Origin: Squalus acanthias
Lineage: Eukaryota
DNA length: 64,000 bases
Direction: 5' to 3'
NCBI GenBank assembly: GCA_030390025.1
Contig: CM059432.1
Span: 99,884,001-99,948,000, forward strand
Part shown: in pieces, positions 1 through 64,000 of the stretch
How the letters are laid out: the number at the start of each line of letters is the position of its first letter
How positions within the stretch are numbered: the first letter of the stretch is position 1
Program-made: the position numbers and the translations under genes
The notes under the pieces: model-generated
Databases searched by the model: none
Told to the model about the DNA's origin: nothing
The model's input: only the letters and a program-made list of their open reading frames with translations

Positions 1-377
1 GTAGATGTTATGCTACAGCTATACAAAGCCCTGGTTAGACCACACCTGGACTCCTGTGAGCAGTTCTGGGCACCACACCTTAGGAAGGATACATTGGCCC
101 TGAGGGAGTGCAGCGTAGGTTTACCAGAATGATACCCAGACTCCAGGGGTTAAAATATGAGGAGAGACTACACAAACTAGGGTTGAAATTTAAAAGGTTA
201 TGGGATGATTTGATCAACATTTTCAAGATATTAAGGGGAACAGATAGGGTAGATAGAAAGAAACTATTTCCACTGGTTGGGGATTCTAGGACTAGGGGGC
301 ATAGTCTAAAAATTTGAGCCAGGCCTTTCAGGAGTGAAATTAGGAAACACTTCTACACACAAAAGGTGGTAGAAGTC
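1..377 (+). mobile_element. CR1-type LINE, 3' end of ORF2 (RT C-terminal region), degraded
   Basis: ORF 108..317 (QRRFTRMIP..LKYEERL..GDSRTRGHSLKI) matches the C-terminus of the CR1 ORF2 at 41929..42867 in this window. Confidence 0.9.
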
Positions 378-645
378 GACAGCAGCTCCTAAACCCGCGA
401 CCTCTACCACCTAGAAGGACAAGGGCAGCAGGCGCATGGGAACACCACCACCTCCATGTTCCCTCCAAGTCATACACCATCCTGACTTGGAAATAGATCG
501 CCGTTCCTTCATCATCGCTGGGTTAAAATCCTGGAACTCCCTCCCTAACAGCACTATGGGAGTACCTTCACAGCACGGACTGCAGCGGTTCAAGAAAGCA
601 GTCCACCACCTTCTCAAGGGCAATTAAGGATGGGCAATAAATGCT
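378..645 (+). mobile_element. 5'-truncated copy of the LINE family whose long copy is at 56503-59620
   Basis: Collinear with 59310-59575, including ctagaaggacaagggcagcaggcgcatgggaacacc and gggcaataaatgct. Confidence 0.9.
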
Positions 646-799
646 CGCTGTGATAATCTGCATGAACATCTTTACGGCCTTCTGCACATGCGTGCTCTTT
701 ACCGAGGCCGCGCATGCGCAGTACCCAACAGTTGTGGCCTGCAGTATGGGCCACGCTTTCCTCGGCTCCATAAGGAGAAGGTCACTGGATTCATTGGTG

Positions 800-1740
800 G
801 CTTGGGAGGGGGGATGCGGGGGGGTAAGAGAGAGGATCGAAAGGGGAGAGAGAGGGGGAATCGGAGGGGGGAGAGAGGGGGTGAGAGAGGGAGGATTGGA
901 GGGGGAAAGAGAGAGGAGATCAGAGGGGGGCAAGAGGAAGGGAGAGAGAGGAGGGAGAGAGAGAGAGAGGAGGGAGAGAGAGAGAGAGGAAGAGAGAGAG
1001 AGGAAGAGAGAGAGAGGAAGAGAGAGAGAGAGGAAGAGAGAGAGGAGGAAGAGAGAGGAGGAAGAGAGAGGAGCAAGAGAGAGAGGAGGAAGAGAGAGAG
1101 GAGGAAGAGAGAGAGGAGGAAGAGAGGAGGAGAGAGAGAGGAGGAGAGAGAGAGGAGGAAGAGAGAGGAGGGAGAGAGAGGAGGGAGAGAGAGGAGGAGA
1201 GAGAGGGAGAGAGAGGAGGAGAGAGAGAGGAGGAGAGAGAGAGGATTGGAGGGGGAGAGAGAGAGGAGATCAAAGGGAGAGAGAGGAGGGGAGAGAGGAG
1301 GGGGAAAGAGAGACAGGGTGAGAGAGAGAGGAGGGAGAGAGAGAGAGGAGGGGGGCGAGAGAGAGGATTGGAGGGGGAGAGAAAGAGGAGATCAGAGGGG
1401 GGCGAGAGGAAGGGAGAGAGAGGAGGGGAGAGAGGAGGGGGAAAGAGAGACAGGGTGAGAGAGAGAGGAGGAGAGAGAGAGAGAGGGGGGGAGAGAGAAG
1501 AGGGGGACAGAGAGCAGAGGAGGGAGAGAGAGAGAGGAGCGGAAGAGAGAGGAGGGGAAAGAGAGGAGGGGGAGAGAGAGAGAGGAGGGGAGAGAGAGGA
1601 GGGGGAAAGAGAGGAGGGGCAGAGAGGAGGGGGAGAGAAAGGAGGGTGGAGAGGATCGAAGGGAGAGAGAGGATCGAAGGGGGAAGAGAGAGGATTGGAG
1701 CGGAGGGGAGGGGAGGTCATGAACTCGGGGGGAAGAGAAT
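800..1740. repeat. Polypurine (GA/GGA) low-complexity tract with a recurring higher-order unit
   Basis: Almost pure G/A on the + strand; the gaggattgga unit start recurs near 890, 1241, 1363 and 1689. Confidence 0.95.
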
Positions 1741-2084
1741 GTCAGGAACTCAGGGGGTAAAGAGCACGGAGAGCACAGTGGGGATGGGGGAAGAACATAA
1801 TCCAGCTCTAAAGGGGAGTGGAATGAGATGAGAATGTGATCCAGCTGATAAGATGGAGCACGTTCTTCCAACCCCATCCCCTTTACACCCGCATCATGTT
1901 CTTCCTCTCCTCTCCATAGACCTGGTTGATTTCTCAGAAAGCTTGGTGCGTGTGTGGCAAGTGACATCATTGACTGGACGAAACCCGGAAGTCATGTCAC
2001 TGTCACTATTCACTTCATACCCAATAAACCTGTTAACAATCCGTGACCCACACACAATGCCCCATCTATGGAGGGTGGGGGGCA

Positions 2085-2780
2085 AGGTCAGGAACTTGCG
2101 GTAGGGGGAAGTTCAAGAACTTGGGCGGGAACGGGCGGCAGAAGTCTGGGCTGGCTGGCTGACAGGCAACAGCAAGGGCACTGGCAGAGTGGCAGGGGTT
2201 GGAGGACGAATGCTGTCACCCTGAGAGAGGAGAGCAGGTATGTGCTCCACGGGTCCTCTGCCACTCCCCCGGGGCAGCGCCTCAAGAATCCTATTAGTAT
2301 GCTGGAGGACAGATTGCTGGACTGCTGTGACACCCTGCAAGCCCCTTTTCAACACTGGTAACCACAGCCACGGAGGTAGCAGTCTGAGCTTGCATGGCAG
2401 CAAGTTGAGCTTGCATGACATAAGTCTGAGCTTCCACTGCAGCACCCAGACATTAGGTAGCTCCTGCTTATGCTGCAATGGAAGCTGAGACATTAGCCAT
2501 CAGATGCTGAATCATGGTTGAGTCCACAAGTGTGCTAATGGAGTTGGCCAACACTTCCACACTGGAAAGGATGGGCTCCAAACTCTGCACAAAGTTCTGT
2601 GCCAAGTTGGTGCCGGACTTTTCCATGCTCCTTGACATTGCACGCAGGCTTTGTGGCAGACCTGCCAATGCACCAAGCAATTTCTTATGCATACCCATCA
2701 GCCTTCTTCTGCAGCCTGTCCCATCGAAGTGGTCATCTGAGTCCTCTGCAGCAGAACTCGTGTGTGACCAGCACGAAGTT
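2085..2780 (-). mobile_element. Harbinger accessory (Myb/SANT-gene) last-exon remnant
   Basis: ORF 2468..2920(-) RRRLMGMHKKLLGALAGLPQSLRAMSRSMEK aligns with 46957..47514(-) RRRVMGMHTEMIGAMARVPESLSAMIRSVEE of the Harbinger at 44855-50321. Confidence 0.75.
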
Positions 2781-4092
2781 GGCGTGCTGCTTGCGTCAAA
2801 GCAATGGGTGCGGGTTAATCGCGCAACGCGATCCCCGCGCCCATTTATCTTTTTAGAAATGATACTTTTGATTATTTGCCTCTCTGAGGAGATTAAATAA
2901 AGTGGTAAGCAAAATTCCATGGGCGTGTAAATTATGCATGGTCTGTTGGGAAGTGCGGACTTGAATGGCTTCTCATCTATATTACAAGTTTAGATTTTGT
3001 GGTACTACTGTGACTGCAGAAGTTATTTAATGCTGCTAATTATTTACTGCTATTAATTATATTGGTACCTCGTTCCCCTTTCATTATGGAAGTTGGTGCT
3101 TGTTGCTTATGCTAATTTCAATCACATCTAAGCTATCATAATAGTCCATATATTATGTCAAATAAATTAGCTTTGTTCATGGACACATACTGTGCTGTGT
3201 CAGTTCCTTGATGTCTCCAAGATAAGACACAAGCTAATTGGTAACTCTTGTTAGGACTGTCGCATATTTCGAGAACTACTAGCTGTGATCTTTATTAATT
3301 GAATTGTTTTAATGTAGGGGTGACTTCAGCTAAAATTATAATTCACCATGTCAATCTTTCCCGCACACATTTGATTGCACTTTCTGAAGAAGAACCTAAT
3401 TATATTTCACCAACTTTTGCTGTGAATCATGAATATATTTCCTACTTGAACTTCTCAAAGAAGAAGCATAACCTGGATTTTCATGTGGATGTTTCTGGCA
3501 GTAAAGTTCAGCAGGTGATTTACACTATTGGCATTGAAACCATATTTGAAACATATTAAAATGTTGCTGCTTTTCAGCTGTTTTACTGCTGAAGAAAAGG
3601 AATATAACACCGAACTGGAAAAAAAACTGCAGTATTCATTAATTGCCTGTCTACCCTTGAAATGCTAGGCAAGCACAAAGCTGAATTCATGGTTCTCTTA
3701 AGGACAAGACTCCAAATGAATGTATGAAAAATAAAAAGCTTATTATTAAAGTATTTGACTGTGGTGATAAGAGCCCCTTTTATTTTCCCTTATCACTATG
3801 GGCATGTTGGGGGTTTTGCCACATGGATGGTGAGCCACTATTACCAGTACTTTTGGTGCAATCAGAAGATAGTTTTATCTGGCAGATGACAAGTACAAAC
3901 ACTGTAAAACCGAATGTTCATTGTTCAGTTCACAATCCATCCTGTGCACATCATTCCCCATTTCCCCACACATCTGCTAACATCTACAAACCTTTCTCTG
4001 TGCACAACAGCTCACTAAGCTCCCATTCATACCACTTGATGAAAGCATTTTCCAAACTTTTTCAAGAACAGTGTCTGCATACTCAAGTTTAA

Positions 4093-6328
4093 CTTGAACT
4101 TGCAGCACTCCATTCTCTCAGATCCAACCCCAACATTGTCATTAAACCTGCTGACAAGGGTGGTGCTGTTGTTGTTTGACGAACCGACCTCTACCTAGCG
4201 GAGGCTGAACGCCAACTCTCTGACACCTCCTCCTACCTCCCCCTGGACCATGACCCCACTACCAAACATCAAGCCACCGTTTCCAAGACTGTCACTGACC
4301 TCATCTCCTCTGGAGATCTTCCCTCCACGACAGCCAACCTCATAGTCCCCCAACCCCGCACAGCCCGCTTCTACCTCCTTCCCAAGATCCACAAACAGGA
4401 CTGCCCTGATAGACCTATTGTTTCAGCCTGTTCTTGCCACACGGAAATTATCTCTTCCTATCTCGACTCTATTTTATCTCCCCTTGTCCAGTCTCTTCCC
4501 ACCTACATCCGCGACTCTTCCGACACCCTCCGCCACTTTAAGAGTTTCCAGTTTCCTGGCCCCAACCATCTCCTTTTGACTATGGACGTCCAATCCCTCT
4601 ACACATACACATCCATCCCCCACCAGGATGGCCTGAGGGCGCTCCGCTTCTTCCTTGAACAGAGGCCCAACCAGCCCCCATCCACCACCACCCTCCTTCG
4701 CCTGGCTGAACTTGTTCTCACATTGAACAACTTATCCTATGACTCCACTCACTTCCTCCAAATTAAAGCTGTTGCTATGGGAACCCGCATGGGTCCTAGC
4801 TATGCCTGCCTTTTCGTGGGATATGTGGAACATTCTTTGTTCCAGTCCTACTCAGGTCCCCTCCCTCACCTCTTTTTCCAGTACATTGATGAGTGTATCG
4901 GTGCCGTTTCCTGCTCTCGTCCTGAACTAGAAAATTTCATTCACTTTGCTTCCAATTTCCACCCTTCCCTCACCTTCACATGGTCCATCTCCGACTCTTC
5001 CCTTCCCTTCCTCGACTTCTCTGTCTCCATCTCTGGGGATAGGCTATTGACAAACATTCACTATAAGCCCACTGACTCCCACAGCTACCTGGACTATACT
5101 TCCTCCCACCCCGCTTCCTGTAAGGACTCTATTCCATTCTCCCAGTTTCTCCGTCTCTGCCGCATCTGCTCTGATAATGCCACCTTCCATACCAGTGCTT
5201 CCGACATGTCTTCCTTTTTCCTCAACCGAGGATTCCCCTCTACTGTGGTTGACACGGCCCTTGACCGTGTCTGTTCTATTTCCCGAACTTCTGCTCTCAC
5301 CCCTGCCCCTCCCTCCTGGAACCACGATAAGGTTCCCCTTGTCCTCACCTTTCACCCCACCAGCCACCACATTCAACGGATCATCCTCCGCCATTTCCAC
5401 CACCTCCAGCGTGATCCTACCACCAAACACATCTTCCCCTCACCACCCCTTTCAGCATTCCGAAGGGACTGCTCCCTCCGCGACACCCTCGGTCCACTCC
5501 TCAATCACCCCCAACACCCCTTCCCCTTCGCCCGGCACCTTCCCGTGCAAGCGCAGGAGATGTAACACCTGCCCTTTTACCTCCTCCCTTCCCACTGTCC
5601 AGGGCCCCAAACACTCCTTCCAGGTGAAACAGCGATTTACTTGTACTTCTTGCAATTTAGTATACTCTATTCGCTGCTCACGATGCGGTCTCCTCTACAT
5701 TGGGGAGACCAAATGCAGATTGGGTGACCGCTTTGCGAAAAACCTCCGTTCAGTCCGTAAGGGGGAACCCGAGCTTCCGGTCGCCTGTCACTTTCATTCT
5801 CCGCTCCACTACCACTCTGACCTCTCCATCTCGGCCTCTTACACTGTTCCAATGAAGCTCAACGTAAGCTCGAGGAACAGCACCTCATCTTTCGATTAGG
5901 CACTTTACAGCCTTCTGGACTCAACATCGAGTTCAACAATTTCAGACTAAAACCTCTGCCCCTATCTTTTTTTTTAGTTTTTTTTATCTCTCTCACATGG
6001 CAGCTGTCGATCATTCTGCCAGTGCCATTTATACTTCATCTAGAGTCATCTTTTGTTTCTTAACTTATCCCATTACCATCTCCTTTTGCCTTGCACCATC
6101 AGCCCTTTTGTCTTTTAATCTCTCCTGCCTTCCATCCTATCACAGACCTTCCCTTTTGTTCTTTCCGCCCCTCCCCCCTTTCCCTGCCCCTACACTTGCT
6201 TAAAAACCTGTTCCATCTCCAACTTTTTCCAGTTCTGACGAAGGGTCATCGACCTGAAACATTAACTCTGTTTCTCTCTCCACAGATGCTGCCTGACCTG
6301 CTGAATATTTCCAGCATTTTCTGTTTTC
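4093..6328 (+). mobile_element. Penelope-like retroelement (RT plus GIY-YIG endonuclease), 5'-truncated, with stops and frameshifts
   Basis: Shows IVIKPADKGGAVVV (~4135), TMDVQSLYT, AMGTRMGPSYACLF, YIDE (YIDD-like) and the GIY-YIG-like LVYSIRCSRCGLLYIGET. Flanked by the 12-bp direct repeat ACTCAAGTTTAA at 4081-4092 and 6329-6340. Confidence 0.95.
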
Positions 6329-8110
6329 ACTCAAGTTTAATGTTACTGTAGTTTTGATGATAAACCATATTGTGTGTATGCCTAGTACTTCTTACAGCAG
6401 TGCAACTTTTCGGTGCCAATGTATGAAGGATGTGCTTTCAACCCTAGGCTTATGATTCTCATAGATGCGACCTCAGTGGCAAGAGTGCCTGAGGTAGCTG
6501 GCTGTTATAGGAGGCTTTTAGGATTGAGACAGACCTTGTCTCATGACGGTTAATTCCTGAGAGGGAACTGCTGCAGGCTGCACCTCTTTGGGTAGGCTCG
6601 GGGCTGTGGAGGCAGTGTGCGCCCGAAAACAGAGGCCCGAGGATCTCTAGAAATTGTTCCTCGGGCTTCATCTAAATATTCAAAGTGAGCTACTGCCGCC
6701 TGAGGGAACACTTCAATCTCGAGCCGCCAGCCTTGCCAGCAGTCCTCCGGTAAGTCCCGGGGGGGGGGGGGGGGGGGCGGAAATGGAGGGAGCCAATCGT
6801 GGCCAGCAGTGGCTGGCCAGAGTACTTTGGCTCAACATTTATTCTGCCACTCTTGTGTATCAAAGCAAGGTGGGTCATTTTCTATGATTAAACCTAGCTT
6901 TTAACCCCACATCTGGCAAGACAGAAATAAAGAAGTCAATAACACCATACACCATGCTTCAGTTTTGCCACAGCCTTCCCCTCCACTCTGTAGAATTTGA
7001 TACTCATGAATGCTGATGACATGGTGTTGCTGAGAACAAATCCTATCTGTATTCCTGACGTAAGTGCATCAGCATTTCCATTTTGCATGTCATGGTGGTG
7101 TGGATTGCAAACATTGTATTCTCGCATTGTACCCCCCTGTATCCATCACAACAAATGTGCATTTCTGTCACTAATAAAATGTAACCATGTTGAAGGATTG
7201 TGATCAGAATGCGCAGTAATTGCAATCCCAATTAAATATGCTTGCGACTTCTGCAGAATGCTTAGGCATTCTTTTTCAATTGTTGAATGAATTATTTATC
7301 ATGACAGTAGCTTGTGACTCAGTTATACAATTGTGAATTGTAGCTTAGAATTACAGTTGCCAATATTAGCGAACAAATGTCTAATGTATTAATATGACTT
7401 TTCTCTGCTATTTTAACAGAGATATGAATCTATTTTTTCTGTAACTTAAGATTGTCTCATATTAGATATTCAACTATTAATGTTCAATCTTCAACAGAAT
7501 TGATTCTTTCCAAATGTTTACTTTTATTCTCCATCTGATTTATCCTGGTTTTATGCTTTCTTCCATTCTGCAGTAATATTAATAATCTCTACTATGCATA
7601 GATGCTTTGCAGATAAGCTATAAGATTGCTTCCCATTCCAGGAGCCTTTATTAAACATCCTTTTTGCATATTTTCCCCAATTTTCTCCCCTTTCCTCTCG
7701 TCCTCTTCTAAAGAGCTGTGTCTTGCTGAGGTATGATCCTATGGGTAGCATTAGCCCTTTAGTCACCTTGAATAGCATATTTCACGCATGATCCTTGACG
7801 ACAAGTACCAACCAGCAGGCACTTCCACTGTTAGGGTATCAGAGCCATGCCTGACCCCACCCTCGCCCAACGTTCAGGAATGCACATTTTCCAAAACAGG
7901 CCATTTTCTCTCTTTAGCCCAGGAATGCTGAAGCCCTTATTACTGTTCTGGCTGAGATTAGCTAACTCATCCTAAACTGGGAAGCAAATCGGGAACCACT
8001 AGAGCTGCTTTCATTAAGCTTCTCCGGGAATGCCTTCTCCTCTCTCAAATCAGGTTCCTTTAGAACGTGCCCTGCTGCCAGTGCAGGCTCATAAAATTAC
8101 CTCTTATATA

Positions 8111-8474
8111 CAGGAAACTCTTTATTAACCGGCACCGACGGGACCGGCGTGGTGCCGGTTAATCAAAAAGTCCGGATAACGGAGAGTTATATCTCCCAAC
8201 GTACGAGAGCCCCGTACACACTGACATGCGCCTGCATTCGGAGCTCCGTCTCCCCGGAGACCGCCAGCTGACCATCTGTCGTGTCCGCTGCCTACCCGGG
8301 CTGCACATTCCCCTCCCAATCTACATGCTCCGATACAAGGCAAACGCCTCGGGGTCTTTTTTAAAGTTATTTTTAAAGGAGAGATGAAGGAAAACCCCGG
8401 TTACCTACTCAAGAATTTTGCCAGTTAAGAGAGATTTCCGGTTATTTGGGTGCCGGTTAAAAGAGAGTTTCCTG
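8111..8474. mobile_element. Tc1/mariner-pogo type MITE (364 bp)
   Basis: 26-bp TIR caggaaactct(t/c)t(a/t)ttaaccggcacc with 2 mismatches, flanked by TA at 8109-8110 and 8475-8476. Confidence 0.9.
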
Positions 8475-11400
8475 TATGTAGATAAAAAGACTTAGAAATG
8501 CTCAGTAATATTTTCATGCACTTCTCAAATCTATATTACTATTTTCCCCTATTTCTGATGGCACATGAGGGATAATTTTCCAACTTCATGAATCCGCAGG
8601 GAGTTGTGCCTGCTGCGACCATGTATGGGAATTTGAGGTGCCCTCTGCAAGTGATTTTATGGCAATTAATTTAATTGGTTTGACAATCACGCAAGCCCAC
8701 ATTTCTGATATGAGCGAAGCGTCCTGCCAGAAGTAGAAACGTGGAAATTATCTCTCTTAACTCATTTAATTATTAGCTCATTACCAAGCCCATTACTAAT
8801 AGTTACATTTAATTAATAGACATTTTATGCACTCAGGCGTCCCTGCTCATTTCAGATGGACTCCCTTGCTGAATAAAATTAGTTACATTTGATTGCAAGA
8901 GTTGGTCATTTCTTGTTTGTTTGATTGAATTGATCGTCCTGTGTTTTGACATTTCCACTGAAAAAATCTGGTTTAGTATAAATCTTTCATCTTGTAAACA
9001 GAAAGGCTCCTTTCCTCTGGCTGCATCAAGGAATGATTACTTGTGAGGAAAACAGAGTGCTGTCACAATACTGGTTGCGATGGCAATTACTTAGCATTAC
9101 TACAAGAAGGATTCAGCTTTAGCCCCATCATCCGGACGCAGATTAATATTTTCACTAATATCCACCTTTGCGAGAAGGACTAAATATCTGCTACATATGA
9201 ATATTACATATTGGAGTGGGGCAGGCATTAATCACACAGGATCCACAGGTAAGTATCTTTACTTAGCCTTGGCTTTTCTTACCTTCTATTACTAGCTAGG
9301 TTCCTCTTTTTCTCTGTTGTACTTTTGTTGTTTGGTTCTAATCATAATTAACATTTTGCAAAAGTTTAATTTGTCGTTGAATTTTTTTTCCAAGTTAATC
9401 AAAAGCAAATATAATTATGTAAGTAGGCAGCTTTTGGGGTAGATATTGGTCCTCGTTGTGCCCATTTTACGGGTGCAAAAAGACCAATTTCGGGGTGCAA
9501 TGTCCTGTGTCAATCTGCGGCAGGGGTATGGGTGCCCCCATATTGGCATAGGCTGCTGACAGGTGTTAGGCCCTTTGCATATGTCTGTTTTAGGCCTCGA
9601 CAGGAAATTAGACAGTGCTGACTGGTGCAGGTGCCTGGGGGCCGCTGCCAGCTTTCGATCACCCCCCTCACATTCTCCTCCCCTCCCTCTTTCAGGACTT
9701 ACTTGAGGACTGCTGCCAGTGAGGCAGGTGGCCTAAATTTGGATTGGCCACATGGAAAAACTGCCTCTGGAAACACAACAGGCCGGCATGATGCCCAAGT
9801 TATTACAATGAGGCCCAAGGCCCAATTTCTGGTGAGACTCGGGCCTTCCGGTTTGGGCACACGTTGGAAGCATGCCGTAATGAATTTTTACCACTTTCAG
9901 TGTTTTTGCAGATCTCCTAATTCAACAATTGTATTGTTTACCAGTAAAACTTTAAAGCATAAAATATATATGTAGTGATTGTATTTATTTTGCTTTGACA
10001 CATTCTTATTCATACTGGCCCTGAAGTTCCATGGGAGTTCAGTCCCTTACAAAGGCAAATAATGGCTAGGGGCAGAGTCAACAGCAGGGATTCCCTCAGC
10101 CAGGAGTTCCTTCTCCTCAGGCTCATGGAGGACTTAGCATTGCAGTGATGGCCTGTACACCGAATTGGAGAAGGTAAGCAGCTTGGATTGCCAAAAACTC
10201 CATTTTGTTTTGTTGAAAAATCTGTGGTGATCAAGGGGTCTATAGGATAATTCTTGGGTAAAGAGAAGGCCCTAGGCATCCCATTGCTGGAGTTTCAGCC
10301 TGCCATATGCTAATGACGTGCCCTCCCACTGACCCTGCAAACTCAAGTAGGACCAGCACTGGAGAGGATCATCGGGTGCAATCCATACGTAACCACTGGA
10401 ACATGACTTGAGGAATTACAGAGCTACTTACTTTTACCACCTTTTGCAAAACACATTAGTTTGAAATGATTCCCATGTTACTGTTATCTACATTTCAAAG
10501 AGGCCAGGGAATTCTATATTAAATATTCACATTGCAGTAGAAACACAGAGTAGGCATTTCCCTTTAGAGAGTGTAGGCAGCAACATACATATTTAATAAC
10601 TTTGGGTAAAGTTGTACAAAACAGAATTATAGTTAAAACAGAAAAATTGTAAAATAAACTTGGGCAATAACATTCAAAGATTGTATTTTTGATGCTCTTA
10701 GATTGGCTTACTATACGTAAATTACTTTTCAAAATGAAAATAATACTGCTACAGAAATGTATCAAATAAGAAAACGATATACATAAGAAAGAGTAGCAAA
10801 GAAGGGCATTATAAAATTGTCACTTTACTTAGTATTGATGAGAAGGATTTAGTAAAACTGACACTTTGCCCAGTATCTATGTACTAGTGTAATTAAAAAG
10901 AAATAGACATCGAGGATGTCAAGTGCAAGTTCGTGCCAAATCCAGAAAAAAACAATTCATAGTAACTGTTTTCATCTGCACTTTGCAGTGAGGTAAAGTA
11001 TTCCATCAGCAAGAGAAGAAGACACTGCAAATACACACAAATAAAACAGTATATGACACCAAATTTTTTGGATTGTACTTACGCAGAAATTACACCGAAA
11101 TTTACAGCAGTGTCTGCGCTGATCTGGCCGACAGGAACATAAGCCAAAATGTCTTATGGAGCTTATCTGCCTACACTGAATGTAAAAACTGGCGTAAAAC
11201 AAGTGAAAATGCAGCACTACCAATTGTTGCCCCTTTGTATTGCAACTGTAAATGCTATGTTCAAAATGGGGTAACCCCCTCAGAAAGTAAAGACTTACGG
11301 CATGTGTCTGCATTGCTGTTTAGTGGACTATGTTTTGTAAAATCAGGAAACATGTGTGTGTAGAGTGTGGATTAGAGCATGCTGATGCTTCACAGCTGCA

Positions 11401-12119
11401 GTGCTGCAACATTTAGTGGTCTGCAAAAACCACCAAAATTTGCATAATGAGGGGAAGGTAGTGTGAATCTCAGTTAAATCTGGGTTTGAATTTACAATTG
11501 TCCAGTTGAGATCCCTGACATTTTACCACCAGGCATACTGGAGAGGAACTTATTTCTGGTTTAGCCTTTTATTACTACATGCAACTGAAAAGGCAGCAGC
11601 TCTGTTGCTATGTCATGTAACAAAAGATTACTTTGCACATCTTCACCATGGTGTCAATTTGGGCAGCATCCAACACTAGTGTCAAAAAAGCCGTTGTTAA
11701 TATTGTTAAAGTTGAATCATTCCGAATTACCTTCTAACCAGATGTAATTTCACTTTAGAGTGATATTATTGGGAGAATTCCTCGGAGCTGCTCCCGATCC
11801 GCTGGTGTTACTATGCCTGAATTGCAGCAGGAACTCCATGGGGGGAATTTTAACATGGGGGAGCAGGTGGAGGGGTTGAAACCGGGCACTTCCGCATTTC
11901 ACTCCAGTGGGTTAGGCTGCCCTCTCGTCAGAAGCAGGTTGCCTATTAACATATGTTTATCGCTCAATTAGAGCGATATTTCAACACAGTTTTGACTTTA
12001 ATGTCGGATCCATGGGTTTCCTGGGCTTCCTAAAACTTGCTAGTGAAAGCAAGGTGAGAACACAGTGGCAATTGAGGGGGCCGAATCTATCTCATGGAAA
12101 TATTGGAATAAATACTCAG

Positions 12120-12660
12120 TACTCACAGTGTCTCAGGAGGCTCAGGTTGTCACATCAAGTGGTAGCAGACATCTGCAGCCTGCTAGAAGAAGACTTGCTG
12201 GTGGCCATGCTTTACCAGTGGCTGTCAAAGTCACTACCGCCCTCAACTTTTCAGCCTCTGAATCTTTCCACGGCTCTGCTGGAAATATATCTAGGATCTC
12301 CCAGTTGGCTGCCCACAAATGCATAAGACAGGTGACTGATGGCTTGTTTGGCAATGCTGCCAAATATGTTAACTTCGCCTGCAATAATGCCAGTCAGAAT
12401 GAGCAGGCGCTCATGTTTGCTTCTTTGGCTGGCTTCCCACAGGTGCAGGGTGTCATCGACTGCACACACATGGCAACCCCCAGATCAACCTGGAGTTTTT
12501 GTTAACTGCAAGGGCTTCCACTCCATCAATGTGCAGCTGGTGTGCAACCACAAAAAAATCTTTATGCAGGTCTGCACAAGATTCCTGGGGAGCTGCCATG
12601 ATGCTTTTGTCCTGCGGCTGTCCAAGCTCCATGACGTCTTCGGACATGGAAGCAAAGTTA
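12120..12660 (+). pseudogene. Harbinger (HARBI1-like) DDE transposase fragment
   Basis: [30 protein letters not shown] and [29 protein letters not shown] across ORFs 12065..12505 and 12339..12725. Confidence 0.92.
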
Positions 12661-12911
12661 AGACGTGGACTCTCCACTGCTGTATCTGGGACCACCATCT
12701 GCTCTTGCTCACTTGTGAAGTGTAAGTCACCAGGTGAAAACCCAACAATCTCTCTAACTGGTCCCATTGAGGTGTGAGTATCTGAGCTGGTGCATGGTAA
12801 GCATAAGTCCTGTGATGGTGCACCCTCAGAAGGAATCAACAAGTCTGAGGATTCATTGTCCGGGAGGTCCATGAACTCATGCTGAATGCGTGAAGGCCCT
12901 GTCGGAGATAA
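12660..12911 (-). mobile_element. Harbinger accessory-gene exon remnant, convergent with the transposase fragment (internally deleted element)
   Basis: PCTSSDTHTSMGP..TSEQEQMVVPDTAVESPR aligns with PSTSAETHTSVGP..TCEPQQMVETGTALESPR at 24359..24910. Preceded on the minus strand by an acceptor-like ttatctccgacag. Confidence 0.75.
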
Positions 12912-13635
12912 CATTTTCCGAAACAGTTTTTGTGGGGACCAGCCAGCAGAAGGGAGTGCATCCATCTACACAAGCGAGAACATGTCTGTATCCCAAAGAC
13001 GGGGGAAGTGGTCCAATAAAGTCAATAAAGAATTTTCCCTTTGGCTCATCAACTTTCACAGGAGCCAATGATGGTGGCTTAATTAGTGATGACTTATTGG
13101 TTAAATTGCATGGCTCACAATTTGCCACGTATGTTTTACAGGCCTTAAGCATGCCTGGCCACCAATATAAAGGAGTCAATTTGCAGAATGTTGTTCTGGC
13201 ACCACAATGTGCTTGACCTATGCCCTCGTGAGCTTCTTTTGCAAGCTGTTCTCATTTGTGTCTCGGGGGTACTTCTTGGTTTTCTCTTGGGCAACTTAAC
13301 GAGCACAATACCAGTAGGGGTTTCCGAGTAAAAGTACTTTGGTGGATATCCTGGTGGATTCTCTTCTGTTGGGTCTAATAGCTGAATCAGTTCCTCATCC
13401 TGATTAGCTGCCTGTTCTGCCCTAGTGATAACACTAATATTGGCAGGCCCCTCTCGAGGGGGTGTCATGCAGACCGAACATGTTGCTTGTTCGTCTGCAA
13501 GACTGTTTCCTTTTGAGTGTACTGTCCCAGTGGTATGCCCGTTTACATGAATCACCTGACAATTCTGTTTCTCCATTCTTGAATGGAGAATGTCTTCCTA
13601 CAATGACTTATGCCTTATGGCCCTTTTTTTTGTCT
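12912..13635 (-). mobile_element. pol: Endogenous foamy-virus-like (spumaretroviral) pol fragment: RNase H C-terminus plus integrase N-terminal extension, HHCC zinc finger and start of the catalytic core; pseudogenised
   Basis: KKRAIRHKSL*EDI..IHVNGH..HSKGNSLADEQAT; DEELIQLL..GYPPKYFY; after a frameshift [86 protein letters not shown]. Collinear with prototype foamy virus Pol as recalled (DAELDQLL..GYPKQY, LYWWPNMRK, KFFIDYIGPLPPSQGY..VDGMTGFTWLYPTK). Confidence 0.9.
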
Positions 13636-14851
13636 TTTATTGCAGTCTTGCACAGCTATCTATGATTTTTTAAACCCACTCCTCGTGTTTCTAATTTTTT
13701 GTCCCACTTTTTTCTTGGTACTATTTTTAGTGTTGCTCTCATTGTTTCTATTTTGAAATATAGTTCTGCTGTTTTCTTTGGACTTCTTTTCCTTCCTTTT
13801 TTAACTACAACTCTGTTCTTCGTTTTTGCTCCCACTCTCAGCACTGTTCATTTTTTGAGTGTTAGTCCAGCTATTATTTAGTATTGCTCCTGAAATTATT
13901 TTTTAACTATCCATCTCAGTAGTTCTGTTTTGAAGTACAGCTCTCCACTTTACTTTTAACTACAACATCAGCATATGTGTTTCCTTTAATCATCCTCCTA
14001 CTCTGGCATTTTTTTTACTCCCACTGCCATGTTTTTTTAATTACTATTTTGCTGGTTTTTATTCCTAATCTCACTTTTGTGCATTTTTTTCTGACAGCCC
14101 ATAGAATGTTAAACCTCCCAAGACTACCTGTCCAATTTCTAGCTTTCCTCCCTCTATTTTACCTCATACTATAATAACTGCCCTAACTCCCACTTTCCTG
14201 CTTACACTTCACCCCACTAAGAAAGAACTTGCAATTATATAGCATCTTTCACAACCACAGGACATCCCAAAGTGCTTCACAAGCAATGAAGTACTCCAAT
14301 GAAGTGACTGCACAAGGCCAGGGTCAAGGGCACTGGGCAACCACTACCTACCAAGGGTCACCATGTGCTGGAGTTCATACCTGCCATGGGCAAGTGGGTT
14401 CCAGAGATACATCTGAAGTGATGCTTGCATCTACCTGTCCAATGCTAATGAGATGCCCTCCCATTGATCCAACAATTTCCAGTAGGGCCAGTCGTGGAAC
14501 GCACCGGCAGACATGATACCATTGGATTCACAATCCACAGATTTTTGGCTCCAATGTTTTCACTTGCCCAAGTATCTAGGTAAATTTATAGCATGCCCAG
14601 GGATTGAACAGAGAACCCTCTTCAGTTTATTTCAATCACTGGTTTCATCACATGATCTCACATGATGCTCCTGGTCTTTGGAAGAAGCCAGAATAATGCT
14701 GTACTGGAATTTACCTAAGGCTTTATTAAACAGTAAAAGAACAATCGAATAATAGCAGAAAGACAAATAGTTATTAAGCTGAGCTGGCTCATTATAAAAA
14801 TAGAAAATAATGAATAGTCTGCAACCTGTGCTAAACTCTGATATAAATAAC

Positions 14852-15990
14852 GGCCCGGAATTTGCAGTGGGTAATAACGTCAAACCCCTCTGAAACTGAC
14901 CACAACTTCAGGATTTAGCGCATGCGCATCTAAACGCGGAAATCCTGAAGTTGCAGTCATCATTCAACGCTCCGACACTGGTTGCACTGTGGATGCCCTG
15001 CCCCCCACCCGCCCCCATAGCCGTCAATCCGTGTAATCAGTGAAACCAGTGAAAGTGACAAAAATGTGGGCTTTTCCTATGCTAATATCGCTGTTAAATA
15101 CCCCATTAAATGTTAGGCCTTGTTGGAATAGGTGTAACTGGGTTTTTAACAGTGTATTGACTGCCAAACACACATTATGGCCCTGAAAAACTCATTTTTA
15201 TATTTGTCAAATTTCTCCATTATGATAAAAATTTAAATTAAAAAATTATGGGTTTTTTTGTCTTTTAAAAGTTTGTTCATGATATTTCAGGTTCTAGCTT
15301 ATACCCGTGTGAGAGTCCCAGTCTTTGTTTTGCTCTCTGTAACATTTTTAAAAAGTCTGGATAAAAGCAGCTTCTCATTTCCTGGATTCCTGTCTGTGAG
15401 AATTCTGCAATGTGATTGGCTGCTTAGACAACTTGTTGACATCACAGCAGCACCGCGCTAGGAAATCCCATTACAGAGCGCTGAAATCACTTGAACGTCT
15501 AAAAGGGCAGCATGACCCAGGGCCCAGCTGGACCACCAGGGATCGAAGTGCCGGCAAAAGAGCCCGGCACTCAAGAGAAGTGCCGGGCTCAGGGAGCGCA
15601 GCCGGCACTCCACGGGGGAGCTGCAGAGGAGGCCGGGGACGGCAGAGGGGGCAGGTGCTGGCAGGCGGCCAGCAGCAAAAATGGCCGCCCGGCACCTCCC
15701 CTTTAATTTGCACCGCCTCGGCCGCAGGTAGGCCCCCCATACCCCGTCGGACACAACATCTGGCGGTAAGTCGGGGGCGCTACTGAAGATTGCGGTGGGG
15801 GCGCGAGCAGGGCGCTGCGCACGGCAATGATGTCATCGCCAGCGGTGCAGCGCCGCGGGGAACTAACGGTTACCACCACCGCTAACCTCCCACTGAATTT
15901 TGCGGGAGGCGTTGGCGGTGCCGCGCCCGGGCGCTAGTTGCTTTGCGCCCCGTTAGCGCCCCGTTAGCAAAGCAACCGAATTTTTAGGCC
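14852..15990. mobile_element. Non-autonomous Harbinger-like element (MITE)
   Basis: Ends ggcccggaatttg / gaatttttaggcc resemble the other GG..AATT termini here. The left part is similar to 51264-52044 and the right part to ~43720-43800. Confidence 0.7.
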
Positions 15991-16034
15991 ATAAACTCTA
16001 ATTAATTAAATAAATAAAATAAGGTTATATAGGG

Positions 16035-16993
16035 ATGGCAGTGCAGCTGGTGTGCTGCAACTTCAGTATGTGAGAGTTTGTGGAGAGCATCCTGATCCCG
16101 GACGACCACGTCTGCAGTAAGAGTCTGCATCTCAAGGAACTTCAGCTCAGAGTTGTTGAGCTGGAGTCCAAAGTGCAGACATTGCGGGGTATCAGAGCGG
16201 GGGAGAGTTACTTAGTCACTTTGATCCAGGAGGCCGTCACACCCCTTAGGGTAGGTAGTGGTACAGGTCTGGCTAGTGGTCAGGAACAGGAGAGTGTGAC
16301 TGCGACTTAGGCGGGTAAGGGGACCCAAGTGCAGTGATGGAGGAACCTTGGCCTTTTCCCTTATCCAACAGATATGAGGTTCTTGCTGCCAGTTTGGATG
16401 AGGGCAGAGTCTGCAGGGTGGATGAGCAAACAAACCATGGCACCATAGTACAGGAGGCCATTCAAGTGGGAGCAGTGAAAAGGAATGTTGTAGTGGTAGG
16501 GAACAGTATAGTCAGGGGGATAGATACTGTTCTCTGCAACTGCAACCGGGCGTTCCGAAGGCTGTGTTGCCTGCCCAGTGCCAGGGTTAAGGATATCTCC
16601 TCGCAGCTGGAGAAGAATTTGGAGTGGGAGGGGAAGGATCCAGTTTTCGTGGTCCACATAGGAACCAACGACATAGGTAGAACTAGGAATGAGGTTCTGC
16701 TGAGAGAGTTTGAGGAGCTAGGATCCAAATTAAAATGCAGAACCTCAAAGGTAATAATCTCTGGATTGTTACCTGAGCCACGCGCAAATTGGCATAGGGA
16801 CAAGCAGATCAGAGAGTTAAATGAGTGGCTTAAAGAGTGGTGTGGGAGGAAGGGGTTTTGATTCATGGGGCACTGGCACCAGTATTGGGGAAAGAGGAAG
16901 CTGTTCCGTTCAGACAGGCTCCACTTAAATTGGGCTGTGTCCAGTGTCCTGGTGAACCGAGTAAATAGGGCTGTAGATAGGGCTTTAAACTGA
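16035..16993 (+). pseudogene. CR1 ORF1 (N-terminal Cys cluster plus SGNH/esterase-like domain), with stops
   Basis: VVVVGNSIVRG (GDS-like), CCLPSARVKDI, VVHIGTNDIG and KVIISGLLP, typical of the CR1 ORF1 esterase domain; lies upstream of CR1 ORF2. Confidence 0.88.
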
Positions 16994-17110
16994 AAAGGGG
17001 TGGAGGGGTCAGGTGAGGGCAAATTTAGAAATCTAAAGAGAAAAGTCAAGGCAATGGAGCAGTGTAGCAATTTGGGTAAAGATAAGCAGAGTGTAACAGA
17101 AAGGGACAGA

Positions 17111-17875
17111 GGGGGGAAAATTCATTATAGCCCCGTTTGAGGTGCTAAAGCTTTGAAAGTTGAAGAAATTAGCACCAGGCACTAATCATTGTGATCTCCC
17201 GCGAAATTCAATGTTAGCGCTCCAAGAGGGAAGTGGAGCGCTAAATAAACTACTAGCCACTTCTCTTAGTGCGCTAAAGTGTGTGATGGGGGCGGTAGCG
17301 GCAGTGCACTGAAGAAAGTGCAGTGCAGCGCTAATGGCATCAGAGGCTCCTTCCCTCGCTTAAAGGGAAGGGCCAATGATGAATGAAACAATCTTGTTCT
17401 GTGGCCAGGGGACCTGCGTGACTTGCATTACAGCCTCAACCACTCTCAGAAAGTGGAGGGCTTAGGCATCGCGCAGCAATGAGTGGAAAAAATCTTTCAG
17501 CAGGCACCAGACTAGAGTGAGGAATAAAGTTTTGCCTATCTGACCACCACTGCCTTTAATTATCACTCCCCAAGCGGCCAGCCGAGGTGATGCCTCAACG
17601 CCTCCTGATGCTGTCATTGTTGACGCCCAGCGATACAGCAGGGGGCGGGACCCAATTTCGCATCCACGGCAGTAACGGGGCGCTGCGCACCTGATAACAT
17701 CACGGTCTCCAGGGCGCTACAGACTGAGGCGGTAAGTGTTAGCGCCAGCACAAAACCACTATTGAAGTTCACGGGCGTCACGGCTTTCGCCGCGTCCGGT
17801 CGGTAACCCCTTAACGCTGCATTACCGCACCCCCAGGCACTAACGGGAGGTGCTAACATGCTGAATTTTGCAGCC
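17111..17875. mobile_element. Harbinger-derived MITE inserted between CR1 ORF1 and ORF2
   Basis: TIRs ggggggaaaattca / tgaattttgcagcc with a 3-bp AGA duplication (17108-17110, 17876-17878). Both ends match the termini of the Harbinger at 44855-50321. Confidence 0.85.
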
Positions 17876-17939
17876 AGAGTGTTTAAAGGTAATAGCACAT
17901 CAGTGAATAAGGTGAAGGCAGGGACTAATGGTAAAAAGT

Positions 17940-19983
17940 TAAAATTAAAGGCTCTTTATCTGAATGCATGAAGCATTCATAACAAGATAGATGAAATAGT
18001 GGCACAAATAGAGACATATATGTTTGATCTAATATCCATTACAGAGACGTGGTTGCAAGGTGACCAAGGCTGTGTACTAAATATTCCAGGGTACTTGATG
18101 TTTCGAAAAGACAGGCAGAATGGAAAAGGTGGTGTAGCTTGGGTGGGTAGCCCTGATAATAAAAGATGACATAAAGACAGTAGTGAGAAAGGATCGTGGC
18201 TCAGAAGATCAGGAAATAGAATCAGTATGGGTGGAGATAAGAAATAACAAGGGGCAGAAAACACCAGTGGGAGTAGTTTATAGGCCCCCAAACAGTAGCC
18301 ATACCGTTGGACAGAGTATTAATCAACAAATAATAGGAGCTTGTAACAAAGGTAATGAAATAATTGTGGGGGACTTTAATCTTCATATAGACTGGGCTTC
18401 TACAAGTTGGTAAAAATGAAGAGAGTAGCAAAAGTAAGCATTGGTCCATTAGAGACTGAGATGGGAGAAATTATAATGGGGAATAAGGAAATGGAAAAGA
18501 CTTCAAACAAATACTTTGTATCTGTCTTCACAGTTGAAGACACAAAATGCATACCAATAATAGTGTTGAACCAAGGGGCTAATGAGAGTGAGGAACTTAA
18601 TCTAATTAAAATCAATAGAGAATAAGTACTTGAGAAACTAATGGGACTAAAAACCAACATATCCTCTGGATCTAATGGTCTACATCCTAGGGTTCTAAAA
18701 GAGGTGGCCGCAGAGATAGTGGATGCATTGTTTGTGATCTTCCAAAATTCCCTAGATTCTAGAACAGTCCCAGCGGATTGGAATATAGCAAATATAACTC
18801 CGCTATTCAATAAAGGAGGGAGAGAGCAAACAGGGAACTACAGGTCAGTTAGCCTGACATCAGTTGTCGGGAAAATGCTGGAATCCATTATTAAGGAAGT
18901 GGTAACAGGGCATTTCGAAAATCATATTATGATTAGGCAGAGTCAACATGGTTTTATGAACGGGAAATCGTGTTTAACAAATTTATTAGAGTTTTTTGAG
19001 GATGTAACTTGGAGGATAGATAAAGGGGAACCAGTGGATGTAGTATTTTTGGATTTCCAAAAGGCATTCGATAAGGTGTCACATAAAAGGTTGCTACGCA
19101 AGATAATGGCTCATGGGGTTGAGGGTAATATATTAGCATGGATAGAAGATTGGTTAATGGACAGAAAACAGAGAGTAGGTTGGCAGGCTCTAACTAGTGG
19201 GGTGCCGCAAGGATCATTGCTTCGGCCTCAGCTATTTACAATCTACAGTAATGACTTAGATGAAGGGATCGAGTGCAATGTATCCAAGTTTGCTGACGAT
19301 ACAAAGTTAGGTGGGAAAGTAAGCTGTGAGGAGAACACAAAGAGCCTGCAAAGGGATATAGACAGGTTAAGTGAGTGGGCAATAAGGTGGCAGATGGAGT
19401 ATAATATGGGGAAATTCCTCCTTATCTCAGTCTTAAATAGCCGACCCCTTATCCTGAGACTATGCCCCCTAGTTCCAAACTCTCCAGCCAGAGGAAACAA
19501 CCTCTCAGCATCTAACCTGTCCATCCCCCTCAGAATCTTATATGTTTCAATGAGATCACCTCTCATTCTTCTAAATTCCAGAGAGTATAGGCCCAATCTA
19601 CTCAATCTCTCCTCATAGGACAACCCTCTCATCCCAGGGATCAATCTAGTGAACCTTTGTTGCACTGCCTCTAAGTCAAGTATGTCCTTCCTCAGATAAG
19701 GTGACCAAAACTGTGCACAGTACTCCAGGTGTGGTTTCAACAAAACCCTGTACAATTGTAGTAAGACTTCCTTACTCTAGTACTCCAACCCCCTTGCAAT
19801 AAAGGCCAACATATTATTTGCCTTCCTAATTGCTTGTTGTACCTGCACGTTAACTCTTTGTGTTTCCTGTACAAGGATACCTAAATCTTTCTGAACACCA
19901 ACATTTAATAGTTTCTCACCATTTAAAAAATATTCTGTTTTTCTATTCTTCCTACCAAAGTGAACAGCCTCACATTTCCCCAC
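17940..19983 (+). mobile_element. CR1 ORF2 (APE endonuclease, internal deletion near 18400, RT) with its 3' part (~19412-19983) inverted
   Basis: ITETWLQG, VYRPPNS, IVGDFN; FLDFQKAFDKV, GVPQGSLL, KFADDTK. Minus-strand ORFs 19777..19983 and 19243..19755 continue the same protein. Confidence 0.92.
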
Positions 19984-20194
19984 AGAGCCCCCAGTTGGAA
20001 ATCACAGGCAACATGGTCCTGGCACATTACCCCTTGCTCCCACACCCGCCATATGCATGCACCAGTGTCACATTGAAGCAGAATGTCTCCTGATATGTGT
20101 CCTGCATATATTTGGAGGAAGATCTGCTACAAGTAATGATGTTTGGATGAGAAAAAAATAATGTTTATTACACCAACAACAATTTTCATTTGTT

Positions 20195-20435
20195 TTTATT
20201 CATTCACAGGATGTGGATGTTGCTGGCTAGGCCAGCATTTATTTCCCAACCCTAATAGTCCTTGAGAAGGTGGTGGTGAGCTGCCTTCTTGAACAGCTGC
20301 AGTCCGTGTGGTGAAGGTACTCCCGTAGTGCTGTTAGGTAGGGAGTTCTAGGGTTTTGACTGAGCGACGATGAAGGATCGCCGATATATTTCCAAGTCAG
20401 GATGGTGTGTGACTTGGAGGGGACCTTGATGGTGA
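20195..20435 (-). mobile_element. 3' tail copy of the 56503-59620 LINE family
   Basis: Reverse complement matches 59380-59615. Confidence 0.85.
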
Positions 20436-21099
20436 CAATGTAGTAAAACATCCCAAGGCACTTCACAGAAGTGTTATCAAACAAAATTTGACACCGAGCC
20501 ACATAAGGAGATATTAGGACAGATAACTGGCTAGTGAGCTAACCTATGAAGTCAAAGCATCCCATCATCACAACAACTCTCTCCATAAGTAATAGGAATA
20601 AAATATTTAAATTTAGCATTTGACATTCCTTCTGTCAAACATGGCTTTTAATTTTGCACAATAGGACACATTTTTTTTGCCAACACATTTTTTATTCCAA
20701 CATGTATTCTTTCTCAGAAACATATTTTATGCCAGTTTATTGAAGTATTCCATTGCCAGTGTATTTCATCAATTTGTGACTTTTTTGGTGAAAAGAAGAG
20801 ACTGAATTGTTAATGGTTCAGGCAAGAAAGCAAAAGCTAAAACTGAAAAAAAGCATTTCAAAATGACAGAGGGATTTTCTAACTAAGCTTTGGAAAAGGG
20901 AACAATAATTCCCTTCAGCAAACTGTCAAGCTTTTAATATGTACCATTGAAGAGATTCCAGGGAATACGCAGCCCATTAGTAAGGTACACAGACAGAACA
21001 AAAAAGCTGAAATACACGATAGGATTAAGAATTTAAAGATCTGTTGTTCGTGACTTTAAGGGTTGGCTACTCCTGACCCCCTGTCCCACTATCATGCAC

Positions 21100-22915
21100 G
21101 GAGCTGAGTGCCGGAGGATCCTCAAAACTGTAGGTACATCTCCGGATAGCCTTGCAGAATGGGCTTCCTGACTGTCCATTATGTGTCATGGGTGATTAGA
21201 AAATGTCAGACATAGAGCTACAAAGTGAGTGCAAATTCCTTTGGCAATGATGCTTTCTGTTTCCTTTCCAGTGTTCAACAAGTACCTGGCAACAGCATCC
21301 AGAGAGGCATAGGAATCAACCATGTAGCTGTTCACCAGTTGTATTGTTTGACATAGCTCGGAAACATCAAGCCACTGGCCAGTTACCTTCTTCATAAATA
21401 TAACAGCTTTTACCTTTGTTGGGCAGGATGCTGGTCCAACACAGAGAGTTACTGCCAAGGCAGATAGACTAACAACATTTGTGCTGTGAGCAACCAGACC
21501 AGTGTGCACGGCCTCAAGAATGATAGTGGTGGCCAAGATAGCTGGGACCAAGCTTGTGCGAGTTTTCAAAGGGCAGAACTGACAATGTGGCCAATGGTTT
21601 CCTTGCGTCAGCATCTGAAGTCATAAACAAATTGAAGATAGAGCCTGCAAACTGTTCAGACCCGAACAAGGTCCTGCAAGGTAACTACAAAGGGGAAGGA
21701 GACCTGTGAAGCCAAAGCAGAGGGCCTTTATAACAGTGCTTGATCCCTCTTTAGAGCAAACAGGACCGCTATAAAGCTGGATTATGATGCAAGGTGTATT
21801 GAGGCCAGAAGGGTTATTAGAGAGGGTCATTAGGGAAATAAAGCAGGATCAGTGGGTTGCATTTATCCATAACACTACACAACTACACAAAAATTATGCA
21901 AAATCATTTTGTTGTTGACCAAAGTCTGTCAACAATCATAATCAAGGATTCCATGGTCAAGTGTCTATGGCTGATAAATCTAGTGCTCTCCACCAAATTC
22001 ATGAGGGCATTCTTGGGGTCTGGAGAGAACATTATATTGAGTTGGAATCTAACACAAAGGGCTGGAGTAAGGATCCACCTGCATGGAGGTGGGATAAGTA
22101 TGTGGAGTGTGCCGCGCAGGTTGAAAGCCTTAATGAACCAGCTTGGTTGGGGAAATATGCTGTCTAGCGAACAGTATGGCTGGCAGTGTGTGCAGCCAGT
22201 ATGGACTATATTCAAGTTAAATTTCTAAAAGCTGATCTAGGCAAGAGAGGGGGGTTAATGGCAATGGACTTGGAAAACGTGCGAGGAGTCACCAACTCAC
22301 CTTGGTGCTGCCCTTCCGAGGCTGGTGAATTAGATTTTGTTTGAAGCAAAAATATCCTTGGTGTTTCAGAGCAAAGTTTTCCTTCTAAGAGTTAGCCTGA
22401 AAATGACCATGGAATTATACTAATAAACGTGACTCTTAAGGTTCTTCAAGTTATCACAGCATGAATAAGAGAAGCTCTGAAAGATAGTAGAGCAATCAGA
22501 AACAAACAGGAAAATCTCCCTCTCATGAGTCATAGAGTCATAGAGTTATACAGCACAGAAAGAGGCCCTTCGGCCCATCGTGTCCGCGCCGGCCATCAAG
22601 CCCTGTCTATTCTAATCCCATTTTCCAGCACTTGGTCCATAGCCTTGTATGCTATGGCGTTTCAAGTTCTCATCTAAATGAGGAATGTTTAGGAGAGTTT
22701 ATGGCTTTATATGAGATAAGAAAATGTCACAAGGCTCAGAAAACCCCACTTACACTGCTTTCACTGATTTTTGTAAAGCTTTCAACCCAATGCTTCATGC
22801 AGTCCTCTTGATGAAACTTGAAGCTGCGGGGGTACAAGTCCAAGTCTTGGATTTTAGTCAGGATTTCTACTCTGGCTCCAAGATCCATGTAAAAATAGAA
22901 CATACATTTATATAA
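21100..22915 (+). mobile_element. Old, heavily decayed APE-RT LINE, RTE-like and distinct from the CR1/L2 copies
   Basis: Ordered degenerate motifs: PLCVMGD*K (~21180), INHVAV (~21315), TSSHWPV (~21365), GILGVWREHY (~22005), ASMDYIQVKFLKA (~22195), NDHGIILINVTLKV (~22402), EECLGEFMALYEI (~22680), TYTAFTDFCKAFN..LLMKLEAAGV (~22750). Confidence 0.7.
22530..22677 (-). mobile_element. Short young CR1 3'-tail insertion
   Basis: Near-identical reverse complement of ~42800-42945 including the ctatgact tail repeats. ATGAG is duplicated at 22525-22529 and 22678-22682. Confidence 0.9.
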
Positions 22916-22924
22916 CATATTTCA

Positions 22925-23221
22925 AACCAAAGTGCTTCAAAGATAATGAATTATGTTTGAAGTGCCGTCACTGTCGTTTTGTGGACAAACACTACTGCAA
23001 ATTGGTGCACAGCAAGGTCCCACAAAGAGCAATTAAATAAATAACCAGTTAATCAATTTTGATGGCATTTATTTATTGGGTGAATATTGGCCAGAACACT
23101 GGAAGAACTCCATGTTCTTTGAAAAAGTGTCATGGGATCTTTTACGTCCCACTAAACAGGTGGAGGTGACCTCAGTTCAATATCTCATCTAAGAGACAGC
23201 ACCTCTGACAAGCCAAGACTC
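22925..23221 (-). mobile_element. tRNA-derived SINE (body and tail), interrupted by a Harbinger; the remainder appears at ~27567-27625
   Basis: ccaaagtgcttca..gcacagcaaggtcccaca..catgggatcttttacgtcc; the same tail occurs at ~14220-14300 and ~20445-20520. The family name was not determined. Confidence 0.6.
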
Positions 23222-23479
23222 CCTCTGGATTTTGCCAGCGGAAGCGGGTTCGTTGTTCGGCTGGTTCCGATCCTGCTGCCGGTTTCAGCCGCACTGCGAT
23301 AAGGATTTTGAGTTAACTGGGCTTATTAAGCCCGTCATGCGCATTACCCGGCCCAATCAGTGGCTTCGGGTCTGCTGCTCGCCTCTGCTGACGTCTTCGA
23401 TTCAGCTGCATTTAAGGGGCCCATGCAGCCTTTGGGTTTTATTCACTTTCTGATGCTTCTCAGTGGTATTGTTTGCGAG

Positions 23480-25512
23480 ATGACTACTGCAAGAACCAAG
23501 GCTTCTCCCCGATTTGATGATGACTCCCTCCATGCTCTTGTGGAGGGAGTGAGAGGGCGCAAGGAGGTTCTGTTTCCCTCCAATGGATGTAGGAAGCCTC
23601 CTCAGCAAACCGAGGCAGCCTGGCTGCAAATTGCTGAGGAGGTGAGTGCCAGGTCTTTGTGTTTACGTACCTGGGTTCAGTGTAGGAAAAGGTTCAATGA
23701 TCTGCTAAACTCAGCAAAAGTGAGTATAACATCACACTTACCTTCAATCTGCTCCCCATCTCCTCTCATCACCATCACTCTGCATTGTCAACCTACTCCT
23801 GCACATCCCAACTTAACCTTACATCCCTTGCACCCTTAACCATCCGTCTCTCTCTATGTACAGATTCACTTCACCATTCCGCTATGCACCCCTCACACTC
23901 GCTTTCACTGTTATGCAATGACAACAACTAACAACGCACAGGGAGGGCCCTTGGTATTGGCACCTCACTCCATCTTTGTCTCCCTCTAAGCATCTATGCG
24001 ATGGATTCTCTACACTCACTCCAACATTCTCGCTCAAACTCCACTTGTGTCCCTCAGTGCAGGAAAAGAGAGCCCACAATAAGAGGGAAAGGGGGAGGAC
24101 AGGAGGAGGGCCACCGTCCATGGCGCATTTAACCAACGCTGAGGAGGCAGCTATCGAGATCGTCGGAGGTGCAGAGGAGTTGGAAGTGGGGGACGGAGAG
24201 ATGGGCGCAGTACAGCAAGCTGGTGACAGAATAGATTTGCAACTCTCCCATTTAGATTTCATGAGTGACTGATATGGCATCTGATGTTCATACTGATTGA
24301 GTTCTGATCATCTGCACAATGGGATGTGCCTGCTACGTTAATATCACATGTCTAACTCATGCCTTTACTCCCCCACAGCACCATCGAGAGCCCCCCTCCC
24401 CACTGTCCAGGAGGAAGAGCCGAAGACTCCTCAGAGGAAGCTGCAGCCTCTGAGAGAGCAGCATCAGCAGAGATGAGAGCACCCAGCACCAGTGCAGAGA
24501 CGCACACCTCGGTGGGTCCTTTGCAAGATAGATTAATGTTGTCACCTGATGTAACACAGCTCACATGTGAGCCTCAGCAGATGGTGGAGACAGGGACAGC
24601 ACTGGAAAGTCCTCGTCGGGGGCCGTTGGATGCTCCTAGCTCTGCTCAGCTGCATGTGGATGCTGAGCCTCTGGGGCCATCCAGAAAGAGAGCGGTGCTG
24701 GAGCTTCAGGAACAAGTGCAGGAGGCTCTGACAGGGTTTGCAATCACAGTAACTGCGAGTGGGCAGAGAATGGAGGAGTCCATCTCAAACATGAGCAATG
24801 CCGTGGTGCACGCAATGGTGAATGTAGGTGCCGCCATGGAAAGGATGGCAACCTCCATGGAGGACATAAATCACCAGACGCAGCATCAACATGGTAACTC
24901 TTCTAAATAGATAGTCATTGACATGAATCTTGTCATTCATGTATGAAGTAATACTGGGCGGCCTGCTGGTGGCGCTGTCCAGGGAGAGTATAAATACTCA
25001 GGCATGGGCCCATCTTGCTTAGGACATTCCTCAACAGGAACTAGTGAAGGACACAACTAGATCTCCATGTTGAAAAACAGTTGATTAAAGCTTTGTTTAA
25101 CGCTTAGATCAAGTGCCTAGTAGTTTTCTTACGTCAGTCATCTATGGAGGATAGATGGGCATCTATTGAGGAGAGAAACCAGAGGTGCATGGACGTCCTT
25201 GTTATGAGGAATGTCAGCACAGAAATGGGTCCTCATGGCCCCACTGATGTGCAGCAAGGTGCTCTCCAGCTACTTGCTAGCAGGGAAGTGCGGGTGACCC
25301 ATGAGAGGGATGTTGGTTGTCGACAACAAGGAAGTGTGGGCTCTTCGCCAAGCGCTCACACAACCATGCCACTGCGGAGCCCAAAGGACGGCTGCGATTG
25401 TCGTCTAAGCAGGTGCAGCAGAGAAGTGAGCAAGCTGCCTCTACTTCTGCTGAAGCCACATGGGGAAGCACCAAGTAGAAGCACACGTAAGAGAAAGTTA
25501 ACACACAATTAG
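23480..25512 (+). pseudogene. Harbinger Myb/SANT-like DNA-binding protein gene, 3 exons (23480-23719, 24063-24222, from 24379)
   Basis: PRFDDDSLHALVEGV..AWLQIAEEV..RTWVQCRKRFNDL, then the donor gtgagt; acceptor tgcag before EKRAHNKRERGRTGGGPP. Exon 3 is disrupted by a solo LTR. Confidence 0.85.
24919..25136 (+). mobile_element. Solo LTR (218 bp)
   Basis: Starts TGAC and ends GTCA; 5-bp duplication GTCAT at 24914-24918 and 25137-25141; TATAAATA near 24988 and ATTAAA near 25084. Confidence 0.85.
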
Positions 25513-25798
25513 TCACAAGGATAGTCACAAGGGTGCTTTGATATAATACAAAGTTACGTTTCTCATCGTTATTTCAATTGTATTAAAGAAATGCAATGTC
25601 AAAGATTCAAGGAGTTGGCCTACGTGTGCTCAGAAATGGAAGTTGCACAGTGAGGGGTCAGGACGCCTTTCATCTGTAGTGATGATGGTGAGAGTGATAG
25701 GAATGCACAGTTTATTGTACAGATGCTGTATGGTGTGTTAAGAAGGTCGGCCAGACACTCATTTCCATGTGCCAGCCACATCTGTTTGCTGCGTAAAT

Positions 25799-27028
25799 TT
25801 ACGCGAATCTGGCATGGATTAGTGTATCCCTTGCCTCTCGGCCAGCAATATGCTCGCGAGCTGGTGGAACTGGCACAGCCGCCTCCGCAAGGTCTTCCTC
25901 ATCTGTCGCCTCCTCCTCCTCCTTCTCCTCTTCTGAGGAGGCTGTGCGCTGTGCCACTTGTTCCTCAGGCAGCGGTAAGCCACGCTGCTGTGCGATGCAG
26001 GGCACAGCAGACACGATGATTCTGGAGACCCTGGCTGGTGCATACTGTAGGGCTCCACCAGATCTGTCCAGGCATCTGAATCGCATTTTCAGCAAGCCAA
26101 TGGTTTGCTCTATGATGCTTCTGGTGGAAATGTGGCACTCATTGTAGCGCTCCTCAGGTTCGTTTGATGACCTCCTCATCGGTATCATTAGCCACGTCTT
26201 CAGGGGATAGCCCTTGTCTCCAAGGAGTCATCCGGAAAGTTGGGTTGGTGGATTGAACAGTTGAGGCACAGGATACTGCCGCAGGATGAATGAGTCATGG
26301 CAACTACCAGGGAACTTGGCGCAAAAATGCATAATGTTCTTCCTGTGGTTACACACCAGCTGGACGTTAAGGGAGTGGAAGCCCTTGCGGTTGACAAATA
26401 TAGCTGGGTTGTGATGGGGTGCCCTAATGGCCACATGTGTACAGTCTACGACGCCCTGCACCTTTGGGAAGCCTGCCATATTTGCAAAGCCAACCGCACG
26501 CGCGGTAACACTTGCTTCATCCGTGGAGAAGTGTATGTAATTGTGCGACTTGGCAAATTGGGCATCCGTAACCTGCGTGATGCAACTGTGTGCAGCTGAC
26601 TGGGAAATGCCGCTGATGTCTGCTGCTGATCCCTGGAAGGAACTTGAAACAAAGAATTTGAGTGCAGTGTTAACTTTGACAGCCACTGGTAAGGCGTGCC
26701 CACCCGCTCCTCTGGGCTGCAAGTGTTAGTGCAGCATTGTGCAGATGTCAGCGACTACCTCTCATGAAAGTCTAAGCCTCCTTTGGCACTGCTGCTCAGT
26801 CATGTTGAGGAAGCTCATCCTCGGCCTGTAAACCCTGTGTTGGGGGTATCTCCTGCGGTGAGGTGCAGCCCTGCGCTGACGCCCTCTGCCCTGTGCAGCA
26901 TCAGGTGGCTGAGGAGAAGGTTGGCGCTCCCGTTGTTGCTGCTGCTGTTGTGCCTGCTTCTGCTGCTGCCGCGGCTGCTCTTCCTCCGATTCTGAGGACC
27001 AGGATGAGAGGATATAAATGGTTCCCAT
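25799..27028 (-). pseudogene. Harbinger (HARBI1-like) DDE transposase with in-frame stops
   Basis: [50 protein letters not shown] and [20 protein letters not shown]. Confidence 0.95.
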
Positions 27029-27850
27029 TCTGCTGGTATATATCTCAGTTGAGGAATAGATGTTATGAGCGCTCAGTCAATGTGGGGACAAGGTATTCCA
27101 AGGAGGTCACAGTGTATATGAATCTCAGATTAAACACTTACAAGCTCAATAGATCTGCAAAATGTGTTCCAAGACCTCAAAACAGAAAGTTCTGGCATCT
27201 GAAAGTCAGCCATGTTACAGGTCCACTTTTATGCTGCAGGAGCAGCTGTCAAGAATTCAGGTAGTTGCTGAACCCGGCACAATCAGCTGGCGTGTTTGTC
27301 GCACGACGTGCAACACGTTGAAAATGTAGTAAAATGGGAAGAGCCTCTTAAAATAGGATTATCCAGGCAGTTAACAAGCTGTTAACTGCCTTAAGTGGCT
27401 CTCCCACCGCTTGGTGTCGGGTCCGATCGGAACTCGTAGACGCGACACATTGTAAAGTTGTGTGGAGGCGGGATGGTGGCGGGTTCGCTACCTGCGTCAA
27501 TCATTTTGATTTTAACTCCAGACCCGCCTCCAAACCCGCACTCTGAGTGCCTGCAAAATTGCGGCCGAAGAGTCAGCCTAGATTACTTGGAATGGGTCGA
27601 GAGTGCCACCACAGAGCTAAGGTACTACTTAAAAGGTAGACAACTGACTCCCTGAACTTCTCTCTGTTGAAAGAGGAGTGATGCAATTTTGTCCAATATC
27701 ACTCATCTATTTCAATATCTCCATCAATATAGTGGATGGCATCATACGGGACCATTTCAGTGTGTCTGTTCCATGCATTTCAGAAAATATTGCAGAATCC
27801 ATTTTGTAGATGATATTGGGGGTGAAATTTAACTTCAGAGGGAACACAAA

Positions 27851-28410
27851 CCGCCTGACTCCCCAAAGCCTTTCCACCATCTACAAGACACAAGTCAGGA
27901 GTGTGATGGAATACTCTCCACTTGCCTGAGTGCAGCTCCAACAACACTCAAGAAGCTCGACACCATCCAAGACAAAGCATCCCGCTTGATTGGCACCCCA
28001 TCCACCACCTTAAACATTCACTCCCTCCACCACCGGCATACCGTGGTTGCAGTGTGTACCATCTACAAGGTGCACTGCAGCAACTTGCCAAGGCTTCTTC
28101 GGTAGCACCTCCCAAACCCGCAAACTCTACCACCTAGAAGGACAAGGGCTGCAGGCACATGGGAACACCACCACCTCCAAGTTCCCCTCCAAGTCACACA
28201 CCATCCTGACTTGGAAGTATATCGTCATTCCTTCATCGTCGCTGGGTCAAAATCCTGGAACCCCCTCCCTAACAGCACTGTGGGAGTACCTTCATCACAC
28301 GGACTGCAGCAGTTCAAGAAGGCAGCTCACCGCCACCTTCTCAAGGGCAACTAGGGATGGGCAATAAATGCTGGCCTTGCCAGCGACGCCCACATCCCAT
28401 GAACGAATTT
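27851..28410 (+). mobile_element. 5'-truncated copy of the 56503-59620 LINE family, inserted in a small MITE
   Basis: Collinear with 59090-59610. The right flank attggccgcccgttatacacc is shared with ~63666-63690. Confidence 0.88.
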
Positions 28411-28659
28411 TTAAAAAGGGAGGTGTCGAATTGGCCGCCCGTTATACACCTCGTTTGTTTTGCGCACCCTCGGAAGTTGACATTTGTTGGACATGTTGGA
28501 GAGTTGAGGGTTGTACTGTTCAAGATGACACCTAGCCTCGCAGCTTCCTAATGAACGCGTAATTTTGCACCTCTAGCGATGGGAATCTGCTGCCATTCTT
28601 TGCCCTTTCTCTCCCAAATCTCCTCGCTTCCACTGACTAATTTCCCCTGGCATTTTAGC

Positions 28660-31345
28660 CCTAACTACAAGTTAACTACATGTTTAACTCTCTTTTAAAC
28701 TGCCATTACCCATCCCCCAACCCCCAATGCCTGCTCTCTGCTTCTCTCACTGAGCTCATGGATTCTCTTCTTAAATTTGGCTTCCAAATTCCTGGACTTC
28801 TCTGGACATCAAGACTACACTTCTGCACTGGACTATACTGGATTACACCGTAAGACTCATCTGCTGTGTCTCTGATCTGCTGCTCTGTTGCTTAAATTTT
28901 AAAGTAACTTTGGTCAGCTACAGTCCTCCCCCCACTGCTGCTGTTCTCTGCTGAGCCTGTGACTGGCTGACTGGTTCTACTGGTTTTTCAGCTTTGTTGG
29001 TTTCTGGCTAGTGTTTTACTCTCCTGGGTCGAAGTACATTTCTCTGCCGCTTTTAGATCTTTTGGTGACCTCCGACTTCGCCATCATCTTTCTGCCCCAC
29101 AACCGACACTGCACATCTTCTGGATCTTCATTCCCATGGAAATACCTCCATCCTCCGATACACTACCCTTCAGCTAGCTTCTGGATTTCATTCGCCCGCT
29201 ACACCTGTCTCCGAACTTGGACAACAGTTCATCGATGCTCCACGCCAACTCTACTCTACTTACGTCAACTTTATTCCACCACGGGACCTCTGACTTCAAC
29301 TCTGGACTCCCTCCTATTGTCTCCTCTCTATTTCCTGTTACTACCAGGATATATGTATCCTAATAATTGCTACGTAACCAGGCCTACGTAACTTGAGTTT
29401 TTCCCTGTGTCCATTTGCGTGCGTATTTTGGCTGCCGCTCTGGAACCGAGCCCACCACTTCTATATCTACTCTTTTCTCCCCCCCTTTTCTTTACTCTCT
29501 ACTCCTCCTCGAGCGCTCTCTCCTGTCATCATGCCTCCTTTCATTTCTCCCCTCTCGGGTATTCTGCCCTCCCAAATCCCTACCCCAACCCTTCATTATT
29601 CTTACACCTTCCTACTCTCCTACCGTCGTCCCAGGCTTGACTCCCTCTTAGATAAGCCTACAGCTTCACTCTGTGCCTCTCTTGGCATCCTCCGAAGGGC
29701 CCTTCGAGGCACTCGTTGCTGCCCCCTTATGAGCAGCAAACCCAACTGCCCCATCCTACTCTATCGCCGACCTTCTCACCCAGCGCGCCCACTGGGGGCT
29801 AATCTTGCCAATATCCTCCCCATCCTACTCACCCCTCCCAGCACAGTGCATACCCTGTGGACTCTGGCAGTGGATCAGCTATCACTGCCACTCTCCACAT
29901 CTCCCTTCAGAATGTCCGTTCACTTGTGAACAAGGCCATTTCCATCTATGAGCTTATTGTGGATGATTGCATCGATATCATGGCCTTGACAGACACCTGG
30001 CTGAGGGGTGATAACACCTTCCCCCTAAATGAAGCTTCTCCACCTGTCTATACCTTCCACCACGTGCCCTGCCCAAACCGCCGTGGCGGCAGTGTGGCTC
30101 TTCTCACCAAATCACACCTTGGTCTTTCCCCCCACTCCTCTGGCACTTTCTCCTCCTTTGAGCATCTCACCTTGTTCCAGCCCTCTCAACTCTCATTTAA
30201 AATCCTCGTTCTCTACTGCCCACCTAAGTACCATAATAATTTTCTCACTAAAATATTTCAGTGCTTTCCTCCCTCAGCCTCTGCACCGAGCGACTTCTCA
30301 TCCTGTGTGATTTCAACTTCGATCTCAATTCATCACGCTCTTTCTCTTCTGAGTTCACTGCCCTCCTATCCTCCCTTAATCTCTCCCTCCATGTAACGTC
30401 CCCAACCCATATTCATGGCCACCCCCTCGACCTTGCCATCTCACATGGCCTCGCAAACTCCCATCGTGTCAATCACAGATAAGGCCATCTCTGACCACTT
30501 CCTGTATCGCTCTCCACCTACATCCCCCTTCCCCCTCCCAACCCGACTTCCTTCTGTGTCTGATTCTGGAAAAAATTCTTTCCCAACTCACTTACAACTT
30601 CACTTTCAAAAGGCCAACTGTCCAGCCTTTGGCCCTCCATTCACGACATTTCTGCAGCTACCGATCTGCTCAACCACACCCTCACCACCACCTTTGATGC
30701 CCTAATCCACATTAAAACCATTGCTCTCTCTCACTCTGGCCATTCCCCCAGTACAGCCCTCATCTCCACTCCCTCAAGTCCAAGGGATGCAGACTTGAAC
30801 TGATATGGGGGACAACTGGTTTAGCCATTCACCGCCAGATCTGGCTGGTCCATATAAAGCACGATCGGATCCTGCTCTCGTCCGCCATAACTGCTCACTG
30901 TTCCAGAATCATTCTAGAATGCAAAGATAAATCCTGGCTCCTATTCTCTACTGCAAACCGTCTACTTAAACCCCTTGCCCCTCTCTCCTCCACCCTCACC
31001 TCCAACAACAAGTGCGAGGAGCTCATGGACTTCTTTGTCACTAAGATTGAGGCCATCCAATCAGCTGCCACTGCCACTTCCCTTCCTTCCCCACCGGGCC
31101 AAACTTCCACTCGTGCTGAACTCGCAGCTTTCTCCAGTTTCACTCCAATGTCCCCTCATGCCCTCTCCAAGCTCATCTTGTCCATGAGACCCACTTCCCT
31201 CTCCCTCAAACCTATTCCCACTAAACTGCTGACCACCCAACTTCCTTTTCTGGCTCCCATGTTAGCTGATATTGTTAACGGTTCTCTCTCCTCAGGTACT
31301 GTCCCCCTCTCCTTCAAATCTGCCGTCATCACCCCTCTCCTCAAA
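28660..31345 (+). mobile_element. L2-type LINE (C/T-rich sense strand), APE domain and start of RT, 3'-truncated
   Basis: LQNVRSLVNKA..DIMALTDTWL..RRGGSVAL, LILCDFN, THIHGHPLDL, ISDHFL, DFFVTKIEAIQS, PIPTKLL..FKSAVITPLLK. The 5' boundary is uncertain. Confidence 0.85.
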
Positions 31346-32204
31346 GATTGGTCCTGTTGGTGTGATTTGGGTGTAGGGTCCAGGAAGCAGTTTGATATCC
31401 CATTTTCCAGCTCCTCACTGCCTTCCTGCACTGTGTTATTTTTCAGCCTACCTTTTGGACTACCATAAAGCGCTCTCACACAAAATGTGCAAGAACATTA
31501 TTAACATGGTGAATATATGAGAAGTTATTCGCGTGTGATTTTTCAACTTGTACCCCTGTTATGCCCTTAGCGTAGGTGTTAAAATAGTAGTTAAAAACTA
31601 AGGGCTTTTTTTCCCCAAGGTTTCAATGGCTCTTCTGCCGAGGTTATGGTAGTTAAACAGGAGAGCCCCAACAGTCATTTACCTCCCAATAATGTCTGCC
31701 CTTTCAGGAGGTATTTGCTTTAAACTGAATATCTATAGTTTTGATTGCTGGGACCAAAATTGTGAGAATGGGTCTAATCTTGTGTTCTTCGATCTCTGTG
31801 CTTTTGGGCGATGAAAGAAAAAGATGAATGAAGGAATGCCTGGGAGTATCATCTGCCCTGGAGATGGTCTTTCTACGTATGTCCTTATTCCTGGAGTCAT
31901 GTTTACACACCTAAATGCAGTTAACTGGGATTGTGAGAGGAGAATTTTATTTACAGAGAAGATTCCCCAAGCAGTCTGTGACAAAGTTTTGCTACAAAAT
32001 AACCTGCAGAGAACTGGGATGGCAGTGGCAGTCAAGGGCATACCTACCCTCAACTTCTATGCATCCAGCTTATTTTAAGCTACCACAGGGTTTATCCGCA
32101 ACAACACGCAATCTACAATGCAAGGGTGTATCAAGCTGGTCCCTTATGCTTTGTTCACCAAGGCAAATTTTCCTCATTTTACACATGGAAAATTAGCAGG
32201 AAAT

Positions 32205-33795
32205 TACACAAAATTACATAGGGCATACAGCACAGAAACAGGCCATTCGGCCCAACCAGTCCATGTCGGCATTTATGCTGTACTCGAGCCTCCTCCCATC
32301 CTTCCTCATCTAACACTATCAGCATTACCCTCTATTTCCTTATCCCTCATATGCTGATCTAGCTTCCCCTTCAATGCATCTATACTATTTGCTTCAACCA
32401 CTCTCTGTGGTAGCGAGTTCCACATTCTCACCACTCTCTGGGTAAAGAAGCTTCTTCTGAATACCCTATTTGATTTCTTGGTGACTATCTTATATTGATG
32501 GCTGCTAGTTTTGCTCTTCCCCACAAGTGGAAGCACCATGGGCTGGATTTTGCCAATGGGGAGCTTTTGGAGGCGGGACTCCCACTTGTCAGGTTATAGT
32601 CCCGCCTCCATCGACTTCTGGCCAACCCACGCTATTTTCTCTTGATTGACCTTGTTAAGCCCGCCCAGCGGGCTTAGCAGGCCAATTAAGGGAAAGCTGG
32701 TTGCAGGGAACATCAGCGTATGACGTTTCATCTGTCAAAAATTTTTGACAGATGAATTGTCATCGTTTGACAGCTCTGTGAAGCTGTCAAACACTGACAT
32801 TCTCTGTAGTTTGATGAGTTCTTGAATTCAAGACTCATCAAATCTCTTTCTTTAGCAGAAATTAGATGGATGTTGCATTGAAGAATGCAACGGCCATCTG
32901 TCATCTCTGCCGCGGAGGTGCGAGACTCTCCGCGTACCCACCGATTGAAGCCTGCAGGAAGAAACAAAGGTAAGTAAACTTTTTCTTACACTTTCCACTT
33001 ACCTCACATACTCACCTCTCCGCACTTGCACCCATCACTTACCTTCACAGCGCACTTTTGCACCCCTCCGACCCCCGCAGACCCACTGCTCGCCTTGCTG
33101 ACCCTGGCGGGGTTCGCAGCCCTCGGGAAGCCGCACTTGTGTGGGTAAAATGGGGATAATATTCTTATCTGCCTGTTAACTACCTGTTAACATGCAGTTA
33201 AGTGGCTGTAATCCCCTTCCCGCCTCCAAGGAGACGAGACCCAGCGCGGGACAGCTACCCACCTCCTGGCAAGATTGCGCCCCATATCTGTGTCTACCCT
33301 ATCAAAACCTTTCATAATTTTAAAGACCTCTATTAGGTCACTCCTCAGCCTTCTTTTTCAAGAGAAAAGAGACCCAGCCTATTCATCCTTTCCAGATAGG
33401 TATAACAGCGCAGTGCTGTTATCATCCTTGTAAATCTTCTTTGCACCCTCTCCAGTGCCTCCATATCCTTTTTATAATATGGCGACCAGAACTGCACACA
33501 GTACTCCAAGTGTGGTCTAACCAAGCTTCGATACAAGTTTAGCATAACTTTCCTACTTTTCAATTCTATCCCTAGTGCCTGGTTTGCTTTTGTTATGGCC
33601 TTATTGACCTGCGTCACAACTTTTAGTGATTTGTGTATTTGTACTCCCAGCTCCCTTTGCTCCTCTACCCCATTTAGATTCTTATTTTCCAAGTAACATC
33701 TGATCTCCTTATTTTTCTTACCAAAATGTAATACCTCGCAATTATCTATGTTGAAATTCATTTGCTAATTATATGCCCATTCTTCAAGTTTATTG
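32205..33795 (-). mobile_element. CR1 3' fragment interrupted by a MITE
   Basis: ORFs 33345..33761(-) ([15 protein letters not shown]) and 32306..32539(-) (FFTQRVVRMWNSLP). Confidence 0.92.
32540..33282. mobile_element. Harbinger-like MITE family A, copy 1
   Basis: TIR gggctggattttgcc / ggcaagattgcgccc with a 3-bp CAT duplication (32537-32539, 33283-33285). Confidence 0.88.
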
Positions 33796-34578
33796 AAATG
33801 AGGGGGCATTTTAATTCTTCCAGCTCACAGGTTTCCCCCAGATTACAGGAGGTTATTGATGGCACCCATGTGGCTCTCTGAATTTTTAATCATAATGACA
33901 AGCCATTCTTGACCTATGAGAACTTCCATTGCATCAGTGCTCAGTGGGCTAGTGGCCAATAGCACAAGGCCATGTAGGTGACATGGACCATTGCGGATGT
34001 GCTATATTTAGATTTCAGCAAAGCTTTTGATCCCGTTCACATAAGTAATTAGTCCATAAGGCAGGAAGGCATGGACTAGGAGGCAGGATTCTGAGGTGGA
34101 TAGAAAAATAGATATACCAAGAAAGCATAGGGTAATCAGGATGAACTACCTTATGTCCTTTCAGGATCAACTACCTTACTCCCCTCCAGGATGAACTACC
34201 TTACTACCTTATACTCCTTCAGGATCAATTACTTTATGCCAGTAAAGGTTAGAAAGCCTCACAGATTTACGCCAGGTCTCCACTCATGTGTGTTATATTG
34301 AGGGCTCTCAAGGGTGTAAAGGGAGGAATATCCTATGGAAGCCCAGGAACTCTCCCCTTGACAGGACGGGGAGAGTAGAACATCTGTCCATGGCTCCCCC
34401 AATATAACTTCAAGGTCCAGTTGAAATATGGTGGAATCCCAGCAGAGCATAGCTGGGATCTGATCCATTTTCTGAAACACCCCTATCCCCCCCACCCTAC
34501 TTTGGGTATAACAGCTGCTTGCCCTGTTTCTAGCCCCAAGAATATCAAGGCCACAGAACTTAACCACAAAGAGACATA

Positions 34579-35402
34579 GGGGGCGATTTTGTGACTGGGG
34601 GTGAGTTGGAGGCGGGACTGCTGCTTGGCAGGTCGATGTCCCGCCTCCATCAATTTGTTGCTAACCCACGCTATTTTCCCTTGATTGACCTTGATAAACC
34701 CGCAGGCCAATCAAGGGAAAGCCAGTTGCAGAGCACATTAACGTATGATGTTTCATCTGTCAAAAATTTTTGACAGATGAATTGTCATCGTTTGACAGCT
34801 CTGTGAAGCTGTCAAACAGTGACACTCTCTGCAGTTTGATGAGATCTTGAATACAAGACCCCATCAAACTTCTTTCTTTAACAGAATTGAGATGGTTGTT
34901 GCATCTGTGAATGCAAAGGCCACCTGTCAATCCCAACGCAGAGGTCCAAGAGTCTCCACATACACACCGACTGAAGCCTGCAGGAACAAAGGTACACTTT
35001 TAAAAACACTTTGCACTTACCTCAGATCCTCACCTCTACACTCTTGCACCCATCACTTACCTTCACACCACACTTTTGCACCTCGCCGACCCCTGCAGAC
35101 CCACTACTCGCCTCGGTGACCCTGGCAGGTTTTGGAGCCTTCGGGAAGCCCGCACTTGTGAGGGCAAAAAGGGGATAATCCTACTTTCTGCCTGTTAACT
35201 AACTGTTAACAGGCAGTTAATAGGCTTTAATCCCTTCACGCCTCCAAGGAGGCGGGACCCGGCGCGGGATGGCTACCCGCCTCCTGGGAAGATGGCATGG
35301 AGGCGGGTTGGGGGCGAGTTTGCCACCCGCCCCCAAATTCTGCCATTTTCCCAGCAGTCCGGCCTCCATACCCACCTCCCCAGGGCTGGCAAAATCACCC
35401 CC
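34579..35402. mobile_element. Harbinger-like MITE family A, copy 2
   Basis: TIR gggggcgattttg / caaaatcaccccc; collinear with copy 1. Confidence 0.88.
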
Positions 35403-35811
35403 TTTGGTCTTGCTTGAGGTAAAATGCATAAATATTCAGGCGATTATCTTCATTTAATTAATTGCTAATGTAACACATATCTTTAAGAATGCCTGTTAAT
35501 TAGCAAGAAATGATCCATGGGTTACTTGGCCTCTTCAAATGATGGGATGTGATTATGTGCTAACAGCCACTTCTGCTCTGTGAGACATGTTAGCAGCAAA
35601 AGCTCCTGGTATAAACACTTCTGTATTACATACTGCATACATTTAGGTGCTCATGGTTTCTTTTAAATGAAATAAATGTTTTTTTGTTGGCCTCTGCAAA
35701 TGGTACATATGTATTTGGGTATGGTTTTAAAAGAAAGCCACTTCAGGAAATTACTCTTACATTAATTATAAATGTTCCTATTTTCAATAGGATAAATCAG
35801 CATGCACAGCT

Positions 35812-37035
35812 ACACTACAAGCCCACCAACTCACCCAGCTACCTTGATATACTTCCTCCCACCCCGCTTCCTGTAAGGACTCCATATCATTCTCCCAGTT
35901 TCTCTATCTCCATCGCATCTGTTCTGATGATACCACCTTCCACACCTGTGCTTCAGAAATGTCTTCCTTATTCCTCAGCCGAGGATTTCCCTCCACTGTA
36001 GTTGACAGTGCCCTCGACCACGTCCATCCCATTTCCAGCACTTCCGCCCTCACCCCTTCCCCTCCCTCCCAGAACCGTGATAGGGTTGCTCTCATCTTCC
36101 ACCCCACTAGTCTTCACATTCAACAGATCATTCTTTAGCATTTCTGCCACCTCCAGCGCGATGCCACCACGAAGCACATCTTCCCTTCTCTTCCCGTTAC
36201 AGCATTCTGAAGGGACTGATTCCCCCGTGAAACCCTGCTCCACTCTTCCATCACCCCCAACACCTGCCCCCCCTCCCCCAGCACTTTCCCATGTAAGCAC
36301 AGAAGATGCAACACCTCCTCCCTTCCCACAGTCCACGAGCCCAAACACTCCTTCCGGTTGAAACAGCAATTTACTTGTACTTCTTCCAATTTAGTATGCT
36401 GTATTCGCTGCTTACAATGTGGTCTCTTCTACATTGGGGTGACCAAACGCAGATTGGGGGATCGATTTGCTGAACACCTCCATTCAGTCTGCAAGCGTGA
36501 CCCTGAGCTTCCTGTTAGTTGCCACTTTAATTCTCCATCCCACTCACACTCCATCCTCGGCCTCCTACACTGTTCAAATAAAGCTCAACGCTAGCTCAAG
36601 GAACAGCACCTCATCTTTCTACTAGGCACTTTACAGCCTTCCAACCTTAGAGTTTAGAAACTATTCTCACCCATTTTCTCTTAGACATTCTGTAACCATT
36701 TAGACCTCCTCTGGACCCATCTTTTGTTTCGATATTTGTCCCATTATCACCTCCTTTTGCCTTGCACCATCATCCCTTTTGTAATTGAATCACTCTTGTC
36801 CTCCACCCTATCACAGAACTTTCCCTTTTGTTCTTTTCCTGCCTCCCTTTTCCCTGGCTCTGTACTTGCTTAAAAGGTATTCGTCGGCAGAATCTTCCAA
36901 TTCTAATGAAAGGTCATTGACCTGAAACGTTAACTCTGTTTCTCTATCCACAGCTGTTGCCTGAACTGCTGAGTCTTTCCAACATTTCTGTTTTTATTTC
37001 AGAAATTTCCAGCGTCCGCAATATTTTGCTTTTGC
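35812..37035 (+). mobile_element. Penelope-like element, 3' fragment
   Basis: Collinear with 5060-6328; FTCTSSNLVCCIRCLQCGLFYIGVTKRRLGDRFAEHL. Confidence 0.92.
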
Positions 37036-39924
37036 TATAGCGTTTGCTTCTGAAATTGACTTTTGATGCAGAAAGTATTTTAGTGTGTATATCAACTAAG
37101 AATTATACATGGCGACAGATAGGAGAAGGGTTTTATACAAATATGATTAATAAATATATTTCAATATGAGGAGAAAAGTGTATTCTTACCATTTTGCATG
37201 GAAATTTTGATATGCATGCTCACACTTCTTAGAATATCAAGCCACTTTTTATTGGTAATTGGGGCCACAGAGCAGCTCTAAAGACTTTCCCCACCTCTTG
37301 ATGCAGCCCTATTTAGAGTGGAGTGAGGAACACGCAACAAAAAAAATGGGGACAATTTGGGATGGAGTTTCCTTCACTATCCCACCAGAAATCTACCCGG
37401 ACATGAATTTCCCTCCCCTCACTTCTAGCGGGACTTCCACTGGCCACTTTTTACCCCGCCCACTGCATGCAAATACCAGTGGGGTCTCTGGCACATTTCT
37501 TGCCCCTCCGTCCCTGTTTCCACCAGTTCCCAGGACTGCCAGGTGAACTGCCATGGTGGAAGGCAGAGGGAATGGTCTAACATGTAGCAAATGGAGAGAG
37601 AGGTCCTGGTGGAGTGGAGGAAGTGGAGAGTCCTCCACTTTCTCCGATCGCTTAGCTGCTGAAAGCCTGAGTTTCATTCAATGTGCCAGTTCAGTGCTCA
37701 AGGTTCTGTGGCCCCTCTAATGTGGTTCCCTCCTCTTTGGGTGCTGCAGTGGTGATCATGCTGCAGCACCGCCCTGATGTTCCTGTGGGCTGCTGACGGG
37801 TTCCTGATTGCTGGAGAGGATCCTGCGGGAAGCCCACCACCTGAAGACCCCTGAACCATGAAACTGGGCTGAGGTCATGCTGGGGTCAAGGCACTCGCCC
37901 TGACTGTTCAGGTGGTATCAGGAAAATCCAGCCCTTCATCATCAGTGCCTCCCCAAATTGGTTAGCCTTTTGGTAAAATCCAGCTCCATTTTATAAAACA
38001 TGTTCCCAGTTTTGAGATTCATGAAACCCAGTACACTTCAATTCTGCTGGAGTCCTCTCAAACTTGGGAGTAACCTTCAACTGTGAGATTCGCAAGTCGC
38101 TTAAGCCTGCCCTGGTGGCCGGAGAATTTTGCGTTACCAACAATTGCTTTACCATGAAGTGCCTGATGGTGGGGCTGCTGAGCCATCAGATCTTCTCACT
38201 AACATCAGTGGGAGCTGAAATGGACTCTCGCCCACTTTCCATCAGAAGCTTGTACCTCCTCGTAGTTTCAACAGATTGGTACATGCAAAAGTAACAGACA
38301 GCTGAAAATAGTGCAGTCCCTAGTATATCTGTACTAAATATACATCAGATTATTAGTTCTCTTAACCTGGAAAGCAATATTTATAGAAGTACGGGGTAGA
38401 GTTTAAAAACGCATTTAAAAACAGGTTGCTCCTAGGTGGAGGACTGGACATTTACTAAAAATGCTTATTTTGGGTGGTAAACTCATATTCAGCTGTATTA
38501 ATAGAACTCCACCAGGTTACCACTCTTAAATATATCAAGGAATACTTTTCAATGGAAAGAAAAGAAAAAGTTATTACCTTCTATTACGTTGCCCGATTGT
38601 GCTAGTTCATGGAAGATATTACGTTTGTGATTATGCCAATTAATTATATCAGAAATTTGAACTGTAACCTAACCAGCGCAATTTTGAGCACATTTCCCGA
38701 TTGCTCCCAAAGTGGAAACTCAACACCGTAATGTTCAACAGAGAAAATAAATCTTGCAATAGCACCCATAAAATTTTCTTTATCTGTTGGCTATTTATAA
38801 ACATCATTAGAAGTATACAATTAAATTCTGGTTCTTAGTAAAGTGGCCGACAAATGTCAAAGCATTAATATCATCAGCCCACATTAGATTGTAAAGGTTC
38901 AAAGGCAGTAAAGACTGGTCTACACCAGTATCAGTCAATGTAATCCAACTCCAGCATCCTAGTTTGCTTACCCATTAGAAAATCCTAAACTGGGACGCTC
39001 ACTAAATTACTGCATGGTATTAATTATATGCAAATGAAAATATCACTTCCAGTCAAACTGTTCTCACTAATTCAATAGATCAGGCATAGTGATGGCAAGA
39101 CCCATGGGTACAAGGTGCTTATCTTTGACTGAACCATTTTATAAACAATTTACTTATTAAAATGCATAAGGAATAAATCCATGCCTGAGCAAATGTGCTT
39201 AATACGCAGATGTTCCCATTTATCTGGTGTTTGCTGTGATTTACTGTAACATTGCTAAAGAAACCGGAACAAGCCAGACATTTGGTAGATGCTCAGATGA
39301 CCTTGAATCTTGGCACAAGCTATCAACTGGCCTGTCAGTTTTCAGTGACCGGTTGATGCTGTAGGGTGCACTGTGCCTCTTTCACCCTTTTTTCGCACTT
39401 GGTATGAAACTCTTTGAGTCTGGATTCCAATTGCTATCTCTTCCTGGCATTCTCTTAAAAGGGGGCAGCAATTGAACCCTGCAGTACATAACTCAATACA
39501 GATCAGCTTGTGGAAAGTAATAGAAACCCCCTTTAAAAATGTGAATACAGAAATTATTACTTTTTCCTGCTGAAATATGTAGGAGTACTGATTGTACACT
39601 GCATGATCATTAAAAAAAATGATCTGTGGCACCATAATGTTCATGAGTGACATGTAAAAAATACAAAGTGGAATTTAGTGGCTTGTTCATTATTTTTGTA
39701 TGAAAGCTAATTGTCTTGTCACATGTAAATCAGTAAGCTGCTAAACTGCCACGTTGGCAATCTGAGTGCTAACTGCCTCAATCTAATTTTGCATATAAAT
39801 AAAGCATTTAATGTGTTACTATTTAGCCTCCCCTTCTACTTTTAGTTTCTTTCGTCACTTAGACCTTGTAGGCAGTGAAATTTCCTCTGCCGATAATTTT
39901 AGTGTAAATGTTTGTGTAAGTGGG

Positions 39925-42900
39925 GTGGGTGGGGGTGGGGGGTTTAAACTAACTTGGCAGGGGGATGGAATACGGAGTGGAGCTATAGTAGGGGGTGATG
40001 CACAGCCAAATATAGAGGAAAAAACAAGTCAGCCTGGAAGGCAGAGCAAATATGTAACGGCACAAGGGAGTATGGCAAGGCTGGATGGCATTTATTTTAA
40101 TGCAAGGAGTCTTGCGAGTAAGGCAGATGAATTGAAGGTGTTGATGAACACGTGGGAGTATGATATTGTTGCTATCACAGAGACATGGTTGAGGGAGGCA
40201 GCTCAATATTCCGGGGTATAGAATCTTCAGGCGAGACAGAGGGGGGTGTAAAAGAGGAGGGGGTGTCGTAATATTAATCAGGGAGCCAATTATTGCTGTA
40301 AGGAGGGATGATATCTTAGCAGGTTCCTCTAATGAGGCCATATGGGTAGAACTTAAAAACAAAAAGGGTGCAAGCACTTTGCTGGGGGTGTACTATAGGC
40401 CCCCAAACAGTTAGGGGGAGATAGAGGAACAGATATGTAGACAAATCTCAGAGAAGTGTAGAAATAATAGGGTAATAATAGTAGGGGATTTCAACTTCCC
40501 CAATATTAACTGGGATAGTCAGAGTGTGAAAGGCTTAGAGGGTGCGGAATTCTTAAAGTGCATCCAGGAGAGCTTTTTGAGCCAGTATGTAGAAAGTCCT
40601 ACAAGAGAGGGGGTGGTACTGGACCTAATTCTAGGGAATGTAGCCGGGCAAGTGGTAGAAGTGTCAGTAGGAGAGCATTTTGGTGAGAGTGACCATAATT
40701 CGGTGAGATTTAAGGTAGTCATGGAAAAGGACAAAGATGGACCAGAAATAAAGGTTCTAAATTGGGAGAAGGCCGATTTTAATATGATAAGGCAGGATCT
40801 GGCCAAAGTGGACTGGGATCAGCTACTTGTAGGAAAATACACATCAGAGCAGTGGGAGTCTTTCAGAAAGGAAATAGAGAGAGTACAACGCCAACATGTT
40901 CCCGTAAAGGTCAAGGGTGGGACCAACAAGCCCAGGGAACCCTGGATGTCAAGGGATATACAAGAATGGATTAGGAAAAAAAGGGAGGCTTTTGGAAGGT
41001 ACAAAGGACTAAAAACAGTGGAAGCCGTAGAGGACTATAGAAAGTGCAGGGGGGTACTTAAAAAAGAAATTAGGAGAGCGAAGAGGGGGCATAAAAAAAC
41101 ACTGGCGGGCAAAATAAAGGAAAATCCCAAGGTGTTTTATAAGTATATTAAGGGCAAGAGGATAACCAGGGAAAGAGTAGGGCCCATTAGGGACCAAAGT
41201 GGCAATCTGTGTGTAGAGCCGAAAGATGAGGGTGAGGTTTTAAATGAATATTTTGCATTTGTGTTCACTATGGAGAAGGACGATGTAGGCATAGAAATCA
41301 GGCAGGGGGATTGTGATATACTTGAACAAATTAGTATTGAGAGGGAGGAGGTACCGGTGATTTTAGCGGGCTTAAAAGTGGATAAATCCCCAGGCCCAGA
41401 CAAGATGTATCCCAGGCTGCTGTGTGAGGCAAGGGAGGAGATTGCAGGGGCTCTGACACAAATTTTCAGATCCTCTCTGGCCATAGGGGAGGTGCCAGAA
41501 GACTGGAGGACAGCTAACGTAGCACCATTATTCAAGAAGGGTAGTAGGGATAAACCAGGGAATTACAGGCCAGTGAGCCTAACATCAGTGGTAGGGAAAT
41601 TATTGGAAAAATTTCTGAGGGACAGAATTAGTCTCCACTTGGAGAGACAAGGATTAATCAAGGATAGTCAGCATGGCTTTGTCAGGGGGAGATCATGTCT
41701 GACCAATTTGATTGAATTTTTCGAGGGGGTGACTAGGTGCGTGGATGAGGGTAGTGCAGTTGATGTAGTCTACATGGACTTCAGTAAGGCTTTTGACAAA
41801 GTCCCGCATGGGAGACTGGTCAAGAAGCCCATGGGATCCAGGGCAATTTGGCACATTGGATCCAAAATTGGCTTAGTGGCAGGAGGCAGAGGGTGATGGT
41901 CGAAGGTTGTTTTTGTGACTAGAAGCCTGTGTCCAGTGGTGTACCGCAGGGATCGGTACTGGGTCCTTTGCTGTTTGTAGTGTACATTAATGATTTAGAT
42001 ATGAATGTAGGAGGTATGATCAGTAAGTTCGCAGATGACATGAAAATTGGCGGAGTGGTAAATAGCGAGGAGGGAAGCCTCAGGCTACATGACGATATAG
42101 ACGGGTTAGTCAGATGGGCAGAACAGTGGCAAATGGAATTTAACCCTGAAAAGTGTGAGGTAATGCATTTTGGGAGAATTAACAAGGCAAGGGAATACAC
42201 AATGAATGGTAGGACCCTAGGAAGGACAGAGGATCAGAGGGACCTTGGTGTGCATGTACATAGATCTCTGAAGGCAGCAGGACAGGTAGATAAGGTGGTT
42301 AAAAAGGCATATGGGATACTTGCCTTCATTAGGCGAGGCTTAGAATATAAGAGCAAGGAGGTTATGATGGAGCTGTACAAAACGCTAGTTAGGCCACAGC
42401 TGGAATACTGTGTGCAGTTCTGGTCGCCACACTATAGGAAGGATGTGATTGCATTGGAGAGGGTGCAGAGGAGATTCACCAGGATGTTACCTGGGCTGGA
42501 GCGCTTCAGCTATGAAGAGAGACTGGACAGGCTGGGGTTGTTTTCCTCAGAGCAGAGAAGGCTGAGGGGGGACCTGATTGAGGTGTACAAAATTATGAGG
42601 GGCATAGATAGGGTAGATAGAAAGGAACTTTTCCCCTTAGTAGAGGGGTCAATAACCAGGGGGCATAGTTTCAAGGTAAGGGGCAGGAGGTTTAGAGGGG
42701 ATTTGAGGAAAAACTTTTTCACCCAGAGGGTGGTTGGAATCTGGAACTCACTGCCTGAAAGGGTGGTAGAGGCAGGAACCCTCACAACATTCAAGAAGCA
42801 TTTAGATGAGCACTTGAAACGCCATAGCATACAAGGCTACGGACCAAGTGCTGGAAAGTGGGATTAGAATAGATAGGGCTTGATGGCCGGCGCGGACATG

Positions 42901-42947
42901 ATGGGCCGAAGGGCCTCTTTCTGTGCTGTATAACTCTATGACTCTAT
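39925..42947 (+). mobile_element. Young CR1 LINE, nearly complete ORF2 (APE plus RT) with a few lesions; ORF1 absent
   Basis: YFNARSL..AITETWL; long ORFs 40526..41896 and 41929..42867 (YMDFSKAFDKVPH, GVPQGSVLGP, KFADD); ctatgact tail repeats. Confidence 0.97.
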
Positions 42948-43837
42948 GGGGGAAAAATTCAGTATCGCCCCATTTCGGGCGCAATTATCGGCCGGGCGCA
43001 AAGATTAGCGCCTGGCGCTAATTATCGCCTCCGATGGAAACTTGGCTTTTATCGCCCCTGGAGGTGATTGGAGCGCTAAATCAGGCGCTTCACACCTGTC
43101 TTAAGGCGCAAAGGCCGAGGAGCGAGGCGCTACCTCAGAGTGCTGGTGAAGCTCATGTGATGACAGTCAGCAATGGAACAGAGACACAATGGCGCCGGCC
43201 AGTTCTTAAAGGGGAGGGTTGATCTTGCTCTCCATCCACATCCTGCTCATTGCAGCCTTGAATCTCGGCCTGGAGAGACCTGTACATCAAATCTGCTGGA
43301 AAGAACAATGGAGAGAAACAGGGAAAGAGTTCAGAGTGCAGCCCCCACAGTCTCTTCTAAATAGATGCAAGGAAGGGCAAATCAAAATGAACCTGCAAAG
43401 TGCTGCTCAGTACCCAAAACTCCTTCACGCAGCGTTGAATCTCTCCAGAAGTCTCTCTCTCTCTCTCAGAATGCGTGGTGCAAAAATGTCACCAACAAAA
43501 AAAGGTAGGAAACGTTCGCCTTTAAATAGCACTCCCCCAGTCCCTTCCTGACTGCAAAACGCTCCCCTCAACCTGTCGTTGCTAACGGCAGGCGGTAAGG
43601 CAGGGGGCACCACTCAATATCCGCTCCGGGGCGCTACCGGGGCGTTGCGCACTCGACTGACGTCACGATCTGCCGGCGCAGGAGATCGTGGCGCTAGTGT
43701 TTAGCGCCGCCGCAAAATGTCTAGTTAATTTCACGAGCGGCGCAAACATCGCCGCACCCGGGCGCTAGTTGCTTTGCGCCCCATTAGCGCCCTCTTAAGG
43801 CGCTAACTGGAGGCGCAACCAACTGAATTTTTCCCCC
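42948..43837. mobile_element. Harbinger-derived MITE inserted in the CR1 tail repeat
   Basis: Perfect 16-bp TIR gggggaaaaattcagt, identical to the left end of the Harbinger at 44855; flanks TAT/TTT. Confidence 0.9.
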
Positions 43838-44074
43838 TTTGACTCTAAGTGCAAAATGGTGATTTCTAATTTCAAATTCATGCTAATTTTTTGACCAAAA
43901 TTAAATCATTAGGAGACATTCCATCCACTTAGCATCACATTGGTCACTGGCTAGTAGGATGTGCATTAAAGCAAATAGATTTGCATCCCTCATTCTCGTG
44001 GCCCCATGATTCATTATGATCAGGAACTTACTATGAGGAGCTGTGGGTTTGATTTGTGTCCTATCACTTATAAT

Positions 44075-44470
44075 TACATAGATTTACATACAAGTTACAG
44101 TACACAAACAGTCCATTCGTCCCAACTGGTTTATGCCCGTGTTTATGCTCCACAGGACCTCCTCCCACTCTACTTCATCTAACCCTATCAGCATATTCTT
44201 CTATTCCTTTCTTGCTCATGTATATAGCTAGTTTCCCATTAAATGCATCTATGTTGTTCACCTCAACTACTCCATGTAGTAGCAAGTTCCACATTCTAAC
44301 CACTCTCTGGGTTAAGAAGTTTCTCCTGATGTTGGATTTATTAGTGATTCTCTTATATTTATGACCAACAAGTGGAAACATCTTCTCTACATCTACCCTA
44401 TCAAATACCTTCATAATTTTAAAAACCTCTATCAGATCACCCCTCAGCCTTCTCTTTTCCAGAGAAAAGG
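44075..44470 (-). mobile_element. CR1 3' fragment
   Basis: FSLEKRRLRGDLIEVFKIM..TQRVVRMWN in ORF 44175..44579(-). Confidence 0.9.
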
Positions 44471-45362
44471 TCCCTTCTATAATGCATAGGTTCAACAATA
44501 TTCTAAAGAATTTCACATGTTCACAATGGCTCATTGAGTGTATCCAATGAATAACAGACCAGGAAGGACAAAGGTTCAATCATCTTGCTGTGCTGATTTG
44601 ACTCATCTCAGCTAGGGCTACAGTTGGGGCACTACAATTGGCCTCAGCACCCCTGATTTAGGGAGGGGTTAAAAAAAATGTCAGCTAAAAACTGATTGAG
44701 GTGACGGTGATCCACCCACCACCCCAACCTGCTCCCAGTATAAAATAGCTTGCAAATACCAAATGCCAAGACACAAACATGAGTCCTGGCCACTTGGATG
44801 AGGAACCTAAGGATGACCAGGACCAGTGGAAGACTACCCCAATTCACAGTCAAAGGGGGAAAAATTCAGTACCTTAGCACCTCCCGTTAGCACCAGCAGA
44901 TGGTGCTAACGGGGCACTAGAGCATTATCGCCGGGGCAAGGCGAATCCAACGGCACATGCCAATTCCCGCCTCCCCCCCCCCCATAATGCCGCCGCTAAC
45001 AGTTATCAGCGGGAGCCTCAACGCTATGTGGAGTGTGACATCAGTGAGTGTGCAATATTCGCTGTCCGCCACATCTGCGAAATTGATTGTTGCCACCTAC
45101 CTTAGTGCCTGGAGTAAACAGTGACAGGGAGAGCTGGCGTAAAGCAGCAGGAAGGCGGCTCCAGGGATGTTATTTAAAGGGATCATCAGTAATGAGTTGC
45201 AGCTGTAGCTTAGTGGAGTTCCAGTGCTTTCTTGTCAGTTTCACATAGAGCAACAGTCTCATTCCGTAATTTCAAGGTTATTTAGTGTCAGGAGTGTTGT
45301 GGCAACTAAAAAGTAGCTAAATTTATTCATTAAAAAATCAAACTGCCACACTTGGTTACATT

Positions 45363-46501
45363 AATGGGGGCTGTAATGGCAGTCGACCTCGCCCTCCAGG
45401 ATCTATGGCAGACGGAGCGGATGCAGCGAGAAATGGGAGGAGGAGGGCCATCAGGGCTCTCAACCGGAGACCATACCCTCCAAGGGTATTCCGAGAGAAC
45501 TTCTCCTACCTCCAATTAAGCGAGGAGCATTGTATTACAAGGCTCCGCTTCACCAAGGAGGTGGTCGCAGAAATCTGCCACCTCCTGCAACCAGACCTTC
45601 AGTCTCAGGGCGACCACAGCTCTCTCAGTGTCAGTCAAGGTCACCGTCGACCTCAATTTCTTCGCTAGCAGGTCCTTCCAGTCTGCAACAGGAGACATAG
45701 CTAACATCTCACAGTTCGCCATCCATTGCTGCATCCGGGAGGTCACAGAGGCTCTCTACAGTAGGAGAAGGGACTATATTTCCTTCCCTATCAGAGAGAA
45801 GCAGGACGAGCATGGTTGTGGCTTTGTCAGGATAGCGGTATTCCCCATGGTGCAGGGCACCACATAACAATCCTGAGATCTTCCGTAACCGCAAAGGCTA
45901 CCACTCACTTAATGTCCAGTTGGTGTGCGACCACAGACAGCTAATCCTCAATATCAATGCCCGCTTTCCTGGCAGCAGCTACGATGTCTTCATCCTGCAC
46001 CAGACTGGTGTGCCAGCACTCTTCCAGCCATCACGTCAAGTTCGCGGCTAGCTGGTCGGAAACTAGGGCTTTCTGGTCTCCATCTGGCTCATGACTCCCC
46101 GCCGCAACCCCAACACTCCTGCCCAGCACTCATATAATGAGAGCCATGCCGTCACCAGGAATATCATTGAGCAGATCATCAGGGTGCTCAAGCAATGGTT
46201 CCACTGTCTTGACCCCTCGGGAGGAGCCCTCCAGTACTCGGTTGAGCGGGTGTCACATTTCGTGATGGTCTGCTGCATGCTCCACAACCTGGCCATCATG
46301 ATGGCCCAGCCCTTGCCACCAGGGATTGCGGGACCACCTCAGGAGGAGGAAGAAGGCGAGGAGGAGGAGGAGGACGAGGAGGAAGAGGAAGATGAGGAGG
46401 ACGAGGGGGAGGAGGAACAGGAGCGAGTGAGGTGGCAGTCACTCAATCGGCCTTCCGGAAGGGCGGTCCGTGACCGTTGCATCAGACTGCAGTTTGAATG
46501 A
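45363..46501 (+). pseudogene. Harbinger DDE transposase, frameshifted
   Basis: RPYPPRVFRE..CITRLRFTKEVVAEICHLLQ, VKVTVDLNFFASRSFQ, TRNIIEQIIRVLKQWFHCLD..CCMLHNLA and an acidic tail. Confidence 0.92.
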
Positions 46502-46666
46502 ATTAAACTCCAGATTCCCGTTGCTCACCACATTCCCAATTTTCCATCCCTGTCGCAGGCCATATCACAGTGCAAAGCTGAAATGAGACACAACACAAAA
46601 GAATCCAAACTGAATTAATAAATTTATCAAAAATCAGTGAACACACATTTGCAACAAAAATATTAA

Positions 46667-49600
46667 CTATTCACTCTTGTGCAATCCCTTAGTACCTCTT
46701 GTTACTGTGCCTTTGCCTACTCTAGTGCTCCTACGAAGTGTTGGCCCAGTGGCTGCAGCATGGCTGGTGGAAGGCTGCTGAGTGTCCATGCGGGAGACCT
46801 CAGATGGCCTTGCAGGACACCCTTGACCAGCTCTGGACCTGGAGCCCTGGCCTAGACTGCACCACCTCAGCATGGGCGGCAGCAGTCTGGGCTGGCTGGA
46901 TGACGGGCAGCGACAAGAGCAATGGCGGAGTGTCAGTGGTGGGAGCAGGAATGTTTTTATCCTGCAATGGAAGCTGCCAGATCATCCATCACACGTGGCA
47001 TGAGGTCTGGGTTTGGGTTGCCACGGTCTCTCTGGGACTCTACCATCCTTTGCAGACTGGAAATGATGGGCTCCATGGTGTGCGTAGAGTCTTGTGAAAT
47101 GTTGGAGGCGAACTCCTCCACACTCCTTATCATTGCCGAGAGGCTCTCGGGCACCCTTGCCATTGCACCTATCATCTCTGTGTGCATGCCCATCACCCTT
47201 CTTCTAAACGCCTCCCCATCAAGGTCCTGTGCAGCAGAACTGACGCGCGAACTCGCCCTCCAGGGATCTTGCCCTAGAGCTACCCTTTCCCCCTGGCCTT
47301 GCTGCAGCCCATTCGCCCCCAGTGCCTCACCCTGTGCAGATCCTGCTACTATACTAGCCTCTAAAGAACGCGTAGTGCCAGTATCTGAGCTGGTGCCTGC
47401 GGGTGAGACATGTAGTGACGTGGTGTGTGCTTCTTCCTCCTCTTCTCCCGCCTCGCTCTCTCCAGTGCTTTCAGGGACAGGCTGCTCAGGTGCTTGCTCA
47501 TTATCTGAAAGCATAAAGGCACGAGAGTTGGGTTAAGGTGAGCGGAGGGGGGCAGGAAGGGAGAAATGCATGCATACAGCATGATTAGCTGGAACGTGCA
47601 AACGCTTGTGGGGTGAGGGGGAAATGGGATGTGAGAAGAAGGAGCAGAGATGAACGGCGCCCACCACCAGGTGCCCAATAATCTGCAGCACTCGATTCTC
47701 CAGCGCAGACAGTGGTTGGGTGTCAGCTTGTCCCCCACCTGTACCCTCCTGCTCCTTCCTGTTGTGAACCTCCTTGGCCTGCAAGAGAAAGGAAAGTGTG
47801 TGAGTGAGTGTGAGCACTGTTTGGGTGATGTGCCTGCCATAGTTGAATAGCTCTCATTGTGTGCAAGGTGTGAGATGTGGGTGTGAGTGTTGGTAGGTAG
47901 AGGTTGTTGGTGGGTGAGTGCTGGGGGTGTGGTGCTTTGGGCAGTGTGTGCAGACTGAGGTTCAGATGGTGGTATGTATCATTTGTTGAAGCATTGACTC
48001 ACCCTGACCACCCGAGTGAGGTCGTTAAATTTCTTCCTGCACTGTGTGTGGGTCCTGGGGACCACAGTGCTGCCCGAGACGTGCTGTGCTACCTCCCTCC
48101 ACATGGCGTGGAAGACTTGCAGCAAGGGCCTCCTGCCACTTGCTGGGTACATAAGATCAATGGCTGATCGTCTGCCTCAATTCCATTCACCGGCCCTATC
48201 GCCATATCCCTTGATGCCTTTACTAGTCAGAAATCCATCGACTTCTGTTTTGAATATACCCAATGATTGAGCCTCCACATCCCTCTGGGGCAGAGAATTC
48301 CAAAGATTCACCACCCTCGGTGTGAAGAAATTTCTTCTCATCTCAGTCCTGAATGGCCTACCCTTTATCCTGAGGCCGTGGCCCCTGGTTCTAGACTCCC
48401 CAGCCAAGGGAAACATTCTCCCAGCATCCCTGTAATAATCAAGCTCTGTAATAATTTTGTATGCTTCAATGAATCCCTTCTCATTTTCTGAATTCAAGAG
48501 AATACAGGCCTAGTTTACTCAATCTTTTCTCATACGACAGTCCCGCCATCCCAGGAATCAATCTTGTGAACCTTTGTTGCACTCCCTCTATGGCAAGTAT
48601 ATCCTTTCTTAGGTAAAGAGACCAAAATTGTACACAGTACTCCAGGTGTGGTCTCACCAAGGCCCTATATAATTGGAGTAAGACTTCTTCACTCCTGTAC
48701 TCAAATCCGCTTGTAATGAAGGCCAGCATACTATTTGCCTTCCTAATGGCTTGCTGCACCTGCACATTCACTTTCAGTGACTCATGTACAAGGACACCCA
48801 GGTCCCTTTAAGCATCTGCATTCCCCAATCTTTCACCATTTAGGAAATACTCTGCCTTTTTGTTTTTTCTAGCGAAGTGGATAACTTTACATTTATCCAC
48901 ATTATATTCCATCTGCAATGTTCTCGCCCACTCACTGAGCCTGTCGAGATCCCCTTGAAGCCTCTTCACATCCTCTTCACAACTGACACTGCCACCTCGC
49001 TTTGTATCATCAGCAAATTTGGAAATGTTACATTTAGTCCCCTCATCCAAATCATTGATATAGATTGTGAATAGCTGGGGCCCAAGCACCGATCTTTGCG
49101 GTACCCCACTAGTCATAGCCTGCCATCCTGAAAAAGACCCGTTTATCCCTACTCTTTGTTTTCTGTCTGTTAACCAATTCTCAATCCATGCTAGTATATT
49201 ACCCCCAATTCCATTTGCCCTCATTTTGTTCTTGTGTGGGACTTTATCGAAGGCCTTCTGAAAATCCAGATACACCACATCTACCGGTTCCCCTTTGTCT
49301 ACTCCACTAGTTACATCCTCAAAGAACTCCAATAGGTTTGTCAAACAGGATTTCCCTTTCATAAATCCATGTTGACTCTGCCCAATCTTACTATTAGTTT
49401 CTAAGTGCCCAGTTATTGCACCCTTTATAATAGATTCCAGTATTTTCCCAACTACTGATGTGAGGCTAACAGGTCTGTAGTTCCCTGTTTTCTCTCTGCC
49501 TCCTTTCTTAAATAGCGGGATTACATTTGCTATCCTCCAATCTGCAGGAACCGTTCCAGAATCTATAGAATTTTGGAAGATGACAACCAATGCGTCCACT

Positions 49601-49991
49601 ATCCCAATGGCCACCTCTTTCAAAACCCTAGGATGTAGGTCATCCGGTCCTTGGGATTTTTTGACTTTTAGTCCCATTAATTTTGCTAGTACTGTTTTTT
49701 TACTAATAATAATTTCTTTAAGTTCCTCATTCTCACCACACTCTTGGTTTTCTCGTATTTCTGGAAGGTTTTTTGTGTCTTCCTCCGTTATTTAATTTCT
49801 CTGCCATTTCCTCATTCCCCATTATAAATTCTCCCATCTCTGACTGTAAAGGACCTACATTTATCTTCGCCAGTCTTTTATTTTTCAGATACCTAGAACA
49901 CCGTGCTCCATCTCTCCATAGCGAACACCAACGCCTCCAATGCTTAATCGCAGAATCTGTGGGCTCTCTCCCTGGGGCATGGATCTGCCAT
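46667..49991 (-). pseudogene. Harbinger Myb/SANT-like gene; exon 1 split by a CR1 insertion
   Basis: MADPCPRERAHRFCD*ALEALV (from 49991) resumes below ~48150 as YPASGRRP..MWREVAQHV..RTHTQCRKKFNDLTRVVR, then the donor gtgagt; later exons at ~47780 and ~47505. Confidence 0.82.
48150..49890 (-). mobile_element. CR1 RT fragment nested in the Harbinger
   Basis: ORFs 48808..49677(-), 48481..48771(-) and 48177..48497(-) carry canonical CR1 RT motifs. Confidence 0.95.
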
Positions 49992-51263
49992 GAGTACAGC
50001 TGCTTCAGTCCTCCGGCTCCTTCTCCTTGACCTGCTGCTGCTTGCTGAGGCAGCTGCACAGCCAGCAATACTGAGAATGAGGCTCTGCAGCATCAATGAA
50101 CCTCCCTTTAAGAACTGGAAAAAGCCTGTGGCAATGATGACTTACGATTAGACTGCACCTGATAGTGGTTGACCCTTTGAGTGTAACGCAAATGTGCTTG
50201 GGCTTAAAGACTTGAATTAGCACTCCATCATTTCTTTGAGCAGTGAGCACGAATTTTGCATGCAGTCTAAAGCATTTCTAATTTTATCGCCCATTCCTGG
50301 GCTATAATGAATTTCTAGCTCAAAGTCTTTAGAAGAGGAGAGGAAGGAAGAAAGTTGTTAAGGGGAATGAAGAATCACCTATGTAAGAAATAAACAAGAA
50401 TTATGATGTGTTTTACCGGACACACAGGAATTCTCCTGACAGCTCTCTCTCAGTAAGAACAATGGTAACATGAGCCAACAAGCACAGCGTAGAACTAAGT
50501 TTTTCTCCTCTCATGCTCCTGTTTTCATTAAGAAAACAGAATTAGATGTTAGAATATTACAATAGTCTACAGTGTTTCAGGGTTGGAAAGCAGATAAGAG
50601 ATTTAGGCCTAAAAACCTGTCGGTGCCACCACAGGCCGGAGTTAACAGCTGCCGGCAGGACCAGTAAATTGGCGTTGGTTGCTATTTAACATTAGCCCAG
50701 CTCTAAATTTACCGTGCAAGGCTGTTTTCATGGCGTTTGTCCCAGCAGGAGGCCCAATGTAACGTGACCGTATCATCATTGCAGCAAGAACAGCCTTCTC
50801 TTAAAGCAAGGCTGTCATTTCAGAAAGCAGTTCGGACTCTTAAAGGGGACTGCCTTATAAAATGAAAAAAATAAAAATCATTTAAAAATAGGCAGTTTTT
50901 AGCCCTTACAGCTCAACTGCCTTCTGAAAAAAAAAGCATTAAAAAGAATTCCCAGAAAAAGTCTTCAGCTCTTAAAGCTATTGGCAGCGCTATGGCCCTC
51001 ACCAAAATGGCGGCTGCTGAGTCCCACGCCAGAGAAGGGCGTTAGCGTGGAGGCTGCCATTTTTCACCTGGATTGCAGCGCTAAATCTTTTAATATTGCA
51101 TTGTGTGCATCTGTAAGACCAAGCAGTACACAATTCCTGTTTTACACCTTAAAATACTGTGTTGTTTTTGACATGATAGTTGACATCTCTGAGCAGCCTC
51201 CATAGTTGGCTGTAATTTTCCAGTACAGATGTTGTTTGCTTTATTTAATTATCAAGAATTAAT

Positions 51264-52044
51264 GGCCAGGATTTTGCATTACAATAACGGTGAGGCTAAC
51301 AGTGCTCACCTTATAATGGAGTAAATCAGACAGCAACTTCCAGGGTCCGCACATGTGCAGTTAAATGTGGAAATCAGGAAGTTGCTGTCCAAGTTGCCCT
51401 GCTCCTCCACAAGTTTCACTACAACGGTACTTTGCTGAGAGACTTGGCATTCAAATCCATGTAAGGGCATGACATTGCGGTACTCACCCATTAGTTACCC
51501 TCTAAACATGCCAGAAAAAGTTAAGGCTGGTGCATTAAGGTGTAAGTGAAATTTTAACGGTGTGATAAGTCTTAATTACTGCCAAACTACCTCTCTCGCA
51601 CTGAAAATTTGATTTTACAAGTGTGGTATCTCATTCCTTCAGAATTTAATTATTGCTGGAGATTTAAAAAAAATATTAATTTAATTTGTTTTTACTTTTT
51701 CTTTCTGTCTCTTTTATCTCTCTCTCTCTTAATCCCATCTTTCTTTCTCTATCTTTATTTAGCTCTCTGTATATGATTTTACAAGGAATTAAATATTCTA
51801 ATTTATACTTCCTGCTTTAGACTCTTGTCTCAGTGAGGATTCTTCAATCTGATTAGTTAAAGAGGTCCGCTGTTTACTGTCCTGCTCACACATGCCACAG
51901 ATTCCCTGTAGAGGGCACCGTGCTGAAAAGGATCTCTAGGAACAATAAGTTGTTGCTTAAAAGCCCGTGAAACGTCTGTGGGCAGCTGTAAGCGTGAGAA
52001 ACGGCAAGCACCGTTCCTTTGCCGCTGACCACAAAATCTGGGCC
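51264..52044. mobile_element. Harbinger-like MITE
   Basis: TIR ggccaggattttg / caaaatctgggcc with AAT on both flanks. Confidence 0.85.
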
Positions 52045-52938
52045 AATGTGAATACCCTGTAATTTTATGACCCAGATCAGCCTATTTTATATCGACTGAC
52101 TGTCAGTGAGCTCATGAAACACATGGGGTAAAATGAGCAAAGCAGTAAACAGTTTGAGGCCAATCCTATGACAATCAATGCATTTACAGGAGGAAAGGTT
52201 AGGCTAAGTAAGTTAAGAAAATTTGAAAACTTTTAAAAATAAGGTGAGTAAGCTGACCTCCAGAACACTGATCTATCCTTACTTCTGCATTATTCCCCCT
52301 TGGCAAGTTGTTTTTCTAGAGTAGTATATCTATAGATTTACTAAGTCAGTTAAACATCTTTATTAGGATTAATTGTTCCTCCTCTTCTCTCAGAGTATGT
52401 GCCATGCTGCATTCCTAGCCAACAGAGTGGGTCTTTGAGCTGCCCCTAGCATATGGATACTTGAAAGGGTGAGTATCCTGACTTCTCACTGCTGGGAGGG
52501 AGTCTCTCCCACTGGAATTACATGTTCGAAATTTGGGCAACCACTGCACATGATTTTCCAACCATTCATTTAAATAGTTGGACGAGTGAACACCTGAATT
52601 TCTTATATCTGCTTCTGCTGGCATCGTGAATTTGGAACATCTTACACCTAACATGTCTGCAGGAAAGGCTTCAGTTAGCAAATTCTTAGGAAAATGATAT
52701 GTTGCTTTCTCAACATATAAGAAATGCCAAGAAGGAAGCTGAAATAAAAAAAAGAAAATGCTGGAAATACACATCAGACTCATCAGTATCTATTTTCTGT
52801 TTTCATATGTTGACAAACTTGCTGAATCTCCAGTGTATTCTGTTTTTATTTCTCAGGGCGATCTCCTGTGCCATTACTCATGGTAAGTTGGAGGCTATGT
52901 TGTCTGTTCAGGACAGGAGCAGTCTATCAAGTAAAACA

Positions 52939-53648
52939 TTGCCAGAAATTCGGCTTTCCGGCTTCCTGCGGGTGCAAGCATCACGCGCGTACTTGCCTAC
53001 CGCGCCTGCAGTTGTGCTTTGGGCCCACGAGGACTTCGGGTCCTGGGCCTCCTGCAGCTGCCGGCGCGCAGTGCTTGTGTATCCCAGGGGCGCAGTTAGT
53101 TCGAAGCGTCCCCTGGGATCACGTGGGCCATGGAGAGCCAATCCTAGCAGGGCATTTTCATTCATAGATTTGATAGGAAGACCTGTCAAATCTATGAATA
53201 GAGATCGGCCCCAAAACCACACTTAAACTTCAAATATTTTTTTTTTTATCACATTTTTAAAATAACTATAAGTTAAATAAATTAACGATGCTAAAAATAA
53301 ACTTACCTTTCTTTAAAGTATCTAAAAAAGATAAACCTGTTGAAAAAATTTTTAAATTGTAATTAATTAACCACTTACCTTGTTAAAAACAGGCCTTGCG
53401 CCTCCTTTTTAAAAGCGCAGCTTCTCCATACTTACCTTCCCGGAGAAACCTGAAAAAAAACCTGAAGTTTGCTGCGTGCGCGCAACCTCTCCCGTGCACG
53501 CGTTCGACTTCTGAACCCCTCCCTTCAGGGGAACGGAAGTTCCGGTTTCCCGCGCAGGCGCAGTGCATGCAGGAAACCGGCACTTCAGGTGGCCTTACGG
53601 GTGAGTACACAGCGCGTACTCACCCGACAACAGCCGAATTTCTGGCCC
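52939..53648. mobile_element. Harbinger-like MITE family B, copy 1
   Basis: Perfect 15-bp inverted repeat gccagaaattcggct / agccgaatttctggc near the ends. Confidence 0.82.
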
Positions 53649-54888
53649 ATCATATTATCTTGCTGCTTAGGTGGATCTGTGTGTGACTGGTGTGTCCCTT
53701 TGAGGTCACAAGCTCTAATTGCTGTCCAAACATCATCCTGCAGGGAATTAAATGCTAACTGCTCATAGGCAGGTCCTAAGATCAGTTGGAGAGTATTTGG
53801 GGCCTAAATTCAACATCGTTTCACCCATTTTACAGACATAGAATGGGTGCAACGATGATGAATTTAACAGAGCAATGGTCCGCTGCAGATTTGCATGGGC
53901 ATTCGGGCCGCCATCAAATTTATCAGGGCCTTTTTTTAGGCGGCCCATGCATCCGCCTGAAATGAGCCTAGGTCTAATTAAAATAATGTAATAAGAGTCT
54001 TGTGCCCATTTTCAGAAAACTCATTAAGTTGTTCAGGCTCTGCAGCAAACTAACTTGCAGTCCATAAAGGGACCGATGGAGGCTGCTGAAGTAACTCTCC
54101 GATATGTTTTTTTAACTTACCTTATTCTGGAGCTAGAAGTAAAACTGTAGACTGCTGGCAGCCGTGATCGCCCCCCTCCTGTTTGCCTTCCTCCCGGATT
54201 TACCTGTGGGCTGACTTGGCATCCAAGCTGTCCGAAATTTGAAGGGCCTGAGCCGGATTTATGCCAATGAGTATCGAGGACAAATTTAGGATGGTCCAGT
54301 AAATGACTGACTTTCTTTCTTTTTTATTATGCACTTTTTTTAAAATAGTATGTCACCAAGATTTGTATGTGTGACACTGACAGATATGCTTCAAAAACTT
54401 TTACATATACTAGCAGATTTCCTATGGCATTGCTCACAGATAATTTGAGGCCTGGGGAAATGTTGTGATGTTTAGCAACTAATCTGTTATAAATTGGGAT
54501 TTGTTACTGGTTGTAAACTGTTCGGGTCATTCACAGAGCAATGGTAATTCATTGTAATTTTCAGGCTCCTCTTCAATGACTGGCATTCCTTTTTTAAGAT
54601 TGCTTTGCATCTGTAATGAAGGAGTAGATTTTCAACTTGTCAGCTAGGCGCACAACTGCCATTGCGCAACAGCTTTCCGTCAATGAAATTGAAAATCAGG
54701 TGATTTCTATAATGGGGGTCCAATCCACACTGCCAGTTTTACACCTGGGAGAGAAGTTGGGAATCTACTCCAAATTGTCACAGCTGCTGTGTGATGCCTA
54801 CATGTAGAAATTCTTTGATGCTGCACCTGTTTTACAGACGTAAAACAGGCACCTAAGCTTCCAATATGGCGGACACCGTGCACACGTA

Positions 54889-55649
54889 GGGGATGATTTT
54901 GCCAATGGGGACGTGATGGAGGCGGGACTGCTGCTTGTCGGGTTTTAGTCCCGCCTCCATCGATGTCGAGCAAACCCATGCTATTTTCCCTTGATTAACC
55001 ATATTAAGCCCGCCCAGCGGGAAAGCCGGTGACAGAGAACGTCAGCGTATGACGTTTCATCTGTCAAAATGTTTTCATTCTCTGTTGTTTGGTGAGTTCT
55101 TGTACTCAAGACTCACCAAACCCATTTTATGAGCAGAAAGCAGATGGCTGTTGCATCGGCAAATGCAGCAGCCATTCTGTCATCTCTGCCGTGGAGATGC
55201 CGGAGCCTCCGGATCCCCAACGATTGAAGCCTGCAGGAAGAAACAAAGGTAAGGAAACTTTTTCTAAGACTTTTCACTCACCTCACATACTTACCTGTCC
55301 ACACTTGTACCCATCACTCACCTCCACAGCGCACTTTTCGACCCCTCTCACCCCCGCAGACCCACTGCTCACCTCGCTGACCCTGGCAGGGTTTCTGCAC
55401 TTCTGTTGGAAAACTGGGGATAATCCTCTTAACTATCTGTTAACTACCTGTTAACAGGCAGTTAAGTGGCTGTAATTCCCTTCCCACCTCGAGGAGACGG
55501 GACCCCGGAGCGGGTCAGGTACCTCGCCTCCTGGGAAGATGGCACGGAGGCGGGTTGGGGGCGGGATGGGTACCCGCCCCCAGTTTCTGCCATTTTTCCG
55601 GCAGTCCCACCTCCAAACCCGCCTCCCCAGGGCTGGCAAAATCGCCCCC
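54889..55649. mobile_element. Harbinger-like MITE family A, copy 3
   Basis: TIR ggggatgattttgcc / ggcaaaatcgccccc; flanks GTA/ATA; collinear with copies 1 and 2. Confidence 0.88.
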
Positions 55650-56067
55650 ATACATTCTGTGCCAGAAGTGCACCACCTGCCATATTGGTAACGGCTTCAG
55701 TACAGGGACATACAAAGAGCAAGTCTTGGCAGGCTCTACGAATAACAAATGTTTCTGTCAGTCACCAAAACAATCCATCTGCTCCAAAATGTGGTTCATT
55801 AAATTTAGAAGGGAGCATGTTTCATGTGTATGCATGGCGATGTCCCCATGGACTACCTTCACACAGTCGCACTGTTTCTTGTTGATGCATGCAGTTTGTA
55901 ACTTTATTGGGGATTCTTTGAGCTGACATAATGATAGCTCTGGAAGTCCCATGAATTCAAGTTTCAGGCTATTGTTAGAGGCATTTCAAATACAGAAAAT
56001 GTTATTGTATTGGTTAATTTAATCATTTGTTTATAATTGTCTGTTTTATGTTAGATATAACACTCAC

Positions 56068-56217
56068 AACTAAGGGGATCAAGGGGTATGGCGAAAAAGC
56101 AGGAATGGGGTACTGAGGTAGCATGTTCAGCCATGAACGCATTGAATGGCGGTGCAGGCTCGAAGGACCGAATGGTCTACTCCTGTACCTATTTTCTATG
56201 TTTCTATGTTTCTATGT
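56068..56217 (+). mobile_element. CR1 3' tail fragment
   Basis: ggggatcaaggggtatgg..cgaatggtctactcctg followed by three tttctatg repeats. Confidence 0.8.
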
Positions 56218-56502
56218 TACCATCATGATTATATTTCAAGTTTTATTTACAGTAACAAATTCTCAATTTAGTAAATAAACTAAGATGGCAGCTTAAAAAT
56301 GATTGAACAATTCAATTGGCTCCCCTTTTTCCTGACTGTTTGTGTTTGATCTGTTTATCAGGCTGGATTTGAACCCATGTTCCAAGAAATGATTGGCTAG
56401 CAACTATTCCACTGCACCATCTCATCTCCCCTGCTCCTGGAGTAGTGATTTTGCAAACTTTCAAAAGAGGACTCCTCAATACCCAAAAGGCAAATTTTAA
56501 AA

Positions 56503-56575
56503 GGGGACGGTAGCATAGTGGTAATGTCACTGGGCTTATAATCCAGAGACCGTGAGTTCAAATCCCACCACGGCA
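56503..56575 (+). promoter_or_regulatory. tRNA-derived internal RNA polymerase III (type 2) promoter at the head of a LINE
   Basis: A box TAGCATAGTGG (56511-56521) and B box GAGTTCAAATCCC (56554-56566). D-arm, anticodon arm CTGGG-CTTATAA-TCCAG and T-arm GTGAG-TTCAAAT-CCCAC are recognisable; the acceptor stem is unpaired. Confidence 0.85.
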
Positions 56576-59500
56576 GCTGGGGAATTTAAATTCAGTTAAT
56601 TAAATAAATCTGGAATTAAAAAGCTAGTGTCAGTAATGGTGACCATGAAACTATCGGATTGTCATAAAAACCCATCTGGTTCACTAATGTCCTTTAGAGA
56701 AGGAAATCTGCCATCTTTACCTGATCTGGCCTATATCTGACTCCAGACCCACAGCAATGTGGTTGACTCTTAACTGCCCTCTGAAATGGTCTAGCAAGCC
56801 ACTCATTTGTAACAAACAGACCATGTGGCATTGATCTAGGCAATGGCTACAGACATGGCAACGGCGCACCCAGCCAGTTGACCCTGCAAAGTCCTCCTCA
56901 CCAACATCTGGGGACTTGTGCCAAAATTGGGAGAGCTGTCCCACAGACTAGTCAAGCAACAGCCTGACATAGTCATACTCACAGAATCATATCTTTCAGC
57001 CAATGTCCCAGACTCCTCCATCACCATCCCTGGGTATGACCTGTCCCACCATACAGTCGGGAAGGAGTGGCCCTGGGAGTCCTTAACATTGACTCTGGAC
57101 CCCATGAAGTCTCGTGGCTTCAAGGTCAAGCATGGGCAAGGAAACCTCCCTCTGCTGATGAATCAGTACTCCTCCATGTTGAACACCACTTGGAAGAAGC
57201 ACTGAGAGTAGCAAGGGCACAGAATGTACTCTGGGTGGAGGGTGTCAATGTCCATCACCAAGAGTGGCTCGGTAGCACCACTACTGACTGAGCTGGCCGA
57301 GTCCTGAAGGACATATCTGCCAGTCTAGGTCTGCGACAGGTGGTGAGAGAACCAACAGGAGGGAAAAACCTACTTGACCTCATCCTCACCAATCTACCTG
57401 TCGCAGATGCATCTGTCCATGACAGTATTGGTAGCAGTGACCACCGCAAAGCCATGTGGAGACGAAGTCCTGTCTTCACACTGAGGACACCCTCCATCGT
57501 ATGCTGTGCCACTGCCACCGTGCTAAATGGGATAGATTCAGAACAGATCTAGCAGCTCAAAACTGGGCATCCATGAGGTGCTGTGGGGCAGCAGCAGAAT
57601 TGTATTCCACCACAATCTGTAACCTCATATCCCTCACTCTACCATTACCATCAAGCCAGAGGATCAACCCTGGTTCAACAAGAGTGTAGAAGAGCAGCAC
57701 CAGGCATACCTAAAAATTAGGTGCCAAACAGGGGAAGCTACATGCATGCTAAAAAGCGGAAGCAGCATGCTATAGACAGGGCTAAGCGATCCCACAATCA
57801 ACGGATCAGATCAAAGCTCTGCAGTCCTGCCACATCCAGTTGTGAATGGAGGTGGACCATTAAACAACTAATGGCAGGAGGAGGCTCCATGAATATCCCC
57901 ATCCTCAATGATGGTGGAGCCCAGCACGTGAGTGCAAAATACAAGGCTGAAGCGTTTGCAACCATCTTCAGCCAGAAGTGCCGAGTGGATGATCCAAATC
58001 AGCCTACTCCTGAGCTCCCCACCATCACAGAAACCAGTCTACAGCCAATTCGATTCGCTCCACGTGATATCAAGAAACGGCTGAGCACACTGGATACAGC
58101 AAAGGCCTATGGGCCCCGACAACATCCCGGTTATCATACTGAAGACTTGTGCTCCAGATTTAGCCGTGCCTATAGCCAAGCTGTTCCAGTACAGCTACAA
58201 CACTGGCATCTATCCGACAATGTGGAAAACTGCCCAGGTATGTCCTGTCCACAAAAAGCAGGATAAATCATATCCGGCTAATTACCGCCCCATCAGTCTA
58301 CTCTCAATCATCAGCAAAGTGATGGAAGGTGTCATCAACAGTGCTATCAAGCAGCACTTACTTACCAATAACCTGCTCACTGATGCCCAGTTTGGGTTCT
58401 GCCAAGACCACTCGGCTCCAGACCTCATTACAGCCTTGGCCCAAACATGGACAAAGGAGCTGAATTCCAGAGATGAGGTGAGAGTGACTGCCTTTGACAT
58501 CAAGGCAGCATTTGACCGAGTGTGGTACCAAGGAGCCCTAGTAAAACTGAAGTCAATGGGAATCGGGGGAAAAACTCTCCACTGGCTGGAGTCATACCTA
58601 GCACAAAGGAAGATGATTGTGGTGGTTGAAGGTCAATCATCACAGCCCCAGGACATCGCTGCAGGAGTTCCTCAGGGCAGTGTCCTAGTCCCAACCATCT
58701 TCAGATGCTTCATCAATGACCTTCCCTCCAAAATAAGATCAGAAATGGGGATGTTCACTGATGATTGCACAGTGTTCAGCGCCATTCACAATTCCTCAGA
58801 TAATGAAGCAGTCCATGCCCGCATGCAACAAGACCTGGACAACGTTCAGGCTTGGGCTGATAAGTGGCAGTTAACATTCGCGCCACAGAAGTGCCAGGCA
58901 ATGACTATCTCCAACAAGCGAGAGTCTAACCACCACCCCTTGACATTCAACGGCATTACCATCGCCGAATGCCACTCCATCAACATCCTGGGGGGTTACC
59001 ATTGACCAGAAACTTAACTGGACCAGCCACATAAATACTGTGGCAACAAGAGCAGGTCAGAGGCTAGCTATTCTGTGGTGAGTGTCTCACCTCCTGACAC
59101 CCCAAAGCCTTTCCACCATCGACAAGGCACAAGTAAGGAGTGTGATGAAATACTCTCCACTCTCCACCATCCAGGACAAAGCACCTCATTGGCACCCCAT
59201 CCACCATCTTAGACAACATTCACTCCCTCCACCACTGGCATACCATGGCTGCAGTGTGTACCATCTACAAGATGCACTGCAGCAACTTGCCACCGCTTCT
59301 TCATCAGCACCTCCCAAACCCGCGACCTCTTCAACCTAGAAGGACAAGGGCAGCAGGCGCATGGGAACACCACCACCTCCAAGTTCCCCTCCAAGTCTCA
59401 CACCATCCTGACTTGAAAGTATACTGCCGATCCTTCATCGTCACTGGGTCAAAATCCTGGAACTCCCTCCCTAACAGCACTGTGGGAGTACCTTCACCAC

Positions 59501-59620
59501 AGGGCCTGCAGCAGTTCAAGAAGGCGGCTCACCACCACCTTCTCGAGGGCAATTAGGGATGGGCAATAAATGCTGGCCTTGCCAGTGACGCCCACATCCC
59601 ACAAACGAATAAAAAGAAAA
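56503..59620 (+). mobile_element. CR1-group-like LINE with a tRNA-derived head and a single APE-RT ORF (~56843-59556, now frameshifted); no ORF1
   Basis: KVLLTNIWGL..PDIVILTESYL, LLDLILTN..GSSDH, GPDNIP, NYRPISLLS, AFDIKAAFDRVW, GVPQGSVL, MFTDDCT; A-rich 3' end. Confidence 0.93.
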
Positions 59621-59917
59621 TACCATATTTACAAACCATCACCTTTAAACTGTATGCAATTATAGTTATAATAGCGCTTCAGTACAAGAATAGTGGCATT
59701 TTATTACATTTCTGCTTGTCTACTAACTTCAATAAGAATATAAGGAAACAAAGGATAAGAAAATGCTAGCAAATCATGTAGTATGTACCTTATTGATGAC
59801 CCCACCTGATTTATTTAATGTCCTGTGGAAAATTTCTACTTGAGTAATTGCTGATCTCCAACAGAATCAAGCAAGACTCTAAACTACTACCCACCTCAAC
59901 ATCTCCACTACAGATGA

Positions 59918-61700
59918 TCATAGGAACATAGGAACAGGGCTAGGCCATTCAGCCTCTCAAGCCTGTTGTGCCATTCAATAGATCATTGTTGATCTGTACC
60001 TCAACTCCATTTACACGCCTTTGCTCCATATCCCTTGATACCCTTACCTAACAAAAATCTATTGATCGCAGTCTTGAAAATTTCAATTGAGCCCCAGCAT
60101 CCACAGCCTTTTTGGGGGAGAGAGTTCCAGATTTCCACTACCCTTTGTGTGAAAAAGTGCTTCCTGATTTCATTCCTAAACGGCCTAGCTCTAATTTGAA
60201 GATTATGCCCACGTATTTCTGGACTCCCCCATCAGAGGAAATAGTTTCTCTGTATCTAACTTATCGAATCCCTTAATGAATTTCATTACCTTGATTACGT
60301 CACCCCTCAACCTTCGAAACTCAAGGGAATACAGGCCAAGTTTATGCAACCTGTTGTCATCATTTAACACTTTATGCAATGTTTCCTTTAAATTGCATAA
60401 AGTGTGGTCTGCAGCTCCTGCCCAGCCAGCTCACCGGCTTTTAAATAGGAAAAACCACGCGTGCGCGGTATTTTGAATGGGCCCCGCACCCCAAAAAAAA
60501 TTAACAGGAGCATTGCCTTTAAGTCCTTGTATTACTATGGCGAATCTGCGCTGTATCCCTTTCAAAGTCAATGGGTCATAATTTGCGGCTCCTACGGGTG
60601 CATACGAGGTGTGTACGCAGCCGTAGGGGCCGCACAAGTTCCGGGTTTAGGCATGCACTGTGCGCATCCCCAGGACAGATCGCACGCATCCCCGAGAAAA
60701 GGGCATCCGCGGGCGGAGAGTTGGGCTATTTGCCCAACTTCTGCCCAGCGAATGCCCGTGAAATTCTTACGTCTGGTAAAAGCGTAAGGCCTGCTTTTAC
60801 TAGCATAAGAGATTTAAAAAAGCTGAAAAATAAAATTTTATCAATAATTTATACATTTAAAAACTTGTAAGTTTATTTTTAGCCCCTTTAAAACATGTAA
60901 ATTTATTTTTTCAAAAAATTTAGTTTTTGTTTTAAATATTTAATTAAATGGCATTTTAATTAATTTTAACTATGATTTTTTTTTTAATTTGATGTCTCGG
61001 TGTATTTTTTGGGGTATTCCCATTCATACTTATGGGGTTTCCATACATACAGAATCCCGATAAGTATGAATGGGGATTCCCTTCTGTCATTCGTAGGGCT
61101 GGCCCACGTGATCCCAGGGTGCATGCGAATCACTTGCGCCCCTGGGATACGTGGGCCTCTTCCCGTGGGTTCCCGGAGAGCCCCAGGACCGCGAGTCTCC
61201 GTGGGTCCTGAGGCCCCAGGTACGCGGGCATTTTATTTGCGGATCGGAGGCATTTCCCCGTGGGAAGCCAATATATAATTTCTGAGCTTCAGTGCTCAAA
61301 ATTGAACGCAGTATTCCAGATGGGGTCTGACCAAGGCTCTGTACAACTGAAGCATCACTTCCTCATTTTTAAATGCCAATCCCCTTGAGATAAAGACCAA
61401 CATTCCATTAGCCTTTTTGATTACTTTTTATATATCTGCACTTGCTTTTAGTGATTTTTCCTCCAGCTCTAGTCACTCACCATTTAAAAAATATTCTGAT
61501 TTGTCTTTCTTAGATCCAAAGTGGATGACCTCATACTTCCCCACATTGAACTCCATCTGCCAAAATTTTGCCGACTCACTTCATCTGTCTGTGTTCCTTT
61601 GAAACTTCCTGCTCCTGTGTGAACTACTTACTGTGCCTCCCAACTTAGTATCTTCTGCAAGCTTTGATATACAACTCTCTTTTCCTTCATCCAAGTCATT
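59918..61700 (-). mobile_element. Fragmented CR1 3' region interrupted by other insertions
   Basis: Reverse-complement CR1 tail at ~59920-60360, KGIQRRFAIVIQGL at ~60500-60565 and RT fragments at 61285-61700. Confidence 0.8.
60573..61272. mobile_element. MITE family B relative, opposite orientation to 52939-53648
   Basis: Shares ggcccacgtgatcccaggg..ccctgggatac and an internal attcata..tatgaat hairpin. The right end is uncertain. Confidence 0.7.
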
Positions 61701-61714
61701 GACGAAGTTGTGCT

Positions 61715-61996
61715 AGCTGCCAGACAGCTGTGAGCACACTGCCAAAAGAGAACTCCCTCCCCTACAACCTATTCCACCAAGAAGGACAAGAGCAGCAATG
61801 TCGTGGGAAAACCATCATCTCCAAGTTTCCCTCAAAGTCACATATTATCCTGACTTGGACGTATATCACTGTTTCCTTATCTTTGCTTTGTCAATACCCT
61901 GGAATTTCCTATAGAACACCATTATGGAGCACAATCACCACGGGGGCTGCAAAACTTCAAGGAGAAGGAACAGCATCACCTTCTCAGGGTAACTAA
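61715..61996 (+). mobile_element. Older, diverged 3' copy of the 56503-59620 LINE family
   Basis: agaaggacaagagcagca..ccaagtttccctcaaagtcaca..atcctgacttgga aligns with 59335-59555. Confidence 0.75.
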
Positions 61997-64000
61997 CGAC
62001 AGTCAATTTATACAAGTAAAACAAATAGCAGCATGCCTTTTATGGGCCTCCTTCCCTCGGGGTCTAAAAGCTGTGTGGGCAACATGTTGACGGAATATAA
62101 ACAAGACACAGACATTAAAGTCGGCTGAAGCCTCCCCAGGAGTCACTGGTGTGGGAAGGCTATCAGCTCTCCCTGGCTTCCACTAGGGAGTTAAAATCCA
62201 CCCTGGGAGTCTGTTCTGCATATCTACTATGGAGGAAAAAGGTACAATTTCTAACCTTGATTGAGAATGATTGATATTGAATGTGTAGATGTAAGCAGCT
62301 AAATTAACTTAGATTGTGAGTGCAGATCTACAGAACATATAGCTCTGGATCAAGTTCTTTTTTCTAATGAATATATACATTTTAGGAAAAAATAGTTCTT
62401 GTAAGACATACTAGAGTACAGAGTTGCAAAATAATGTCACAAGGAAATACTCCTAATTATATGCGTCTTTTATTTAAAAGGAATGGAACTGCACCAATGG
62501 ACTTAAGTAAACTACAAACTAAAACATGTTCTTCATTCGATTAATCTACCGGCGTGGAGTTACCGCAAGGGGTGCAATCGGCAAAATGCGTCCAGAATGC
62601 GCTGGAGACTGTGTCGGTTTTGTCAAGGTGAAGTTACGCCCAAGTTTCCATGCAAACTCATTAGCATAAGCCCGAATGTAAAATCTCCCATGAACCAGCG
62701 CAAGCAAGCAGCGTAATCGATCGTAATCGATTGGTGACTGGAACAGAGCATCTTCCAGCATCACAAAGCAGAGTGGGATTGCCAGTAAATGAGCTATTCT
62801 TCAACTGACTGATTTAATGCTCTTGGTCTTACTTTGTAATTGACTGCTGATCACAGCTGTCTTTAACTAATCATCAGTTTGGAGTCAGGACCAAACGTGG
62901 CACCGAAGCAAAGGAGAGTAAGACTTCCCGGAGAAGATAATCTCACTCCACTGTACATTGGTGTTCGGTTGGGCCTTGACATCTGATTTATACTCCTGAT
63001 TTTACTTTTGGATGACCGACTGGTGGAGCGCATTGGTCGGCCGCCCATTCTGGCGGGGAGCAGGTCCCCGCGATTTTGAGGCCCCGGACTCATTTAAATC
63101 TAGCAGGCGACTTGCAGTGCGCCAAACAGACTTCCCAGTGCAGATCACCTGATTGGGTCCTCAAATTCAGGCCAGCAAGAAAAGTTGCGGGGGGCGGTGG
63201 GCGGAGGGATTGTCATCACGGAGGGTGGGGATCCTAGGGCGGTATCGGCCCAGATTATTTTTGTGGGCCCTGGAGGACACCAGAACCTGGGGGACCGGTT
63301 TCGACCTAAAATGGCAATCAGATTCCTGTTTACACCAAAGGTGCAGATTTCCATATTAAAAGGAGCCAATCGCTTGAAACAGGTGGGCACTTTGCGCACT
63401 CTGTGGTAGGCGCCTTTCAAAATGGAGCCAGCCACATCGCCGGTGTTAATAAGGCTATAGCCCCATTTTGAGGCTATTACCGCCCCCTTAATGCTAGGCA
63501 AAGGCTGTCAAAATTGACCCCCAAAATGTTGGTCTGAGTTAGAAACCACATTGAACTGATGCTAAACTTTTAACTTGTAACACCAGCTATCAACACATTT
63601 AAAAACCCATCAAATTAGCATTGTAGATCATCTATCAAGGAATGGGTGAAAACTTGTAGTTGCAGATTGGCCGCCCGTTATACACCCCACATCGATTTTA
63701 CTTTCCCTTGGAATCAATGGTAAAGAAAATCAGGCAGGGTAAATACTGTAATGGGTAGCCGATCAACTACCACCAGATTTCTGCCCCCACCAAAAGTAAA
63801 AATTACCCACACGTTTCCTCAGACAGAATATACTGGAAACATTCAGTAGGTCTGTCAGCATCTGTGGTGGGAACAGATTGCATGTACAATGAATAGCTTT
63901 GCAATATGGTGCACCTTTTTCTTAAGTTTTAATTAAATCATCAATAACAAACTAAGATAGCCAGGCACACATCTTCCAAACAGTAGTGCACATAAACCAT

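Follow-up and report, generated by a model that had tools for sequence, protein, structure and literature searches.

The literature describes both exogenous and endogenous relatives of the element reported here. The integrase of prototype foamy virus (PFV) carries an N-terminal extension (NED; PMC8149907), and endogenous foamy-like sequences have been described in amphibians (foamy-like ERVs; bioRxiv 2020.12.18.423569), in the coelacanth (CoeEFV; PMC3386198) and in chondrichthyans, for which elephant shark CmiFLERV (PMC5512871) and catshark ERV-Spuma.0-Sca (PMC10699275) have been published. Catshark elements are reported to number 293, with ERV-Spuma.0-Sca clustering with teleost elements (PMC10699275), and 2,843 clade III RT loci have been counted in six chondrichthyan genomes (PMC11089739). 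Among foamy integrases, those of tetrapods and the coelacanth have been separated from those of fish, CoeEFV belonging to tetrapod integrase group II (PMC7947760). Further literature also entered our comparison (PMC6001957; PMC5499810; PMC8227577; bioRxiv 2021.11.23.469661; PMC5210030).

We analyzed a 64,000-nucleotide stretch of DNA, here called the window, and found a retroviral pol piece on its minus strand, running from ~13,619 to 12,912 (~707 nt, ~235 codons). This piece, which lacks the RT by whose monophyly with foamy viruses FLERVs are defined (PMC5512871), matches foamy viruses best. We read it as the likely deletion-whittled remnant of a provirus from a foamy-like ERV family, likely of about a thousand copies and likely in a cartilaginous-fish lineage, and we put the probability of this reading at roughly 0.88.

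In minus-strand order, the translations give an RNase H end, then DEELIQLL..GYPPKY, then an HHCC finger and then [22 protein letters not shown]. One reading frame holds the RNase H end and a linker containing DEELIQLL and GYPPKY; the HHCC finger and the first part of the integrase core are read in a second. The C-terminal ~42 codons of a PF00075-type RNase H, with the His and last Asp motifs, occupy 13,493-13,619 (minus strand); they are identified by tblastn with foamy and foamy-like Pol and by a weak Pfam RNase_H match under the cut-off (E 0.006), and their upper border is set by orthologous flank. The RNase H-integrase linker and the NED follow at 13,234-13,492 (minus strand), recognized by the G(Y/F)P motif in a census described below. 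Beyond them lie the HHCC zinc finger with H-x6-H spacing at 13,108-13,233 (minus strand; Pfam Integrase_H2C2, E 4.5e-14) and the beginning of the integrase catalytic core at 12,913-13,107 (minus strand), which retains the invariant D77 and aligns with PFV integrase residues 67-168 (E 2.4e-27). Protein matches span 13,633 to ~12,901-12,886; in two related organisms, B and C, the alignment of orthologous flank begins at 13,620 and extends upward, and the top ~15 nt of the interval 12,912-13,635 delimited by the initial annotation is therefore probably host flank. All the features that this annotation had listed (RNase H end, extension, HHCC finger, two stops, one frameshift, and their order) were borne out, on a strand, minus, that it had left unstated.

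The two stops lie at 13,600-13,598, in the RNase H end, and at 13,254-13,252, in the linker/NED segment, which also contains the frameshift, between ~13,291 and 13,273, where the tblastn matches of relatives switch frame. Of the D,D(35)E triad, the piece keeps one residue, the first Asp (13,023-13,021), and no further integrase matches were found anywhere in the 64-kb window. Because of its two stops, its frameshift and the loss of two of the three catalytic residues, the piece cannot encode a working enzyme; it is dead, non-coding debris. Geckos have co-opted foamy genes (PMC6669660), a precedent for a domesticated viral gene, but the stops, the frameshift and the truncated core speak against domestication here, and an assembly artefact is countered by the upper junction, which is present in a second individual of the same organism and missing in close relatives. 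Either explanation is already largely refuted, and we give the pair almost no weight.

We searched the PDB with the integrase half of the fragment and recovered, besides PFV integrase, Ty3 at E 1.2e-5, with no other retroviral integrase among the matches listed at E<=1; the RNase H/NED half alone gave no match. Across 1.84 billion protein representatives, the top match was a protein of Spea bombifrons, and the best single-stretch matches were from Spea, feline foamy virus Pol, Pleurodeles, bat foamy virus, Pelodytes and a 1,687-aa Gag-Pol, P0041. Several long multi-stretch proteins also ranked high by summed score in this search, at ~30% identity. With its lesions translated as X, the fragment was compared with 59 reference rows, and the 22 with the best E-values were all foamy or foamy-like. 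In these searches, foamy and foamy-like Pol sequences are the best matches of the fragment.

P0041, encoded on an 11-kb contig, joins a Gag-like part, protease, RT, RNase H and a foamy-type integrase in a single frame; it is a foamy-like element whose gag and pol are apparently fused. Five Pleurodeles proteins (P0006, P0013, P0015, P0026, P0027) show a foamy-type RNase H end and NED despite the UniRef name "Gypsy retrotransposon integrase-like", and are probably mislabelled products of foamy-like ERVs. Null results came from word-indexed protein searches, which found no close relative (1/43 candidates, Gypsy-like), from those for P0041 (2/2,002 and 10/1,642), and from a metagenome scan whose 51 loci were all distant (best segments 26-44%, save one 21-residue match). 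An ESM Atlas search with the RNase H/NED half led, at 0.89-0.93, to clusters that are either unnamed or of RNase H/H2C2 type, which is no more than a lead.

Reference genomes covered foamy, lenti, beta, gamma, delta, epsilon-like and SnRV-like groups, labelled by primer site, RT motif and clustering. A tRNA-His primer scan found no retrovirus, so WDSV-type epsilon viruses are represented by L073 only; ERV-L, lokiretrovirus, teleost FLERV, CmiFLERV and CoeEFV sequences stood outside the alignments. Against group profiles, the RNase H plus NED half scored 51 bits for amphibian/P0041 sequences, 34.5 for mammalian foamy viruses, 17 for gamma/epsilon and 0 for Gypsy. At E<0.01 it matched nine representatives out of 150, every one of them foamy or foamy-like; a further 91 have 110 aa or more of upstream sequence, and it matched none of these. 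We take RNase H plus NED to be the discriminating half of the fragment, judging by these sequence comparisons.

The integrase half scored 126 bits on the Gypsy profile, whose set is biased in that its members were picked for matching the fragment, versus 120-123 bits on the foamy profiles. This score could suggest an element that is not foamy-like at all but belongs to Ty3/Gypsy, the lokiretroviruses or an Odin-like group and has a second RNase H, and lokiretrovirus and foamy RNase H are reported to cluster together (PMC7947760). The upstream half argues otherwise: an RNase H of the retroviral second type (PF00075), although weak in Pfam, directly precedes the integrase with 34.5-51 bits on foamy profiles and 0 on Gypsy, and a Gypsy RNase H (PF17917) region scored 0 bits there. 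Moreover, the lokiretrovirus integrase is described as CGIN1-like (PMC7947760), and the Loki sequences in that paper's supplement, compared by eye only, differ from the fragment in RNase H end, linker and core motifs; Odin lay outside the comparison. We regard this alternative as very improbable.

Membership in a gamma/epsilon, SnRV-like or ERV-L retrovirus group appears slightly less probable still. Gamma- and epsilon-type integrases likewise bear an N-terminal extension, their RNase H-to-finger distance is alike (52-87 residues in gamma/epsilon rows), and the elephant shark is reported to have epsilon- and SnRV-like ERVs (PMC4422223). Yet the G(Y/F)P motif, present in 12/12 foamy rows and in all eight foamy-like rows that cover it, occurs in none of seven gamma/epsilon/SnRV-like rows. 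Across finger and core, the fragment is identical to those rows at 20-27 of 107 positions versus 34-51 of 107 for foamy and foamy-like rows, and in the X-translated comparison with the reference rows the bit scores are 27-39 versus 87-149, ERV-L being outside this comparison.

In all three trees of the RNase H/integrase region, the fragment fell on the foamy side (SH-aLRT 81; 74/96; 84/83). The first was a quick 60-row tree; the smaller trees drop 39 and 36 of the 60 rows for run time, the 39-row drop also because Gypsy, lenti, beta and delta rows are without a homologous upstream region. The second tree paired the fragment with P0041 at a support of 63/39, and no starred branch contains the fragment. 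In AU tests, grouping with Gypsy was not rejected (p 0.09), which lends the Gypsy alternative some support, nor were groupings with gamma/epsilon/SnRV-like rows (p 0.14, 0.24, 0.19), a constraint that merely shifts the outgroup onto the fragment's branch. An exclusive clade of the fragment and eight mammalian foamy rows was weakly rejected (p 0.043), a result confounded by anuran rows. In the phylogenetic check suggested by the initial annotation, the fragment is thus on the foamy side in every tree, at moderate support, with no starred branch and with AU p values of 0.09-0.24 against the alternatives. Overall, the claim of a foamy-virus-like pol is supported by the PDB and representatives searches, the profiles, the G(Y/F)P motif and the identity counts, while the tree tests alone reject no alternative.

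The same annotation had read the finger as H-x6-H, longer than the H-x3-H that it gave for PFV, and had taken the spacing to indicate a distinct lineage. Our spacing census confirms the reading of the finger, but not its meaning. H-x6-H is found in 9/9 scorable foamy-like rows (amphibian, bat and unnamed) and in two of 12 exogenous foamy genomes, L068 and L085, which have RNase H motifs in common with the bovine and equine sequences in the supplement of PMC7947760. Among Gypsy rows, 11 of 20 have it, a frequency compatible with a Gypsy origin as well. This occurrence across foamy-like, exogenous foamy and Gypsy rows rules it out as a distinct-lineage marker. H-x3-H looks like a derived state of most mammalian foamy viruses, and the tempting shortcut of delimiting foamy lineages by the His-His finger spacing is corrected.

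Around the fragment, the 64-kb window contains no gag, protease, RT, env, PBS, LTR pair or bracketing direct repeat (70 retroviral ORF queries gave 37 matches, none elsewhere at E<0.01). Further hallmarks of foamy viruses, namely a tRNA-Lys PBS, a Gag lacking the Cys-His box, a foamy Env and accessory genes, are likewise absent from it. The integrase end abuts an internally deleted Harbinger DNA-transposon remnant at 12,047-12,912, with its transposase piece on the plus strand and its Myb-ORF piece on the minus strand (DDE_Tnp_4, E 3e-9; 66-68% match to the Harbinger copy at 24,425-26,791). The remnant aligns with that copy over 12,108-12,855 with a ~1.6-kb gap, and its last ~55 nt are unaligned. 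On the other side lies a single-copy, A-rich host flank at 13,620-14,218, identified by contig alignment in organisms B and C; it is ~45-55% A on the minus strand, has no Pfam match and may be a very old LINE remnant. Next to it, at 14,219-14,295, is a short repeat of very high depth with loose ends in all four sequencing runs aligned below, which resembles the tail of an L2-partner SINE.

Parts of positions 12,000-15,000 were found in 20 runs from at least seven organisms, with no RNA dataset among the runs listed. We aligned contigs of four of these runs (organisms A-D) at 80% likeness. In organism A, a contig derived from a second study spans the upper junction, reaching 36 letters into the viral piece, with a flank difference of 0.6%. 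The junction is absent from the related organisms B and C (flank difference 4.0%): there, single-copy contigs cease to match at 13,620 and run on into 694 further letters absent from the listed window matches. The lower junction has no bridging contig among those listed for the four runs. Of the orthologous-locus comparison that the initial annotation had recommended for dating, the upper junction is thus documented, in a second individual of A and by its absence in B and C, while the lower remains unbridged among the contigs listed.

The 4% flank difference between A and B/C corresponds to ~40 or ~90 Myr by the rate assumed, either 0.5e-9 (PMC10699275) or the 0.033 per 75 Myr implied by PMC4422223. 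The upper junction is likely younger than the separation from B and C, ~40-90 Myr ago by rate, or was lost in B and C. Several related organisms differ by 4-5%, which argues against a coelacanth host; the occurrence of parts of the locus in seven related organisms does not fit such a host either.

Relative to single-copy depth, the pol piece reached 883-1,098 in A (X5), 2,597-2,840 in B (X6), 2,865-3,079 in C (X8) and 794-1,058 in D (X9); as summed contig depth is not copy number, we take from these values the order of magnitude alone. The family is likely on the order of 10^3 copies in size. The initial annotation had called endogenous foamy-like elements in fishes rare, a description that fails here, at ~800-3,100x single-copy depth in four organisms. 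In the adjoining Harbinger sequence the depth is 28-50x, versus ~800-3,100x for the pol piece; the family was therefore not amplified as Harbinger cargo, and we reject such cargo as the source of the high copy number.

These observations would fit germ-line invasion by an ancestral foamy-like virus, which then multiplied through reverse transcription and insertions made by its integrase; one of the resulting copies would have ended up beside or within the Harbinger remnant. Deletions would then have removed everything upstream of mid-RNase H, together with some flank, and all that lay downstream of the integrase core start. A competing account, which we consider a substantial minority possibility, accepts the virus but holds that no provirus ever stood here: the piece would have been captured at a double-strand break, its source being cDNA or another copy, or Harbinger would have brought it in. 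The fragment begins and ends inside pol with neither an LTR nor a PBS nearby, and the 694 other single-copy letters in B and C beyond the upper junction mean that flank may have gone in the same event, all of which this account would explain. Against it, the junctions show no convincing microhomology or duplication (best 6-7 nt), the Harbinger depth falls far below that of pol, and the 1.6-kb internal deletion of the Harbinger remnant points to a deletion-prone locus. As the way in which the piece was stranded, we therefore favor deletion, with modest confidence; capture at a DNA break seems rather unlikely, and carriage by Harbinger improbable.

The remainder of the window holds a mix of transposons (CR1 with a GDSL ORF1, Penelope-like, L2-tailed SINE and Harbinger), a mix that we take to resemble that of shark genomes. 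Harbinger elements with Myb/SANT and DDE_Tnp_4 ORFs lie at 23,330-26,800, 45,300-47,900 and 2,100-2,800, and the depth of their transposase family is ~5,000-12,000x single copy. A decayed Gypsy-type RNase H piece at 6,981-7,322 (minus strand; RT_RNaseH E 2e-4, tblastn E 4e-7) is separate from the foamy-like piece. Positions 843-1,690 form a GA-rich microsatellite array of ~800 bp, and the sole Rfam match is tRNA-like (56,510-56,569, plus strand, 38 bits), possibly a SINE head. Pfam searches of 245 ORFs from non-repeat regions of the window gave no credible host exon; an MBD match at 61,133-61,288 was rejected as one, being below the Pfam cut-off and having no PDB match. Looking up 10 ORFs of the window by exact sequence, as a guide to the host class, gave 0 matches.

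The initial annotation had proposed that the fragment would be a paleovirological marker if its host or lineage were unreported. The host class is probably not new (PMC5512871; PMC10699275), and this family may be. Judged by its sequence, it may be undescribed: it is set apart from the catshark element by eye, the integrases of CmiFLERV and CoeEFV being outside the comparison. No paper on a high-copy shark family with a tetrapod/coelacanth-type integrase was found in the literature searched, which did not extend to subscription journals. A bolder proposal, which we hold only tentatively and consider doubtful, is that a shark lineage hosts a multi-species foamy-like family of ~10^3 copies, with a tetrapod/coelacanth-type integrase, that would be a marine relative of CoeEFV and unlike the published shark elements. 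If true, cartilaginous fish would harbor a "true foamy" Pol, a finding that would call into question the proposed land-therapsid origin of the coelacanth virus, which PMC5512871 argues came to coelacanths from land animals. The scrap is in this sense a pointer: a high-copy family with this integrase type in several related, probably shark, species would make the claims of PMC7947760 and PMC5512871 testable with many datable copies.

Compared with known systems, the fragment differs from catshark ERV-Spuma.0-Sca, as published in PMC10699275 and viewed by eye over about half of each line, in its RNase H end and core, and that element has a short RNase H-to-finger gap. By eye, CoeEFV (PMC7947760 supplement row) agrees with the fragment in 17 of the 21 residues of a block that surrounds the RNase H His/Asp motifs and was picked after viewing, versus at most 13 of 21 in 27 reference rows; before that block 1 of 21 residues agree, giving 18/42 overall versus 17/42 for P0041, and the CoeEFV integrase lay outside the comparison. 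This likeness is a weak lead, not a result. Amphibian endogenous foamy viruses (Spea, Pelodytes, Pleurodeles; kin of ERV-Spuma-Smu and PwaFLERV) share H-x6-H, the NED and the best RNase H plus NED profile (51 bits), at 29-37% identity and with no supported sister relation to the fragment. Exogenous foamy viruses (PFV/SFV, FFV, bovine, equine and bat Molossus foamy virus, of the Spumaretrovirinae) show the same domain order, a NED with G(Y/F)P and the same core motifs, with 42-51 of 107 residues identical in finger and core and 32-38% identity over the whole piece; L068, L085 and the bat virus also share its H-x6-H finger, whereas the fragment is a dead endogenous piece. Within the published split of foamy integrases, the integrase of the fragment looks like the tetrapod/coelacanth type.

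Follow-up and report, generated by a model that had tools for sequence, protein, structure and literature searches.

Retrotransposons are divided, by the rule given in PMC5786205 and PMC10886601, into LINEs, which are coding and transcribed by RNA polymerase II (Pol II), and SINEs, which are non-coding and transcribed by Pol III. SINEs are described as unable to encode protein, a LINE source of conserved SINE bodies is described as not found so far (PMC5786205), and the origin of these bodies is called unknown (PMC5786205, PMC10886601, PMC4824008). The lengths of SINEs, 100-700 bp, have been ascribed to weak Pol III processivity, and the autonomous partners of TRIMp3 elements are said to have to use Pol II (PMC10886601). 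Single-ORF elements are known in the CR1 group (PMC6740152), and for non-LTR elements IRES-type non-AUG initiation is raised in PMC3894237 as a possibility only. The Deu-SINEs SacSINE1 and LmeSINE1 are reported from sharks, chimaera and coelacanth (PMC5499810, PMC2746220). According to PMC5499810, LmeSINE1 of the coelacanth has head, Deu domain and tail in common with SacSINE1, and tail homology links SacSINE1 to a partner, L2-2_CM.

A tRNA-headed, single-frame LINE family in the dogfish genome

The stretch of DNA analysed here, referred to as the window, comprises 64,000 nucleotides of the 3.7 Gb genome of Squalus acanthias and holds the copy laid out in Table 1. Its tRNA-like head with A and B boxes, noticed at first from the letters only, lies above the Rfam gathering threshold (38.4 bits against 29, at 56510-56569), and ARAGORN called no tRNA gene at this head. 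The APE domain gives a weak match in the window copy and is recognized in a sister copy through PF14529 (E 6e-12) and PF03372. The window copy differs from the family consensus at 138 of 3109 aligned bases and by 20 indels, 15 of which are frameshifting; missing from it are 20 nt of the head, through a deletion at 56551, and 35 nt of the ORF start. This copy is dead. It shares its first base with the other copies and remains colinear with them as far as the A-rich tail; the 3' end of the element lies at about 59620. We take the body (56576..56812) to be the Deu domain, and the labels SacSINE1 and Zenon, used below for comparison, are likewise our assumption.

Table 1. Parts of the element copy in the window and the first T-run downstream of it
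Feature	Position in the window	Strand	Basis or remark
Whole element: decayed full-length copy of a tRNA-headed single-ORF non-LTR retrotransposon, 3.3 kb	56503..59620	+	
tRNA-derived head	56503..56575	+	Rfam RF00005, 38.4 bits; 20 nt shorter than the family head
Pol III A box	56511..56521	+	sequence
Pol III B box	56554..56565	+	sequence
Non-coding body, common to short SINEs of the genome	56576..56812	+	SINE loci L101-L130
Remnant of the AUG-less Arg-rich N-terminal extension	56813..56881	+	subfamily consensuses; contains the ATGs at 56843 and 56855, which are private to this copy
APE endonuclease domain, frameshifted in the window copy	56882..57460	+	PF14529, PF03372 in L068
Reverse transcriptase domain	58253..58963	+	PF00078, E 1e-36
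Stop codon, 3' UTR stem-loop and short A-rich tail, common to SINEs	59554..59620	+	
First downstream TTTT, in flanking DNA	59699..59702	+	inferred end of any Pol III transcript

A head-ORF junction confined to this locus had been named as one outcome that would speak against the original prediction. Exact-pattern searches of the genome, whose counts are lower bounds, returned at least 2,717 head-to-ORF (body-to-APE) junctions, at least 3,973 APE starts and at least 1,627 heads, with no match for the reversed-pattern controls. The family consensus, built from 30 fetched places and the window copy and refined at its 5' end with 54 copies, is 3313 nt long; a leader of 329 nt is followed by a frame of 973 codons and a 3' UTR of 62 nt. 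Full-length members have one 5' end in common and run from the tRNA head through the Deu-like body and one 973-codon APE-RT frame to a stem-loop tail, and most of 39 further head-bearing places start at the same first base and stay colinear up to the tail. When 29 loci were picked by APE similarity, head sequence stood upstream in all of them; 26 start no more than 10 nt from the first base of the head, and the remaining three at positions 35-41. Among the first 30 APE starts on contig 1, which were picked without regard to the head, 19 extend to the first base, eight begin inside the leader and three inside the ORF start. By eye, one of these last three sits behind CR1-like sequence.

The lack of an ORF1 in the window copy holds for the family: APE and RT homology are present, and no ORF1 was found upstream in the two samples of 29 and 30 loci, 59 ORF starts altogether. 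Flanks upstream of the first G are unrelated among copies. Regular target-site duplications were not found in 28 full-length copies, one of which has 9 nt and five of which have matches of 4-5 nt. The 3' tail folds as a stem-loop (z -4.4 against 150 dinucleotide shuffles), and in 80 tails the number of T before the A run varies from one to five, with a single T in 44. These T residues were considered as a mark of Pol III termination followed by polyadenylation and rejected as such, since all five T5 tails carry exactly five A, a pairing that looks like a palindrome-forming mutation.

Copies are dispersed and many are 5'-truncated, and they have the structured 3' end in common. With APE and RT in one frame, dispersed copies and no LTR, the family belongs to the APE-type non-LTR retrotransposons (LINEs), in the CR1/L2 group. 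It has the 5' tRNA head with A and B boxes that characterizes SINE2 elements, and it is neither short nor non-coding nor non-autonomous as these are. No intact copy was found among those seen, the longest open frame in 129 scored places being 759 aa. A query with window positions 61600-62050 for divergent sister families in the genome gave only 3' fragments of 76-80% identity.

Outside this genome, shark protein fragments 58-81% identical are found in Rhincodon, Heptranchias, Heterodontus and Cetorhinus, and half or more of one copy's words are present in 14 sequencing runs under five species labels; on these two grounds we regard the element as shark-wide. Two public contig sets, which we guess to be RNA, span the whole element in contigs that carry no start, strand or level, and depth in the public contig sets increases toward the 3' end of the element.

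Selection on the frame and its translation start

Across 98 copies, variants present in several copies give pN/pS values of 0.36 for transitions and 0.32 for transversions, against 1.00 and 0.97 for private variants. The ORF was kept under purifying selection in the source elements, which in this sense were autonomous. Seventy copies cover the leader, and in these its variants co-segregate with those of the ORF, alongside much mosaicism (Mantel r 0.30; highest of 2000 permutations, 0.20). These data show that head-bearing elements were the sources of the family and that head and ORF were passed on jointly from one source lineage to the next.

After 40 copies enriched for older variants had been added, a total of 128 copies could be sorted into four clusters, which lie 2.4-5.8% away from their respective consensus sequences and all have a head and an intact frame. 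The subfamily consensuses differ by 30-97 nt only, and the four are for this reason not independent tests; two duplicate loci were dropped, and one copy (L153/L372) is counted twice in the enlarged set. Lineage-shared variants occur at none of the nine non-CpG A-box sites and none of the 11 B-box sites, that is, at 0 of 20 sites against 8 of 51 in the comparison, and this invariance is weak evidence for transcription by Pol III.

The original prediction started translation at in-frame ATGs at 56843 and 56855, followed by one TGA. Neither these codons nor an AUG-based start belongs to the family. The frame that joins them to the APE domain arises via a 1-nt deletion at about 56874 found in the window copy only, no subfamily consensus has an ATG at either site, and the ATG at 56855 is the CpG decay product of an ACG. 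With an in-frame ATG start ruled out by the subfamily consensuses and by this private deletion, the family is left with no in-frame AUG ahead of the APE domain, and all four subfamilies have their first in-frame Met at codon 287. Between the body and the APE start, 38 of 55 sequences have no in-frame ATG, 11 have an open one and six have one with a stop behind it, the distribution that scattered indels and CpG decay would produce.

In codons 15-29, all seven shared variants are synonymous in the ORF frame, against one of ten in codons 1-12. Judged by this substitution pattern, the Arg-rich N-terminal extension is coding. Because codons 15-29 are constrained and no in-frame ATG precedes codon 287, initiation would be non-AUG and would lie past the body. 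Of the near-cognate codons, we infer ACG at codon 4 to be the likeliest start; in 93 copies this codon reads ACG in 42, ACA in 26 and ATG in 17. A frameshift from an overlapping +1 upstream ORF was discarded as an alternative, because a stop interrupts that frame in the youngest subfamily and the nearer ATG is missing from the older ones. The leader contains eight upstream ATGs and no usable in-frame one, an arrangement that agrees poorly with cap-dependent scanning. IRES-like stability was looked for in the leader and was not found (folding z -0.3 to 0.5, with the body at about 0).

Terminator content and the transcribing polymerase

The sense strand of the window copy is free of TTTT, as first read: no run lies between those at 56495 and 59699, and this 3204-nt gap is the longest in the window, which has 399 T-runs. 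The companion observations were likewise borne out, with AAAA common on the same strand (16 runs inside the element) and TTTT frequent in the CR1 at 39925-42947 (17 runs, including all three positions that had been cited). The further claim, that T4 runs were lost by selection, stands in part. The depletion is ancestral, with no TTTT in any of the four subfamily consensuses, and goes far beyond that of related LINEs, whereas TTTT taken alone does not set the consensus ORF apart from synonymous-codon shuffles (0 against 1.8, P 0.11). With codons resampled from fourfold-site composition, 3.7 would be expected in the ORF (P 0.017), and AAAA in the ORF is normal in relation to the codon shuffle. 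For the window copy by itself, 4.9 TTTT runs are expected from mononucleotide shuffles (P of zero 0.0025) and 2.0 from dinucleotide shuffles (P of zero 0.11). Copies average 0.13 TTTT per kb compared with 4.7 AAAA per kb.

The depletion extends to weaker signals. T3VT2, T2VT3, T3VT, TVT3 and T2VT2 are described as partial terminators of human Pol III and isolated T3 as inactive (PMC3141230). The first four are absent from the sense strand of the family consensus and T2VT2 occurs once, while the opposite strand has 6, 2, 15, 7 and 19 of them, respectively. Windows with four T in five positions number one in the ORF, against about 9.5 in codon shuffles (P 0.004), and TTT numbers five against 13.3 (P 0.002), with A-runs normal. 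Phe makes up 1.85% of the protein, the fourth lowest share among 83 proteins of at least 900 aa, and is encoded by 15 TTC and three TTT codons. In 80 related ORFs from metagenomes, the observed-to-expected ratio of four-in-five windows is 0.69-1.33 and their density at least 10.4 per kb, against 0.11 and 0.34 per kb here, the relatives being a loose control because they are from different hosts, have identities of mostly 25-45% and belong in many cases to other LINE lineages.

Several observations weaken the case. One-step routes have turned into a shared variant in 0 of 39 cases for TTTT and 7 of 126 for AAAA, a difference that is not significant by itself. Shared synonymous changes that make weak T clusters are not underrepresented (3 of 38, against 21 of 544 for the others), and one of the three creates TCT3 in 18 of 111 copies, the window copy included. 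For TCT3, about 50% termination is reported in human extracts (PMC3141230). A CR1 ORF of this genome is itself mildly depleted compared with its own shuffles (TTTT 5 against 10.1; four-in-five windows 30 against 44), and one relative, L254, with 20% T and no detected head, has one TTTT in 953 codons and 11 four-in-five windows.

From these sequence patterns we consider the family to be probably a Pol III-transcribed autonomous LINE. TFIIIC would bind the A and B boxes, Pol III would transcribe the 3.3 kb and continue into the flank up to the first T-run, and translation of the uncapped RNA would be cap-independent and begin at a non-AUG codon shortly after the Deu body. The APE-RT protein would then bind the 3' stem-loop in cis, with insertion via target-primed reverse transcription, and internal deletion would give rise to SINEs mobilised in trans by the same protein. 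The weak processivity invoked for SINE lengths counts against a Pol III transcript of 3.3 kb.

A distinctly less probable account is that a single-ORF LINE took a SINE as its new 5' UTR and that Pol II starts at or near the head, the poverty in T then reflecting base composition or other selection at the RNA level. LINEs are reported to swap promoters commonly (10.1101/2022.11.04.512097), tRNA-like sequence is contained in RTE-1_DAn and related elements (PMC5786205), and composition is described as varying widely among LINE clades (10.1101/788562); the CR1 control and L254 are likewise poor in T-runs, and AATAAA hexamers lie at the 3' end of the element. However, the depletion here is T-specific and several-fold deeper than in any of the 80 relatives, and the 5' end of the element falls on that of the SINEs. 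Two more AATAAA hexamers, at +121 and +132, and the eight leader ATGs would be unhelpful to a capped Pol II mRNA.

Labour could also be split, with Pol III making the template RNA and the protein coming from rarer, capped Pol II read-through of the same loci. Such a division, which we find rather improbable, would explain the loss of terminators without cap-independent translation and agrees with the missing IRES-like fold, but it needs non-AUG initiation all the same, and cis preference most simply explains why purifying selection goes with the head across the lineages. That a SINE happens by chance to lie next to a truncated LINE at the window locus, conceivable as SINEs with the same head and 5'-truncated LINE pieces are both abundant, is refuted by the 2,717 junctions of the same form and by the head-ORF linkage, and retains practically no probability.

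Short SINEs, protein relatives and known systems

An exact pattern joining the body end to the tail occurs at 283 places, with many different breakpoints. The 30 fetched SINE loci consist of part or all of the leader and the last 70-95 nt of the LINE; where the head is retained, the variants are mostly those of older LINE lineages, and the start lies at or close to the same base. A few bases that lie 3' of the body in the LINE persist at some junctions, and body-tail joints are seen in three public contig sets. By their composition, the short head-plus-tail SINEs look like internal deletions of the LINE, although they may be secondary deletions of a longer SINE, or the LINE may have captured a SINE head. 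Internal deletion is described as repeatedly yielding derivatives, with Persaeus from Zenon as an example (PMC6740152).

The nearest non-shark proteins are 36-45% identical, and many are about 950 aa long on contigs of 3-5 kb; this suggests that a broad clade of single-ORF elements exists. Most protein relatives in the range of 900-1030 aa likewise lie on contigs of 3-5 kb, the named sources including sponge, crab, nucleariid and butterfly. BLAST found a match to the head in none of 160 relative loci, a set from which the DNA of the closest proteins was left out, and relaxed ARAGORN matches in these loci were dismissed as noise. No B box or A-plus-B pattern was detected upstream of the relatives' ORFs, where many contigs end near the ORF start, and the metagenome, prokaryote-contaminant and viral contigs searched contained no head-bearing relatives outside sharks. 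In 159 of the 160 relative loci, the longest ORF contains TTTT.

The data establish the architecture, abundance, autonomy, AUG-less frame and terminator poverty of the family. A wider interpretation is tentative: a Pol III coding retrotransposon with cap- and AUG-free translation may have been active across sharks, with the Deu domain as its working leader, in the role of a translation or RNP element, and SacSINE1-type Deu-SINEs as its internal deletions. Because LmeSINE1 has these three parts of SacSINE1 (PMC5499810), namely head, Deu domain and tail, the element could be older than the divergence of cartilaginous from bony fishes, and such an ancient element, if real, could be the reason why the Deu domain is conserved, for which there is so far no explanation. 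A messenger of 3.3 kb made naturally by Pol III would violate the LINE/SINE polymerase rule and would serve, in a vertebrate, as a test case for long transcription by Pol III and for translation free of cap and AUG; it would also offer a source and a function, both testable, for a conserved SINE body. In the literature searched, with Repbase and Dfam outside the search, no description of a Pol III-type coding LINE was found, and a database entry without a publication may exist.

Among described elements, the lepidopteran Zenon of the CR1 group is similar in having about 3.3 kb, one APE-RT ORF and a poly(A) end (PMC6740152), a likeness to the Zenon clade that rests on description, as the RT tree made here holds unnamed relatives only. 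Its derivative Persaeus, which carries Zenon's 5' end, is described as having neither tRNA homology nor a Pol III promoter, unlike the shark element (PMC6740152). RTE-1_DAn and the elements related to it are LINEs that contain tRNA-like sequence, as here, but they are placed in the RTE clade (PMC5786205). Cassandra, Helenus and Ajax (TRIMp3) are also retroelements other than SINEs with a Pol III promoter; in contrast to the shark LINE, they are described as non-coding LTR elements of 0.3-1.3 kb (PMC10886601). The closest resemblance in layout is to SacSINE1 and LmeSINE1, with their tRNA head, conserved body and LINE-type tail, the former being present in a shark genome (PMC5499810, PMC2746220). 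SacSINE1 is given as 463 bp (PMC5499810), against about 400-430 bp for the short forms found here with the same layout. It is described as non-coding and non-autonomous, whereas the element reported here has a 973-codon APE-RT frame between body and tail. Even if Pol II transcribes it, the family would be the likely autonomous partner of the shark Deu-type SINEs, with which it has both ends in common.

Copies and fragments of the family

Besides the main copy, the window holds four 5'-truncated 3' pieces of the tRNA-headed family, which are 73-88% identical to it, and several other long stretches free of TTTT or AAAA (table below). Among the fetched family copies L031-L069 and L132-L160, most carry several deletions of 10-40 nt, often flanked by short direct repeats, despite a substitution difference of just 3-7%. 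Inverted element segments are present in copies L134, L151 and L342. At the 3' end, 2-5 T often directly precede the A-tail in 80 family copies; T5 occupies this position in five of the 80 tails, all five being T5A5 palindromes.

Locus L069 contains a LINE of a different, CR1-like kind, inserted within a copy of the family; it is probably a young element, and its ORF served as a control.

Family fragments, run-free stretches and the inserted CR1-like ORF
Feature	Location	Strand	Remark
3' piece of family	window 380-648		5'-truncated
3' piece of family	window 20189-20434	(-)	5'-truncated
3' piece of family	window 27850-28408		5'-truncated
3' piece of family	window 61765-61995		5'-truncated
Stretch without TTTT	window 220-2346		GA-rich tandem array inside
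Stretch without TTTT	window 23437-25124
Stretch without TTTT	window 44455-46540
Stretch without AAAA	window 28413-30199
Stretch without AAAA	window 46656-48624
CR1-like LINE ORF	L069:2483-5230	(-)	916 codons, uninterrupted

Relatives of the encoded protein

In the tree, protein P0012 groups as sister to the family (support 0.81); it is Phe-poor. Phe makes up only 1.7-1.9% of P0020, P0023, P0024 and P0028, although AT-codon residues are plentiful in them, and these four may represent a separate lineage that avoids T runs. For the near relatives P0001, P0003, P0006 and P0009, the called starts fall inside the APE domain; as in the family, these may lack an upstream ATG.

Eukaryotic LINE ORFs also occur on contigs from metagenome-assembled genomes of bacteria and archaea (L253-L332), probably as host contamination; many of these genomes belong to bivalve or sponge symbionts.

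The tRNA-derived head

At about positions 27-68 of the consensus, the family head carries a tandem pair of similar hairpin segments that resembles a duplicated anticodon arm. One of the two has been lost from the window copy through a 20-nt deletion, which restores a tRNA-like box spacing.
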